This document shows positions 1 through 64,000 of a DNA stretch of 64,000 bases, piece by piece. Made by a program: the position numbers and the translations under genes. Each line of letters opens with the position of its first letter. Positions within the stretch are counted from its first letter, which is position 1. The DNA lies in NCBI GenBank assembly GCA_963733095.1, contig CAVTBV010000007.1, positions 96,001 to 160,000 of the forward strand. The letters run 5' to 3'. A model generated the notes under the pieces. The model saw nothing but the letters and a program-made list of their open reading frames with translations. It did no database searches and was not told the origin of the DNA. This DNA is from Candidatus Bathyarchaeota archaeon. GTDB taxonomy: Archaea; Thermoproteota; Bathyarchaeia; Bathyarchaeales; Bathycorpusculaceae.

Positions 1-359
1 TTTTGTGGTGGGGAGCGTTCGGTTAGGTAAGAGGCCATTTTTGATACGGTATAAGAAAGGTTGCCGTTAGCTGTATTTTCTTGATCGGGTGATAGAAAGG
101 AGTTGAAAGCTTCTACGAATGGGAAATAGGGAACATTGCTGCTGCTTAGGCACCAGCCTAAAAGAATGCTGACATTTTTGTCCTTGGCTATGTTGAGGAA
201 TTCATTGACCAATCTTGTTTTCCCGCTTCCAGCCACGCCTGAAACCAGGACTGTTGATCCTTTTCCTTGAAGCATGGAATATAGGTGCTTTTGTAAATCA
301 TCCAATTCGGTTTTTCTGCCAACAAAGATTGGCTCACCCAACACGAGGGATTGTTGCAT
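1..359 (-). CDS. AAA/STAND-like P-loop ATPase (AAA_16-type), N-terminal part, runs off window start
   Basis: Manual minus-strand translation MQQSLVLGEPIFVGRKTELDDL...VLVSGVAGSGKTRLV, with FVGR motif and Walker A; absent from the ORF track because it is truncated. Confidence 0.8.
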   Translation of the reverse strand, partial: MQQSLVLGEPIFVGRKTELDDLQKHLYSMLQGKGSTVLVSGVAGSGKTRLVNEFLNIAKDKNVSILLGWCLSSSNVPYFPFVEAFNSFLSPDQENTANGNLSYTVSKMASYLTERSPPQ

Positions 360-484
360 TGGTTCCCGCTCTATAGGGTTTATTTATCTCGTTGATCCTT
401 AAAAATTGTTCTTTTGGTTTGCAACAATGGACTTGCAGAAGTTAGCATTAGGAAAATCTTAAAAACAATCTTGATTCATACCTT

Positions 485-1762
485 TTGAATTGTGAAGTAG
501 TTTTGCAAAAAAAAGATGCGAAGAAGTCTGGAAAGCTCTTTGTTCCTGCGCTTATTATTTCGTTTTTTGCAGTAACCCTTTCGGTTCCCATGCTATCGTT
601 ATTGACTGTTGATATATCTCAGACCTTTTTTGGAAATACTGGGGCCATTGCAGTAGGGCAGGTTGCGCAGGTGAGTACTATCAATAAGTTGTTCGAAGTG
701 TTATTTGCGTTGGTTATGGGTGCCCTTACTATTCGTTTTAAAAGTAAACCCCTTTTGCTTATGGGCGTAATGTTTCTGTTCGTGTCTGCAATCGGTAGTT
801 TTTTTGCGCCCGACATTTTTTGGCTGCAGTTTTTCTATGCAATAGAGGGAGGTGGAAGTGTCATTGTTGCAATAATGGCGTTTACATTGATTGGGGACTG
901 GTTATCCTCGAAGGAAAAGCCAAAAGCGGTTAGCTACCTCAATGCGGCGGGTTTTGGAGCAATCCTGATTGCGTCTCCTATAATAAGTGTGATTACTAAC
1001 ATCGGTGGTTGGAGACTGAATTATGTTTGGTTTGTATTGCCGCTTTCCTTAGCTGGCTTAGTGCTCGCATACATAGGGCTTCCTGGGAGGCAAGTTGCTT
1101 TAGTCGGACCAAAACCTAAACAGTCTTTTTATAAAGGTTACAAGGAGGTCCTTAAGAATAAATCGGCAGTCTCTTGTTTAATTGCAGGTTTGTGCGGTAC
1201 GGCAGGTAATCTTGCAGTTTTTAGTATAGCATATTATAGACAACAATTCTTAAGTAATAGCTCAGTTGTGGATCAGGTTAATTTTAGTACCGTTATATTA
1301 ATGGTTGCAGCGACGTTGTTTATAGTCGCAACTATAGTTATGGGCCGTCTCCTGAGCAAAATAAACGCTGTTACCGCAACGGTGATTGGTATTGTTGGAA
1401 ACGGCGTATTTACGGCGTTATTCTTCTCGATGCAGGCTTTATCCTTAGCAATTACCATGCATATGCTCCAGATTTGGTTTTTTGCCATGGCGGTGACCCC
1501 TTGGAGTCTTTTGGCGCTTGATCAAGTTCCAGCTTTTAGAGGGACCATGATGTCGCTAAGATCTATTGTTCTAAGTATAGGTTCGGCTATTGCTACTGGT
1601 GCAGGCGGTTTAGCACTTATTTTTCTGAACTCATATGAAATCCTCGGCATTATCTTGGGAGTAATAATTCTGCTGGGAAGTCCACTCATTTACTTTTTCA
1701 CTAAGGACCCAAGTGAAAGCAATAACCAATCGATGGCGTTAAATTACTCCAACGAGCTCTAA
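485..1762 (+). CDS. MFS transporter
   Basis: About 12 hydrophobic segments in two halves; C-terminal RGTMMSL motif typical of MFS. Confidence 0.85.
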   Translation: MNCEVVLQKKDAKKSGKLFVPALIISFFAVTLSVPMLSLLTVDISQTFFGNTGAIAVGQVAQVSTINKLFEVLFALVMGALTIRFKSKPLLLMGVMFLFVSAIGSFFAPDIFWLQFFYAIEGGGSVIVAIMAFTLIGDWLSSKEKPKAVSYLNAAGFGAILIASPIISVITNIGGWRLNYVWFVLPLSLAGLVLAYIGLPGRQVALVGPKPKQSFYKGYKEVLKNKSAVSCLIAGLCGTAGNLAVFSIAYYRQQFLSNSSVVDQVNFSTVILMVAATLFIVATIVMGRLLSKINAVTATVIGIVGNGVFTALFFSMQALSLAITMHMLQIWFFAMAVTPWSLLALDQVPAFRGTMMSLRSIVLSIGSAIATGAGGLALIFLNSYEILGIILGVIILLGSPLIYFFTKDPSESNNQSMALNYSNEL

Positions 1763-1931
1763 TTTATTAGACACCGATATAAACCAAGAACCCAAAATAT
1801 GCAATGAAAGCAAAAATACGCTTTAACGCGGCTGGTTTCCAAAAAATTAGAAGTAAGGATTTATTGCAGGGTATTGCGGCTATTTCCATCCTTCAACATG
1901 TAAGGGCAGAAATAATGGTCAAGGCTAAACT

Positions 1932-2039
1932 CGGGGCTGTTGAGAGTACAACGCATCCTAAACCTGCTACCACACTAAAAGGAAAGTAGCGGGATAAATG
2001 TTCCTCCGGAGGGCATACCCCGTCGAACCCCCATTTTTT
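1932..2039 (+). ncRNA. Candidate structured RNA (multi-stem) followed by T-tract
   Basis: CGGGG/CCCCG closing stem encloses GTTG/CAAC, CCTGCTAC/GTAGCGGG and ATGT(T)CCT/AGGGCAT stems; T6 at 2034-2039. Confidence 0.35.
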
Positions 2040-2523
2040 GACTTATTTTTGTTTTTCTTTTACCATTAGCTAAGCAGTCCTTTGTGTGGACCACAAGAAG
2101 AACAATCAAAACTTACCAATGCACTGAAACAAAAACCTCATGGATGTTATCTGTGCATGAAGAGTTCTTTTTTCCAGTGAACGTAGCCGTAGAAGGAGGC
2201 AGAACCGTAGATGAAGTAATGTGGCATAACCGAGGCGTTTCTAAGTGTGAATGCTGTTTTGGTTGCTGTATAGAAGATCCGTATGGTTCTTTGGAGTTGT
2301 TTGTTTGGTGTGGATTTTGTCAAGTTGATGTAGCGGAGGCCTGTGGTGTTCCATTTCTGTTTTTTCTTAATATTGATAGGTAACTTCAGATTTTGTTTTT
2401 ACAGTTTACTAAATTGTTTCATCATAAAGCAACCATTTTAGCGGTCTTTGGGGTGAATTAGGGCGTGTTTTGGGGTTAATCTTGAAATATGCCTTAATAT
2501 CTGCTTCATATAATGGAATGGTT

Positions 2524-2616
2524 GAGGCTGCGAAAGGCTCCGACAACCAGTAAAATAGGGTTTTGCATTTTCCCCTATCTCCTTCCTCAAGTGGTTTAGA
2601 GCCTAAGCAGCCCCCT
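2524..2616 (+). ncRNA. Candidate structured small RNA
   Basis: Nested stems GGCTGC/GCAGCC, AGGCTC/GAGCCT, AACCA/TGGTT and inner ATAGGG/CCCTAT; TATA-like CTTAATAT upstream. Confidence 0.45.
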
Positions 2617-2663
2617 CTTAAATAAATAATAAACCTTTAAACTCATATTGGGAGCTTACAATT

Positions 2664-3020
2664 ATGAAGGGAACAGCTTTGCTATTTCGACATAAAGATA
2701 AACCTCAAATGGAATTCAAAGTGGACTTGGGCGACTTGCAAAATGAAAAAGAAAACCTAACTAGTTTTCTGCAGTTGCACCTTAAAGTTTCCGTTTCCCA
2801 AGTTGAAGATAAGTTGAGTGTGGAGTCTGAAGTGGTTTCTTTGCAGGAACTTGAGCATGTGGTTAACAAGTTTGTTTACCATCGGGACTTAAACAGGACT
2901 CATTGGGTCTCCGTTGAGGGCACAACCGTGAAAATCAACAAGTTTAAGGTCACCGAGAAAGAGAAGAAACCCGAGAGAGAGCCGCCCCATCAAACTGCTG
3001 CGCAGAGCTGGGGACTGTAA
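2664..3020 (+). CDS. Small protein resembling the ribosomal eL22 (L22e) family
   Basis: Pattern FKVDL..L...L.SFL..HL...LSVES...L..VVNKFVYHRDL...WV..V.I.KF parallels the eL22 secondary-structure pattern; TATA CTTTAAA upstream. Confidence 0.5.
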   Translation: MKGTALLFRHKDKPQMEFKVDLGDLQNEKENLTSFLQLHLKVSVSQVEDKLSVESEVVSLQELEHVVNKFVYHRDLNRTHWVSVEGTTVKINKFKVTEKEKKPEREPPHQTAAQSWGL

Positions 3021-3275
3021 AAAGCAGTTCTTTAAGGTTATAGAGGCGTCTCCAAACCATTTGCTATGCTTAAAAGTTTCAATAAGCTGGCGCGCTGCTT
3101 GTTTGGGCTTCCTGGTTGGTGTGGGATAATTTGTGTTGGGTTACTGCGTGCGCAAAGACAGTTAGTTTGGCTGTGTGTTTTAGATAATGGTTTTGTTGGA
3201 GATGGTTAGGTTTTATAAGGTGTTAGAAGTCAGAAGGGTGTATTGAGAATTATGAATTTATGTGCGGTTGGTTAA

Positions 3276-3917
3276 ATGAAGGTTTTGGCAGTTAATGGTA
3301 GTCCCAGAAAAACTTGGAATACGGCAAAATTGTTAAGTGAAGCTTTGGAAGGTGCTGCTTCAGTTGGGGCAGAAACAGAACTGGTTCACCTCTATGATCT
3401 TAACTTTAAAGGCTGCGCAAGTTATTTTGATTGCAAGCTAAAAAACGGAAAATCATATGGACGCTGCTCTATTGAAGATGACTTATCACCAGTTCTAGAT
3501 AAAATACCTGCAATCGACGCTTTGATATTAGGCTCACCAATATACCTTGGCACGATAACTGGCGAGCTGAAAATGTTTCTGGAACGGTTAACATTTCCGT
3601 ATTTAGTTTATGATGCTGTGCGTTCTTCGTTATTTCCCAAAAAGCTGCCTGTCGGCTTCATATATACTATGGGTGCACCTGAACAGTTTATTAAAAATAT
3701 GGGGATAGATCAGCATGTTAAACTAAATGAGAATTTACTGGCTCAAAGATTTGGCTCGGTCGAGTCACTGCTCGTTACAGACACATATCAGTTTGATGAT
3801 TATTCCAAGTATGTTCAAGCATTTAACGTAGAAGAAAAAACCCGTAGACACAAAGATATCTTCCCAATCGACTGCAAAAAAGCCTTCGAAATGGGCGCAA
3901 GACTCGCAAAACTCTAA
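3276..3917 (+). CDS. Flavodoxin-like / NADPH-dependent FMN reductase (iron-sulfur flavoprotein family)
   Basis: NGSPRK..NT, GSPIY and FLERL motifs; Cys motif GCASYFDCK...C. Confidence 0.9.
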   Translation: MKVLAVNGSPRKTWNTAKLLSEALEGAASVGAETELVHLYDLNFKGCASYFDCKLKNGKSYGRCSIEDDLSPVLDKIPAIDALILGSPIYLGTITGELKMFLERLTFPYLVYDAVRSSLFPKKLPVGFIYTMGAPEQFIKNMGIDQHVKLNENLLAQRFGSVESLLVTDTYQFDDYSKYVQAFNVEEKTRRHKDIFPIDCKKAFEMGARLAKL

Positions 3918-4129
3918 AGGACAAAAAACAGCGCGCGTCACGCTAAATATGGTAAACGTTTCTTGAGAAACTGGGCTTCTTTTCTTAAATAGCTGGTCCG
4001 GAGGGATTTGCCCCTAAAAGGGGGTCGGAACCGTTGCTTTGAAAACTTAATTTTTCAGATTTTAGTTTTTCTTGGCGCAGCGAAACCTATATTGAGTTTT
4101 ATGAGATAGGCTTTAGAGGTGAATAAACA

Positions 4130-5113
4130 ATGACGTCATTGAGGTCATTAGCCCCCTCATTAACAAGAATCACCACTGCCGCAGCTGTTGGCGCAGCCCT
4201 CCATATCGGTAAAGGTGACGCTGACAAAGTAGACCAAACAGCACTCGATTTTTCCAGAGCAGCCCTAAACCAGACAGAAGTCGACGGCGAAGTAATCTGC
4301 TGCGAAGGACCCAAAGACAATGCACCAGCGTTTAGATGCAAAGAAAAAGTCGGTACAGGTAATGGACCCAAAGTGGAGTTTGTTATAGACCAAGTTGATG
4401 GCACAACAGCTACATCTAAGGGGAAGAAAGACGCCATATCAATTTTGGCATGTGCTCCAGTGGGATGCCTGCAAGTTCTTCCCGACGATGGTTACTACTT
4501 CAAGATAGCAACCTGCGGCAAATCAAAAGGGAAAATCTCTGCCGATATGTCTATTGAAGAAATCGTACAGACTGTAGTTTCTCAAAAGAACATGCAGCTT
4601 TCAAACTTCACAGTTATCATGCTTGAACGTGAAAGGCACGATGACTTACTTGCAAGATTACGCAAGATGGGTGTTAGAATTCACCTTATTAATGACGGCG
4701 ACGTTGCAGGGGCACTCCTCACATGTCTACCTGACTCGGGTGTGGATTTGCTTATAGGCGCTGGTGCAGGTGCAGAAGCAACGATTGCTGCTACAGCCAT
4801 AAAATGCTTAGGTGGAACCATGCTAACTAAGGTTTGGCATGACAAGAAAGATGATGCAGGCAGAATGGATCGATTAAAAGCTGCAGGCGTAGACATAGAG
4901 AAAACCTACACGGAAAACGAGTTGGCGAAAGGTAATGAGCTCATCTTTGCAGCGTCAGGCATCACTAAAGGTGAATTGCTTGATGGCGTACGGTTTACTC
5001 GGTTAGGCGCCATTGTGAACTCCATCTGTACGAGGTTTCCAAGCGGCACGGTCGAGCGTTCAGAAACCATTTTGAAGTACAGTGGTCACCCAATCTACAG
5101 TCAAATAACCTAG
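4130..5113 (+). CDS. glpX: Fructose-1,6-bisphosphatase class II
   Basis: EG.KDNAP, DxVDGT, RERH, DGDVAG and FAASGITKGELLDGVRF motifs; SD GAGGTG. Confidence 0.9.
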   Translation: MTSLRSLAPSLTRITTAAAVGAALHIGKGDADKVDQTALDFSRAALNQTEVDGEVICCEGPKDNAPAFRCKEKVGTGNGPKVEFVIDQVDGTTATSKGKKDAISILACAPVGCLQVLPDDGYYFKIATCGKSKGKISADMSIEEIVQTVVSQKNMQLSNFTVIMLERERHDDLLARLRKMGVRIHLINDGDVAGALLTCLPDSGVDLLIGAGAGAEATIAATAIKCLGGTMLTKVWHDKKDDAGRMDRLKAAGVDIEKTYTENELAKGNELIFAASGITKGELLDGVRFTRLGAIVNSICTRFPSGTVERSETILKYSGHPIYSQIT

Positions 5114-5252
5114 CCACTCTATTTAGTGCTATAAACACCGCCAAATTTTTTGTAGTTAGGCGTTTTGCCCCAAATAGCTTTTGCCGCTTCAGTAAGTTCT
5201 GCTGGGTAGTTTCCAAAAACTTGTGCAATTGGACTAATTACTCTCTCAACAA

Positions 5253-5400
5253 ATGAAAGTTCATGAGTGTACCCTCAGGGCAAGCGCGCACATGCTTAAA
5301 CTCGGCGAAAAAATTGGGCTTCCAATGCCCATCAACCGAGCAGTCTACGAATTAGCCAAAGAACGGTTTGGACCGAACTTTCAACCGATGACTAAAAAAG
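5253..5400 (+). pseudogene. C-terminal fragment resembling ketopantoate reductase (PanE/ApbA_C)
   Basis: LKLGEKIGLPMPINRAVYEL resembles the ApbA C-terminal helix; no N-terminal domain upstream. Confidence 0.35.
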
Positions 5401-5596
5401 AACGCTATCTCCAATCCAAGAAGGAATTAAATGTGATTTTTCGAGCTGAACTATCTCTATCGTTTTCTCATTTCGGTTGCAAATTAGCCATGAGACTCAG
5501 TCCGACTGAGGCTCTATTAAAGACTTTTCTTGAATCTTGAATTCCTCTTTGAAAATTGTCTCTTTAGATAGGTTGTTTTTTGAATAGATCACGGTT

Positions 5597-5920
5597 TCAG
5601 CTTAATTTTCTTGAAATGTCGGCGTACAAGAAGTAAGTTGCGGCGATGGCTATTGACACTATAGTGTAGGCAAGTAAGATTTCTATTGATAGGCTAAGTG
5701 TGGGAACGGTTGTTGTGGGGTTGAGGTTCAAAATTGTGGATACGCTTGAGGGCAGTTTTGGCAGGGCATACTGGCTTGGCAGGCTGCTTGCTGGGCTTGT
5801 TGGCAAGTAGGTTTGAATTGTTCTGTAGATTTGTTTATCGGTTATTCGGTAGATTAAACCCATAAACGAGCTGATTATGAAGCTGGCAAAGAAGGTTGCA
5901 GAAGAGAAAATGTAAGCCAG
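5597..5920 (-). pseudogene. 3' fragment of a membrane protein (ABC-2 permease-like)
   Basis: Hydrophobic C-terminus ending YFLYADISRKLS; 5' part replaced by asnB-like sequence on the opposite strand. Confidence 0.45.
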
Positions 5921-7169
5921 GCACAATCTGGTTTTTGACCTCACAAGCAATAAAGCCAAGATATGGCAGTACTATAATGTTCCAAAGTATGAACCTGAAT
6001 ACAATTATGACAAACTCGTTAAAGAAGGTAGAGAATTACTCGAAGATGCTGTGAAGGTTCAAATGGTCGCCGATGTGCCCGTGGGCGCTTTCTTAAGCGG
6101 TGGCTTAGACTCAACCACAACTGTGGGTGTCATGAGTCATTTTACCAATCTTAAGAACTTACATACTTTCTCTATTGGGTTTGAGGGCAAATATGACGAA
6201 ACCACCTATATCGATATTGCGAAAAATTTCTTTAAAACTATACATCATCATAAACGCTTCATTGAGGACGATTTTGAAAGACTTTTTGATTTTTACGCTT
6301 GTACTTTTGACGAGCCTTTTGGTGATTATTCAAGTTTTCCGACTTTAACCTTATCTGAGATGACCCGCAATTTCGTTACTGTAGCTTTAAGCGGTGACGG
6401 GGGCGACGAAATCTTCGGTGGCTATCCTGAACATATAAGCGGCTACAGGTTTGAGCTTATTTCAAAGATTCCCAAGACCCTACGGCTAATTTTCTCAAAG
6501 ATTCCGGCAAGAAAAAACTTGGACAGTTACTTTTCACCTTATTTGTTGAAGAATGCATTGAAGGTTTCTCTTGGTGATCGATCTGACTTTTTTGCGAATG
6601 CACTTACTGACGACTTAATGCTACCGGATATTTATAAAAAATGGACTTCCGAAAGATTAAACGACTGTTTTCAAACCGGAGTCAAAAATTTTGGTGATGT
6701 ACTTCGTTTATACGATTTAATGTTCAACACTTTGCCGGATAACTATCTTTCAAAGGTAGATAAGGCTTCGATGGCGTTTGCTTTGGAAGTGAGAAGTCCT
6801 TTTCTTGATTATAGATTTGTCGAGTTTTCGCAGCGTATACCGACAGAGTGGAAGGTTGACGCTTTTAGGTCAAAGAAACTGATGAGGGAAATTACAAAGG
6901 ATATAGTCCCGAATGAAATATTGCATAGAAGTAAAAGGGGTTTCATACCGCCTGTTCAAGAGTGGATACATGCTGCTTGTTATGAACCACATCTTCAAAA
7001 AACAAATGAATTGCTGAGAAGTTTGGATACAGCTCTTGCTAACTTTTTTGATGAAAAAGTCAATAACAGTAAAAATAAGTTGTATGGTCGCTATAAAATT
7101 AGGCTTTTCATGTTTGGTCTTTGGTATGAAAAGTGGATAAACAAACGCGATTTGCGGTTTCCTGATTGA
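5915..7169 (+). pseudogene. asnB: Asparagine synthase-like amidotransferase, N-terminal glutaminase domain missing
   Basis: ADVPVGAFLSGGLDS, LSGDGGDEIFGGY and KVDKASMAFALEVRSPFLD motifs; frame is open upstream (ARHNLVFDL...) only to about 5915. Confidence 0.85.
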
Positions 7170-7419
7170 CACTAAGCGTAAACCTACCCAATTATCAACG
7201 AGAACAACTTTAAATTTGAAATATTTTGTTTCTAGCATTTAGGATACGTTTTTTTCAAATATTTTTTTCATTAAAATTCAGAATTGTTATAATTACGAAG
7301 ACACATTGAACTTTTTCCACATATCATGCTTTTACTTAAGTTCTAAATAAGTCACTGAAAATGATTTTATCTTCACGTAAGTGCGGCCAAGGAATCATCG
7401 ATCGATATCACATCTTCAG

Positions 7420-8559
7420 TGAATGCATCCGTCAGAAACCAAGAATCTTATTTGTATATTGGGATACACGTGGAAAATATTCTGATGATGCGCTCCAAAA
7501 AAACTGTTGCTATATTGACGTTCTTTACATAAAAATAGATTTAAAGGAACTATTATTTTGGACAAACCTACTGATGTGCACTCTAAGAATCTAAAGCTAT
7601 GGTTAAGAAAGGCAAATTCAGTTTAATCAGCAAAGAAATGCTGATAAATTGGTTTATCAGGCGACCCAAATATCTATAAAACTGTCTTCAAAAGTTGAAC
7701 AGCACATTAATTCAGTGACAGTGAAACCTGATCTTGTAATTCAATGGATAGGTATGTTCGCGCCTTATGTTGATTCCCCAAAGACCCTTTTGCAGTAATT
7801 ATCGACAACTATTGCTGACCCGCCAAACTCCTTAACTAACAAGAACAAAATCAGAGGTTGGAATACAATCTATGATGAATCCCATTTTTTGTTTGAAAAG
7901 AAACTTTTTTCCCAGGCAAGATACATTTTTAGCCTTTCTAAATGGGTCAAAGATGGGCTGTCAAATGAATACATGATTGAGACAGAAAAAATTCATTCGA
8001 TAGGATGGGGACCTTGTAAAAAGATAGAAACAGATAAAACTTTTTGCAAAAGAGAAAAAACAATTTTGGCCATAGGAACTGATTACAAAGCAAAAGGAAT
8101 AGATATTCTAATAAAATTCGCAAACTACTTAAAAGATTTTTCAATCACAATTGTCGGAAAAGATAGCTCTTTTGACAAGACTATCATGCCATCAAACGTC
8201 AAGATCATAGGATTCGTGCGGGATGAGGAATTAATTAGTCTTTATAAAAAATCTGAACTAATTTTTTTATTCTCTGAGTTTGAACCATCCGCACACACAT
8301 TATGGGAAGCACAAGCTTGCAGTTGCGTTGTAATCGGATACGATGCCTATGGAATTTCTGAAGCAATCATTAATGGGAAAACTGGATTGTTGTTGAAAAC
8401 AAGAAATCCCAAAACGATTGCGGAGAATTTCGCCAACTGTACCAAGACACTTCAGTATTGAAGAAAATGCAGAAAGCGGCAATTGATAATTATGCGAAAA
8501 ATGGAACTTGGAAAAAGCATGCCAGACGTTACTTTCTTATTGTGGTCGAAAGCTCATGA
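7420..8559 (+). pseudogene. Glycosyltransferase family 4, frameshifted
   Basis: KGIDIL and FEPSAHTLWEAQAC...EAIINGKTGLL in ORF 7889-8461; flanking parts lie in other frames. Confidence 0.7.
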
Positions 8560-9104
8560 TTGGTATCGTCTTCAACAACGAAAACAACTCAACCCATTTC
8601 TTGACGCCACAAAAGCAACACTAGACTCACTATAAACTCGTCTTGGATCAACTTGGTGCAATCAGGGAAAACTCGAAATCTCCTTTTGGTTTAAGCAAGT
8701 TGGGGCTTCAAATATAATTAGGACTTTATGATTTTTGAAGGAGCCAAACCCCAAGACCTTGACTGTATGTTTCGACAACTCAAGCTTTCAGAACGCAACA
8801 TTCGCATTCGTGCTTATTTTTGGCGATATCTGATCGACTTGAGATTTCGTATAGCTTCAAAATCCTACCTATCCCTGCGCGTTATTCAGAATTTGCTGCA
8901 ACTGAAATGGTAGTAAATTAACGAGCTTTCTATGAAATCTGCCACTTGATGATAGAAGCAAATGAACTAACATTTAGGAACACGATACAAAATTTAGGCT
9001 CAATTGAACTTTTTCTTCCAAACTGACAGAAGTTGAAAATACAGATTACTTGTTATATATATAAGAGAATTAACAGAAAGTTAAAAAAAATGATCTGATT
9101 TGTT

Positions 9105-10039
9105 ATGGAGAAACCACATGTTTCTGTCGTAATTCCGACAAAGAATTCATCTAGGACTTTGAGCGATTGCCTGCAATCGCTGGTTAGGCAAGAATATAAG
9201 AGTTTTGAAATTATTGTTGTCGATGCGCACTCCAGGATAATACTGTTGAAATTGCGAAGAAATATACAGACAAAGTCTTTTTTGAAGAAGGCGGAACTCG
9301 TGCCTCGGGATGAATGTCGGAATCAGTATGCTCATGGAGATATTATTGCTTTCACAGATGATGACTGTGAAGTTCCAAAAGATTGGTTAAAACAAATAGT
9401 TTCAAATTTTGAAGATGAGACTTTGGATGTTTTAGGTGGTTTAGCTAAAACACCTGAAGACTCGAGTAAAATTGAAAAAGCATTTGGAGCAGTCTTAAAT
9501 GATTTATTATTGATAACTTATTCATGGGATGATTGGGAAAAAGTAATAGGCTGTAATTCAGCCTATAGAAAGGCAACACTTATTGACGCAGAGGATTTAG
9601 AGAGAACCTGCTAACGGCTGAGGAAACAGAATTACATTTTAGGTTGAAACAAGCAGGCAAACGGATTCGATATTTAGACAGTCTGTTTGTCTTACATAAC
9701 CGTCGATGCACTCCTAGACAATTTTGGAAGCAGCAATTCAGGTTTGGCGTTGGAAAAGGAAAATGGTTACGTTCAAATCCGTCAGCGATTAAAGCAAGCA
9801 ACTTTTTAGCCCAATTATTGCTGTTTGTATCTTTTGTATTCCTTCCTATGTTAGCCATCATAGGCTTTCTAACGATTGTAATCGGTATTCTATTGGTGGG
9901 TGCATTTCTGCTTTCAGTTTTATCTTTGTATGCAAGTGTGAAAGAAAAGGAGCTTTCTCTTTTCCCTTTTATCATTTTAGCTTCAATAATATGGATCTAT
10001 TCACAAGGTTTGGGACAATTAAAAGGATTTTTCAGTTAA
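9105..10039 (+). pseudogene. Glycosyltransferase family 2 with C-terminal TM helices, frameshifted
   Basis: VSVVIPTKN, IIVVD, IAFTDDD and GCNSAYRK motifs; split over ORFs 9105-9614 and 9644-10039. Confidence 0.8.
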
Positions 10040-10205
10040 CACATATTTCTTGCTGAAATGGTAAACAAAATTTCTTGTATTATCATTTTGTTTTATGGCT
10101 TCTCTATTTTTGGGTTTTAAAACAAAAAGATTTGCTCATATACTTAAAAATCCAGATTATTTGATAAACCAATTAAGGAATAACCGATAGGCTGGTAACA
10201 CAGGC

Positions 10206-11925
10206 TTGAAGAATGCCCGAAAACTAATATTTTATATCTCAATTGTTGCTTCGTTCTTCTTGCTCTTCGGTTATCCTTTTTTTAGGATTAGTTATGCGCT
10301 ATATTTTGAGCCTAATTCTGGGCCGCCCGATATTATTAGCATGCTCCCATTGTCTTATTGGTTTTTTACTGCGCTCGTTTTATCTTTTGTAATAATTCAA
10401 ATTGTTTTCGCAAAAAGTAAATTTGAAATTAAGTTAGAAAAGTTGTTTCTCACCATTTTTGTACCGTGGATGATGTACGGCTCTCTTCCCATAAGCCAGT
10501 TTTCGTCAATTTTTACGATTAATGATGCGGTTGTACATTTAGCTAATGCTGAAAACATAATTTTGAATGGTGGTGTCCATTATCCAGCTTCTGGGTATCT
10601 TCAGTTTCCAGGGACTTTTCAGATGGCTGCTATCATTGGAAACTTTATTGGAGTAACCAAAGGAGCATCATTTCTTGACCTAGGTATTATTCTTAATACG
10701 ATATTTGTTTTGCTTATTTCTTTGTTTTTGTTGATTATTGGTCAAAGAATGTTAGGCCCCAGAAATGGGTTTATTCTTCCGATTCTCTATTTTCTTGTAA
10801 ATACTGGTTTTTTCAAGCAGTTTTGTCCTCAAAACTTTGCTTTACTTCTTTATTTTTTTGGCATTTTTGTTTTTTTGGTTTTGGGCGAAAGCTATATTAA
10901 GTCAAGATACACAACCGGCATTCTTTTACTTACCAGTTTTGTTTTATCAATTACTCATCCTATTACGAGTGTGTATTTTATTGCAACTTTCTTCGGAGTC
11001 TACTTAGGTCAAAAACTGTTTAAGAGAAAAATCGGGGTAACTATTTCAAAAAAATTTCTTCTATGCACAACAGGAATATTGATTGCTTGGTGGGTTTTTT
11101 TTGCAACGAAAATTTTGAAGCTCTTATAAGCTCCCTCTTTTATTTGTTTCAAGCTGGGATCCACTCACCAATCAGTCTATTAAGCCCACCACTCTCCTCA
11201 TTTTTCTCGGTATTCCTTTCATTTTTTACAAAAAGCTTTCAATTCCTTATGGCTGGTGCTGCTGTTGTTGGATTAATCTATGTCTGGCGCAGGCGAAAAA
11301 CAAAAGCTGTTCCATTCGTGTTTTTTGAGTTTCTTATAGGTCTATTAATCATAAGTATTTTCCCGCTTCTTCTTTTCACGGGTTTGTGGTCCGATCGTGC
11401 TTTACAATTTGCTTATTTTCCTTTGTGTGCTTTAGCCATATACGGTTTTGAAACATTATCTCATCTAATTGGTAAAAGAATCCAATTTACTAAGAACTTG
11501 AGAACACTGGGGCTTTGCTTAATTATAGTAATTCTTCCTTTGCTTTTATTTACCATCATCAACTTGATTCATACGAAAATGTTTTAAGTTCAGATTTTTC
11601 TACCACTGCTTTCTTAATAAATTTCAGTCTTCAAACTGTGCCTGTAGCCCTCCCTTGGAGTAACGGAGGATATGCTACTTATTTCTATCAGGATCCTGCA
11701 ATTGCGGACATTCAAATATCTCACTCTCCCAGCTCACTTACCCAACCCTACATATTTGTGGCATGGCTGAGCAATCCTCAAGTGATTGTTTTTTCACTCA
11801 AAGAAATTCGCAGTTTTGAATATGTTGGAGCAGTCAGCAACGATTACAATAATAGAATTTCTTACCTGAACGGGTCTTCCACTTGGAACGAGTATATGAC
11901 AATCGTTTTAATACAGTATATGTAG
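10206..11925 (+). pseudogene. Multi-pass membrane protein of glycosylation locus (GT-C/polymerase-like), frameshifted
   Basis: Three consecutive overlapping hydrophobic ORFs; DAVVH, YLQFPG and THPITS motifs. Confidence 0.6.
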
Positions 11926-12164
11926 CATCCAGCTTGGCAAATGATACTTACCCCCTTGTTTAGGTGCTGCAATTTAATTCCTTGGGAATTAGATGAGTAA
12001 TGTAATAATGTTCCTTTTTGAAAATTGGCTGATTTGCTTTGAGACTTGAGCGCTATCAACAAAAAGGATTTTTCTTGGCGTTAACAAGAAATAGTCTATT
12101 AAAAATTAGTTGTCGCAGAGTACTTTTTATCGATTAATAGAATTTTGAGAGTTGTCATTACTTC

Positions 12165-13372
12165 ATGAAAATTTGCTTGGTTTCGATGGAATATCCTCCA
12201 GAGACAGGTTGGGGTGGTATTGGAACATATACCTATAATCAGGCGCATGCCCTAGCCAATTATGGGAATGAAGTGCATGTCATAGCACTTGGGATCGATT
12301 CTGGACGAGATTACCTTGACGGAAGCGTGAATGTACACAGAATAAAAACAATTAAAGTAATAAAAACTAAAAATCCTCACTTCTTTGGAGATTGCGTGGC
12401 TCACAGTCGTAAAGTATTTAAAAAGATAAAACAACTCAATTTAAACTTTGACGTCATAGAAATCCCTGAATGGCGAGCAGAAGGAATCGTAAGTGTTTTT
12501 CAAGATACGACTCCATTGATTACCCGTCTTCATACTCCGCTGTATTTGGTAAACCATTTTTCAGAAAAACAAAACACCTTTAAGACGCGTTTAATTGCAC
12601 TCAATGATAGTTTAGTGAATATTCTTGAAAGAAACCAAACTATGTACAGTATAGTATTACTGCCCCTACTGAGGCTCTTCGAAAAGAAGTTGCCAAGACT
12701 TGGAATATTGACCTTTCTCGCATAAGTGTAATTCCAAATGGCATTAACATTGAGAGAATTAGATCGGCCAGAATTGAAACAAATTCAATCGGATCGGAGT
12801 ACGTTATTTATATTGGAGGCTTGAAGCACGGAAAGGAGTTTGTTCTCGCCAAAGCTTTACCGGAAATATTTGCTAAATTCCCAAATCTGAAGGTGGTATT
12901 TGTGGGGATTGATATGCCTTATGGCAAGGGAACTATGAAAGAGCTGATTTTAAGAATCAATTCAAAATACACTCATAATATTATTTTTACCGGTTTTGTG
13001 ACAGAAGAAAATAAGTTTACATTAATTAGAAATTCTAAAATTGTGGTTTTGCCATCTATTTGGGAAGCTTTTGGATATACTTGTTAAGAATCAATGGCAC
13101 TAGGTAAAGCTGTAATAGCTAGTAATAATTCTGGTTTTGAAGAAATAATTGAAGACAATTCTTCTGGCTTTCTTGTTGAATCTGGAAATTATAAGGCATT
13201 GCAGAACAAAATAATTAGTTGCTTGGATTCAGCCGATCAACTTAAAATAGTGGAAAAAAATGCGGAGAAACGGGGAGAAGAATTTGACATCGTTAAGATA
13301 TCGCGAGAATCTATCAATTATTATGAAAAGATATTGAACATGTGCAAGAACCGCTATTCTAAGAATACTTGA
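12165..13372 (+). pseudogene. Glycosyltransferase family 4, frameshifted with in-frame stop
   Basis: MKICLVSMEYPP..GGIGTY and PSIWEAFG...MALGKAVIAS motifs; TAA at 13085-13087 interrupts the E-x7-E motif. Confidence 0.85.
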
Positions 13373-13613
13373 AACAAAAATTGTCAATAAAACCAGAGAA
13401 AAAGGGCTGACGAAATCCTTATATAGCTGCCTTAAAGAAAAAGAGATTTTCTTAACAAAGAGGCAAACAAAGGCAATTGAGATTGACAAAATAGCTTTGC
13501 TAAATCTTCAACTTAAATAAATAGACAAAGTCGTTTGATTAAAGTTTGCCTTATTCTATTACTTGGGTTAATAATCTATCAAAAGGCGATATCTTTTTTG
13601 TTAGAATATGAGT

Positions 13614-14288
13614 TCAGAGAATCCATCTTACATCTTCTTTGATAATTTTTGCTGGGATGCCAGCAACCAAACATGCTTTTGGAACATCTTTTGTGACAAC
13701 TGCCCCTGTGGCAACTACAACCCCCTCGCCTAGCCTAACACCTTTTAAGATTACTGCTCTACTACCAATCCAGACATGGCGACCAATGAAAACTGGTTTG
13801 GAGACAATAAAATCATCACGAATTATTCTATGAAAATCACTATCTCTTATTTCAACATCATATGAAATAAGTGAGTCGTCCCCAATAGAAATGTTATTTG
13901 CACAAATAATCTTGGAATCAGTTCCAACACTTATTCGGTCCCCAAATTCTAAAGTTGCATTTTTGTCAATAAGAATTTTGGCGCCATTCCCGACGCAAAC
14001 GGATCCGTTAACTATCATTTTGCTGTTCTTACGCATTTCGAAGGTGCTGGGATTGCGAGATGCGAAGCTGGTCTTGAAAGTTCCAAGACTAAACACACCT
14101 TTATTGATTATCCGCGCGCTTTTATCAACCGCCACTGCCGAGTTTCCATTCACTAACAAGCAGCTTAAGCCTTTGCCGTTGTCGCCTGCTCTTGTTCGAG
14201 AATAAACATACGCGCTCGTAAGAAATGTTCTTAAACCAATCCTATTAGAAATCATACCCCTCAGGTTTACTATAATCATATGATGCAT
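13614..14288 (-). CDS. Hexapeptide-repeat (LbH) O-acyltransferase
   Basis: DSDFH and VWIG...[23 protein letters not shown]...AGIPAKII motifs. Confidence 0.9.
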
Positions 14289-14386
14289 TCTTATCTTATT
14301 TCGGGTAGGTTTTTAAGTATTATCATGTAACGAAGTAGCAAATGTTGACTGATTATTTCTGATTACATTTTTGAGGGGAAGGTATT

Positions 14387-15220
14387 TTGTTGTACAAATT
14401 AATAAGAAGATTCGTTGGACCAGATCGAATGAAAATTAAACTTATCGGTCTAATCCGTTTGGCTAAAACAATGGAAATGAATCCGATGACTTTTACCCAC
14501 ATGTCTTACAATGATAAGGAAATGCTTTCACTTCTTGCCTCAGAATGTGGTTTCCCTTTGTCAAAGGACTTATTTAAGAAATATGCAGACCACGTTACTT
14601 CAATGGTCAGAATTGATAGTTATTCATTTATCACTCAAGATTATGAGGATTTTTATCACGCTTTGTTATTTTATGAAAAAGAAACGCTTGACTTTTCTTT
14701 GAAGAATTTGGCTGGCGGAGGAGTTTTTGTTGATGTAGGTGCCAATTTAGGTGGTTTTGCAGTAAGGTGTGGTAAAAAGGCAAGGTTATATGCCTTTGAA
14801 CCCGACCCAAGAAACTATGAATTACTAAATAGGAACATAAAACTAAATAACCTGACAAACTACAAAATTTTTAACAAAGTTGTTTCCAACAAAAAAGGAA
14901 AGGTAAACTTTTATAAATCAGCATTTCATGGCAGGAATAGTGTACTGAAAATTAACGAGGATGTGATCTCGGCTGAGTCAATTACCTTGGATTCCATTCT
15001 TGAAGCAGAAAGAACGATTGACATAATTAAGATAGATGTGGAGGGCGCCGAACTTTCTGTTTTAGAAGGTTCACAACAATCGCTCAGAAAAACGAAGTTT
15101 GTTATTGTTGAAACTTCAGATCCAATTGTTGAAAAGCTTTTATCCCCATTTATGTTTAATAGTGGATTTGAGTTTTTGAAAAAAAGTAATAATAACACCA
15201 TTTTTCTAAGAAAACAATGA
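14387..15220 (+). CDS. FkbM family methyltransferase
   Basis: FVDVGANLG, AFEPDP and IKIDVEGAE motifs. Confidence 0.92.
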   Translation: MLYKLIRRFVGPDRMKIKLIGLIRLAKTMEMNPMTFTHMSYNDKEMLSLLASECGFPLSKDLFKKYADHVTSMVRIDSYSFITQDYEDFYHALLFYEKETLDFSLKNLAGGGVFVDVGANLGGFAVRCGKKARLYAFEPDPRNYELLNRNIKLNNLTNYKIFNKVVSNKKGKVNFYKSAFHGRNSVLKINEDVISAESITLDSILEAERTIDIIKIDVEGAELSVLEGSQQSLRKTKFVIVETSDPIVEKLLSPFMFNSGFEFLKKSNNNTIFLRKQ

Positions 15221-15577
15221 ATTGGGATAATAGTTTGCTAAGTTTTACAATATTTTCATAGTTCTAAGATTCGTATAAATTTCTATTAGCCTAACCAGCG
15301 ATGCAACTTAGTAGTTTACCAAATTCTCCAAAAGTTTGGATTAGAATTTGTTGCTTCGACAATTAAAAGCGACAAGTTCGTAGAAAATAGAATTAGCTTG
15401 GTCCACAATAAATGCCTTTCGATGCCGCCAGCGGGACTTTGAAAAATTTGAGAACCTATTTGGAAGAACTTTTAGATATCTGACTACTCACAGATTATAA
15501 AGGGGCAATCAACCCAGCTTTTTTGTCGTCAACTAACTAAGCTTGAATATACTCTTATGCATACAGAAACATGGAAG

Positions 15578-16864
15578 TTATGGAGACTGGCAATATTGTT
15601 GCCAGAGCTCACCTCGTGCATTAAGAATTAGTACGTTATTCATCCAGTTTTGGTAATCAAGCAAACCTTGATTGTAAGAAGCCAAGTTATGCCCTAAATA
15701 GTCAGTTCCTATTGTATCAATGTCCCAAGTCCAGTATTGTGACCCAATTCCATTCTGAGCAAATATTTGCAAAGCGTCACTTGTGAATTGAAGATACGCA
15801 GGTTCCAGAGATGCATCATAATTATTCCACTGCTCACTGCCCCACTCCATAACGATAACGGGGAATCTTGCTGACATAGGTAAAATATCATTTTGAGTTA
15901 AATACTGCAGATATTCTGTTTTTGCCTGAACATATTTTCCCGCAATGTAGTCGTTTGCCCAATTCCAATTGCCTACTTGATAGGCCATGTATGCACCTTC
16001 GGCGGCATAAACAACATTGTTTTGTGGCAAAGGGTTGTTATACCAATCTACTAATGAGTTCCCCCAAGCCATCCCGTAAACGGCAACTAAAAGTTTCGGG
16101 TTTACTGCGTGAATTGCATCAACAGCTTGTGACGCGGCACTGCGCCAGATGCCAAAGAGGGTTGAATCAGCCATTTGATTTGAGCATGGTTCATTCAAGA
16201 TATTAAACATGCTCACAGTTGGATTGTTGATATAACGATTTGCGTAAAATTGCATCAAACCAATCCAACTCACATTAGGATAGTTACCATACCATTGCGC
16301 GCTTTGAGAAGATGGAGTCAATATCGTATTGAGAGGTGCATTAGGATTCTGCATTATTTTAAGCGCATCTTGATCTGCGACACCAACCATGTTCGGGTCA
16401 CCGTAATGAAAATCAAGAATAACATAGACATTGTGGGCTGCGGACCAGTTTACCACTTGGTCAATGATAGCAAAGTATGTTGGGTTGTACTGATACCAGG
16501 TAAGTGTTAGGCGTATGCTGTTACCTCCAGAGGCTTTCAAATAGGCAATTAGGTTTTCGTTCCAATTGCCGTTGGTGTAGGCGTTTAGTTGGCTCCAACC
16601 CCAATTCGTAGTTCCAATCGCAGCGCCTTTGAATATAAATTGCGATCCACTTGCGGTTTGAATTTGATTGCGATTCGTATGAAGCCATCCAAGTCCGAGT
16701 TCTCCTATGCTGCCCTGAATCGAAATTGTTTTTTGCGCGGTCATTTCAGTGGTGGCTGTGGTTGTGTTTGGTATAACTGTAACTATTATTGCTAAGAGAA
16801 GAATTAGAGCAGTATACTTTGGGGTCAAGCCATTCATCAATGTATATAGTTTATTAATACTCAA
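15578..16864 (-). CDS. Secreted glycoside hydrolase family 5 (cellulase family)
   Basis: N-terminal hydrophobic signal; NSIRL, VILDFH, LNEP (acid/base), VMEWG (nucleophile) and YWTW motifs. Confidence 0.88.
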   Translation of the reverse strand: MSINKLYTLMNGLTPKYTALILLLAIIVTVIPNTTTATTEMTAQKTISIQGSIGELGLGWLHTNRNQIQTASGSQFIFKGAAIGTTNWGWSQLNAYTNGNWNENLIAYLKASGGNSIRLTLTWYQYNPTYFAIIDQVVNWSAAHNVYVILDFHYGDPNMVGVADQDALKIMQNPNAPLNTILTPSSQSAQWYGNYPNVSWIGLMQFYANRYINNPTVSMFNILNEPCSNQMADSTLFGIWRSAASQAVDAIHAVNPKLLVAVYGMAWGNSLVDWYNNPLPQNNVVYAAEGAYMAYQVGNWNWANDYIAGKYVQAKTEYLQYLTQNDILPMSARFPVIVMEWGSEQWNNYDASLEPAYLQFTSDALQIFAQNGIGSQYWTWDIDTIGTDYLGHNLASYNQGLLDYQNWMNNVLILNARGELWQQYCQSP

Positions 16865-17257
16865 TAAATACTTTACTTGTTTGGACTACTTAGGCATTGC
16901 CTAAAAAAACAAGAATCCACATGGAACATCAGTGATTAGTGGTGATTACTTTTAACGGTAGGCTTTACAAAGGAGGACAAAGAGAATTTCCCGAACTATA
17001 GAAAGACTTGCATTAAAAAATTGAAAAGAATAATGTTGTTTGCAATACTCGTTTGTTACTCTGCCAATAAAAAATAAGAAAACTATTCGATGACTTTCAA
17101 GATGCGCCAACCGCAGATCTGGTATGTCTTAACAATAAAGTATGCATTGATAACGCAGTATTCGATAAGAAAAGACAACGAAACGTCATCAGAGCAAACG
17201 GAGTATTATTATAACAATAAAGTGCAAATAATCAAATCGCTTCATCAAAAAAAATAG

Positions 17258-17947
17258 TTGCAGGCAAATAACGTGACCAGTAACCAAACCACCAACGACC
17301 AAATCAAGCAACTCATACTTGATACTGTTAAGAAGCAGAAGCCCGAAACTTTAGAACAACTTATCTCCTTAATTCAAGAACACATCGCGATACTGCCAGA
17401 AAGAATAAATGACCTGCTTATTGAACTAGAAAATGAAGATCTCCTGCATTTCATCAACCCTGAACTGCCAACACCTACCTCAGCCAAAGCTTACATGTTC
17501 TCGCCAAAAGTCCTTTGGTACTGGATTACAATTATCTTTTCCTTCGCAACGATTTTAACCGTTTTTTCAATTCCAAATTCTGATTATCCATTAGTTTACT
17601 TGCGCTACGTATTGGGCTTTGTCTTCGTGCTTTTTCTGCCAGGTTACACTTTCACAAAGCTTCTCTTTTCAACAAGACTTCCTAAAATCGCCGTTTTTTC
17701 AACAAAAGGGCGAATTCAAGCAGATAGCCACAACTTCGAAACAATAGAACTCTTTTCGTTAAGCGTAGGTTTGAGTTTGGCGCTGTTACCTCTGTTAGGT
17801 TTAATTCTTAACTTTACTCCCTGGGGCGTACGACTTGCACCAATTACCTTCAGTCTACTTGCATTAACAATAGTTTTTGCAACATCCGCCGTCCTACGTG
17901 AATATCAGACAAGACTGAGGGTATCAAAATTATTGGCTAATGATTAA
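17258..17947 (+). CDS. DUF1616 family membrane protein
   Basis: LFLPGY, E...LSVGLSLA and LILNFTPWGVR motifs. Confidence 0.85.
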   Translation: MQANNVTSNQTTNDQIKQLILDTVKKQKPETLEQLISLIQEHIAILPERINDLLIELENEDLLHFINPELPTPTSAKAYMFSPKVLWYWITIIFSFATILTVFSIPNSDYPLVYLRYVLGFVFVLFLPGYTFTKLLFSTRLPKIAVFSTKGRIQADSHNFETIELFSLSVGLSLALLPLLGLILNFTPWGVRLAPITFSLLALTIVFATSAVLREYQTRLRVSKLLAND

Positions 17948-18149
17948 ATTAAACACTATTAACAAATCTACTGTTTATTCTCACAGCTTTAATAAAGAAG
18001 CACTGCAAAACACCGGTCTTCTTCTAACAGACAACAAACACTCCAAAACAGAAACTTGACTTGTCATAAAAATAAGATAGCTTTATTCAGCTTTCCCCAA
18101 AAAAGTGTGTGGAAAAAAAAATAAAAGAGAATTTTTGTTTGAATCAGCA

Positions 18150-18202
18150 TGTGCCGTTGTCCTTCTCCCAATAAGGAGACAGTGAGCATCTAAAACTAAC
18201 TA
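18150..18202 (+). repeat. Structured repeat, copy 1 of 3
   Basis: TGTGCCGTYRTCMTTCTC-N7-9-GAG...CTRA.C.TAAYTA, also at 36851 and 42462. Confidence 0.7.
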
Positions 18203-18646
18203 CGTTCAATCTAATTGATCTGAAAGAAGAAAAAACAGCTCATATTCGACGAACTCTGCAAAAGACTGGATGGACTCAAAGCATAACATCATTCTTATCT
18301 TTTTCAGGTAAGAACACGTTTAGTAATGATATTTGAAACTGGTTTTCGCTGACCAGTCAGGCATGAAGCTTTAAACATTAAAAGCAATATTTCCCCTATG
18401 ATGCCTCATTAACAATTAAAAAAAGAACAGGTCGCTGTAAAAGCTCAAGGGCTCCTAATTCCCAAGCGCATTTTTACTTGTTTTTACTTCCATTGTTGGG
18501 ACTCGGGGGTAAATCACAAGTCGTCATCCCGGCTGTTTCGGTGTCTGACAAAGGTTTCTCTGACTCGGCATATCCAAGCACCTTCTAATTAGAGTCATTT
18601 TTAAAATTTTGCGTTAGAAAGAAATGTGGGAAATGGCTAAGAGATT

Positions 18647-19468
18647 CTATAACGTTTTGTTTTTAACCCAATTATGGAAATTTTGTACTGATTCTTTTGG
18701 TAAATCATCTCTGGCTCTCACTGGTAGCTGCAATCTTTCGCTAATCTTGATAGATAGAGCTTCATAGTTGAGTGGGTACAGCTGTTCTTTGAAGGTCCAA
18801 GAAAAACCCTTTCGCTGATTGACAAGTTGCTCGTATGGTTTTAGCCAGCGAGTGGCAAAAACAGGGGTTATTCCTAGGAAATTGCAGATTTCTAACTTTT
18901 TCTCTACTTCGCTTTTGTCTAAGACAGATAGGGTGTTTTTGACTTCAACGCCTATTGTCAATTTGCCTGAACAGTGGCGGGCAATTATGTCAAGGGTGTT
19001 TTCTGTTTTTGTCCATTTTTTATTTTGATATTCTTTTGTATGTTCTCCTTTTATTTTGAAGCCTTGAATCTTTAATTCCGATTGGACTAGTTGTTCAAGA
19101 TGTTCTCCGTAGAGCGTACACATTTTATGGTTGGAGTATTTATCGATTAGTTTGCAGGTTGATTTTATATGAGTATTTAGTAGATGGTTGGAGTCAGATT
19201 TATCGAGTTTTGAGTTATAGTAGAAACAAACCGTTTGCGTTTGGGTTCGAGCTTTTCTTCTTCGCAGTTTGCCTTCCTCCTCAAGCTGAGTTAGTGCTTG
19301 ATAGACTACATCGTCGGAAAGGTTGTCTTCATATATCGTTTGGATCTGTGTAAGATAGTACGGTTTTCTTTTTGCTCGTCCGATTTTGTCTTCGAAAAGC
19401 GGCATCACACAGAGCTTGGCTGTCTGAGTTTTAGAGTCACTGTTCTGCAACAAATTCACCGCTTGCAT
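18647..19468 (-). CDS. PD-(D/E)XK restriction-endonuclease-fold protein with N-terminal winged-helix-like region
   Basis: GEHLEQLV...QGF, LDIIA and GVEVKN (E...D...ExK) motifs; N-terminal YYL.QIQ..YE...VYQAL.QL...GKL. Confidence 0.75.
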   Translation of the reverse strand: MQAVNLLQNSDSKTQTAKLCVMPLFEDKIGRAKRKPYYLTQIQTIYEDNLSDDVVYQALTQLEEEGKLRRRKARTQTQTVCFYYNSKLDKSDSNHLLNTHIKSTCKLIDKYSNHKMCTLYGEHLEQLVQSELKIQGFKIKGEHTKEYQNKKWTKTENTLDIIARHCSGKLTIGVEVKNTLSVLDKSEVEKKLEICNFLGITPVFATRWLKPYEQLVNQRKGFSWTFKEQLYPLNYEALSIKISERLQLPVRARDDLPKESVQNFHNWVKNKTL

Positions 19469-19519
19469 TTTTCTGCTAGTTGCATGCTCGTTTCTCCATG
19501 TTCCCTATATAAATAATTT

Positions 19520-21469
19520 CTAATCAATCAAACCCCTACCAAATTTTAGCTGAGGTTGACGGCTTAGTTTTTCCCGGTTTATCCAGTAAAGATAGTTGCC
19601 ATCCGAATGCAAAGTTTTTCCGAGTAGTTCAGGGGTTACTGATTTTACTTTTATGAACGGTTGTTCGACGAATTCTTTGAGGTAGCCGATGAGGGATTGT
19701 TTGTCCTCAGCGTTTAGTTGATTGAAGTATTGGTTACAGTAGCTTTTTGATTTGGCCATTTGGAAATCAAAGTTGCGTTCTTTTAGGAAGTTGTTGATTT
19801 TTTTATCTATAGCGGTTTCTTCTTTTTTGTAGTCTACTCTTTTCATGCCAGCTCTTTCAAAGAATGGGTTGTATTTGGCCATGACTGCTAAGACCTCAAC
19901 TACTTTAGCTTCAGCTGTGGGTAGGGTATGCTTTACCAAGTATTCTCCTAGTCCAATTCCCCGAAACTTTGGATGGATAATAACTCGGCTTATTCGAGCC
20001 ACTTCATCATTGATTAGTTTTGCTTTATGCAAATCTCCAGGTGTAAACTTGTAGCGTTCCCCAAAAACCATGTTCCGAGGTTTAAGGTTCAAGTATGAGT
20101 TGGAATAGATGATAATTCCGATTAAGTTGTTGCCGCAGACAAGTTTGTAGCAGTTTCGCATTCTTAATTGCATGTTCTCTTTTTCGTTTGTGCTTCGGTA
20201 ATGGAAGCATTTTAACTTCTCGTAGTCTTCAAGGTCGCCTTCCTCAACAAGTATCGAGTCGAGCAGGCTGCACGGTTTAGCCGCAAATCTGTTTTTCTCT
20301 ACTGTAACATCTCCTTCAAAGCCCTTCCTAACCGTTATGTCAGGCTGAAAATCACCAAGTAAATCATCATGCGTGGTCGCAACAACCACAGTTTTCCCCA
20401 GCTTTCGAGCAAGCTTCTGCAAAGAGTAAGCGATTACCTTAGCCATAACACGGTCTAAACAACCGCAGAACTCATCAATCAACCAAACCTTCTTTTCTGT
20501 GCAATTAACGAGCTTAGCAAGCCGATAGCGGAATTTTTGACCATCGCTTAACTCCTTGAACTTACGCAGAAACATAAAAGCGTCATTCAACCCACATAAA
20601 CTCAGAATTTCAACAGCTTCCTTAACATCTTTACCAATACCTTCAACCAACGTCTCCTCAGGATCCACCGGAAAATCGCAAAGATCGATTGACTCTTCTC
20701 CAAAAAAGTTTTTAAAAGCCTTCAAAAGCAAAGATTTACCTCCTCCAGAATCACCCGTAACATAAATCAGATCGCCCCGTCTAAAATCAAGGCTAAAATT
20801 ATCAAATACCACAAACCGCTTAGTCTCGTCGATACCTAAGCCGAATGCTTCACAAACAGCCAAAGTCCGTTCTGAAATAGCTGCTTTAGTTGAGAATTCA
20901 ACGTTGCATTTTAACGTTAGAAGCTCGTCTGAATGCTCACCAGCAGGATTATGTATGTTGTTTTCAACTTTAGACTCGAAGCCTCCTGCAAGCCGTTTAA
21001 TATCGTCATCGCAGACGCTTGCTGGCTCACGAAGTCTGATCAAATTGTCAATACGCAAATCAGTCTCGTTAAGCAGAGACTTTAGTAGGCCGCGCTCGCC
21101 TTCGCTAATTATTCGGTAGTATTCTTCAGCATCTAGCAGTAAATCGTGTTCTCCGCGTAGCTTATTCATAACCTGTCTAATCAATCGTCTATCCACTTCG
21201 GAAACAGGCAACCGGACAACACTTACTTGTCGAATTCCAAGAGCTTTAGCAGCTTTGAGTCTGTGCTCGCCATCTGCAACCAGCAAATCCTTGTTAGTAA
21301 TGATGGGTACGACAAAGCCGAAGTGTTCAATGCTTTTCTTTAAAGCAGAGAAACGCTTGGGGGACAGCTTGTTGGGGTTGGCGCCATCTGTTTTTAACAA
21401 ATCAACAGAGACTAGTTCGGTTGGGGGGACAAATACTTCAATTTCTATAATAGGGGTCGTAGTGTTCAT
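19520..21469 (-). CDS. ParB/Srx-like domain fused to ABC ATPase and GNAT acetyltransferase (COG2401-like)
   Basis: ParB: NPN...SIEHFGFVVPII...DGEHRLKAA. ABC: GDSGGGKS, LSDGQ, WLIDEF, TTHDD. GNAT: HYR...RISRVIIHPKFRGIGLG...FFERAG. Confidence 0.9.
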   Translation of the reverse strand: MNTTTPIIEIEVFVPPTELVSVDLLKTDGANPNKLSPKRFSALKKSIEHFGFVVPIITNKDLLVADGEHRLKAAKALGIRQVSVVRLPVSEVDRRLIRQVMNKLRGEHDLLLDAEEYYRIISEGERGLLKSLLNETDLRIDNLIRLREPASVCDDDIKRLAGGFESKVENNIHNPAGEHSDELLTLKCNVEFSTKAAISERTLAVCEAFGLGIDETKRFVVFDNFSLDFRRGDLIYVTGDSGGGKSLLLKAFKNFFGEESIDLCDFPVDPEETLVEGIGKDVKEAVEILSLCGLNDAFMFLRKFKELSDGQKFRYRLAKLVNCTEKKVWLIDEFCGCLDRVMAKVIAYSLQKLARKLGKTVVVATTHDDLLGDFQPDITVRKGFEGDVTVEKNRFAAKPCSLLDSILVEEGDLEDYEKLKCFHYRSTNEKENMQLRMRNCYKLVCGNNLIGIIIYSNSYLNLKPRNMVFGERYKFTPGDLHKAKLINDEVARISRVIIHPKFRGIGLGEYLVKHTLPTAEAKVVEVLAVMAKYNPFFERAGMKRVDYKKEETAIDKKINNFLKERNFDFQMAKSKSYCNQYFNQLNAEDKQSLIGYLKEFVEQPFIKVKSVTPELLGKTLHSDGNYLYWINREKLSRQPQLKFGRGLID

Positions 21470-21968
21470 TATCTGTATCCTCACTATATTCGGTTTTTTT
21501 GTCAACTGAGGAATCGGTGAAAGGTTGTTTGTTTGCAGCTGCCCTTCTTTCCGTCATGTTTAGAAAAAAATCAGCTAATCTATCGTAGGCGATTTCCGGG
21601 TTTTCATGAGCTTTTTTCAAAGCAATCTTCAAATTGCTAAAGAATTCAAGGTAATGCAGGTCAAAATACAGCTGGTCTACTCTATTGTTAGGATCGCCGA
21701 TTAAAGAGAGCAATGTGAACTTGAGTGTTCCTGTTGCATACCTGAAGAGGATCTCACAACCCTTGTTGATTATATCCTTGTTCGCCTGCAATATCTCAGG
21801 AGTAAGCTTAGGACCAAACTCCTCCTGCAGTTTCTCTATCCTTAGAAAGAGAGCTTTCTCAGCCTCACTGAAGGTCGAGTTGTCAAATCGACCTATATAA
21901 TCTCTTGGCTCGTCGACAAGTTTAGAAGACAAAGCGTCAATTCTCTTAGTTAAACGAGGCATGTTCAT
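21438..21968 (-). CDS. Hypothetical helical protein, translationally coupled in the cluster
   Basis: 176 aa ORF; ATGA overlap with upstream HTH gene and overlap with the downstream fusion gene. Confidence 0.7.
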   Translation of the reverse strand: MNMPRLTKRIDALSSKLVDEPRDYIGRFDNSTFSEAEKALFLRIEKLQEEFGPKLTPEILQANKDIINKGCEILFRYATGTLKFTLLSLIGDPNNRVDQLYFDLHYLEFFSNLKIALKKAHENPEIAYDRLADFFLNMTERRAAANKQPFTDSSVDKKTEYSEDTDNEHYDPYYRN

Positions 21969-22357
21969 GGTACAAACACTCCATGTTTGGCTTTTTCCTC
22001 TAAAGCTTGTAGTCGATTGATAAGCTCGGGGAGAACAGCGGTTTGAAACAGCATCGTGTTTGCCTTGAGCATGATGTTAAGGGCGCCAAGCTGAGCAAAT
22101 TCATTTTGGCTTGTTAGTAGGCGGACGCTGGCTTGCCGATAGATTTGTTCGTACCGGTTGACCACCTTCATCATAACGTCTTCACAATTTAGGACACTTT
22201 GAAGGGCTGGTTGCCACCGTGCTCTGGTTTCAAAGTCCAAGTAGATAGTGCGTTCGCTGCAACCCGCTTTTTGGCTAAGTTCCGAGACGATTTCGGCTTG
22301 GGAGAAGCCTAAGCCCTCCAGCCTGAGCAGTTCTAAGCGTCTGGTTATTGTTTGCAT
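21965..22357 (-). CDS. HTH protein resembling phage terminase small subunit N-terminus
   Basis: RRLELLRL...GFSQAEIV.ELS....CSERTIYLD HTH pattern followed by helical region. Confidence 0.6.
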   Translation of the reverse strand: MQTITRRLELLRLEGLGFSQAEIVSELSQKAGCSERTIYLDFETRARWQPALQSVLNCEDVMMKVVNRYEQIYRQASVRLLTSQNEFAQLGALNIMLKANTMLFQTAVLPELINRLQALEEKAKHGVFVP

Positions 22358-22890
22358 GTTATTGACCTTGGTACTTTCGGTTTATTCGTACCAAAGAAAA
22401 ATTCTTGAAAACTCGCAGAACTCACAGCTCCAAAATTTCCCGTTGCATAAATTGGCGATACCATCTAATTCCGTGTCATGAAGCCAAAATTGGATTGTTG
22501 GTCCGCTAATTTACCCCCCAAAAATTGCAACTTTTCTTCAAATTACACACTCAGCCTAAACTATAGAAAAAAAGGTTTGCCTTTTTCCTTTGAGCATTCA
22601 AATGGGTTTTAAAAAGATGTGGGTAAGGCATTGTGGTGCTATCGATATCCTCTGGATTGCAAAAAATCAGACTACTCAGGCAATGAATGCTTTGGCAGAG
22701 TTCGTGAGACTTGGGGTTAAGGAGTATCCACTAATGTTTGCTGATGAGTCAGACACTATGAAGATTAAGCCTTCGAAACAATATTTCTCTTACGCCTTTC
22801 AGACAACAGATACTTTCAGGTCGCGTAAAGAACCAGGCTGAAGACTGAGAATATAAAAAAAGAAAAGTGTTAAGAAAGGAATGTTTTGTG

Positions 22891-24093
22891 TTATGGGATT
22901 TCAGGGTTGCTGATGCATCTTGACGCCCACGGCATTAGTGTGTATGAAAAGAGTGGATTGCCTAAGTGGGTGCAGTTGTTTCCGCTTTGGGCATGCGGGT
23001 TGTCTTTGTAGAAACCGCTTGGTTCCATTACGGTATTTGCAGTTCCCGTTCCTGTCATTGGAGGATAAGTTGGAACTCCTGGGTGTTGTAAGCCCATTAC
23101 GTGTCCCAGCTCATGAGCTAGGTGATTGATGTTTATAGCTCCAAGATAGGCGCCCGGATTGTTTGGGTCAGGTACTCTGAGCTGTGCATCGCATGTTACG
23201 ATTTGGGCGTTGGCTGTACCTGAGCCAAAGGTTGCTCCTCCTCCCCAGTTAGCGTAGAAATACTGATTCATGCTATCAGCTACAAACACTTCTATAGCGT
23301 TAGATTGAGTTACTTCGTTTCTTAAGTTATCAATTTCAGTCGCAGTATCTAAAACTTTGTAGTTAGCCTTGTTAACATAGACTGGAGGGAGAACGTTGAA
23401 GAAAATACAGCATTTTCTCCACATACACTTAGCGGCTTGCATCAATGTGTCAAACGACCAGCCAGTAGGGCTCGCATCGGTTGGTCCTGATCTGATGAAA
23501 ACAGGTTGAATCGGAAGAGTCTTAAAAAAAGCAAAGGCTATGATGACTGTTCCCACGATGGATACATTTTGGACAACTATTTGAGTTACCCATGGGAACT
23601 CTTGCGCCTTCAAATCTAAACTTAAGGTAATCGGTACTCTCATTTCTTTGGTAGGTTCCCTCATTGGAAAACTCAATTTTTCCCCAAATTTTCCTTGGAT
23701 CTTGCCCATTATTGTATCGACGAAAGGAACAAAATAGTCCAAGTCTTTTCCTTCAGATTTTCTGTAGCCTTTTGATTTATCGATTAGCGGATAATGCAGA
23801 TTCATTTGGAAGGATACTTCAAATGTTCCGTCCGGAGAATATTTTGCTACCGATGGGTTTCTTAAGTTAAGTGAAATTTGTCCCGAATCTCCCTCTTTGG
23901 CCTCTACAGTTGACGCAATAAGATTTGCTTCATCGAGGGTAAGTTTAGGCGTTTCTTTGTCGTTTGAAATAGAAAATAGCAGTTCACCGTTAATTTGAGA
24001 TTTTTGTTTTCCCTTGTTTGTGATTACGAATGCGGATGCATTTACGAGTTTTGCTATCAGATGATTTTGTTTTGTTGTTGACATGTTTTTCAC
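22891..24093 (-). CDS. Zinc metalloprotease, metzincin type
   Basis: HELGHVMGLQH (HExxHxxGxxH) plus downstream Met-turn TVM; no evident signal peptide. Confidence 0.85.
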   Translation of the reverse strand: MKNMSTTKQNHLIAKLVNASAFVITNKGKQKSQINGELLFSISNDKETPKLTLDEANLIASTVEAKEGDSGQISLNLRNPSVAKYSPDGTFEVSFQMNLHYPLIDKSKGYRKSEGKDLDYFVPFVDTIMGKIQGKFGEKLSFPMREPTKEMRVPITLSLDLKAQEFPWVTQIVVQNVSIVGTVIIAFAFFKTLPIQPVFIRSGPTDASPTGWSFDTLMQAAKCMWRKCCIFFNVLPPVYVNKANYKVLDTATEIDNLRNEVTQSNAIEVFVADSMNQYFYANWGGGATFGSGTANAQIVTCDAQLRVPDPNNPGAYLGAININHLAHELGHVMGLQHPGVPTYPPMTGTGTANTVMEPSGFYKDNPHAQSGNNCTHLGNPLFSYTLMPWASRCISNPEIP

Positions 24094-24309
24094 CTCGATT
24101 TATTTTATAAAAAAACCTCATTTATTATTAGATATTTCTTAATATATAAAGAATAACTTGTTCAAAAGTGTAAATTTACACGGTTATTTTAATAGTTTTT
24201 TTGATGATGCTGAAATTACGCTTATAAACTGAAGCACTTAATTTATCGCTTGATTTATTATTTAGAAACGCTTAAGAGTTAAGAGAACAATAAATTATTT
24301 GGTGTTTTT

Positions 24310-25182
24310 ATGCCAAATTCAGTACAGGTGACAATCGATATTTTTAGCGGTCGACCCAATCCAGTACTAGAGTTTAAAGACCAAGAAGCCAAAACCATTT
24401 TAGACAAACTGCAACCAGGAAAAAAAATAATCGCCCAAAAACCACTCCCCTCCGAACCTATACTAGGATACAGAGGAATGATAATAAATCAAATCGGAGA
24501 ACAGACCAAAGATTTGCCACAGACTTTTCGAGTCGCCAACGGAGAGCTTTTCGGCACCAATCTAGCCCATAAAGCAAAGGACGAAACTTTTGAAGACTTC
24601 ATATGCGGCACAAACCAAGCGAAAAAAATGGAAGAACCTCTATGCCGAATTATGAAGGAGCAAATCAAGAATTTCCACGAAATAAGAGAAAAATGGGTCC
24701 ATGAGAAAATAGTCTGGCCTCCCCACACGAATCCTTGCAAATGCGCGCCCCTATATGAGCCAACATGGTGGAATGTCCCTGCTATTCAGCCATACAACAA
24801 CTGCTACAACTATGGCACTAATTATCGTTCAAACACTTTTGCACAGCCAGGCCGTTCAGGAGGAGCCATGTACACATCTTTAACTTGTGCCTCAGTAAAA
24901 CCAGCAGCATTAAAAGACGACCTAATCGATAGTCCTACCCAAGAAAATGCTTGCCCCAAAGAAGGACATTTGGTTGCACTAGTAATATGGCCCAATTATG
25001 ATTTTCATTGGTATCGCAAGGGTCAAAACGGGTATTGGTCTCATAAGCCTGGAGGTACTGCAGTAACCAACGTCGATAACAGCGGACATCTGATTCTTGA
25101 TCCAAGGAATGCTAACAGAGGGGGATACACCGATTTCTGCGGATTCATGGTTGTCAAAGATGGACACATCAAAATCAGCTAA
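24310..25182 (+). CDS. Putative papain-fold Cys enzyme with N-terminal FSGRPNP/LGYRG domain
   Basis: NNCYNY...FAQPG...DFHWYR...WSHKPG gives a candidate Cys/His active site. Confidence 0.6.
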   Translation: MPNSVQVTIDIFSGRPNPVLEFKDQEAKTILDKLQPGKKIIAQKPLPSEPILGYRGMIINQIGEQTKDLPQTFRVANGELFGTNLAHKAKDETFEDFICGTNQAKKMEEPLCRIMKEQIKNFHEIREKWVHEKIVWPPHTNPCKCAPLYEPTWWNVPAIQPYNNCYNYGTNYRSNTFAQPGRSGGAMYTSLTCASVKPAALKDDLIDSPTQENACPKEGHLVALVIWPNYDFHWYRKGQNGYWSHKPGGTAVTNVDNSGHLILDPRNANRGGYTDFCGFMVVKDGHIKIS

Positions 25183-25510
25183 AAACCAAAAATGCGTCGG
25201 CGGTGCGCTGGTGTTTTCTGGCCGCGAAAACCCCAAATGGGAGATTGAGAAAGAACTCTATTCGGAGTTAATGGCAATCTGGGATTCACTAAAACCTATA
25301 CAAAGTGTTAATCCAACTACTCCTAGACTGGGCTATCAAGGCTGCTTCTTAAGATGCCCAAACGACAAGGAATGGATTGCATTTGAGGGGTTAGTTACAC
25401 TAAAAACGCTAAAGTTATCAGTATACCGTGAAGATAAATATCGGAAATTTGAAAAAAAAATACTTTCCTCCGCTCCGAAAGATACCCTCCCTCCCTTTTT
25501 ATTTGAATAA
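25160..25510 (+). CDS. Small protein paralogous to the N-terminal domain of the upstream gene
   Basis: VFSGRENP...PRLGYQG matches IFSGRPNP...PILGYRG; ATG at 25160 overlaps the upstream stop. Confidence 0.75.
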   Translation: MDTSKSAKNQKCVGGALVFSGRENPKWEIEKELYSELMAIWDSLKPIQSVNPTTPRLGYQGCFLRCPNDKEWIAFEGLVTLKTLKLSVYREDKYRKFEKKILSSAPKDTLPPFLFE

Positions 25511-25717
25511 AGTGCCTTTAGGTCGTTGAGGCAACTGTCGAAACCATTCTGTTTCCCTTGTCTATCGTTTTTAAGAGCCAATTCTTTGCAATTTTTTTGT
25601 TGGCAACCTTAGCCACTGCAGGTAAAGCAGGTTTTTGGGCATACAAATTTTTTTCGCCAGCGGAGCTCAGATTCGTTGCAAAGCTTGCTTAACCAAGAAA
25701 CTTGCATGCAGCCGGGT

Positions 25718-25892
25718 AGCGAAACTTACTCGCTCATACAACGGCAACTAGAACAGTTCTTCTTTCCCAACCTTCCCCAGACACACAGCTACGCACACAA
25801 CCGCAACCAAAACCTAACCCAAAGCCCAAACAAAAAAAGCAACCCAAAACAAACCCCCCATCCTGCAAAAAAAACCGTGTTGTTGTTCTAGC
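25718..25892. repeat. C/A-rich dispersed repeat, copy A
   Basis: Near match to 28603-28787; core CCCAACCTTCCCCAGACACACAGC...AAAAAAAGCAACCCAAAACAAACCCC; flanked by CTAGAACA/TGTTCTAG. Confidence 0.8.
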
Positions 25893-25946
25893 AGACAGAA
25901 CCTTGTAACTCAAAAAACCCGGCGCTCCTTTAGAAGCGAGCACCAA

Positions 25947-26348
25947 TTATTCCATTTGGTCAATTGGAATTGCGACTTTGCACTTCTTAAGCAAATCTTT
26001 GTCCTGCGTTACTAATTTCATATTTTGCCTTTCAGCAATGTATGCATACGAAGCATCATAGAACGTGAGGTTCCGTTCTATAGCAATCGCCAGAACATCA
26101 GCGATAGAATCTATCGTCATCTTTTGCAATGGAGCGAGGGCATCAGAAAAAATCGTTGCAACCCTGCTGGGATCCTTGAGTTTTTCTTGTTTATTTTCCC
26201 GCCATAGCACATTACCAACTTCAAATTCAATAAGTGAACTCACAGCGCACTCCTCGACACTGAAGGGAATACCTGAGATAAGCATCGGATAGAGCGCTGA
26301 GGTATCTATGAGGTACTTACATCTCTTGTCTTGTCGCTGTGACATCAT
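25947..26348 (-). CDS. vapC: VapC/PIN toxin
   Basis: LIDTSA...EVGN...LTFYDASY...LVTQD motifs. Confidence 0.92.
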   Translation of the reverse strand: MMSQRQDKRCKYLIDTSALYPMLISGIPFSVEECAVSSLIEFEVGNVLWRENKQEKLKDPSRVATIFSDALAPLQKMTIDSIADVLAIAIERNLTFYDASYAYIAERQNMKLVTQDKDLLKKCKVAIPIDQME

Positions 26349-26535
26349 CGACCCATTCCTGAGGTTTAACGTTCATGAGCTCTTTGAGTTCCTTTGCGAT
26401 TCGCTGGGCATTTGTTTTCTTCTCGGCTACGAGTTCCTCAAGGGTTTTCTCCACAGCCAATCTTAAGTCGATCCCTAGCTTTTCAGCTTCAAGTTTTAGG
26501 CTTTTCTTGACCCTTACAGATAATACTTCGGTCAA
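26317..26535 (-). CDS. vapB: VapB-type antitoxin (RHH/CcdA-like)
   Basis: TEVLSVRVKKSLK; lies upstream of and overlaps the PIN gene; TTG start after GGGTGG. Confidence 0.8.
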   Translation of the reverse strand: MTEVLSVRVKKSLKLEAEKLGIDLRLAVEKTLEELVAEKKTNAQRIAKELKELMNVKPQEWVDDVTATRQEM

Positions 26536-26545
26536 CAGTTCCACC

Positions 26546-26573
26546 CGTATACAAAAATAATAATCTGTATACG
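26546..26573. promoter_or_regulatory. Inverted-repeat operator of TA operon
   Basis: CGTATACA-N12-TGTATACG between the TATA-like element and the start. Confidence 0.6.
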
Positions 26574-26654
26574 ACAAATATAAGAATACTGCAAAGAAGA
26601 CGTGACCTCTTTTTTCAAACAAACCATTTGCTAATCAAAAGGTTAAAAAAAATA

Positions 26655-27095
26655 TTAAACGTCGAACGGATAATCCTTGATATGTGTCACTTTAAAGTGT
26701 TCCTTGGCTTTTTCAAACAATTTGTTGTCTGCTGTAATCAGTTCTGCGCCTATTTTTTCGCAAAGAAAAAGATAAGCTGCATCATAAATCGCAATATCAA
26801 TCTTGCAGGCAATTGCTAAGCTCTGGGAAACATCGGTCCAATCTAATTCATAAAGCCTTAGTTGAGTATCCTGCAAGAATTTGAGTGCCTCTTGAGCATC
26901 AGTCTGCTGGATTCTTCTTTGTTTAACCGCTATCCACAATGCGTTTGCTGTTTCTTGTGTAATAAATGACGGCGCGAACAGCTGAACTTCGCCGCTGAGG
27001 AAATTGTGTTTTAGTTTATCTGCGTTTTCCTGATAAATTTCATCGGGCAAAACCCATTTCAAGACTACGCTTGCATCTATGATACAGTTAAGCAT
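26655..27095 (-). CDS. vapC: VapC/PIN toxin
   Basis: IIDASVVLKW...ETANAL...IYDAAY...LITAD motifs. Confidence 0.92.
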   Translation of the reverse strand: MLNCIIDASVVLKWVLPDEIYQENADKLKHNFLSGEVQLFAPSFITQETANALWIAVKQRRIQQTDAQEALKFLQDTQLRLYELDWTDVSQSLAIACKIDIAIYDAAYLFLCEKIGAELITADNKLFEKAKEHFKVTHIKDYPFDV

Positions 27096-27102
27096 GCTGC
27101 TC

Positions 27103-27327
27103 TCACATCAGGCCTTCTCGAATCCAACCAAGAATCTCTTCATTAGTTGCTGGCTTTGACCGTTTTCTTATTTGGTCAAGCTTTTCAAAAGCTTCTCGTT
27201 TCTTTTGTTCATCAATTTTAGTCTGCAAGCATTCTCTGATATATTGGCTCCAGTTTAGCTCAATTTTCTTCATGTCTTTTTTCATTGCTCTGGGAATTTT
27301 CACGGTGATCACATCGATTTCGTCCAT
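27103..27327 (-). CDS. vapB: VapB-type antitoxin (RHH)
   Basis: VITVKIPRAMKK...NWSQYIR; directly upstream of the PIN gene. Confidence 0.85.
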   Translation of the reverse strand: MDEIDVITVKIPRAMKKDMKKIELNWSQYIRECLQTKIDEQKKREAFEKLDQIRKRSKPATNEEILGWIREGLM

Positions 27328-27349
27328 GACCCAATAGTATTCCCTCAAA

Positions 27350-27370
27350 GTATATATCAACAATATATAC
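27350..27370. promoter_or_regulatory. Inverted-repeat operator of TA operon
   Basis: GTATATAT-N5-ATATATAC just upstream of the antitoxin start. Confidence 0.55.
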
Positions 27371-27599
27371 TAAAGAATTACACACCTATAGATTTTTCGT
27401 TTTAGGCTAACTGCCTGCTTTTTAGTCCTCTATTTCGACTAATGGACCTTAAGCGGCCATCTAGTCCACGACCGCTCATCTTTCAACATTCTCATCGAAA
27501 AACTAATGACCGGCTTCTAAATTTCCATACTAAACTAATTAAAAAAAACACATAGAAATAGTATTCAACAAATTCTTCAACGGAATATGCCTGATTATT

Positions 27600-27735
27600 T
27601 CGTCAAGCAACAAAAACACTCCGCCTCCCCCCAACCTTCCCAAGACGCACACAAACGCAACCAAAACTTGTCCATAAGCCTAAATCAAAAAGGCAGCCTA
27701 AAGCAAGTCCCCAAATTTTCGCGCAGCAATACGTT
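27600..27735. repeat. C/A-rich dispersed repeat, degenerate copy C
   Basis: CCCCAACCTTCCCAAGACGCACACAAACGCAACCAAAAC...AAGCCTAAATCAAAAAGGCAGCC. Confidence 0.65.
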
Positions 27736-27773
27736 TTTTATAATCAGCCTAATGAGAGGAAAAAATCAATCGT

Positions 27774-28199
27774 CTATAAGGTCGGCAGTTTAACTATGCC
27801 GTCTATGTTGCTGAAGTGCTCATCGAACGTGTATATTTCGTCGATATCGTTTTGTCGCATTCTATCAACGGCTAACGCATCGTTTGGTTCAAGCTTTAAG
27901 TCGTTACCAATTTCAGCCGCGGCAAAATACGCATCTTTAGTTACATCAAGGATTCTTACATTATCTAACATAAAGAGCCCCAAAATCAACGACGTTAGCT
28001 GATCTTGAGGCATGCCATTTTTAAGAATGTTAACAATTTCCGAAACATGTACAACTGTTGTAGTGACTTGTTCTTCGCCTGATGAAACCCTTCTGATTAT
28101 TTCTTTCGCTTGATCTTTCATAGCCTCTTCTTTTTCGGTTAAAGTCTTCTTCGGTCTATAATAGGCATAGACAAAAACGTTTGCATCCAAGAACCTCAT
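27774..28199 (-). CDS. vapC: VapC/PIN toxin
   Basis: FLDANVF...SEIVN...NDAL...IYTFDEHF motifs. Confidence 0.92.
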   Translation of the reverse strand: MRFLDANVFVYAYYRPKKTLTEKEEAMKDQAKEIIRRVSSGEEQVTTTVVHVSEIVNILKNGMPQDQLTSLILGLFMLDNVRILDVTKDAYFAAAEIGNDLKLEPNDALAVDRMRQNDIDEIYTFDEHFSNIDGIVKLPTL

Positions 28200-28429
28200 A
28201 CAGAGTCCTCGGACACTTTCTTCTCAAATTCGCTCCAACTGCCAATCGACTTGACACCCAAATCAACTTTATCAAAGCACTCGGTCAAATCTACCCGTCG
28301 CTTTGGAACCAATTTTAGGTAGCCTTTCCGCTTGATTACGTACAGTTCTCTGGTTTCACCGATTTCAGATTCACGCCAATCAGCAGGCAAGATAAGACGT
28401 CCCTGAGCATCCACCTTTTTGATTTCCAC
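28196..28429 (-). CDS. AbrB/MazE/MraZ-like antitoxin
   Basis: KKVDAQGRLILPADWRE; ATGA overlap with the PIN gene. Confidence 0.85.
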   Translation of the reverse strand: MEIKKVDAQGRLILPADWRESEIGETRELYVIKRKGYLKLVPKRRVDLTECFDKVDLGVKSIGSWSEFEKKVSEDSV

Positions 28430-28602
28430 ACCACTTTCCAAGTTTTCCACCACAAACACTGATAGCCATCCACTCTAAAAAACTTTCACAGCCAACAACC
28501 CCAAAAATAACAGAGAACTTCATGCAACGTAATACACCCCATATTTTTGATGACTTGATTAGGATAGAAAGTTCTAGAATTACATGCAAAAATCAGCTTC
28601 TT

Positions 28603-28787
28603 GGCGAAACTTGCGCGCAAATAGAGCGACAACTAGAACAATCCGCCACCCCCAACCGTCCCCAACCTTCCCCAGACACACAGCGACGCACACAACCGCA
28701 ACCAGAAAAAGCTGCAAAGCCCAAGCAAAAAAAGCAACCCAAAACAAACCCCTCATCATGCAAAAAAAACCGCGTTGTTGTTCTTCT
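28603..28787. repeat. C/A-rich dispersed repeat, copy B
   Basis: Near match to 25718-25892. Confidence 0.8.
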
Positions 28788-28890
28788 ATCAGACAAAAAA
28801 GTTAGAAGGATTCTATGGTTACTCCTTTAGCTTTCAACACTCTAATCTTCTCAGCAGCGGTTTTTGTGGCCTTTTGAAAATGCATCCACA

Positions 28891-29115
28891 CTATTCCAAA
28901 ACCAAACTAAAAACTTGGGCAACTAAGTAGTCTTCTCTGGCGTCTGCTTCTTTTTGCGTTAAACCATACTTCATTTGATCCGCCAGCACATGTTTCTGGA
29001 TTGCGTTTCCCAAAGCATTCAAATCAGGCAATAGAAGAATCTCATAACCGCAGGTACACTTCAAAACAGGCAAATTATCCTTCAACGAATGCTTTTTTGG
29101 GTCTTTCGGTTCCAT
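28891..29115 (-). CDS. Small CxC...H putative metal-binding protein
   Basis: LPVLKCTCGYEILLLPDL..LG.AIQKH. Confidence 0.6.
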   Translation of the reverse strand: MEPKDPKKHSLKDNLPVLKCTCGYEILLLPDLNALGNAIQKHVLADQMKYGLTQKEADAREDYLVAQVFSLVLE

Positions 29116-29339
29116 TAATTTACCATATCCAAGACAACTGTACGTTCTTCATCAATTAAAGGCAAGTTCCAAAACCTGTAATATGTCAAAAAAAATAAAT
29201 GAAATAGCTTTAAAATAAAATAGACCTTAGGTCTTTTCTACAGCTTATTAATTCCGCAAACAGCGATTGACGCATTTTTTGCATTACACCCATGCAAAAG
29301 CTTGCTTAACCAAGAAACTTGACGGTTTATTCAAAATCT

Positions 29340-29747
29340 TTAGCTTATCCATAGGGTTTCGGGTAAGTCTTTGAAGTGCTCGTCTCCGGTTAGAACTTTG
29401 CATTGATTTATTCTAGCTGTTGCAAGGACTATAGCGTCGAATAGGCTGGGTGGGTTTTGTTTGGATCTTTTTGATTTTTCCACAAGTTCAAGGTGGCATT
29501 TTGCTGCTTCCAGAGCTAATGCTGAATCGATTTGGGTTATGTTTGAAGCCGCGTTGATCATGTCAAGCCATTCTGCGACTGTACTTTCATCGTTGCCTTC
29601 TCTTAGAAATTTTCGGGCGCTCTCAGCTAACACAATACTTGGAGTATAGACTTCTTCTGCGTTTTCAAGAATTTCCACCACTTTCTTGCCTTTTTCGCTT
29701 CCAAGCAGCAGCTCAACCCATGCATACGTGTCAATTACGATCTTCAC
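29340..29747 (-). CDS. vapC: VapC/PIN toxin
   Basis: VIDTYAWVE...LAE...SLFDAIVLATA...LTGDEHF motifs. Confidence 0.93.
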   Translation of the reverse strand: MKIVIDTYAWVELLLGSEKGKKVVEILENAEEVYTPSIVLAESARKFLREGNDESTVAEWLDMINAASNITQIDSALALEAAKCHLELVEKSKRSKQNPPSLFDAIVLATARINQCKVLTGDEHFKDLPETLWIS

Positions 29748-29940
29748 CGCGGTCTGCCTCAGTATATGGTTTTAAACGGTTCTTTGCGGCGCCAAAGCCT
29801 TTGGTTAATGCAGCTTTTCGCTGTTTTTTGACCAGTAACTGAATTGTTTCGTCGAGATTTTGAGCGTCAAGTTTCTCTCTTAAATTTTCGAGTACTTGAG
29901 CAGTTTTTTTTGAAACACGAATGGTTGTCGTATCATTCAT
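29731..29940 (-). CDS. vapB: VapB-type antitoxin
   Basis: TTTIRVSKKTA..L..L....DETI; overlaps the PIN gene; (ATATACAA)x3 upstream. Confidence 0.85.
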   Translation of the reverse strand: MNDTTTIRVSKKTAQVLENLREKLDAQNLDETIQLLVKKQRKAALTKGFGAAKNRLKPYTEADRGEDRN

Positions 29941-30009
29941 TAAATCTACCCCTCTACACATATACAAATATACAAATATACAATCTGTTAGTTAAACCTT
30001 GCAGGCCAC

Positions 30010-30075
30010 CTTTCTATGAAACAACATACCCCCTAATTCTTCGACAAAGATCTGCTAGAAAGGGTCTAGAGTTAC
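30010..30075. repeat. Dispersed repeat with TTTCTA/TAGAAA ends (also at 39251 and 48923)
   Basis: CTTTCTATRAAMCAACAT..CCC.CTA.....GAYAAA..GAT.GCTAGAAA in three places. Confidence 0.7.
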
Positions 30076-30298
30076 TTCCATAGTGTAGCCTTCAAGGTCC
30101 AACTTTCTATCCTGCAGCAAAACCACATTCACCTTCGGAATCGAAATTCTTCCATCCATTGTCATTCTTGCCAAAAAAACCCGTGCAACAAACAACTATC
30201 AACAAAATAGAGATCAAAAATTTATCAGGCGACGCAGAGCATTATTTCTTATTCGGATCAAGACAAAAAAAGGGAAAGATTGGTTTAGTTTGGTATTT

Positions 30299-33190
30299 TT
30301 ATGGTCGTTTTCTGAGCATCAATAGAGCTAGCATAATGCCAACTACAATTATAGTGATAATTGTGGCAATTATTCCGGGCAGTATATATTGGTCAGACGT
30401 TGAAGCAGGTGCGGATGTTGGTCCAGCTGTTGATGCTGGTGCTTGCATTACTGTAAATCTGTCTTCTGTTGAAGATGGCCAGTAGCCATTGGTGCCTTGG
30501 AAGTTTGCGATAACAGTGAAGTCACCTGGAATGTCAGGTGTCCATGTTAAGCTGTAGGTGCCTGTTTCATCAGTTGTTGCCGTTCCAATAGTCCTATAGT
30601 TACCGTTAGAGTCCAAAACGTTTATCGTGACTGGAACGCCGGTGAAGTTGTTAGGCAGGGGTTTTTGTTGGTAGACGTAACCCATCCAGTCCTTCATGCT
30701 TGCGTCAGAAGCAACTGGAACTCCCTTGGGGAAGTCAGCTGCCTGCTGGTCTTGGTTTGTGCCTGCTGAAATATCCATTACTGTGCCTTTGATCACGATT
30801 GGTGTTCCCTCTGGCACACCCACGTTTGGTGCTGTGACGGTAGTTGTACTCGGTCCTCTGCCTACGCTGTAGATTTGGTTGTCGTATCCATTGTAAAATG
30901 TTGCAAAGCCATCTGCGATAGCGAAACTGATAAGATTAAATTCTCCAACGTATGATGAAAGAGTCCAAATTTCTTGTCCCGTGGATGCGTTAACAGCCCG
31001 TACTAGTGCACCTTTGTAAATTGGATCAGTGATAGTGTGTTCAGTGCTTGCCAAGTATATTACTCCATTACCGATAGCGTTTATGAAAGTTGGATATTCA
31101 CCATAAAAGACGTTCAAGCCCGCGTAAGTTGTGTTGCCTTCCCCGCCATTGCCAAAGGTAAACACCAAGTCTCCAGTTGTTAAATTCCAGCAGTACAGTA
31201 TTCCTGCGAATGCACTTGCGTAGAGGTTGCCGTAAGCAGCTTGATAGTCGGCGTCTGGAGTGCCGGGTTCGCCATAATAGTCAAAGGGTGCGCGAGGTTC
31301 AGTTGGACCCCATATTCTTTCGCCCGTGGCCAGGCTGTATCCTACAACTTGCATAGTTTCTCCATATGATTCAGTGAATACACCGTGTCCATTGTCGGCT
31401 GTTGGATCAATTACGCCTGATACGACAGTGAGGTTTCCTGCGGGAGGGTTATACGTCTTGGTCCAAAGTACCTGACCTATTGAGCCTTTAGAAGAGTCAA
31501 GATTGATGGTAAAGTAGGTGTATGGATCTTGCGGTAAACCATTTTTATTTGCTGCAAAACCATTAGGCAATGTACCGATTCTGCAAAGCAACAGATTGTT
31601 GGTGAAAGCTGCAACAATCGTAGGTGCTGAGGTCTGAGTATTAAGTGATGATATTGAAACGTTCCAGTCGTAAGTAGTTGTTCCGTGGCCAGAAAGAGTT
31701 CCGCCTATAGTAGAGGAGTTAAGTGGGACGTTTGCATCGACTATAAGCGCAGAGCCATAAGGTACCTGAGTGGTGCGTCCATTTGGCAGATAACCATTTG
31801 TGCCTGTAACTGGAATAGGGACATTTGTGACTAGGACTCCGTTGCTTGCATTTATGATGGACGGCGACAGGCTTCCGCCTCCAGTGTATGGGTTAATGTC
31901 GTATTGCCAAAGCTTGCTTGAGTTCCACTGAGCCAAATACCATTGTGGATTCGAATTTGTGCCTGCGTTTGCAAAGACATACCTCAATTGTTCACCGTTT
32001 GGACCTGCAGCTGGAGCACCATTTGGAACATTAGTCACATTAAACATTGGATCTCCAGTGTAAGCATTGAAAGCTTGGGCAAAGTTTGATGTAAACAGTA
32101 TTGGCGGAAAAACTCCGTGTTGATCTGGATCCCACAGGTTGAATATGTAGCCGAAAGAGAGCGCAGGGACATCGGTTCGAGACCAGATGAGTTCCCCTGT
32201 GCGGAGGTCAACGCAGTCTGTTGGTCCAGTATAGGGTCCGTTAAACCATATTGGTTCGGTGTAGTATAGGTATCCGTTGATTATTATGGGGTTTGTGTAT
32301 CTGTTTTGGTAGGATGAGCCTTCGAAGTAGGCAGCTCCTGGAACTGCTCCATTAGGGTTTGAGCCACCAGCAACAAATGGGTTTCCTCCAACGACTCCAC
32401 CCATTTCCATTGGTTTTGTCCACATTATGTGGGACGTTAAAGGTCCAACAGCATCTCCAGGGTATCGCTGGATTTGGTTGCCGTTGCTGAGACCGCTGAT
32501 AAATCCTGATCCTGTTGCTGACGCTACTGCTGATCCTGTTCCAAGCCAGTTTGATGAAATCGTCCACCAATCAGTGTTCTCGCCATATATTGGATGTGTC
32601 CAGTATTGGGTAGGTAGAGGATAGCTACTTATGGCTTCAGGTATTGGGTCTTGCTCTACAGTGAGAGTCGTTGATACAGAGCTAGGCAAATATGTGTCGT
32701 TAATTAGGGAGGATTTTTCGTAGTGTTCATATTGAGCATAGGCTTGTCCTGGAAAGCTGAAGTTGAAAGTGTATGTGCCGACTTGGTCGGGAGTGATTTT
32801 TGTAAATTGTGATGATGTGGTATCAGAGATGACATCAAATGTCTGTGTTGTTGATGTGCCGTCCGGTGCTGTTATAGTGAGTTTGTAGTTGTGGAACCTA
32901 TAGTTGTTTGCAAGCAATGCTGCACTAGCGGTAGAACCATTCGTTCCAATATCCGCGGTAGTTCCCCCTGCTGCGCCGAAAACACAATCAAGCCACATGT
33001 AGATGTGTGCTGTTTGTCCGACACCAATAGGGGAAGGTGCCGCAACAATGAAGGCGTACGTTGGAATTTGCCAGCCTGGATCATGAGCACTAACATTTGG
33101 CACTAACATAGTTGATGTTCCTATAGAAACTGTCAAGATTACTGCAATCAAAATAGCCATAGATTTACTTTTCAAAGTTTTCATTTGCAT
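30299..33190 (-). CDS. Large surface-anchored PQQ-like beta-propeller protein, paralog 1
   Basis: Signal peptide, Ig-like N-domain, repeated TG...W blades, Ig-like C-domain, S/T/P linker, TM helix + LMLRKRP. Confidence 0.85.
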   Translation of the reverse strand: MQMKTLKSKSMAILIAVILTVSIGTSTMLVPNVSAHDPGWQIPTYAFIVAAPSPIGVGQTAHIYMWLDCVFGAAGGTTADIGTNGSTASAALLANNYRFHNYKLTITAPDGTSTTQTFDVISDTTSSQFTKITPDQVGTYTFNFSFPGQAYAQYEHYEKSSLINDTYLPSSVSTTLTVEQDPIPEAISSYPLPTQYWTHPIYGENTDWWTISSNWLGTGSAVASATGSGFISGLSNGNQIQRYPGDAVGPLTSHIMWTKPMEMGGVVGGNPFVAGGSNPNGAVPGAAYFEGSSYQNRYTNPIIINGYLYYTEPIWFNGPYTGPTDCVDLRTGELIWSRTDVPALSFGYIFNLWDPDQHGVFPPILFTSNFAQAFNAYTGDPMFNVTNVPNGAPAAGPNGEQLRYVFANAGTNSNPQWYLAQWNSSKLWQYDINPYTGGGSLSPSIINASNGVLVTNVPIPVTGTNGYLPNGRTTQVPYGSALIVDANVPLNSSTIGGTLSGHGTTTYDWNVSISSLNTQTSAPTIVAAFTNNLLLCRIGTLPNGFAANKNGLPQDPYTYFTINLDSSKGSIGQVLWTKTYNPPAGNLTVVSGVIDPTADNGHGVFTESYGETMQVVGYSLATGERIWGPTEPRAPFDYYGEPGTPDADYQAAYGNLYASAFAGILYCWNLTTGDLVFTFGNGGEGNTTYAGLNVFYGEYPTFINAIGNGVIYLASTEHTITDPIYKGALVRAVNASTGQEIWTLSSYVGEFNLISFAIADGFATFYNGYDNQIYSVGRGPSTTTVTAPNVGVPEGTPIVIKGTVMDISAGTNQDQQAADFPKGVPVASDASMKDWMGYVYQQKPLPNNFTGVPVTINVLDSNGNYRTIGTATTDETGTYSLTWTPDIPGDFTVIANFQGTNGYWPSSTEDRFTVMQAPASTAGPTSAPASTSDQYILPGIIATIITIIVVGIMLALLMLRKRP

Positions 33191-33324
33191 TTTTCTTCCT
33201 TCAATTTTAGAATTGAGTGAAGTAACCACTTCACACAAATTAGCTACTGCAAAGGTTTCACTATAAATAACTTATCCAACTCTCTCCATCCAAAAAAGAG
33301 AAAATATTAACTTCATTATACATA

Positions 33325-33530
33325 AAAAATCTAGTTATCGCACTGTTGTTAAACGAACAAAATAATTTTTGAAGATCAAAATTCAGGATACTCTTTTCAT
33401 CTAAGCAAATTTATGGATTACAACTTTTCTATTAAGGAGTATTTTAAGTGACTATCCGGTTATTGGTCTTTGGGCAATTCAAAGCTAATTGATTAGGGAT
33501 AAGGCTAAACCGGAAAAGGTCATGCAGACG
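33325..33530. repeat. Degenerate direct repeat (also at 36552-36790, partial at 38231-38330)
   Basis: Shared CTAGTYATCGCACTGTTGTTRAACGAACAAA...CTCTTTTCATCTAAGCAA...GCAATTCAAA. Confidence 0.75.
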
Positions 33531-33622
33531 GAGGAAATGCCGCACTTTTTGCAGTACGCACCGCCGCCTGCAGGATGACCTTCAGACATTTCCTGATCTA
33601 ATTTTTCTTTAATCTGTAAAAT

Positions 33623-33718
33623 TGTCGTCAGTGGGCACTGGATACTCCAAAAATTTATAAAGAAATCCCGTAAATAAGGGGTTTTGGACAAGGACTTCTT
33701 TTCGATTTTGTTCTTGTC
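33623..33718 (+). promoter_or_regulatory. Conserved promoter and 5' UTR hairpin of beta-propeller gene
   Basis: TTGT-N3-CAGTGGGCAC box, TTATAAAG TATA and GACAAGGAC/GTTCTTGTC stem; equivalents at 39399-39496 and 53642-53733 (minus). Confidence 0.7.
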
Positions 33719-33746
33719 ACATAAAAATAAAAGGAGAAAAAGTCAA

Positions 33747-36404
33747 ATGCAAAATTTAAAAGGCAAAACTATGGCTATTTTAGCCGTCGCAATCTTGACA
33801 ATCTCTATGGGAGCAATATTCTCACAGACTGTGAATGCGCATACACCAGCATGGAACATCCCGACTTATGCATACGTCAACGTTGCACCTAACCCCGCAG
33901 GGCTAGGCCAGACTGTTAACATAGGTATGTGGATTAACAACCCCCCACCAGACGCAAGTCGCACCTACGGTGACCGATGGAATAACTTCATGGTGACAAT
34001 CACTAACCCTGACGGAACAACCGAAAAATTAGGACCATTTTCATCCGACGATACAGGAGGAACCCACGCAGACTTTACACCCAGCCAACTTGGCAACTAC
34101 AGCTTCTTCTTTAGCTTCCCAGGACAAACACTTGCAGGAAACAATCTCGACCCGACATCAGGCGGAGCAGCAGCTTATCCAAACATAGGAGACTATTACT
34201 TACCGAGCAATGCAACGACAACCCTTACAGTTCAACAAACAGCAGTACCAATCATTCCTCAAACACCACTTCCAACAAGTTACTGGACTCGACCAATAGA
34301 ATCAGTAAACCAATACTGGTACATCATCAGCGGCAACTGGCTCGGACTCGGCGCTTCCACTTTTTCAACAACTGGACAGTACAACACCAACGGAAACTAT
34401 AACCCGTACACAACAGCACCAACAACAGCTCACTTACTATGGACAAAACCAGCAGCACCCGGAGGCTTAATTGGAGGAGAATTCGGCTATGATGAAACAA
34501 GCAACTTCAATGCACCACAACAATACCAGCCCAAATTTGCTCCAGTAATCATGAACGGTATATTATACTACGAACAATACCCCAATGCGCAATCCACACC
34601 CGAAGGATGGGTTGCCGTAAACTTACACACTGGAGAGACACTTTGGACCATAAACCCAAATGCAGACTTATTATGTGGTCAACTGCTTGATTATGTAACT
34701 CCTAATCAATACGGTGCACTCACATATCTTTGGGGCATCGCGCCAACAACAGCTCACGGAGCGGTTGGAAGTGTCGTGCATCCCAACACACCTCCGAACA
34801 CTGGTACAACATACACGTTATATGATGCAACAACAGGCAACTATGTACTATCCATAGTTAACGGAACAGGAATGACACTCACTGAAGATGCAGGAGGAAA
34901 CCTGATAGGGTACTACGTTAACTCAAGCACCGCAAACCAATGGAAAAAACCAACATTAAACATGTGGAATTCCACACAATGTATCGACAAACTAAACCCT
35001 GCAACACCAGGATATTCATATGCTAAGCAATCTGAATGGTACTGGGAACCAATCCAAGGCGATGTTATCCCATTTAGCTACGGAATACAATGGTCAGCAC
35101 CATTATCCACAGACATCAACGGCGCAGCACTCCCAGGAACTCTATCAATCAGCGGCACCAGCTTGGGAGAAAGTAACGTAGTGCTCATGATATCAGCAGC
35201 AACTGGAGGAACAGGCAGCTTCCAAATAGGCTACCAAATCGAAGCAGGCTACGACGCAACCACAGGAGCACAGCTCTGGATAACCAACCGAACCGAAGTA
35301 CAGAACACAAGACTATACACTCTTCCAGCAACCGCAGGAAACTTTGCAGAAGTCAACTACAACACAGCAACCGTCAACGGATACAGCATGACGACTGGAA
35401 AACAGGTCTGGGGACCCATAGCACTTCCAAACCCTGACCCCTACGACAGTCTTGGAGGGTACCAAGCAGTATCTGCTAACGGAACCTGCTACATGTGGGG
35501 ATTCGGAGGAACCATATATGCAATCGACATGTCTAATGGAAACATTGTTTGGCACACAACGACAGAGGAGCTAAGCGGTCCCTCAGGTTCAGATACTCCC
35601 TACGGAACATGGCCAATATGGACCTTCACCGTCGGCTCAGTCGCAGGCGGCGAACTATTTGTACCAGAAGGCCACCAGTACAGTCCGCCGATGTTTAGAG
35701 GAGCCAGCCAACTAGCAGTAAACCTAACCAACGGACAACTGGTATGGAGCATGCTTGGATTCGACGTCACAAGCGGACCAGCCATCGCAGACGGCATCAT
35801 GACAGCATTCAATTCCTACGACAACCAGATCTACGCTTATGGCATGGGAGCAACAGAAACCACTGTCAACGCACCCAGCGTTGGCGTTACCACTTCTACA
35901 CCTATTACTATAAGCGGCACAATCACTGACCTCTCCGCTGGTTCACAACAAGAAGCAGCAGCAGCAAACTTCCCCCACGGACTACCAGCAGTTTCCGACG
36001 CAAGCCAAACCGGCTGGATGGAATACGTCTACATGCAGCAACCTTTCCCAACAAACACAACAGGCGTTCCAATCACAGTTAGCGTCATTGACTCAAACGG
36101 CAACACCAGACAAATCGGCAGCACCACAAGCGATAGCAGCGGAACTTTCGCTTTAACATGGACTCCTGACATACCAGGCGACTACACGGTTATCGCAAAC
36201 TTTGCAGGCTCAGAATCATATTATCCATCAAGCGCGGAAGCACACTTCACAGCCGCCGAACCAGCATCCACAGCTCCCCCCGTTGCAGCAACTGCACCAT
36301 CGATGGCAGATCAATACTTCCTTCCATCAGTCGCAGCCATAATCGTCGTCATCATAATAGTCGGTGCTGTACTGGCTCTGTTGATGCTCAGGAAACGACC
36401 ATAA
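33747..36404 (+). CDS. Large surface-anchored PQQ-like beta-propeller protein, paralog 2
   Basis: Same architecture as paralog 1; SD AAGGAG; ends LMLRKRP. Confidence 0.85.
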   Translation: MQNLKGKTMAILAVAILTISMGAIFSQTVNAHTPAWNIPTYAYVNVAPNPAGLGQTVNIGMWINNPPPDASRTYGDRWNNFMVTITNPDGTTEKLGPFSSDDTGGTHADFTPSQLGNYSFFFSFPGQTLAGNNLDPTSGGAAAYPNIGDYYLPSNATTTLTVQQTAVPIIPQTPLPTSYWTRPIESVNQYWYIISGNWLGLGASTFSTTGQYNTNGNYNPYTTAPTTAHLLWTKPAAPGGLIGGEFGYDETSNFNAPQQYQPKFAPVIMNGILYYEQYPNAQSTPEGWVAVNLHTGETLWTINPNADLLCGQLLDYVTPNQYGALTYLWGIAPTTAHGAVGSVVHPNTPPNTGTTYTLYDATTGNYVLSIVNGTGMTLTEDAGGNLIGYYVNSSTANQWKKPTLNMWNSTQCIDKLNPATPGYSYAKQSEWYWEPIQGDVIPFSYGIQWSAPLSTDINGAALPGTLSISGTSLGESNVVLMISAATGGTGSFQIGYQIEAGYDATTGAQLWITNRTEVQNTRLYTLPATAGNFAEVNYNTATVNGYSMTTGKQVWGPIALPNPDPYDSLGGYQAVSANGTCYMWGFGGTIYAIDMSNGNIVWHTTTEELSGPSGSDTPYGTWPIWTFTVGSVAGGELFVPEGHQYSPPMFRGASQLAVNLTNGQLVWSMLGFDVTSGPAIADGIMTAFNSYDNQIYAYGMGATETTVNAPSVGVTTSTPITISGTITDLSAGSQQEAAAANFPHGLPAVSDASQTGWMEYVYMQQPFPTNTTGVPITVSVIDSNGNTRQIGSTTSDSSGTFALTWTPDIPGDYTVIANFAGSESYYPSSAEAHFTAAEPASTAPPVAATAPSMADQYFLPSVAAIIVVIIIVGAVLALLMLRKRP

Positions 36405-36420
36405 AAACGCCAAAATAAAT

Positions 36421-36441
36421 CCCATCTTTCCCCTTTTTTTA
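36421..36441 (+). terminator. Pyrimidine/T-tract terminator
   Basis: CCCATCTTTCCCCTTTTTTT after the stop; similar tracts follow the other paralogs (e.g. 42212-42226). Confidence 0.55.
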
Positions 36442-36850
36442 GTTTTTTAAACGCATTAGAGAAAAAATGAGGGCTGAGTAGGCTTTGGTTACCAATTATC
36501 CCGGGATTATTTTCTTATAAAAAAGTAAAAGGATTAACTCCATTACACACAAAAAACCTAGTCATCGCACTGTTGTTGAACGAACAAATAGTCTTTTGAG
36601 GATAATTCCGGAACCTCTTTTCATCTAAGCAACTGTATCGATTACAACTGTCCTACTGCAGAATATTTTGAGCGACTGCCCAGTTATTGATCTTGAGCAA
36701 TTCAAAGCTATCTAATTAAAGATAAAGCGAAACTACAAAATGTTATGCAGCAAGAACAGAAAAACTTCCAAGACATATTGCTGAAAAAATCAAAAGTGGC
36801 AAAGCATCAGCCTGGAAAAGCCTATTGCCCTTCTTTGAACCCTAAAACCT

Positions 36851-36902
36851 TGTGCCGTCATCCTTCTCAATTCACGAGATGGCGAACACCTGAACCTAAT
36901 TA
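36851..36902 (+). repeat. Structured repeat, copy 2 of 3
   Basis: TGTGCCGTCATCCTTCTC AATTCAC GAGATGGCGAACACCTGAACCTAATTA. Confidence 0.7.
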
Positions 36903-37168
36903 GACATTAAGCGGAAAATGCAATCCTTCTCGCAGAAGGCTTTTTTTCTAAGCTGTTACAAAATCGCTCAGAAAACTTGGGTATTCTCGGCAAGTTCCCA
37001 ACCCTAGGCACCAACGACCGTTCTTAGCTAAGCTCTATCATAGCACTTTTTCTTTATAACTTTGAACATAAATTATAAGGCTCATGTTGTTACTTCCATG
37101 CCGAATAGCTTGATGAGTATGAAAACATTTAAGTGCGATATTCAAATAATTCTTACAGAGGATAAAAG

Positions 37169-37399
37169 TTGGAAAATGAAATTGTCGTAAAAAAGAAAGG
37201 GCAGGCAACCATTCCAGCAAAAACTCGTAAAAAGTTCAAGATAGAAGAAGGCACCAAACTTCAATTAATTGAAACAGAGGACAGCATAATATTAAAGCCT
37301 AAAAAGTCATTCTGGGATATGTTGGGCGCGTATTCCGAGTTTGGAACCCCTGAGGAAGTAAAAAAAGAACTTGACAAGCTCAGGCATGAAGATGAATAA
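37169..37399 (+). CDS. AbrB/MazE antitoxin
   Basis: KKGQATIPAKTRKKFKIEEGTKL. Confidence 0.9.
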   Translation: MENEIVVKKKGQATIPAKTRKKFKIEEGTKLQLIETEDSIILKPKKSFWDMLGAYSEFGTPEEVKKELDKLRHEDE

Positions 37400-37772
37400 A
37401 GCAGTATATGACACGAGGTTCTTCGTCGACTCTTTCTACTCCAAAGATGAGTCGATGCTGAAAAAGATAAGAGCACATAGGGCGCGAAAAAGATACGTTT
37501 CAGCAATAGTTGTCCACGAAGTCTACAATCTTGCCATAAAAAGGGAAAGTCGAGAAACAGCGAAAAATCAAGTGGCTCATATAAAAGAAGAGTTTGAAGT
37601 AGTCCCTGTCGATGATCAAATAGCACAAATCTCCGCTGAGCTAAGACACAAATATAATCTCTCGATGGGCGATAGCATGATTGCCGCCACAGCCTTCGTG
37701 CTTAAGGCAGTCTGCATTTCAGACGATCCGCATTTTGAGCAGATCAAAGAAATCGAAACAACATGGATCTAA
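37386..37772 (+). CDS. vapC: VapC/PIN toxin
   Basis: VYDTRFF...HEV...LSMGDSMIAATA...SDDPHF motifs. Confidence 0.92.
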   Translation: MKMNKAVYDTRFFVDSFYSKDESMLKKIRAHRARKRYVSAIVVHEVYNLAIKRESRETAKNQVAHIKEEFEVVPVDDQIAQISAELRHKYNLSMGDSMIAATAFVLKAVCISDDPHFEQIKEIETTWI

Positions 37773-38442
37773 TAAAGAACCTATTTTTGGATTAAGAAGA
37801 CACGATATCCGTTTGTTGCCAAATTGAACCAAATTTAACAAGAAAGGCTCAATTTACATAGCCCTTTTAGGATCAGCAGATAGTCTTCTGAAAGAAGAAG
37901 GTTGCTGCACGGGCGCTTCTTCTTCTATTGGAGCTTTTTTCTTGTCGGCCACCGAAGCTACCCCAGATATCGCAGGTTTTTTTGCATCGCAAATTTTTTC
38001 GCCAGCGGAGCATAGATTTTTTTGAAAACTAAAATTTTCTGTGGTATCTGTGGTTGTTGGGGTGGTTTTTAGTTGTGTTTGACCATATTTTTGAAGGAAT
38101 AAGAAGGCTGTTTAGGACATGGTTTCTTTAGGCTGGCGAAGTAACCTGGAAACTTTTGTCAAGATAATGGAATTAATAGATAAAATGTAGGGCGGCAGTT
38201 CTGGGAAACTAAAACAGTTTTTGACCTCCCAGGGCAATTCAAAACTACTTGATTAAGGAAAAGGCTAAACCGGAAAAGGTCGAGCAGGCAGAACAGGAAT
38301 ACTGCCAAAACACATTAGCTTGAAAAAGATTAAAGGCTCTACTTGCGCGACTAATTATCGAAATAGAAAAATATCACACCAAAAAATAACCACTAACCTC
38401 AACTGCAAAAACTAATAAACCAAACACCCAGAGCAAACATCG

Positions 38443-39082
38443 CTAAGTCAAAAACTCTAAGAGCTTTTCCAGGTTGGGTATGATGCCGTCTGGGTTGGCT
38501 TCTTTTAGTTGTTGGATCGTTGCTATTCCTGTTGTCACGGCAATTGTTTTGATGCCGGCGGCTTTTCCTGTTAGGATATCTATTGGGCTGTCCCCGACGT
38601 AGAGGCATTCTTCTTTTTTTATTTTGAATTCTGTGATGATCTTGTTGAGTCCCTCCGGGTTAGGCTTATTCTTGACGTCTTCCTTGGCTAGCATAACGTC
38701 AAAATAATCTTTTAGCGAGAATTTCGATACGACTGCCTTTAATGGCTTGCTTGGTGTTGTGGTCAAAAGACCTAGCTTTATCCGCATAGATTTTAGAGTC
38801 TTCAGAGTGCTTTCAACGTGTGGTAGGAGCTGGCAGCGTGTGCTGCAAAACGCGGTGTACTCGTCAAAGACGTCTTTTTCAATTTCTTTTGCGGCGGATC
38901 TCGGTTATATGGGCTTTTGAGCTTATAATGTCGATGAGTGGAAGTCCAGCCATGCCACCAAGTAATTCGACCTCGATTGGCGGCAACCCCTTCTTTTTGA
39001 GCGCATCATTTAAGGCGTCAAAGACCATCGCCATCGAATCCACTATTGTACCGTCGAAATCAAACACAACGCCCTTAATCAT
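38443..39082 (-). pseudogene. HAD-superfamily hydrolase (phosphoglycolate phosphatase-like), frameshifted
   Basis: FDFDGTIVDS in one ORF; KPNPEG and YVGDSPIDI in the next. Confidence 0.85.
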
Positions 39083-39143
39083 CAAATCTCCCAGTCGGAG
39101 ATGAACCATCTTTTATTAAAAGCTAATTGAGGCACTTACTGGT

Positions 39144-39220
39144 TTATCCAAAAATCTCTAACTTAGCCACATGGTTTCAGGTAAGTCCTTGAAGTGCTGG
39201 TACGCGGTTAGAATTTTGCT
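39144..39220 (-). pseudogene. 3' remnant of a vapC related to 29340-29747
   Basis: Aligns by eye to 29328-29400 (HFKDLPETMWLS versus HFKDLPETLWIS). Confidence 0.7.
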
Positions 39221-39524
39221 TTGATATTGGTCAGTTAAATATTAAGCCGGCTTTCTATAAACCAACATATTCCCCTACAGTTTTGATAAATCGATCGCTA
39301 GAAAGGTTATAGAGTTGCATTCAGAATTCAACTTGCAGGCGGACCTCTATTAGTTTAGGTATGACAATTTCTTGATATTTTTCGTCTATCTACAAAATTG
39401 TAGTCAGTGGGCACCGAATTCCCCCAAGACTTATAAAGAGAAATCCATAATCAAGGGGTTTATGGCAAGGACATCTTTTCGATCTTTTTCTTGTCATAAA
39501 AGAATTAAAGGAAGAAAAAACCAA

Positions 39525-42194
39525 ATGCAAAATTTAAAAAACAAAACTATGGCTATTTTAATCGTCGCAATTTTAACTATCTCGATAGGAGCTTCTTTAG
39601 CAATCACAAGTGCACACGACCCATCGTGGACTATTGTTTCATACGCTTACCTAACTGTTGCACCAAACCCAATAGGTGTAGGTCAACAAGTAGGAGTTTA
39701 CATGTGGGTAGATACAGCCGTTCCAGGCGCATCAGACATTCCAGGGTCATCCAACGACGTTCGAAGAGAAAACTATAAACTCACAATTACATCGCCAAAT
39801 GGAGAAATTACAACGCAAACATGGGCATCAGTTAGTGACCCAACAGGGATACAATCATACTACTTCACTCCAGACCAAGTCGGAACTTACCTGTTGCAGT
39901 TTGATTACCCACAACAAACATACGTCTGGAACTCAACGAACACCCCAGGTCTATCCTCAACATACTCACAATACTACGGTGACGTCTACACAGCTTCAAG
40001 TGCTACACAAACAATAACAGTTCAAAATGAACCGATACAATCACCAGTCGCACCGTCACTGCCAACACAATACTGGACATATCCCATAAACGGACAAAAC
40101 TACAACTGGTACACCATTGCATCAAACTGGCTTTCGGCACCATACATTGCAGGAGCTAACCCATCTTTTGGAATTCCTGGAGGAATTCAACCAGACGGCA
40201 CAGCCCCAAACAGTGCTCACATCATGTGGTCTAAACCAATTCAATACGGAGGAGTTGTAGGCGGAAATAATACAAATGTTCCAGGTGAAGCATATTATCA
40301 AGGTGGCTCATACAACACACGATTCAACAACCCCATCATCATTCAAGGAACACTATTCTTTGAATTACCTTTCGGTGAATCAGGAAGAGGCGGAGACTAT
40401 GTTGCATGGGACTTAAAGACTGGACAACAACTTTGGAGTATTAATACAACAGCAACAGGCGTAAGCTTAGTTCCATCATTCGGATACCTTTACTCAATGG
40501 ATCAACCAAACCAACATGGTGTCTTACCTAACGGAGCACTAGTCGCAACAACTAATTCGTACCCCGGTCAAGGTACAACATGGAAATTCTATGACCCAAT
40601 GACAGGCGTTCTAACACCAATGACAGTCACAAACGTTCCAGGCGGTTCAAACATAGCCGGACCGGCAGGCGAATACCTGAAAATAAATTTAGTTAACTAC
40701 GGAACTACAGATAAACCGAACTGGTACTTACAAGAATGGAACTCCTCTAAAGTATTCGGAATCTACCAAGGCACAGGCACAAGCTACTGGTACACAGGAA
40801 CAGTAAACGCAAGCCTACCCTCTGCCTACGATTGGAACGTATCAGTTGATCTTACTCCAGGCAGATGGACTATAGGTACAGCAGCATCAGGAGCAGGACC
40901 ACTTATAAACTTAGGCGACAAAGCACTCTTAGTTCAAGGAACATTCGGAGGTCACATAGGCGACTTCGGAGCAACAATTGCAACAGATCCAGCAAACATC
41001 ACTGCAGTAAGTCTTAAACCAGAATCACTAGGAAAAACATTATGGACACAGACCTACCAACAAGCACCAGGCAACAACACTAGGACAATCTGTGGATGGG
41101 ACCCAACAAACGAAGTCTTCATATTCGAAGACAAAGAAAGCATGACACACTATGGTTTCAGCACAACTACAGGTCAACAAGTCTGGGGACCGGTTTCAGT
41201 ACCAAGAACAACAAGTTCAGATTGGAACTACCTCAGTTTAGACCAAGACCAAGTCGTAAACGGTAAATTATACTTCTTTGGATATAGTGGCTTCCTTTAC
41301 TGCTTTAACGACAAAACTGGTGAATTAGAATGGACCTATGGCAATGGTGGAGAAGGCAACAGCACTTACGCAGGAACAATAACACCCTATGGCTATTATC
41401 CAGTGTTTGTTAGCGCAATCGCAGACGGAAAAGTCTACTTAGTCAGCAGTGAACATTCACCAAACTCGCCATTATACCCAGGTGAAGAATTACGATGCAT
41501 CAACGCAACCGTTGGAACTGAAATATGGGCTATAGATGACTTTGCAAACTGCATGTACGGTGGAACTACACCTATTGCAAGTGGTTACTTGGTGACTGAT
41601 AATACTTATGATCAACAGGTTTACTGCTACGGTAAAGGACCTAGTGCAATGACAGTTGAAGCTCCAATGGCTGATATCTCACAAGGCGCAGGCTTAGTCA
41701 TACGGGGAACCATTACAGACATTTCCGCAGGAACACAACAAGCGCAACAAGCAGCAAACTTCCCCAATGGCGTCCCATGTGTCTCCGATGCAAGCATGCA
41801 GGATTGGATGCAATATGTATACATGCAGAAACCACTGCCAAACAACATTACTGGAGTTCCAATCACAATAAGTGTTGTCGACTCTAACGGAAACTTTAGA
41901 ACTATCGGTAATACGACAAGCAATGCCTATGGCACATACAGTTTACAATGGACGCCCGATATCTCAGGTACATACACAGTTTATGCAACTTTCGGCGGAA
42001 GCGAATCATACTATCCATCAAACGCGGTTACTTCTTTTGCAGTTGATCCAGCAGCAGCAACACCAACACCTACAACAACTCCAGTACAATCTATGGCTGA
42101 TCAATACTTCCTTCCATCAGTCGCAGCCATAATTGTCGTCATCATAATAGGATTCGTAGTGCTGGCAATATTGATGCTCAGAAAAAGACCCTAA
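39525..42194 (+). CDS. Large surface-anchored PQQ-like beta-propeller protein, paralog 3
   Basis: Same architecture; ends LMLRKRP. Confidence 0.85.
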   Translation: MQNLKNKTMAILIVAILTISIGASLAITSAHDPSWTIVSYAYLTVAPNPIGVGQQVGVYMWVDTAVPGASDIPGSSNDVRRENYKLTITSPNGEITTQTWASVSDPTGIQSYYFTPDQVGTYLLQFDYPQQTYVWNSTNTPGLSSTYSQYYGDVYTASSATQTITVQNEPIQSPVAPSLPTQYWTYPINGQNYNWYTIASNWLSAPYIAGANPSFGIPGGIQPDGTAPNSAHIMWSKPIQYGGVVGGNNTNVPGEAYYQGGSYNTRFNNPIIIQGTLFFELPFGESGRGGDYVAWDLKTGQQLWSINTTATGVSLVPSFGYLYSMDQPNQHGVLPNGALVATTNSYPGQGTTWKFYDPMTGVLTPMTVTNVPGGSNIAGPAGEYLKINLVNYGTTDKPNWYLQEWNSSKVFGIYQGTGTSYWYTGTVNASLPSAYDWNVSVDLTPGRWTIGTAASGAGPLINLGDKALLVQGTFGGHIGDFGATIATDPANITAVSLKPESLGKTLWTQTYQQAPGNNTRTICGWDPTNEVFIFEDKESMTHYGFSTTTGQQVWGPVSVPRTTSSDWNYLSLDQDQVVNGKLYFFGYSGFLYCFNDKTGELEWTYGNGGEGNSTYAGTITPYGYYPVFVSAIADGKVYLVSSEHSPNSPLYPGEELRCINATVGTEIWAIDDFANCMYGGTTPIASGYLVTDNTYDQQVYCYGKGPSAMTVEAPMADISQGAGLVIRGTITDISAGTQQAQQAANFPNGVPCVSDASMQDWMQYVYMQKPLPNNITGVPITISVVDSNGNFRTIGNTTSNAYGTYSLQWTPDISGTYTVYATFGGSESYYPSNAVTSFAVDPAAATPTPTTTPVQSMADQYFLPSVAAIIVVIIIGFVVLAILMLRKRP

Positions 42195-42312
42195 AAACAT
42201 CCACAATCAATCCCTTCCCCTTTTTTAGTCTTTCAATATTTTTAAGAAAAAAATTATACCTAAGTAAAGCTATCGAGGGTTGAATTGGTTTAGGCCAGTA
42301 GGCGCCAGAGAA

Positions 42313-42370
42313 GTTGTTGTTGTTGTTGTTGTTGTTGCAACTAACTTCTGCACACCGGTAGCAACAACAA
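42313..42370. repeat. (GTT)8 microsatellite joined to an imperfect palindrome (second copy at 44721-44770)
   Basis: GTTGTTGCAACT...TTCTGCA.A.CGGTWGCAACAAC in both places. Confidence 0.7.
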
Positions 42371-42461
42371 TCAAACACTAATTCCTATCAAAATTACACA
42401 TTCTGACATTTGAAGGATGTTCTAAAAAGTATCTTGGCATATGAAATAATGAGAAAAAAAT

Positions 42462-42515
42462 TGTGCCGTCATCATTCTCGAAGATTTCGAGGTAACCAGC
42501 AGCTAAGCATAACTA
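42462..42515 (+). repeat. Structured repeat, copy 3 of 3
   Basis: TGTGCCGTCATCATTCTC GAAGATTTC GAGGTAACCAGCAGCTAAGCATAACTA. Confidence 0.65.
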
Positions 42516-42687
42516 TCTTTCGAAACGGATGGGATCAGTTAACAGATTAACGCCATCTTTTCTGAAAAGTCAAATTGTTCTATAATTCAAAAGCAGAACT
42601 TGATGTTGTAGTAGTATGTTAGTCACATTTCTTTAAGAATCCGTTTTACACGTAGGTAAACTGGCCTAATTTGTTTGGAGATAGTTT

Positions 42688-42888
42688 ATGGATTTTGAAG
42701 CAGCGTTAAAATTTTTGAAAGCCTTTTCGGCTTGCAATCCTCGAATTTACAAAGAATTCGCAGGTTTTCCAGGAGAAAGCTGCCAAGAAGCCGAAAAGGG
42801 ATATGTACTTTTCTTGGATCCTTGCGCTGTTAGGAAAGATTGTTTTTGCGAGCTTGAAGCTTTCGCTAAACTAATGATCTCTACATAA
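42688..42888 (+). CDS. Small hypothetical protein (3' end possibly frameshifted)
   Basis: ATG after GGAGA SD; TATA-like CTTTAAG upstream. Confidence 0.45.
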   Translation: MDFEAALKFLKAFSACNPRIYKEFAGFPGESCQEAEKGYVLFLDPCAVRKDCFCELEAFAKLMIST

Positions 42889-43077
42889 AACCCTATCGAG
42901 AGGTCTATATGATTTCAGGTCCAACCAATAAACTCTAGCGCGTTGTAATTAAAAGCATCAAATCTTAGCATTTGAATTTTAGACAGACTTTAAGGAAAAG
43001 CACATCATAGTTGAAAGAAAAAAATTTCGGTCAAGTCCGCATTTCCTGGTACTCACTAGTTGAGCTATATACGGGAC

Positions 43078-43422
43078 TCAAACTTTGGTTGCGGACCAGT
43101 AACCTTCCTTCTGGGTAAAAAAGGAAGGTGTTATGAATATCCACCTCAATCCCGACATTACACTTCCTGTTTTGTTTCCCATGTACATATTTGGAAGTAC
43201 CGTCGGGGCAGACGGTTTAGTATATTGCCAGACTACCATGTTGCCAAGCTGCCTCCATGTTCCCTCTGACGCGGCGGTCATAGATGCAAAAGAAAAAGTG
43301 TTATCTGCACGGAAAAATATCGAGCTTGAACTCGATATAGTGTGGGTGGGTGAAGTTTTGATAGTATAAGCCGTGAGCTTCCATTCACCTATAATTGATA
43401 CACCAAAATCTAAATCTAACAT
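43078..43422 (-). CDS. Hypothetical beta-rich protein (lipocalin-like GxW start)
   Basis: Strong SD GGAGGTGA; IIGEWKL...F.ADNTF...GTW. Confidence 0.6.
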   Translation of the reverse strand: MLDLDFGVSIIGEWKLTAYTIKTSPTHTISSSSSIFFRADNTFSFASMTAASEGTWRQLGNMVVWQYTKPSAPTVLPNMYMGNKTGSVMSGLRWIFITPSFFTQKEGYWSATKV

Positions 43423-43708
43423 CCCTTCACCTCCCGTTTCTTAGAAGGCTACAATTCTATTTGCACGTCTACCTATATTAGATATCCTAATAGAAAGCAC
43501 AAAGACGTTTGTGGTATAAAGGCGAGGTTAATCTGATTAGAACCAAGAAAAGTCGGTTAGTTGAAAGACCACCGGTAAATGTAATAATTTTTGCCCATAA
43601 ACTAGTAAATTATCTCTCTCTAAAGTTAATCTCGATTAATTCTTTAATCGAAGGCTCCAAAACTCGAAAATCAAGACTAACTTTAAGGCAGTTTTTGATG
43701 AGTGATTA

Positions 43709-44057
43709 TTACTTTTCTTGATCTTTCGCCATTTTTTTGATTGTCTGTTTTAGTTGCGGAATGTTTTCTTTGACTGTTTTCCATATGGTTTCAGTGTCCA
43801 TTCCGAAATAAGCGTGGATTAGCTTGGCTCGCATACCCGCTATTTCTCTCCATCGAAGCTCACTATTCTTTGTTTTGAGGCTCTCAGGGAGTCTTTTGGA
43901 TGCTTCCGCCTATTACTTCGATGCTGCGAACTACGGCATTGAGGGTTTTCTTGTCTTTAGTGAATTGCTCATAACTCATGTCGGCAACGAACCTTTCGAT
44001 ATCATTCACTGCGTCAAGGATATCTTGCAGGTAATCCCTGAGGTCGCGGCGTTTCAT
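43709..44057 (-). pseudogene. hepT: HEPN/DUF86 (HepT-like) RNase toxin, frameshifted
   Basis: Manual translation YLQDILDAV...AVVRSIEVIG/EASKRLP...GMRAKLIHAYFG (Rx4H); frameshift near 43907. Confidence 0.85.
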
Positions 44058-44346
44058 ATCATAATGACTTCCTCAAGGATGCGCTCCCCAATGTGAGGTT
44101 TGAGAGCCTTCTTTGAAACCAAATCTACTTTGACTCCAAGCAAATCCGATAAGCAATTTTCAACTTCATAAACTCGAAAAGCCCAATAGGATCATCAAAT
44201 TCAACAAGAACATCAACATCGCTGCTCCCCTTCTGCTCACCACGCACGTAAGAACCGAAAACACCTATATTCTTAACTTTGAACCTCTCTCGCAGCTCTG
44301 CTTTGTGCACAAAAAGCGCCCGCTTGATGGCTTCAACGTTTTTCAT
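44054..44346 (-). pseudogene. mntA: MNT nucleotidyltransferase antitoxin, frameshifted
   Basis: FGSYVRGEQ..SSDVDVLV; C-terminus LSDLLGVKVDLV...RILEEVIMI in a shifted frame; ATGA overlap with HEPN gene. Confidence 0.85.
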
Positions 44347-44566
44347 GTTTTAGAATATGGCGGTTCGTGACTTTTAGCTTTTCACAGTGGGCTGCTCTGG
44401 CTCTATTAACGGAGCCGCTTTAGGATCAGCGGATGGTCTACAAGAGCTTTTTTCTTGTCACCCCCGCAGCCACCACAGATATAACAGATTTTTGTGTAAC
44501 CAAATTTCTCCGCCAGCGAAGCTCAGATTCGGTGCAAAGTTCCTTAATTAAGAAGCTAGGACTTGT

Positions 44567-44667
44567 TTATCCAAAAATCTTTAGCTTATCCATAGGGTTT
44601 CGGGTAAGTCTTTGAAGTGCTCGTCTCCGGTTAGTATTTTGCATTGATCTATTCTGGCTGTTGCAAG
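44567..44667 (-). pseudogene. 3' remnant of vapC nearly identical to the end of 29340-29747
   Basis: About 100 bp near-identical to 29328-29426. Confidence 0.85.
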
Positions 44668-44962
44668 TTCCAGCGGAGAGAATATTGATTAAAAGCTTAA
44701 GGGACGATTAGGAAGAGTAAGTTGCTGTTGCTGCTGCTGCAACTGCATTCTGCAGATCGGTTGCAACAACTTTCAGATTTAATGCAACAATAATTACATC
44801 AATGAACTTGCAAAACATAAAGAAAATTGTATCTCACAATGATATTTTCAAGCGTCTGGCAAACAAACTAGAATTGGAAGCCTTCGATCCAGCCCAACCA
44901 ATACAACCATAGAATTCCACAGTTTAAAGCAATAAAACTTCGTTGATTTTAGAAGCACAGGT

Positions 44963-45187
44963 TCAGTTTGCCTGTATTTGTTCTTCTTGTTGGGGAATCA
45001 CCAATAGCTCTACGGCGTCATGTTTTGTGGGAATTTGGTTTGTTGTCTGTTGTGTTTGTTTTATGTGTTGCCATGGTTGTCCTATGCAGTAGAGGCTCCA
45101 GCCGGCTATGAAGGCGAAGATTAGGAGAGGGGACAGTAGGATGATTGCGAGTTTGCTGCGTTTTGTTCTAGAGGTTGATTTTGTCAT
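44963..45187 (-). CDS. Small single-TM membrane protein
   Basis: Basic N-terminus, TM ILLSPLLIFAFIAGWSLYCIG; TATA upstream. Confidence 0.65.
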   Translation of the reverse strand: MTKSTSRTKRSKLAIILLSPLLIFAFIAGWSLYCIGQPWQHIKQTQQTTNQIPTKHDAVELLVIPQQEEQIQAN

Positions 45188-45338
45188 ATGATGCCTGCTC
45201 TTGTTTCGTTTAGGAACTTTTAATGTATAAGCTTTATTGATTTTGAATCAATACGGAAAAACCATAAAAACATTCACAAACGAGCTTTAACCACCACTCA
45301 GCTATAAATCACAATAAGCCATCTGGCTATCATAATGC

Positions 45339-45514
45339 ACACTCACACCCACACTACTCTGCATACACTCTATGTTTAGATATGTGGGCAAACATTCTTC
45401 CCACACAAAAACCGCACAAGCCAACAAGCCTAAACCAAAAAAGCAACCATATCCAAACCCCACAGTGTAGTGTTAAAACATTAGAACCCCACACCCACAC
45501 AAAGACAAAAAAAA
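45339..45514. repeat. Near-identical direct repeat, copy 1 (C/A-rich family)
   Basis: Matches 54210-54390 except for a 5-nt ACACT duplication. Confidence 0.95.
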
Positions 45515-45643
45515 GAAATAAAAATCAAAAACCCATCTCCCACCGCCCCCTAAAGGTATCTGGCATGTGTTCTGCATGTTTCTTTATAGACCCTACAGAA
45601 TAAACAATGATATACCCGAATGTTAAGAAACTAAGGAGAGAAT

Positions 45644-47227
45644 ATGAGCAAAGCTTCGGAAATGGCAAAGGTTTCAGCAAAGGGCAGTTTTAACGTACTT
45701 TGGGGTCTAGTTGTCTCTACACTTATTTCTTCAATCGCAACCATTTTTGTTGCACGACTCCTCGGCTCAGACCTCTACGGCCTATACGGAATCGTACTCA
45801 CTGCACCCACCCTGATTGGAGTATTTCGCGATTGGGGCATAAACTCCGCCATGGTCAGAGACACCGCCCAATACCTCTCAGAAGGCAGAGCAGCAGAAGT
45901 CCGAAGCATACTGATCTCCGGAATAATCTTCGAAGTAACCCTTGGCATAGCCCTCTCCGCACTATCCTTCGCCTTCTCAGGATACCTTGCCACAAACGTA
46001 TTCCACCGCCCCGAAATCGCCCCCCTAATGCAAATCGCATCCCTCTCCATCCTAGCCAGCGGACTCATCAACTCCGCCACAGCCACATTCACAGGCATAG
46101 AAAAAATGCACCTAAACAGCATCATGCTAATCCTCCACGCCATCATAAAAACCGCCCTCATGGTAGGACTCGTAGCTTTAGGGTTCGGCACCTCCGGAGC
46201 AATCCTAGGCTACACCGTTGCCTTGATAGTTGGCGGATTAATCGGAACAGCCTTCATATGGACCCAATACAGGCAACTACCAAAACTCACTGGCTTCAAA
46301 CTAGAAATAAAAGCATACACAAAATCCATGCTATCCTACGGAGTCCCCCTTTCAATTTCAGTAATCTTAAGCGGCTTTCTAGGCCAGTACTTCGCTTTCC
46401 TGCTCCCAATCTTCTACGTCACCGACAACACCGCTATCGGCAACTTTGGCATCGCCTCAACCTTTGTAGTCTTAATCGGATTTTTTGCAACACCCATCAC
46501 CATGATGCTCTTTCCAGCATTCAGCAAGCTCAGTCCCCAAAAAGACAAAACAACCCTACAAGATGTTTACCAGTTTTCAGTCAAGTACGGCTCACTCTTT
46601 GTCATACCCCTTGCTGCACTAGTTATGTCTTTAGCCGAACCGGCGATTTCTACCTTGTTTGGGCAGACGTATAATTCAGCACCCCTATTTTTGGCACTGC
46701 TCTCACTGACCTATTTCTTTCCAGCACTAGGAAGCTTAAGCTCAAGCAACTTCCTAAACAGCCAAGGAAGAACCACCTTCATCATGTACCTCACCATACT
46801 CGCAGTCGCCATCGGGTTGCCACTGGGGTACGCTTTAATTATGCTGTTTGGAGTCCTGGGGCTTATCATGACCTCACTTGTTACTGGGCTCGTCACCTCG
46901 ATCATCCCAGTCGTTTGGGTTAGAAAAAACTATGGATTAACAGTGGATTGGACCTCTTCAACCAAAATTGTGCTGTCCTCCTCGACTGCTGCAATAGTTA
47001 CCTTTCTGCTCATTTCCGAGTTAGGCTTCTCCAGCCTAATCCGACTAATCATAGGCGCAATCTTCTTCACATTCATCTTCCTCGCCACTGCCCTGTTAAC
47101 CAAAACCATAAACGAATCCGACGTCAAAAACCTAACCAGCATGGCAAAAGGACTAGGACTTGTAGGCAGAATCTTCTGTCAATTTCTAAGTATCTACCAA
47201 AAAATCATGAAAACCCTCAAACTCTAA
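45644..47227 (+). CDS. Polysaccharide/oligosaccharide flippase (Wzx/MATE-like)
   Basis: ARLLGSDLYGLY...DWGINSA, about 14 TM segments, LFPAFSK; SD AAGGAG. Confidence 0.88.
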   Translation: MSKASEMAKVSAKGSFNVLWGLVVSTLISSIATIFVARLLGSDLYGLYGIVLTAPTLIGVFRDWGINSAMVRDTAQYLSEGRAAEVRSILISGIIFEVTLGIALSALSFAFSGYLATNVFHRPEIAPLMQIASLSILASGLINSATATFTGIEKMHLNSIMLILHAIIKTALMVGLVALGFGTSGAILGYTVALIVGGLIGTAFIWTQYRQLPKLTGFKLEIKAYTKSMLSYGVPLSISVILSGFLGQYFAFLLPIFYVTDNTAIGNFGIASTFVVLIGFFATPITMMLFPAFSKLSPQKDKTTLQDVYQFSVKYGSLFVIPLAALVMSLAEPAISTLFGQTYNSAPLFLALLSLTYFFPALGSLSSSNFLNSQGRTTFIMYLTILAVAIGLPLGYALIMLFGVLGLIMTSLVTGLVTSIIPVVWVRKNYGLTVDWTSSTKIVLSSSTAAIVTFLLISELGFSSLIRLIIGAIFFTFIFLATALLTKTINESDVKNLTSMAKGLGLVGRIFCQFLSIYQKIMKTLKL

Positions 47228-47810
47228 CATTTTACAACGCAAATTTTCAAGCCCATACGATAACAAATTTGTTCCATCAACGTTCTCCATTAATCGGGGG
47301 TTGGCGAGCACCTAAACCTAACTCCAGATGGCGACTACGCTATTCTTCAAAATGAACACCAAAAAACTCGATGGAAATTTTGGGGATGGGGCACTTAAAC
47401 TGAGTTATGCATCAACGATTTTTTATTCGCCAATTCTCTCGACAGTGTTTTGGCAGACTATATTATTTGCCCAATTGTCCTATCCAAGATATGATCCAGC
47501 CGACAACGAATACGACCAGAAACATGGGCGAGAGTGCAAATAATGCGCGCTTACCGCGTTTTTTTCTACAGGTTACAGCATTTATCATTTCAGCACCTGT
47601 ACCATATCCATGCTTAACGCTCATATTTATAATCTTTGTAAATACCCTCTAGATTTATTATAGGAAAGAATTGAGCCAAAAAAAGAAAATTTTCATCCAA
47701 CAAGACGAATAAACCGTTGAAAGAGAAAAATCAATAAGGATATCTCCCACAGTATCTTGGAGTTCCACAAGATTTCCAACAAAAAAAGCTTTCATACCGA
47801 GGCACCTTAA

Positions 47811-48455
47811 TTGTCAAACAAACTAAACTTAATGGATAATTCGACGTTTTTGTTCCAAGGCGACAGCATAACAGACGCTGGAAGAAAAGCCAACCACAAC
47901 CAAGCACTCGGCGACGGATACGTCATGATGACCACAGCGTGGCTGTCCGCGCTATATCCAGAGTATAATTTAAGGTTCTTCAATCGCGGAGTGGGCGGAA
48001 ACCGAGTTAAGGATCTTAGGCATCGTTGGAAGAAAGATTGCTTGGATCTCAAACCCACCTTAGTTTCGATACTGGTGGGTGTAAACGACATTGCTTGGAA
48101 ACCTGCTCCAACAGAAAGTTTTCAGGCAGATTACCGGAGCATTCTACAACAAACCCAACAATTAAACTGCCAAATTGTCCTGCTTGAGCCGTTCCTTGTT
48201 CAATCCAAAGGAGACTTTGCCGAACTGTCTGAAGAACTGGATAAGAAAATAGCTGTCGTTAGAGGGCTTGCACAGGAATTTAAGGCTAAGCTAATTCCGC
48301 TAAACGATATTTTTGTGAAAGCCTGCACTAAAAGGGATCCTTTCTTTTGGGCACTTGACGGAGTACATCCAACACTTGCGGGACACGCTTTGATTGCACA
48401 ATCCTGGATTAAAGCAGTGATGGACCAACCACAGAAAAGTGGATTCAAAAAATAG
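47811..48455 (+). CDS. SGNH/GDSL hydrolase
   Basis: FQGDSIT, NRGVGG, GVND and DGVHP motifs. Confidence 0.93.
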   Translation: MSNKLNLMDNSTFLFQGDSITDAGRKANHNQALGDGYVMMTTAWLSALYPEYNLRFFNRGVGGNRVKDLRHRWKKDCLDLKPTLVSILVGVNDIAWKPAPTESFQADYRSILQQTQQLNCQIVLLEPFLVQSKGDFAELSEELDKKIAVVRGLAQEFKAKLIPLNDIFVKACTKRDPFFWALDGVHPTLAGHALIAQSWIKAVMDQPQKSGFKK

Positions 48456-49055
48456 AGGCAGTTACGCCGTCATTCTTCTCATCCATAAAACCAGTGTTGA
48501 TGGAAAGCAAAATATGCAACAAATGAAGAGTACGAGAAAAACTGAAAGAACATACATAGCCGAAGAAAATTGTCGCACTGTGACGTGTCCAAGTCCAGTG
48601 TAGAGGCAGAATTTGGAGTTCCTCAACATCAAAAAGGAGCAAACCGTTGATTCAAGGTTTACCATTCAAGGTTCATATGCCCACCGCCCGACAGTCTGCA
48701 ACCAAACAAAAAAATAACATTTCTTATGCTCAAGCTGCGACGATTCACTATTCGTCCACAGCTAAAATAAAATAAACAAACAAAAACAAACAACCCTTTT
48801 TTCATCTTAACCCAACCCTCAAGCAGAAAAACAAATTTCTATAATCCCATAAACAAAGGCACCTGACAAGATAAAACTCAGTAAACAAAACATCGACAAG
48901 CTCCTTGAGGAATACTAAAACCCTTTCTATAAACCAACATCCCTCCCTAATTTTTGACAAATCGATTGCTAGAAAATAAATAAGCCGTAGGCCTTTTCTA
49001 TAACTAATCTGATGAGCAAGGCTTTGCGTTTGAAAAATAAAGAGCGCTAAAAGGC

Positions 49056-49529
49056 TTAGCTATGGCTTGTGCCGATGAGGTTTCTCACATCAAAGCCTTT
49101 TGACTTTACAAATTTTATTAATTCCGCAAACAGTGAATTGTCCATTTCGGGGGTTCTGCTCAATATCCAAAGATACTTACGGTCTGGGGTGCCGACAACA
49201 GAATAATCGTAGGCATCGCCTAATTTTATAATCCAGTAATCGCCATAAAATGGCCAAAAGAACGTTACTTTAAGCTTTGCGTTGGTTGTTTTGTCGACAA
49301 CTTTGGCTTTGCCCTTTGCAAGTTTGATTTTGTTGTTCTTTTTGCATTGGTTGAGTACTGAAATGCGGTCACCATTTAGCAGTGTGTATGTTGCGGTTGT
49401 TTCGTTGCAGCCTTCTTGGAATTTAGCGGGAAGGTGCGCGATCTCGTACCATTTTCCCAAGTATTTTTCTAGTTCGACGTGGGGTACGACTTCAAGAGGG
49501 TTATCTTCTTTTTTAGCCAACTGGACCAC
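49056..49529 (-). CDS. blc: Lipocalin (Blc-like)
   Basis: YLGKWYEIA, FFWPFYGDYWII and YLWILSRTP motifs. Confidence 0.92.
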   Translation of the reverse strand: MVQLAKKEDNPLEVVPHVELEKYLGKWYEIAHLPAKFQEGCNETTATYTLLNGDRISVLNQCKKNNKIKLAKGKAKVVDKTTNAKLKVTFFWPFYGDYWIIKLGDAYDYSVVGTPDRKYLWILSRTPEMDNSLFAELIKFVKSKGFDVRNLIGTSHS

Positions 49530-49603
49530 TTACATCAAGCAAATTAACAAACACATTAACTTTTTCTTTCATGCTAAATAGCAAAAGGCGTGACATTTTA
49601 GCT

Positions 49604-49747
49604 TTAGTCCTCCATTATTTCAAGCATAGGTTGACCGCAACATTCTGGGTTCTTTTGTTCATGGCAATTGTGAGAGTGAGCGCAGTCGCAAGTTTCATAT
49701 TCAGCTTCAATCTTTCCACCACATAATTTACATTGAAAGGTAGGCAT
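49604..49747 (-). CDS. 47-aa Cys/His-rich protein, desulforedoxin-like
   Basis: Manual translation MPTFQCKLCGGKIEAEYETCDCAHSHNCHEQKNPECCGQPMLEIMED; below the ORF-track cutoff. Confidence 0.75.
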   Translation of the reverse strand: MPTFQCKLCGGKIEAEYETCDCAHSHNCHEQKNPECCGQPMLEIMED

Positions 49748-49851
49748 CATAGTTCACGTTACAGACTGTAATTAGGAGTTTCATAACCATTTCTCTATTT
49801 ATCACTTAAATTTTGGCTTAGACTTCAAAGTTCGGAATTAATCAAGCCCAG

Positions 49852-50061
49852 TTAATCGTAGCCGTAAAAGATGTAGTTTTTAATTTTAGCGGATTCCACC
49901 CGAATTTTGTCAAACTTAAGAGAAATCAACTCGCTTTTTCCAGATTTGATGCTTGCCAATTTCACCATTACAGACCCCTCGGTCTTTTTATGTTTCCATA
50001 GAATGAACCCCTGATGTTCCAACATTCTTACAAGGTTTTCAAATTCTGACAAAGCAATCAC
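49852..50061 (-). CDS. Small hypothetical protein
   Basis: 69 aa ORF with TATA-like TTTCTATAAA upstream. Confidence 0.45.
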   Translation of the reverse strand: MIALSEFENLVRMLEHQGFILWKHKKTEGSVMVKLASIKSGKSELISLKFDKIRVESAKIKNYIFYGYD

Positions 50062-50702
50062 AAGTCCAATAGTTTCAGTTTATAGAAAAAGCTTACTTCA
50101 AGTTTAGAATATGTAAGAAATAGGAAGCTGGCAGTTTTTCGCCTCAGTGTCCGTTTGGAAAAGCTGCTCTTTATTGACAAAAAAGCTGGCTTATAGCCGG
50201 TAGCCTAAAGTTAGAATTTGATGCTGATTTGAAAAAATGGGAAGAAAGAAAGAGCTTATTTTTGGACTTTTTTTGAAAGCAGAGTGTTCAATGCCATTCA
50301 TTGAGTCCGTTTCTACTTATTTATTATTTTAGGAAGATAATCTTTCGTGGTGCTCTTTCTTTCCATTCTATATTTGGCTGTAACCAAATTTAAAATTAAC
50401 GTGTTGTAGTGCGACTACCACAAATAACCGCAGGTCCCTCCAGCTCAATGAGGTGTATGTGCAAATGTCGGTCTAGATACTGATGCTAAGAGGATATAGT
50501 GATGATAAAATATTTTAGATAAACCTGAGAAGATTCATGCGTTAACTTCTCCTAAAAAAGATCAGTATCAGCAAATAACAAATAATTAATTGAATATTGA
50601 TACAAAGATCAATTGGTTATTGGACAAACAATCAATCTTTACTTGCAATTAATTAATTGATAAAAATAAAAAAAAGAAAGGATTTTTATTGTTTTTTTGC
50701 GG

Positions 50703-53615
50703 TTATGGTTTTTTTCTAAGCATCAGCAGAGCTAGTACAACGCCAACAATCACTATTGCAAGGATTATTGCAATGGATACTGGCAGGAAATACGTTTCAG
50801 ACATTAAAGCAGATGTAGCTGTAGGTGTCGCGGTTGCAGCAGGTGCTTCTGTTACAGTCATGGCGGTTTCTGAGCTTGATGGCCAGTACCCGTTAGTGCC
50901 AGCGAATGTTGCGTAGACAGTGTAGTCACCTGGAACGTTGGGAGTTGCCCAACTGTAGTGGAACATGCCGTTGGTGTCGGTCATCGCATTGCCAATGGTA
51001 ATAGAGTTGCCGTTGGGGTCGATAGCGGTTATCGTCACTGGAACTCCGGTAAAGTTAGTTGGCAGTGGTGCTTGCTGGTAGACGTACCCCATCCATTCTT
51101 TCATGCTTACATCAGAAGATACTGGAACTCCATGCGGGAAGTCAGCTGCCTGCTGGGTCTGGGTAGTGCCTGAGGAAATATCCATCACTGTGCCCTGTAT
51201 GACTACTTTGTTGCCTGCTGTAATCTGGGTCAGCGGCGCCTGTATTGTGGTAGCGCTCGGTCCTCTTCCGATACTGTAGATGTTGTTGTCAAGACCGTTC
51301 ATGCATGCTATGTAACCATCCGCAGTAGCCCATTGCCCACCAGGGCTGGTCCACTCGCTGGGGTAACCTGAAAGCGTCCATATTTCTGTTCCGTCAGTTG
51401 CATTGATAGCCCGGAAAGTACAGCCCTTATAGAACGGGTTAGGCATAGTGTGCTCTTCAGTAGCCAAGTAGACTGCTCCGTTAGCAATAGAGTTTATGAA
51501 GGTCGGATAATCACCGTAAAAGACGTTTAAGCCTGCACTTGTGCTGTTACCTTCACCGCCATTACCGTACGTCCATAAGAGTTGTCCAGTCAAGTCGTTA
51601 TAGCAATAGAGTATTCCTGCGTACCCACTAGTGTAGAGGTTGCCGTAAGCAAGGTTACAACTGTAGGGGTAGCTGGTCGTATAGTAGTCGAAGGGTGCTT
51701 GAGATTGAGTTGTCCATAGAAGTGCGCCTGTATCAAGACTGTACCCCACCCACTGCATAGTTTCTCCATAGTTGACAACGAAGACGCGGGTCTGCCAATC
51801 GATTCCTTCAACACTGAGAGTAAGGTTGCCTGCTGGTGGATCATAGTTCTTCATCCATAGTATAGAGCCGATTGCACCCCTAGAAGCGTTAAGGTTTACA
51901 GCGAACAATGTGTAGGGAAGCTGCGGATAGCCACTGTAGGTTCTCATGTAACCAATAGGTAAGGAAGCGTTTCTGCAAAGCATTACATCGCCGGTGTTAG
52001 CGCCTAGTACAGTCACAGGATTCGATCCAGGAGCTAACGGTGTAACCACTGATCCACTTGGACCAACACTTACCTGCACTCCCAAAGGCATAGTGTTTAG
52101 CCATGGCAACGAAACATTCCAATCATACGTAGTTATCGGTTGAGCATATTGGCCTGTTTGACCAAGAGTTGTGGGGTTGAGTGGGATGTTTGCGTTGACA
52201 GTGATTGTCGAACCGTAAGGAACCGATGCAAAGCCTCCAGTTGGTGTTGTACCTGAGGTGCCTGTGATTGGAACAGGAATGGTTGTAATGAGGACTCCGT
52301 TGCTTGCGTTTATTACTGATGGGTTTAGACTTCCGCCGCCGGTGTATGGATTAACGTCGTATTGCCATAGTTTGGATGAGTTCCATTGAGCCAGATACCA
52401 CTGTGGATTCTGGGCAGTGCCAGCGTTAACAAAGACGTACCTTAGTTGTTCACCGCTTGGACCAGCTACCGCAGTGCCTGAGGGAACACCAGTTACGTTG
52501 AACAGGCGATCGCCAGTATATGCATCAAAGGCTTGTCCAAAGTTGCTTGTGAACAGTATCGGCGAAAAAGTTCCGTGCTGTTCACCGTTCCAAAGGTTGT
52601 AAATGTAGCCGAATGATAGCGCTGGAACATCACTTCGGGACCAAAGTACTTGTCCTGTGCGAAGGTCAACGCAGTCGGTTGGTCCACTGCTGGGGCCTGT
52701 GAATGAGACCACTTCAGTGTAGTAGAGGTATCCGCTGATTATTATCGGATTGCTAAATCTGGGTAGGTATGCAGTGCCTTCGAAGTACTGTGCTCCCTGA
52801 ACACCACCGTCACCAGGAGTTGAGCCTCCAGCAACAAACGGGTTTCCTGAGACAACTCCCCCAAACTGTAGGGGCTTTGTCCACATAACGTGAGAAGTCA
52901 GAGGACCAACGGCGTCACCGTGGTACAAGGTAGTGCTAGTATAGCCTGCTGGAACCGGTGAACCTGTGCCTAGCCAGTCTGAAGAAATCGACCACCAGTC
53001 AGTGCCCTCACCATATATTGGATGTGCCCAGTACTGCACTGGAAGGGGTGTGCTTCCTTTTGCCGCAGGGATTGGCTCTTGTTGGACAGTAAGCGTTGTA
53101 GTTGCAGAACTAGGGGAATAAGAATCACCAACTATTGAAGATTTTTCGTACCCGTTGCCATTAGCTCCGTAGACTTGTCCTGGGAAATCAAAGGTGAATC
53201 TGTATGTGCCAACCTGGTCAGGAGTGATTGTTATGTATTGTGACGATGTTGGATCAGAGATAGTAGCAAAGGTCTGTGTTGTAACTGTGCCGTCAGGTGC
53301 GGTAATGGTGAGCTTGTAGTTTTGGAATCTATAGCTGTTTGCTGTCAATGCTGCGCTAGCTGTGGAAGCATTCGTTCCAATAGCAGGAGTAGACCCTCCG
53401 GCAGCTCCGTAAACCGCATCGAGCCACATGTAAACATGTGCGTTCTGACCTACACCTATAGGGCTAGGAGCTGCAATAATATAGGCATATGTGGGAATAT
53501 CCCATGCTGGGGTATGCGCGTTTGTATTGGGTAATAGAGTCATCGAAGTTCCTATTGAAATTGTTAGAATTGCTGCAATCAAAATAGCTAACATTTTATT
53601 CTTTAATAACTTCAT
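50703..53615 (-). CDS. Large surface-anchored PQQ-like beta-propeller protein, paralog 4
   Basis: Same architecture, closest to paralog 1; ends LMLRKKP. Confidence 0.85.
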   Translation of the reverse strand: MKLLKNKMLAILIAAILTISIGTSMTLLPNTNAHTPAWDIPTYAYIIAAPSPIGVGQNAHVYMWLDAVYGAAGGSTPAIGTNASTASAALTANSYRFQNYKLTITAPDGTVTTQTFATISDPTSSQYITITPDQVGTYRFTFDFPGQVYGANGNGYEKSSIVGDSYSPSSATTTLTVQQEPIPAAKGSTPLPVQYWAHPIYGEGTDWWSISSDWLGTGSPVPAGYTSTTLYHGDAVGPLTSHVMWTKPLQFGGVVSGNPFVAGGSTPGDGGVQGAQYFEGTAYLPRFSNPIIISGYLYYTEVVSFTGPSSGPTDCVDLRTGQVLWSRSDVPALSFGYIYNLWNGEQHGTFSPILFTSNFGQAFDAYTGDRLFNVTGVPSGTAVAGPSGEQLRYVFVNAGTAQNPQWYLAQWNSSKLWQYDVNPYTGGGSLNPSVINASNGVLITTIPVPITGTSGTTPTGGFASVPYGSTITVNANIPLNPTTLGQTGQYAQPITTYDWNVSLPWLNTMPLGVQVSVGPSGSVVTPLAPGSNPVTVLGANTGDVMLCRNASLPIGYMRTYSGYPQLPYTLFAVNLNASRGAIGSILWMKNYDPPAGNLTLSVEGIDWQTRVFVVNYGETMQWVGYSLDTGALLWTTQSQAPFDYYTTSYPYSCNLAYGNLYTSGYAGILYCYNDLTGQLLWTYGNGGEGNSTSAGLNVFYGDYPTFINSIANGAVYLATEEHTMPNPFYKGCTFRAINATDGTEIWTLSGYPSEWTSPGGQWATADGYIACMNGLDNNIYSIGRGPSATTIQAPLTQITAGNKVVIQGTVMDISSGTTQTQQAADFPHGVPVSSDVSMKEWMGYVYQQAPLPTNFTGVPVTITAIDPNGNSITIGNAMTDTNGMFHYSWATPNVPGDYTVYATFAGTNGYWPSSSETAMTVTEAPAATATPTATSALMSETYFLPVSIAIILAIVIVGVVLALLMLRKKP

Positions 53616-54209
53616 TTTTTCTTTCCTCTCAAATTTTAATGTGGCAAGAACACTTGAAATAACGTGCCCCACCAAAACCCAAATTACTAATCGTTGGCTT
53701 TATAAGATTATGGGAAGTACCCACTGGTGACAAAAATCTTCATTATGTATTATTTTAAAAGAGAACCTAAAAGCTTGAAAATTACTACCAATATTTTCAG
53801 ATTTTTTGAAGCATTGCAGTTTGTTAGTTAGGGCTATATTGAACCGATAAAACAAAACAAAAAAATTAGAATCATATATCAGCCTTTGTCCTGATTCTTG
53901 CTTTTTCTCTGTTGTAGCTCTGGTTTTTGTATTTGGGACGCATCGATTTTTTTAAAATAAATTGAACAGAGAAGCAAACATCGATACAAGAATACTTCTG
54001 TTTTATCCTAAAAAAATTGGGATACCGTCCAAGTATATTTCAAACTGATTTGCACTTGGATTTATGTTACTAACATCAGTAATACTGTAGTTATTTTCTG
54101 TAACGCTCACTCAGCACCCTAAAGCAGCAAATCCGATTCGCCCAATTAAGCGCTTCTTGCTCTAAAGTGCAGCGGAGTGCAAAGAAGTAGGGTTCGCCAA
54201 CATACTTGT

Positions 54210-54390
54210 ACACTCACACCCACACTACTCTGCATACACTACACTCTATGTTTAGATATGTGGGCAAACATTCTTCCCACACAAAAACCGCACAAGCCAA
54301 CAAGCCTAAACCAAAAAAGCAACCATATCCAAACCCCACAGTGTAGTGTTAAAACATTAGAACCCCACACCCACACAAAGACAAAAAAAA
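54210..54390. repeat. Near-identical direct repeat, copy 2
   Basis: Matches 45339-45514. Confidence 0.95.
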
Positions 54391-54565
54391 ATTGGAATCT
54401 AAGTTTTGCCTCTCTTCCAGCTAACTGTTATAGACTTCAATTCCAACTCTGGAAGCTAGAAAACCTTAAAAGTTTCTCACCCATCATCTTGGCGCTCAAC
54501 AACGTCAATCTCGACGAAAAAAAGGAAAAGACACTATACTAAAGTGAGTAAGTGAAGGGTTATTA

Positions 54566-56236
54566 ATGGTACAGTACAAGTGGGTTGCACTCTCGAACAC
54601 GACTATTGGCATGTTGATGGCTTCTATCGACATGACTATCGTTTTGATTGCTATGCCATCGATTTTTAGAGGAATAAACATCGATCCCTTCACGTCTTTT
54701 CAGTACCTGCTCTGGATAATGTTCGGCTACAGCATCGTAACCGCCACCCTACTAGTCACCTTCGGCAGACTATCAGACATCTACGGCAGAGTAAAACTCT
54801 ACAACCTAGGCTTCGCCATATTCACCGCCGGCTCCATCCTACTATTCTTAACACCCAGCACAGGCGATGCAGGAGCCATAGAACTAATCATATTCCGCAT
54901 AGTCCAAGGAGTCGGGGCAGCATTCCTTTTCTCCAACAGCGGAGCAATCATAACCGACGCCTTCCCAGAAAATGAACGAGGCAAAGCATTAGGCATCAAC
55001 CAACTAGCCTTCCTTGCAGGCTCACTAATCGGCTTAGTCTTAGGCGGAGTTTTAGCCGTTTACGACTGGCGCTTGGTCTTTTTAGTCAGCGTCCCCGTGG
55101 GAATCATCGGCACAGCTTGGTCTTATTGGAAACTAAAAGAACAAAACATTGCAAGAAAAAAACAGAAAATGGACATATGGGGCAACATAAGCTTCGGCGG
55201 AGGCTTAACTTTGATCTTAGTCGGTATAACCTACGGCTTAACGCCCTACGGGTCATCGCCAATGGGCTGGGGCAACCCGTTTGTAGTCGCAGCACTCTTT
55301 TCAGGAGCCGCCTTGTTGTTTGCGTTTCCCTTCATCGAAAAACGCGTAGCTCAACCCATGTTCAACTTGAGCCTCTTCAAAAACCGCCAATTCGCCACAG
55401 CCAACATCGCCACGTTCCTCAGCGCTATCTCAAGAGGAGGAGTCATGGTGATGCTTGTGGTGCTCTTGCAGGGCATTTGGCTTCCCCTTCACGGCTACAG
55501 CTACGACTCAACCCCATTCTGGGCAGGCATATTCATGCTTCCCATGTCCATAGGTATAGCACTCACTGGACCATTAAGCGGCTGGTTATCAGACAAACAC
55601 GGCGCAAGAATCCTAGCGACAGCTGGCATGCTAATAACGGGCTTAGCGTTCTTAATTTTCACCCTGTTGCCTGCGAACTTTGAATACTTGCCCTTCGCGT
55701 TAATACTCCTCGTTCTGGGCCTCGGTAACGGCATTTTCATGTCGCCCAACATGGCTTCGGTAATGAATTCTTGTCCTAAGGAACACAGAGGCGCCGCGTC
55801 AGGAATGCGTTCGACACTTCAGAACTGTGGGCAAACCATCAGCCAAGCAATCTTCTTTGCTATAATCATCATTTCACTAAACGCAACCCTGCCAGCGGCA
55901 CTAACTACAGCTGTAGCCAATACAGGAGCTCCATCACAGGTCGCGTCAGCATTCAGTCACACACCAGCAGCAGGAGCACTCTTCGGCGCATTCCTAGGCT
56001 ACAACCCCATAGGAACCATGCTTAACGGCATGGGAACACTAGCCACATCACTACCCTCAAGCACCATAAACACTCTGGAAAGCCAAAGCTTTTTCCCCAA
56101 CGCCATCTCCGCGCCCTTCATGACCGCTTTAACAACAGCTTTCATATTCGCAGCAGTCCTATGCTTCATAGCAGCATTGTTCTCAGCACTTAGAGGCGAA
56201 AAAACCGGCTGCCAAGAACAACAAGTCAAAGCCTAA
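54566..56236 (+). CDS. MFS transporter, DHA2/EmrB-QacA type (14 TM)
   Basis: [16 protein letters not shown] and ERGKALG motifs. Confidence 0.92.
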
Positions 56237-56338
56237 CAAGAAATTTTATTCTAATTTTAGCCAACTTGTTTCTTTTTGAACAGCACCGCCAACATGAGTG
56301 TATATAAAACAAGCCCTATCAGAATCCACCCTGACGCT

Positions 56339-56955
56339 TCAGGCAAAAAGGTGTAGCAGTTTGTGGGTTAATCGATTCAGGAGAAGCGGTTTAGTCTTGC
56401 GTGGGGCTGGTATTGCCGTAGGCGACGGTGTTTCAAGGGTAAGTGTACAGCCTGCGGTTGAGGTTAATCCTTCAATGTCCCTGAATTGTGCGGTTACTGT
56501 TACTGTTCGTCGCCGCCTTGCAAGGTCCAAGTTCTAGATGGTTTGTAAGGTTCCCATGCAGACCATGTTGCGTTGTCGTTTGAGAATCGCATTTGGCCGA
56601 TCTATGAAGTGCCGTGAAGTGAGGATAGAGTTAGCGTAATTGTGGGGATTGGGTGATTGTTGCACCCCAGGGTAGATCCTATCAGCTGAAAACGACTCAT
56701 CAAAATCTTGGAAAACCTACCAGCTCCATGGAAGCATACTTGGGTAATATATGACAAGTATAGTCAGGATTACTGCAACTATCAAGGCACCTGTAACGAT
56801 ACTTCTTTTTGCATTGTACGACAGTCCCGCTCTGGCGGCTTTCTTTGAACGCTGACTTGCCATTGGAGCAGGTGTGTTTTTTGCAGTGCTTTTTCGCAAT
56901 ATTCACAAAAAACGGCACGTTCCTTATTTTGTCTGCCACAAAATGGACAAAACAT
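56339..56955 (-). pseudogene. Zinc-ribbon membrane protein, fragmented
   Basis: MFCPFCGRQN...FCEYC, then a TM helix and Ig-like fragment in different frames. Confidence 0.55.
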
Positions 56956-57097
56956 AGTTTTTCTCAAAAATTAACTACCAAGCGAGGGCAATAAAGTTTC
57001 GCTTTAAGGCTTAAAAAATGGGACTTTTCAGTTCCCACTGCTCACTGAACATAACACCATTAAGAAACTAACTGACTTTAAAAACCGGCATGTGCTA

Positions 57098-58831
57098 TTA
57101 CGTTTCTAACGCTTTCGCGGAAGCATTCGCGTAGACTGCCCCGAACTTGTTAACCAAATCTTTTTGAGTATAAATTGAAGAATGTAAATGGAAAAAGTTG
57201 CCCATCCTATCTGTCTCCACCCCAATTCCAATAACGATAACGTTTTTTCTAACCATATCGTCCACACATTCCTTAAGCGAAATTGGCATGTTCGGGTAAC
57301 CATAAGGCCAACCGTCAGAAATAATAATTAGAACTCGCTGCTCTTCAAAGCGTTTCGCTAACATTTTTCCTGCAACCGTAATCGCGTCTGGAATGTATGT
57401 GAGTCCTTGAAACCTCAATCCACCAATCCTTGCTTTTACACGCTTCGAGTAAGATTCCGAGCTGTCTTTGAGAATATAGAGTTTATCACTGAAGGCAAAA
57501 AACGACCACGACGTGGCATCCATCATCAGTTCCTTCGCAGCTTCTGCAACAGCAATAGCCAACGCCCGACCATATTCACCTTTTACCTGCATACTATTGC
57601 TGACATCAAAAATCAACGACCATGCAAAACTCGGCTGCAAATACTCATCCAAATTAAAAACATCCGTCGCAGGCTTATTGGCTGCCAACGACTGAATAAC
57701 AGCTGCCAAATCCAACTGACCCATCTCTTGTCGTGGATCTTCATCAAGATAGTTGTAAGCGGAACGCAAAATATCCAAAAGTCGCCGACTCGCTCCCTGA
57801 ACTAAACTTCTTGCCCTAAGATACTGAGTGTAGTCTTCTTCAGGAAAGGAAATGGACTTGAAACGGGTAAATCCAAGATACGGCTGAAGTTTAGCAATGA
57901 TCTTTTCTTCCCGTTGCTTTTGGTAATGATCTGAATTGAACGCCTGTAGCCCTTCTGCCTCTTGTTCAGGACGCCACAGTTGCTCTATATGATCAACAGT
58001 TGGAACGTCGCCACCTATGGCCATTAGTGATTGCACAAATAAGCCTTCAAAATCATCCTGTGATGTTTCAAAGTCACTATAAATGCTACATCGACCAGTT
58101 ATTTCAGTATGTTTAAGCGAAGGCGCTTCCAAAAACGGTCCAAATGGCTCAAGCAAACCAACTATCGTCTTAACTTTTTCATCAAAAAGATCATCAGCTT
58201 TAATTTCTTCGCCACCAATGGAAGCCATAAATTTTTCTTTGAGCACTAAAATATCGCTGCGGAGCTGATTTACAATTTTTTCTTCTTCTGCACCTGGTGA
58301 ACCTTTCGTTGCACCCATATTTAGCTGAGTAAGCAGAGCAGACATAAGCTTCGTAGAGGACGTGAAAATCCGCTCTGAAGCCTTAATCTTTTGATATGCC
58401 AACGCATTTGCGTATGCTATGTCAAAGAATCTGTCAGGATACCATGCTTGGATATAGGCGTTGATGTAGGTATCATTAATTAACGATTTAGCGAAAGCGT
58501 CCACAATGGAGTCTTTCTCGTTTGGAACGATTCGATCTTTAGAAAACGGAGCCAAAGTATGTGTGGTTAGGTGCATGACGGATGCTCGAAATACCCTTCC
58601 AAGCTTAGATTTACCTGCGCTATCTCCAGCAAAAGTGAGCCCTAAATACCTTATCTTCTTGCCCTCTTCTAGCATCTGAACTGTCGGAAGCTTAATGGTG
58701 AAACCAACATTATCGCCAAGCAAAACAGGTTGCTCTAATGCTTCATCTTGGAGAATTTTTACTTTAGTGTTGTCCTTTTGCAGAGAAGCAGTCCAAGCGT
58801 AATCAATAAACCCCAATGATATTCGCTCCAT
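57098..58831 (-). CDS. vWA-domain protein (NorD/CbbO-like)
   Basis: MIDAS DVSNSM, GLTYIP and IISDGWP; GQLDL motif before the vWA domain. Confidence 0.88.
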   Translation of the reverse strand: MERISLGFIDYAWTASLQKDNTKVKILQDEALEQPVLLGDNVGFTIKLPTVQMLEEGKKIRYLGLTFAGDSAGKSKLGRVFRASVMHLTTHTLAPFSKDRIVPNEKDSIVDAFAKSLINDTYINAYIQAWYPDRFFDIAYANALAYQKIKASERIFTSSTKLMSALLTQLNMGATKGSPGAEEEKIVNQLRSDILVLKEKFMASIGGEEIKADDLFDEKVKTIVGLLEPFGPFLEAPSLKHTEITGRCSIYSDFETSQDDFEGLFVQSLMAIGGDVPTVDHIEQLWRPEQEAEGLQAFNSDHYQKQREEKIIAKLQPYLGFTRFKSISFPEEDYTQYLRARSLVQGASRRLLDILRSAYNYLDEDPRQEMGQLDLAAVIQSLAANKPATDVFNLDEYLQPSFAWSLIFDVSNSMQVKGEYGRALAIAVAEAAKELMMDATSWSFFAFSDKLYILKDSSESYSKRVKARIGGLRFQGLTYIPDAITVAGKMLAKRFEEQRVLIIISDGWPYGYPNMPISLKECVDDMVRKNVIVIGIGVETDRMGNFFHLHSSIYTQKDLVNKFGAVYANASAKALET

Positions 58832-58840
58832 TTACTGCGA

Positions 58841-59740
58841 TTAATTAAATACCGCCTCGAGGATTCTCCTAACGTCAGCTTGAACCTCAACGTTATCGCT
58901 CGTTAACCCAACAAGCGTTTCTTCCGCGGCATCCATTGGCGTGTTTCCATCTTTCACTAATGTAGCCCAGTTAATCAAGTCACCTAAAGAAGGACCATAG
59001 GGCAAATCACCAGCCTTGTATTGCCTTCTTAATTCGGCACCTGCCTGAATAATCTTATATGCTGTATCCTCGTCGATTTTAGTTCTTTTACGCAACATAT
59101 CCACTTCATCAGGCGATATTTTTTCACCGACACTTAAGAAATCGAAGTTAATCCATACAGCCATACGTCGTCTCATGGCAGCGTTTAGGGGTTTGGTGCC
59201 TGAGAACTCGGCGGTAGCTGGGTTCATGCTGATGATCATGTAACCGTATTTGTGGCGTTCGATAACTTCGCTATCTTTCTCGTTTAAAACCAAGTGACCT
59301 CGGGTATCGAGGACTGGGTTGAGTCTTGTGGCGACGTCTTGTTTCATCATGTTGGCTTCGTCAAGGTACATTATGCCGCCTTTCCTGAGCCATTGCGTCA
59401 ATAAGCCGTCGACCCAGTTTTCCTTGCCTAAACCAATAAATCGGCCAATTAAGTCGAAAGATGATGTGGATAAACCGCAGTTTACTTCCCAAATCGGCAA
59501 TCCGGTCAATTCGGCGACAAGGTAGACAATGTGGGTTTTGCCTGTACCTGAGGGACCAATCAGGCTACACTGTTTAAAGTAATAGAGGGCACGTACAATG
59601 CGTTCCACGTAATTTAATCCGTGGTCGAGGTATTCGGGTGTGCCTTTAGGGATCATATCGTCCAAGTGGGCAAAGCTAAAGTTTGGGTGCAGGTCGAATC
59701 GTTGGATGTTGTATTTGTTGTATAGAGGAGAGGTGGACAT
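58841..59740 (-). CDS. MoxR-family AAA+ ATPase, CbbQ/NirQ/NorQ type (may start at ACG 59857)
   Basis: GPSGTGKT, WVDGLL, YLDEAN and SMNP...GTKPLNAAMRRR motifs. Confidence 0.92.
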   Translation of the reverse strand: MSTSPLYNKYNIQRFDLHPNFSFAHLDDMIPKGTPEYLDHGLNYVERIVRALYYFKQCSLIGPSGTGKTHIVYLVAELTGLPIWEVNCGLSTSSFDLIGRFIGLGKENWVDGLLTQWLRKGGIMYLDEANMMKQDVATRLNPVLDTRGHLVLNEKDSEVIERHKYGYMIISMNPATAEFSGTKPLNAAMRRRMAVWINFDFLSVGEKISPDEVDMLRKRTKIDEDTAYKIIQAGAELRRQYKAGDLPYGPSLGDLINWATLVKDGNTPMDAAEETLVGLTSDNVEVQADVRRILEAVFN

Positions 59741-60114
59741 GGGACGCTCTTTGTCGAGAGATACGGTTACTTTGAATTTGTCTTGTTTGAGCGAGGATAC
59801 CTCTTGTATTCGGCTTGCTGCTTGTTTTTCTTTTAGCCCTTGGTGACCGTAGCTCGTTTTACCGCCTCCTCTAAGGCGATAGAGTGCATGAACAAGATAA
59901 ATAAGTATTATTGATTGCTACTCCATATATAAAATTCAGATGTCCCCTCAACAAACTCAACCACCAAAAACCCAAAACTACAACGCGGCAAAAAGCCAAC
60001 AGACAAAATAAGTGATTTTGGTGCTTCAAAATACTGTGTAGAGCTACATAACAGGTCTTCAGAACACTTTTATACCTTATCTCAAACCTTAAGACAACAG
60101 AGGCAAAACCTGAT

Positions 60115-60483
60115 ATGGGCACAATAATGATAGTTGACGACGCTTCATTCATGCGAGCCGTACTCAAAAAAATAGTGCTACAAGCAGGACATGAAGTAAT
60201 CGCTGAAGCAACAAACGGCGACGACGCAATAAATCAGTTTCAGAAGTCTCAACCCGACTTAGTACTGATGGACATAGTTATGCCTCCTGGACCAAAAGCA
60301 AAAGACGGCATAGAAGCGCTAAAACAAATAGTTTCAGGCAACCCCACAGCCAAAGTTGTGATGTGCAGTTCCATGGGGCAACAAGCCCTGATAGCTGAAG
60401 CCCTCAAATCAGGAGCGAAAGATTTCGTCATAAAACCTTTCCAACCACAAAAAGTATTCGAAGTTCTAACCAAATATTGCTGA
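60115..60483 (+). CDS. cheY: Chemotaxis response regulator
   Basis: IVDDASFMR, MDIVMP, CSSMGQQ and DFVIKPF motifs. Confidence 0.93.
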   Translation: MGTIMIVDDASFMRAVLKKIVLQAGHEVIAEATNGDDAINQFQKSQPDLVLMDIVMPPGPKAKDGIEALKQIVSGNPTAKVVMCSSMGQQALIAEALKSGAKDFVIKPFQPQKVFEVLTKYC

Positions 60484-60492
60484 GGCAACCTA

Positions 60493-61092
60493 TTGTACTC
60501 CTTTCCATTAGGCAATGACCCCAAAAAAACGAGCCCAGACATACCAAAATCAGCAATTGCCTACCAACAGATAGAGACGATAAGGATTGACACTGACACA
60601 CACACATATCCGCAAGTGGAAGAGGTTCGAGTGGACATGGCAGGAATGAAAGTGGAAAGCAAACCAGTTGAGCTACTAACAAGTGTTGGATCATGCGTAG
60701 CAATCTGCGTTTACGACTCCATACACAGATGTGGGGGGTTAGCTCACATTATGCTTCCACGCTCCAGCTTTGGACCACAAGAACCTCTTCCATCAAAATA
60801 TGCAGACACAGCAGTTCCAGCCCTCGCAAAAACAATAAGGAAAATTACAAAAACGCAAACTCGCCTTTCAGCCAAAATCGCAGGCGGCGCTAACATGTTT
60901 CAAAACAGTGATGCAAACAGACTAAACATAGGCACAAAAAATGTTAACGCAGTAAAAGCCGCCTTAACACAGAATAAGATACGGCTCGTAGGCGAAGATG
61001 TAGGCGGATGCCATGGAAGAAGAGTATCCTTCAACATCGCCTCAGGCATCACACTTGTTCGTCTTCACAGCGGAGAGATCAAAAAGCTATGA
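60493..61092 (+). CDS. cheD: Chemoreceptor glutamine deamidase
   Basis: GSCVAI, GGLAHIMLP, KYAD, KIAGGANMF and EDVGG..GR motifs. Confidence 0.93.
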   Translation: MYSFPLGNDPKKTSPDIPKSAIAYQQIETIRIDTDTHTYPQVEEVRVDMAGMKVESKPVELLTSVGSCVAICVYDSIHRCGGLAHIMLPRSSFGPQEPLPSKYADTAVPALAKTIRKITKTQTRLSAKIAGGANMFQNSDANRLNIGTKNVNAVKAALTQNKIRLVGEDVGGCHGRRVSFNIASGITLVRLHSGEIKKL

Positions 61093-61754
61093 ACAACGAA
61101 ATCTCTGAAAACTTGCCACAAAAAAATCGCTTAGACGCTTACAAAAGCTTGGATAAACAAAAAATTGATTTAAGCATCCTTCTGGAGCTTGGAAGCATCG
61201 GGGCAAGTCATGCAGCCAAATCCTTATCGGATGTTCTTCAGCAACCAATAACAATCGATGTTCCCCAAATTCACACGCTCAAACCACATTTAATACCCAA
61301 ATTCTACAACCTGCACGAGTTGCCAACAGCCGCCATTTACCTCCAACTTACCGGAATGTACAGTGGCGACATGCTGTTAATGTTCGAACCAATTGAAGGC
61401 AAAAAAATTGCGGCAATGATGTCAATGGTATCCTCGATTGAAGAGCTTGATCCAACTATGGAAATATCAGCTTTGCAGGAGCTTGCAAACATCTTGATCG
61501 GGTCTTTCTTAACTTCAATTTCTGATTTAATTGGAATAGTGCTTCTTCCAACAACTCCCGAAACCGTGATTGATACGTTTGATGCTATTATTGATAATTT
61601 TCTGATTAAGCAATCTATGACTTCGGATAGTGCTATGGTTTTTGAAATCAGGTTTAAGCGCAATGGCGGGGATGCAAATTCGATATTGATGATTTTTCCA
61701 AGTGAAGAACTCAAAGATTTGCTTATTAAATCCAAAGATCTCATCGAGGCATAA
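61089..61754 (+). CDS. cheC: CheY-P phosphatase
   Basis: ELGSIGASHAA and SALQELANILIGSF motifs; ATGA overlap with cheD. Confidence 0.9.
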   Translation: MNNEISENLPQKNRLDAYKSLDKQKIDLSILLELGSIGASHAAKSLSDVLQQPITIDVPQIHTLKPHLIPKFYNLHELPTAAIYLQLTGMYSGDMLLMFEPIEGKKIAAMMSMVSSIEELDPTMEISALQELANILIGSFLTSISDLIGIVLLPTTPETVIDTFDAIIDNFLIKQSMTSDSAMVFEIRFKRNGGDANSILMIFPSEELKDLLIKSKDLIEA

Positions 61755-61809
61755 ACATGCAGCTAACTGCATTCTGCATAACTTCGAGTAGGACTGGACT
61801 TGAGAATTT

Positions 61810-62655
61810 TTGGTAGAACAAGTTAAGACTGAATCTCTTCAGGAATTTCTTGAGAAAACAGCCTTCCAAAAAATTAAACGTTTACTGCAGGAAAACGCTG
61901 GATTAAATTGTTCGGGTTATCGCGATGAATATCTGAAGAGGCGCTTTGAAATCCGTTTGCGGGCAACTGGCTCGAGCACTTACGGTAGCTATATAGTTTA
62001 TCTGAGAAAGAACTCCGGAGAAATCGAGAATCTTCTAAATGATTTAACAGTCAATTACACGACTTTCTTTAGAGATGCCGACGTTTACAGGTATCTTGAA
62101 AAGGTTCTGCTTCCAAAACTCTTCCAAGCAAATAATCATGTTAGGATCTGGAGCGCTGGATGCGCTAGTGGAGAGGAACCGTATTCTTTGGCGATTTTAA
62201 TTCATAAAATTCTCGAAAGAAATACCAGTAATTTCCCAGTAACTATCTTTGCCTCAGACATCGACAAAGGCGCCTTGTCCAAAGCCAAACAGGGAGAATA
62301 CCAGCAAAGACAATTAGGATTTATGAACCAGTTCACAATCGACCAATTCTTCACAAAAAAAGAAGGATATTACAGAGTAAATGATTTTGTTAGGCGGATT
62401 GTCCGTTTTGAACAATTCGACTTAATGCAACCAACAATACACCAGAACTTGGACCTTATTCTCTGCAGAAATGTGATGATTTACTTTTCAAAAGAAGGTC
62501 AACAAAAGATTCACATGGGCTTCTATAACTCTTTGAAAGACGGTGGATATTTTATTGCGGGGAAGTCTGAAATCTTATCCGGGGAACCTTACCAAAGGTT
62601 TGTCTCAGTGGATAATCAGGCTCGAGTGTACCAAAAGCCAACAAAGGCGGGATAG
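61810..62655 (+). CDS. cheR: Chemotaxis methyltransferase
   Basis: TTFFRD, IWSAGCASGEEPYSLA and LCRNVMIYF motifs. Confidence 0.95.
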   Translation: MVEQVKTESLQEFLEKTAFQKIKRLLQENAGLNCSGYRDEYLKRRFEIRLRATGSSTYGSYIVYLRKNSGEIENLLNDLTVNYTTFFRDADVYRYLEKVLLPKLFQANNHVRIWSAGCASGEEPYSLAILIHKILERNTSNFPVTIFASDIDKGALSKAKQGEYQQRQLGFMNQFTIDQFFTKKEGYYRVNDFVRRIVRFEQFDLMQPTIHQNLDLILCRNVMIYFSKEGQQKIHMGFYNSLKDGGYFIAGKSEILSGEPYQRFVSVDNQARVYQKPTKAG

Positions 62656-62850
62656 CCGATAAATCGGGTTATACTTGATTTTTAATATTTTATTAGCTGC
62701 CAATCATCAATACTAACCTACCCACTCTACCTTCTACAGTTTCTTCACGGAACCACTATTAGACTTTCAATGCGACATCACTCGTTGAAGGTGCAATTTA
62801 TATCTAAAACCAAGCTAACAATAAGCAAACAAGTTGCAAGGTTGTTTCGC

Positions 62851-64000
62851 ATGGAAAAGTTTCGGTTAGCCGTCTTTAACACTCAGCCGCCTCAATTGTT
62901 TTTCGGGGGTGTTGAGCGTCGCATAATTGAAACGACCAAGCGCCTGCAACCCCAAGCTGACATTTCCATTTACAGTGGCACCAAAGCAGGCTTCAAGGAA
63001 CCCGCCACAATCAATGCCATAAATTTTGTTCCATGCTACTCAACCGACCGAATTTTTCCGTTAGATAACTGGTTTTTTAACCGCAGCCTAACCAAAAAAG
63101 CGGCAAACCTTAACGCTGATATTTTTGAGGCACATGCGGTAAGCGGCTATGGATTCCCAAAAACGCTCAAGAAACTTGGAATTAACAAGCCGTTCGTGCA
63201 CACAATACATGGCGTTCTCGCAGACGAGTACGAACAGGCAAAGAAAAACGGTTACCCCTCGTTTAGGGACAGGATTGCAAACTATTTCATGCATAGACTC
63301 GCCGAGTTGGAAAAGAAAACAGCAAAAGATGCCTCTTTAGTTGTTACTATAAGCAATTATTCCCTTGAAAAAATTCAGCAGCACTATGATGTTGACGTAA
63401 GCAAGGTTCGGATTGTTCCAAACGGCGTAGACATAGAAAAATTCAAGCCAACAGAGAACGCAACTGCAATTAAGCAGAGGTTTGGATTAGGCAGTGAGCC
63501 ATGTGTGCTTTTTGTGGGCAGTTTAATTCCTCGGAAGGGACTGCCCATTCTGATTGAAGCGGCAAAAAAAATAGTCAAACAAAAATCGGACACAAAGTTT
63601 CTAATCGTTGGGGAAGGACCATTAAGACCTCAATTGACCTTATCTCTTGAATCAGCCAATCTTTCTGGAAACTTTCGGTTTTTAGGTAACCTTAAAGATG
63701 ATGTTCTTATAGCAGTGTACAATTGTTCGGACGTGTTTGTTTTGCCGTCGATTCAGGAGGGGCAGGGAATTGTTTTGCTTGAAGCTCAGGCGTCAGGTAA
63801 GCCCATTGTTGGTTTTGATGTTGGCGGGATCAACGAAGCTGTACGTAGCGGTGAAACGGGTTTGCTGGTTAACCGTGGCAGTAGCGACGAGTTGGCGAAT
63901 GCTTTGCTGCGTTTTCTTTCCGATAAGTCTTTGAGGGAAAAGATGGGTGCTAATGGTCGCAGGTTTGTAGCTGAGAACTTTACTTGGGATATTTGTGCTC
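62851..64000 (+). CDS. Glycosyltransferase family 4, runs off window end
   Basis: Manual translation MEKFRLAVFNTQPP..FGGVERR...HTIHG...VPNGVD...PSIQEGQGIVLLEAQASGKP. Confidence 0.9.
   Translation, partial: MEKFRLAVFNTQPPQLFFGGVERRIIETTKRLQPQADISIYSGTKAGFKEPATINAINFVPCYSTDRIFPLDNWFFNRSLTKKAANLNADIFEAHAVSGYGFPKTLKKLGINKPFVHTIHGVLADEYEQAKKNGYPSFRDRIANYFMHRLAELEKKTAKDASLVVTISNYSLEKIQQHYDVDVSKVRIVPNGVDIEKFKPTENATAIKQRFGLGSEPCVLFVGSLIPRKGLPILIEAAKKIVKQKSDTKFLIVGEGPLRPQLTLSLESANLSGNFRFLGNLKDDVLIAVYNCSDVFVLPSIQEGQGIVLLEAQASGKPIVGFDVGGINEAVRSGETGLLVNRGSSDELANALLRFLSDKSLREKMGANGRRFVAENFTWDICA

Follow-up and report, generated by a model that had tools for sequence, protein, structure and literature searches.

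Two questions are raised by a row of four genes in this contig of a Candidatus Bathyarchaeota archaeon: (i) what is a ParB–ABC ATPase–GNAT fusion doing there and (ii) do the four genes work as one system. A sequence-only reading of the DNA had proposed a virus-derived unit for acyl-type DNA modification, paired with a restriction-fold nuclease. Its domain calls, the viral origin and the small-terminase (TerS) position of the HTH protein stand up in our analysis, but the pairing of the nuclease with the fusion as one system does not.

Gene organization of the locus

The window, by which we mean the whole 64,000-nucleotide stretch analyzed, carries four co-oriented minus-strand genes at positions 18647–22357, and an ORF check reproduces the co-orientation, overlaps and spacing described earlier. 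The first gene (21965..22357, minus strand) encodes a 130-residue HTH protein (cluster c22) and overlaps by 4 nt, in the ATGA manner, the gene for a 176-residue protein (cluster c23; 21438..21968, minus strand). The triple fusion (19520..21505, minus strand) comes next. It has 661 residues if translation begins at a TTG codon, giving a 68-nt overlap with the 176-residue gene, and 649 residues if it begins at an ATG 12 codons later, as in the database form, in which case the overlap is 32 nt. A 51-nt gap separates the fusion stop codon from the gene for a 273-residue winged-helix and PD-(D/E)XK nuclease (cluster c41; 18647..19468, minus strand), which is a facultative neighbor.

All four original domain assignments (HTH, unknown, ParB–ABC–GNAT and PD-(D/E)XK) hold, as does, for the families scanned, the absence of integrase, methyltransferase, large terminase (TerL) and capsid genes nearby. 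The window's contig (C7) gives no match to Phage_integrase (PF00589) or N6_N4 DNA methylase (PF01555), no capsid, portal or terminase family is found in 17 ORFs scanned between window positions 10206 and 42194, and the sole Terminase_6N match in the whole genome lies on another contig, C8.

Domain structure and conservation of the fusion

The three domains of the fusion form a single chain. The N-terminal ParB/Srx domain (residues about 26–135; 21101..21430, minus strand) matches PF02195 in Pfam (E 0.0044), with ParB_N at about residues 30–130, and, over residues about 26–156, PHROG 498, the ParB domain of DNA methyltransferases (E 9.5e-20), as well as PHROG 620 and the PADLOC model MTase_II PDLC03308 (E 8.7e-13); by sequence it appears closest to ParB domains joined to phage DNA methyltransferases. 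The ABC ATPase domain (residues about 200–395; 20321..20908, minus strand) matches PF00005 (E 6.7e-9) and many NCBIfam ABC models, all far under their own cut-offs. The GNAT acyltransferase domain, helical insert included, spans residues 398–661 (19523..20314, minus strand), with the GNAT itself at about 430–570, and matches Acetyltransf_10 in Pfam (E 5.3e-5). PHROG 11143 covers ABC and GNAT together (residues 202–526, E 3.6e-30), and PHROGs 293 (E 3.9e-29) and 886 (E 3.2e-21) are also matched.

The catalytic motifs of all three domains are invariant across 40 aligned homologues: A77, D78, E80 and R82 in the A-D-G-E-H-R motif of ParB; Walker A (T250–K257), the signature (L319, S320, G322 and Q323), Walker B (D344, E345 and F346) and H379 in the ABC domain; and R515, G518 and L519 in the acyl-CoA motif of the GNAT.

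A model of the GNAT domain (AF2, pLDDT 88.6) has 220 Foldseek matches at E ≤0.001, and among the matches listed almost all are GNAT acyltransferases. In a VIA comparison many GNATs are tied at Z 12–13, including Mu Mom (8bv8; Z 12.8, 170 aligned residues, rmsd 4.2). The GNAT could be supposed to act on RNA, namely a tRNA, or on a protein involved in packaging or chromatin, with ParB and HTH serving only to localize or regulate it. TmcA and NAT10 likewise pair an ATPase with a GNAT, and they acetylate RNA cytidine; they stand at ranks 26 and 20, respectively, in the Foldseek list, and most of the nearest solved folds belong to N-acetyltransferases of small molecules or proteins (phosphinothricin acetyltransferases, RimI, Ard1/NatA and Naa60). 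We nevertheless regard a protein or RNA target as unlikely. The module is fused to, or lies beside, DNA-associated domains of ParB fold, the kind found attached to DNA methyltransferases, and it adjoins terminase across unrelated viruses. Because the structural scores of protein, small-molecule and RNA acetyltransferases are all tied, with Mom, TmcA and NAT10 not set apart, they favor no substrate.

Relationship to packaging-linked genes of tailed viruses

The viral origin proposed for the ParB–ABC–GNAT unit is supported by relatives that adjoin terminase in archaeal viral contigs, proviruses and cultured phages. A tblastn search with the fusion returned 84 phage records, at 35–38% identity over about 55% of the query and with E-values down to 1e-54. 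Three annotated phages have ParB genes, an ABC gene and a gene for the GNAT part just upstream of terminase/portal or at the genome end (Gordonia NHagos genes 1–4, Pseudomonas phiK7B1 genes 004–013 and the genome end of SSU5). By our own ORF clustering, TerL lies within three genes of an unfused ABC–GNAT in 45 of 69 archaeal genome loci and 22 of 31 IMG/VR loci (67 of the 100 loci with a called gene), and head or tail cluster genes accompany 24 of the 31 viral loci. Viral contig L125 has the order ParB–ABC–GNAT (666 residues), c22-like gene (168 residues), TerL, portal and capsid; proviruses L175–L177 have split ParB/ABC/GNAT, a c22-like gene, TerL and then portal, the last being named by Pfam in L175 only. 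Judging from these sequence relationships, the fusion is a member of a ParB + ABC ATPase + GNAT module of tailed viruses, bacterial and archaeal.

The HTH protein has a weak HTH_11 match in Pfam (E 0.032) and 953 homologues, the best 120 of which are at least 68% identical to it. The gene that overlaps the TerL start in provirus L177 encodes a protein 49% identical over 101 residues, and c22-like genes hold the same place, directly upstream of TerL and overlapping it, in L175, L176 and the IMG/VR contig L125 as well; the proviruses with such a gene in the TerS position belong to the same genus as the window's archaeon. This position lends support to the label 'TerS-like' given to the protein, but Pfam, PHROGs and PDB sequences yield no match to known small-terminase families. 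Profile comparison of the HTH and 176-residue proteins with the small genes that precede TerL in the other virus lineage (c2, c5, c6, c17 and c26) also detects no relation. We view the HTH protein as a candidate small-terminase-like DNA-recognition subunit, homologous to the protein at this position in related proviruses.

Such kinship would also suit an interference element, satellite-like or acting in superinfection exclusion, in which the HTH protein and the ParB enzyme divert or block packaging by related resident or incoming viruses; the same genome has a TerL/ABC–GNAT island on contig C8 and a degraded ParB–ABC copy on C16. This we consider very improbable, however: the cassette has no replication, integration or capsid-remodeling gene, terminase binding by the HTH protein is an assumption of the proposal, and the invariance of the enzyme's three catalytic sites is left unexplained by it.

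The cassette as a stand-alone island

In other Bathyarchaeia the cassette is inserted among housekeeping genes, without terminase. TerL, portal and capsid families are absent around the fusion in L020, L022–L025, L027 and L028 (ORFs of at least 130 residues, within 8 kb or as far as the contig extends), where its neighbors include pyruvate:ferredoxin oxidoreductase, cobalamin, DnaK/DnaJ, class II aminoacyl-tRNA synthetase and PIN genes. Close homologues lie outside complete proviruses, contrary to one possibility raised earlier, that they would always be found within them. The spread is patchy: of 401 genomes sampled from the class, 4 have the fusion at full length. When the top 120 homologues of the fusion are set against the top 120 of the HTH protein, 20 'longest contig' lengths recur in both lists, an indirect sign that the two share contigs.

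The 176-residue gene keeps its place between the HTH gene and the fusion in the window and in L020, L021, L022 (two copies), L023, L026 and L210. Its product evolves fast: in our own alignments it shares 24–49% of the aligned residues with the copies from L020, L022 and L026, and by BLASTP it is 51% identical over 134 residues to that from L023. It has no match in Pfam, NCBIfam or PADLOC, and Atlas yielded nothing useful. In comparison with L020, dN is 0.44 for this gene and 0.32 for the nuclease (ratio about 0.2), whereas the fusion and the HTH gene have dN values of 0.16 and 0.17, respectively (ratio about 0.05), the ratios being rough because dS is saturated.

Could the locus be a provirus remnant in decay that no longer has a function? 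Degraded copies do occur in the same genome (that on C16 and a contig-end partial on C2), and reading frames are broken in L023 and L028; the L023 fusion is read as three ORFs, perhaps through an assembly error. At the window's locus, however, the frames are intact and all motifs invariant. Fusion homologues form more than 120 protein clusters at 63–87% identity, and some of these come from contigs as long as 820 kb. Moreover, dN is low although dS is saturated, and the same three-gene order is repeated at unrelated chromosomal sites, all of which makes decay extremely improbable. Most likely, purifying selection maintains the cassette, which forms a small mobile island within cellular chromosomes.

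The nuclease as an occasional companion

In the AlphaFold2 model of the nuclease (pLDDT 94.8), residues 5–106 resemble extended winged-helix domains (5aim, Z 10.2) and residues about 118–273 resemble AF1548 (1y88, Z 10.0), NucS (2vld, Z 10.0), Can2 (8bao, Z 9.8) and VC1899 (Z 9.5), with McrC, BstEII and Hjc at Z 8.0–8.1. Across 37 homologues, D160 and K177 of its E...D...ExK site are invariant and E131 and E175 nearly so.

Having a DNA-binding winged helix as well as an active site that is intact and conserved, the nuclease might cut unmarked DNA while the ParB–ABC–GNAT protein marks that of the cell itself, the two forming an acyl-based restriction–modification or addiction system. A co-oriented nuclease gene follows the fusion in the window and in L020, L023, L028 and L210, so the two are neighbors elsewhere, a point on which the sequence-only reading had staked its proposal. 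The cassette also resembles a small selfish island in its varied chromosomal sites and patchy distribution, and nuclease homologues elsewhere adjoin large DNA methylases (807 residues in L171, 828 in L196 and Eco57I-like in L211) or lie among defense-type genes (AIPR twice, AbiEi, PLD and DUF499+RmuC).

Against this, the five loci with the nuclease, the window's included, are half of the 10 readable ParB-fused loci, and it is missing downstream of the fusion in L022, L024, L025, L027 and L173; in the 401-genome sample, G148, G035 and G355 have a full-length fusion and no nuclease match. Of 55 metagenomic nuclease loci, 52 show no ABC–GNAT gene, and among the 18 with at least 2.1 kb upstream the fusion is directly upstream in L210 only. 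At 20 of the 55 loci, 43 ORFs neighboring the nuclease were scanned, and most of them have no match among modification-enzyme families. The nuclease changes at about double the rate of the fusion and is whole in L023, where the fusion is not. PADLOC, suggested earlier as a check, makes no system-level call: its models match only single domains of the fusion, and these in part, and the nuclease not at all. Given that the nuclease is present at 5 of 10 loci and that nearly all nuclease loci are without the fusion, an acyl-based restriction–modification pair is possible but tenuous, and we judge it quite unlikely. The nuclease is an intact, separately mobile gene outside the core, added to the cassette in a single sub-lineage; it is only an occasional companion of the fusion, not a proven restriction partner.

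A model for the core cassette

We think it reasonably probable that the locus derives from the packaging-linked ParB + ABC ATPase + GNAT module of tailed viruses and is a compact form of it that lacks terminase, a three-gene core detached from its virus, with acyl transfer to a DNA base as its predicted activity. Acyl modification as such is not a new idea: Iyer et al. 2013 (Aravind's group), as cited in a passage of PMC7824862, already predicted that ABC–GNAT proteins put an uncharacterized acyl modification on a DNA base. As reported in PMC13229309, a DNA thymine dioxygenase acting on double-stranded DNA is activated by a phage ParB-like protein.

The conserved core would comprise the HTH protein, the small fast-evolving protein and the ParB/Srx–soluble ABC ATPase–GNAT chain. 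We infer that DNA is the substrate and envisage that (i) the HTH protein and/or the ParB domain would target the enzyme to DNA, (ii) ATP-driven closure of the ABC domains would clamp or distort the duplex and (iii) the GNAT domain would move an acyl group from acyl-CoA onto a base. The enzyme would then be the acyl counterpart of the ParB–methyltransferase fusions found at the same phage location. In Bathyarchaeia the cassette appears to have departed from the virus for cellular chromosomes; because there is no terminase here, the original packaging-linked role cannot apply, and the cassette could now have a function other than that in the virus.

Comparison with known systems

The nuclease shares its two-part layout and E...D...ExK site with Mrr-type modification-dependent restriction enzymes, with AF1548 (1y88), which we take to belong with Mrr, and with the C-terminal domain of NucS/EndoMS. 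It differs from them in giving no Pfam nuclease match at E up to 1 and in forming a small family of 41 clusters.

Mu Mom is an adenine-modifying enzyme of GNAT fold, without ABC or ParB domains. It shares the fold of our GNAT domain and has the most aligned residues in the list, but its Z-score is tied with those of dozens of unrelated GNATs (Z 12.0–13.2) and there is no sequence-level match.

Head-tail viruses and proviruses of Bathyarchaeia and Nitrososphaeria have unfused ABC–GNAT proteins encoded next to TerL. These proteins, the C8 paralogue among them, are 37–47% identical to the fusion over residues about 200–620 at most loci (50% for L128). They occur in the same host group, and the window's genome holds both forms. 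Unlike the fusion, they have no ParB domain and usually lie close to TerL, and their small upstream genes show no detectable kinship with the HTH or 176-residue proteins.

The terminase-linked module of tailed phages has ABC and GNAT parts homologous to those of the fusion, a ParB-fold partner as in the window and the same predicted DNA-base acylation (in the passage of PMC7824862 noted above). ParB, ABC and GNAT are one polypeptide in the window and two to four genes in the phages, and the phage module lies beside terminase whereas the window's cassette has non-viral chromosomal genes around it. Examples are Salmonella phage SSU5, Pseudomonas phages nickie and phiK7B1 and Gordonia phage NHagos, in which the module is annotated 'ABC-type ATPase fused to a predicted acyltransferase domain / MK0520' or 'ABC transporter'.

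Phage DNA methyltransferases with a ParB domain (PHROG 498; PDLC03308) share the fusion's overall plan, with a ParB domain placed ahead of a group-transfer enzyme. Pfam finds no methyltransferase domain in the fusion: where the PHROG 498 type has a SAM methyltransferase, the window's protein has a putative ATP-dependent transferase, an ABC domain joined to a GNAT with an acyl-CoA-type motif.

Gene organization and surroundings of the cassette

The four genes lie on the minus strand in the order helix-turn-helix (HTH) protein (130 aa, ORF 22357–21965), 176-aa protein (ORF 21968–21438), ParB/ABC-ATPase/GNAT fusion (661 aa from a TTG start, ORF 21505–19520) and nuclease (273 aa, ORF 19468–18647). 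The HTH and 176-aa genes overlap by 4 nt, and the 176-aa gene overlaps the fusion gene by 68 nt from the TTG codon or by 32 nt with the later start, the database form of the protein beginning 12 codons after the TTG. The nuclease gene starts 51 nt past the end of the fusion. The layout of four co-oriented ORFs in the sequence-only reading was therefore correct in its strand, overlaps and 51-nt gap. That reading also saw no integrase, DNA methyltransferase or terminase nearby, and for the families scanned the results agree: the window's contig has no Phage_integrase match and no N6_N4 methylase match, none of the scanned ORFs encodes a terminase and Terminase_6N is matched just once in the genome, on a different contig, C8. 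The genome assembly comprises 2.84 Mb in 16 contigs, and close homologues of its proteins carry a Bathyarchaeia label.

We scanned 17 larger ORFs between positions 10206 and 42194, of which 12 gave a family match and five did not; the matches are to glycan-synthesis enzymes, a GH5 hydrolase, DUF1616, four PIN toxins and large beta-propeller surface proteins. A glycan-related cluster at 12165–17947 ends right at the cassette and encodes a GT4 glycosyltransferase, a hexapeptide acyltransferase, an FkbM methyltransferase, the GH5 hydrolase and a DUF1616 membrane protein; a DUF1616 gene is also found downstream of the cassette in a related locus, L020. A divergent gene pair adjoins the cassette, encoding proteins of 400 aa (22891–24093, minus strand) and 290 aa (24310–25182, plus strand), neither with a Pfam match; the 400-aa protein carries an H-E-x-x-H-x-x-G-x-x-H motif of the zinc-protease type near its C-terminus. 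Four PIN-domain (VapC-like) genes stand in a row on the minus strand (25947–26348, 26655–27095, 27774–28199 and 29340–29747), the first two each with a small ORF just upstream, and near-copies of the PIN genes are dispersed through many genomes of the genus. Three paralogous proteins of 900–980 aa with PQQ-like beta-propeller and Ig-like (Big_3_5) domains (30299–33238, minus; 33684–36404 and 39372–42194, both plus) are probably surface proteins.

Scans of the window for tRNAs and Rfam families returned none, and no convincing attachment sites were found around the cassette, where a repeat search gave short imperfect pairs only (for example, 21 nt at 17734 and 22771, 86% alike). Comparison at the DNA level with 41 genomes of the genus showed no synteny of the flanks, matches being mostly to multi-copy PIN genes, and consequently no empty site could be found. 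One DNA sequencing run yielded short low-depth contigs, with no joints and no contig across the stretch.

Domains and conserved motifs of the fusion

The N-terminal domain of the fusion (residues about 26–156) is of the ParB/Srx type, matching PHROG 498 ('DNA methyltransferase', E 9.5e-20), PHROG 620 (E 6.8e-16) and PADLOC MTase_II (E 8.7e-13), with a weak match to PF02195. It is followed by a soluble ABC ATPase (PF00005, E 6.7e-9), and there is no transporter permease among the neighbours of the cassette. C-terminal to the ATPase lies a GNAT domain whose match to Acetyltransf_10 (E 5.3e-5) is at the cut-off. Across 40 aligned homologues, the invariant positions include an A-D-G-E-H-R motif in the ParB part; the Walker A motif, LS-GQ signature, Walker B D-E-F and H-loop H379 in the ABC part; and the R-G-x-G-L acyl-CoA motif (R515, G518 and L519) in the GNAT part. 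The fusion sequence also matches phage PHROGs 11143 (E 3.6e-30), 293 (E 3.9e-29) and 886 (E 3.2e-21). The PHROG and Pfam matches, the motifs and the model described below all agree with the ParB–ABC–GNAT assignment made earlier from the sequence.

An AlphaFold2 model of residues 398–661 (pLDDT 88.6) shows a GNAT fold with a helical insert. Foldseek returned 220 matches at E 0.001 or better, those shown being almost all GNATs, with TmcA and NAT10 among them, and many solved GNATs superpose with Z scores of 12–13. Mu Mom (8bv8) aligns over 170 residues with Z 12.8 and an rmsd of 4.2, a score tied with those of many other GNATs (Z 12.0–13.2), including phosphinothricin, ribosomal-protein and N-terminal acetyltransferases. 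The GNAT part has no sequence match to Mu Mom, and a profile search of PDB sequences recovered the acyl-CoA motif only (E 0.051). As modelled, the GNAT fold gives no indication of substrate.

Relatives of the fusion in viruses, proviruses and phages

We collected relatives of the fusion from 79 genome loci and 32 IMG/VR loci, calling ORFs with a simple script of our own and then clustering them. The relatives that have no ParB domain are 37–47% identical to the fusion over residues about 200–620 in most loci. Of the loci in which the gene was called, 69 are from genomes and 31 are viral; TerL (the large terminase) is found within three genes of ABC–GNAT in 45 of the former and 22 of the latter, and 24 of the viral loci contain genes of head or tail clusters. 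Cluster representatives match terminase large subunit, tail tube, tail completion and tail protein families. The ParB-less ABC–GNAT is a standard gene of a head–tail virus module.

A ParB-less paralogue is also encoded in the window's own genome, on contig C8, where it follows TerL and a winged-helix gene; a degraded ParB–ABC copy is present on C16. The C8 locus (L015, about 1976–8148) is an island of roughly 6 kb, with genes for a TrmB-like HTH protein, a 147-aa protein, TerL, the winged-helix protein and ABC–GNAT; it has no head or tail genes, and is flanked by a CheB/CheR fusion on one side and a PAS histidine kinase on the other. A partial ABC–GNAT duplicate with the same CheB/CheR flank lies at the contig end formed by the start of C2 (L016).

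Related modules were found by tblastn in 84 records of cultured bacteriophages. In Gordonia phage NHagos and Pseudomonas phage phiK7B1, terminase and portal are closely preceded by ParB genes, an ABC gene and a gene for the GNAT part; in Salmonella phage SSU5 such genes are found at the end of the genome. The IMG/VR contig L125 has the order ParB–ABC–GNAT (666 aa), a 168-aa relative of the HTH protein, TerL, portal and capsid. Four proviruses of the same genus (L174–L177) have split ParB, ABC and GNAT genes, then an HTH relative and then TerL, with a portal after TerL in L175–L177 that is named by Pfam in L175 only. The viral kinship proposed for ParB–ABC–GNAT is thus borne out by relatives beside terminase genes in both archaeal viral loci and cultured phages.

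As a separate observation, the ABC–GNAT relatives of L039, L044 and L068 and of genomes G038, G360 and G086 lie in open frames of 680–1009 aa, which may reflect fusion to the terminase upstream or to some other domain.

The main text of a paper on Bathyarchaeia viruses (PMC10848311) contains none of the terms acetyltransferase, ABC, ParB or GNAT. Literature searches returned nothing on COG2401, on SSU5 ParB with ABC transporter and terminase, on Bathyarchaeia virus terminase with acetyltransferase or on an ABC-type ATPase with a predicted acetyltransferase domain, and a search for MK0520 returned one irrelevant paper only.

The HTH protein and the small-terminase position

The sequence-only reading called the HTH protein TerS-like, i.e. 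similar to a small terminase. Homologues of this protein are located immediately upstream of TerL in L125 and L174–L177, and the one in L177 is 49% identical to the window's protein over 101 residues. Since they stand directly before TerL in virus and provirus loci, the HTH family occupies the classical small-terminase position. This is the part of the assignment that stands. A match to a known TerS family was sought in Pfam and PHROGs for the HTH protein and 22 aligned members of its family, and none was found; the L125 and L175 homologues have no Pfam match, a profile search of PDB sequences gave no match to the family and there is no TerL beside the HTH gene at the window's locus. On position and homology, the HTH protein is best described as homologous to a protein in the TerS position, and we do not claim it as a TerS.

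The family is very large (953 matches, the best 120 of which are at least 68% identical). The protein itself matches HTH_11 (E 0.032), falls in the Protein Atlas into its own cluster and HTH_11-bearing clusters and has one weak partial PADLOC match, to JetA2 (PDLC00539, E 0.0069, residues 20–83).

Another mobile element may lie on contig C6 of the same genome (about 60344–66305), where a fragment matches residues 1–41 of the HTH protein at 73% identity; a weak match to integrase and a full match to N6_N4 methylase are found about 5 kb from the fragment.

A stand-alone cassette with a patchy distribution

Close relatives of the fused gene, at 62–87% identity, are not found in virus modules. The sequence-only reading had counted against its own proposal the prospect that homologues always sit in complete proviruses, and for these close relatives that is not the case. 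We examined 12 distinct loci: the window's own, L020–L028, L173 and L210. In L020, L022–L025, L027 and L028, a scan of ORFs of at least 130 aa, reaching up to 8 kb from the fused gene and less far at contig ends, detected no TerL, portal or capsid gene. The neighbours include housekeeping genes (pyruvate:ferredoxin oxidoreductase, cobalamin synthesis, DnaK/DnaJ, a class II aminoacyl-tRNA synthetase and a cation efflux pump) as well as PIN toxins. L024 also has an integrase, at a distance of 5 kb.

The HTH gene is upstream of the fusion in 8 of the 12 loci. The fusion has 429 homologues; the lists of the top 120 fusion homologues and the top 120 HTH homologues have 20 'longest contig' lengths in common, an indirect sign that the two genes are usually on one contig. 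The 176-aa gene lies between them in seven of the 12 loci (own, L020, L021, L022, L023, L026 and L210), and a weak 95-aa match alone occupies its position in L028. Family searches, PHROGs, PADLOC and the Protein Atlas yielded no recognisable relatives of the 176-aa protein outside the cassette, the last giving scores of 0.77 only. Locus L022 carries two copies of the 176-aa gene, one of 153 aa before the HTH gene and one of 175 aa after it.

Between the window's locus and L020, the fusion has a dN of 0.16 and the HTH gene one of 0.17, with dS saturated and a ratio near 0.05; for the nuclease dN is 0.32 with a ratio near 0.2, and for the 176-aa gene dN is 0.44. Some ABC–GNAT relative occurs in 121 genomes of a 401-genome sample of the class, and the full-length fusion in only 4. 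The low dN against saturated dS, together with this rarity, leads us to view the cassette as a small, patchily distributed island under selection.

The nuclease and its relationship to the fusion

The model of the nuclease (pLDDT 94.8) has two halves. The N-terminal half is an extended winged helix (Z 10.2 to 5aim), and the C-terminal half (residues about 118–273) is a PD-(D/E)XK domain with Z 10.0 to AF1548 and NucS, 9.4–9.8 to Can2, 9.5 to VC1899 and about 8 to Hjc, McrC and BstEII. Foldseek gave no match to the model at E 0.001 or better, so that a wide VIA search was needed, and a sequence-profile search of the PDB with the family gave a weak winged-helix match only (E 0.13). In an alignment of this small family (41 clusters), D160 and K177 are invariant and E131 and E175 nearly so. 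The conserved acidic and lysine residues and the restriction-endonuclease-like fold of the model support the PD-(D/E)XK assignment made from the sequence. We also considered kinship of the HTH, 176-aa and nuclease families with the small genes of the other virus lineage and rejected it, the best hhalign probability being 2.7%.

Does the nuclease act as a partner of the fusion? The sequence-only reading proposed that the two constitute a restriction–modification system. The nuclease follows the fusion in five of ten readable fused loci (own, L020, L023, L028, where it is in two pieces, and L210) and does not in L022, L024, L025, L027 and L173; L021 and L026 end too early and were left out. The nuclease family occurs in 11 of the 401 sampled genomes, and among the four that encode a full-length fusion the window's genome is its sole carrier. 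In G398, a genome of the same genus, the closest nuclease is on a different contig from any ABC–GNAT match. Searching metagenomes for the nuclease family yielded 55 loci, one of which (L210) has the full four-gene order; pieces of ABC–GNAT are near the nuclease in L236 and L237, and 52 of the 55 have none. Among 18 metagenomic loci with at least 2.1 kb upstream, the fusion is directly upstream of the nuclease in L210 only. The neighbours of the nuclease in metagenomes are mixed, comprising large DNA methylases (L196 and L211), AIPR, AbiEi, PLD, DUF499 with RmuC, integrase and housekeeping genes. Co-occurrence is thus mostly against an obligate pair, and we consider a restriction–modification role for fusion plus nuclease unlikely. 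The nuclease behaves as an independent gene of the defence-island type that joined the cassette in one sub-lineage. Comparison with PADLOC identified no described defence family: the fusion has partial single-domain matches only (MTase_II for the ParB part, mad3, mad8, LmuB and AbiLi), the HTH protein a partial match, and the nuclease and 176-aa protein none.

Large methylases were seen beside relatives of the nuclease. In G398 (contig C110, locus L171) the nearest genomic relative lies between an IS with a DDE transposase and a gene for an 807-aa N6_N4 methylase, with a D5-type primase–helicase a few kb from the nuclease; this may be a different nuclease–methylase pairing on a mobile element. 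A similar methylase of 828 aa is convergent to the nuclease in L196.

Proposed mechanism and comparison with known systems

The sequence of events that we consider most likely would begin with targeting to DNA by the HTH protein, the ParB domain or both. ATP-dependent dimerisation of the ABC domain could then form a clamp on the DNA, and the GNAT domain would transfer an acyl group to a base. Two features of the comparative analysis point to DNA as the target of the ABC–GNAT module: (i) its fixed association with ParB-fold proteins and terminase across unrelated viruses and (ii) the affinity of the fusion's ParB domain to the ParB domains joined to DNA methyltransferases in phages. Protein or RNA is a possible but less likely substrate. 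A passage of PMC7824862, citing Iyer et al. 2013, predicts that ABC–GNAT acylates a DNA base. Passages of PMC13229309 report that a ParB-like protein activates a phage thymine dioxygenase on double-stranded DNA and that, when genomes were mined for thymine dioxygenases, domains of ParB and terminase ranked among the commonest neighbours.

A more far-reaching proposal is that Bathyarchaeia captured from viruses a packaging-linked machine for DNA acylation, which would now be a mobile, self-contained cassette for self-marking in which an acyl mark replaces methylation. The restriction arm would be either the downstream nuclease, where a sub-lineage has one, or the nuclease-type ParB/Srx domain of the fusion itself. 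We regard this proposal as doubtful. If the ParB/Srx domain were the restriction arm, the fusion would be a single-chain acyl-based restriction–modification enzyme; if the nuclease reads an acyl mark, the two would be the first acylation-based restriction–modification pair. If the module does acylate DNA, archaea and phages would have a class of enzymatic base modification that is new. Should neither acylation of DNA nor mark-reading by the nuclease hold, the locus would still be a clear example of cells retaining an accessory of viral packaging.

The ParB/ABC/GNAT module is among the most widespread of the functionally uncharacterised gene sets beside the terminase of tailed viruses, and its database labels, transporter or partition system, are wrong. 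The virus-free fusion, a single polypeptide with two small partners, offers the least complicated version for probing it: one gene, with three obvious active sites.

The fusion resembles the viral ParB/ABC/GNAT (COG2401/MK0520-type) family in its ABC motifs, its GNAT domain, its ParB/Srx partner and its homology to phage sequences. It differs in that ParB is adjacent in SSU5, phiK7B1 and NHagos and split in L174–L177, whereas in the window's protein it is fused, and in that the viral family lies beside terminase and packaging genes, whereas the scanned part of the window's locus has no terminase. Because terminase is present beside the relatives and absent here, we interpret the locus as a detached variant. 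Its distinct features are a single chain, a stand-alone and cellular setting, a small-terminase-like partner and, in a sub-lineage, a nuclease. The fusion belongs to the family by sequence and architecture but stands outside the terminase context, and we have therefore classified it as a variant of that family.
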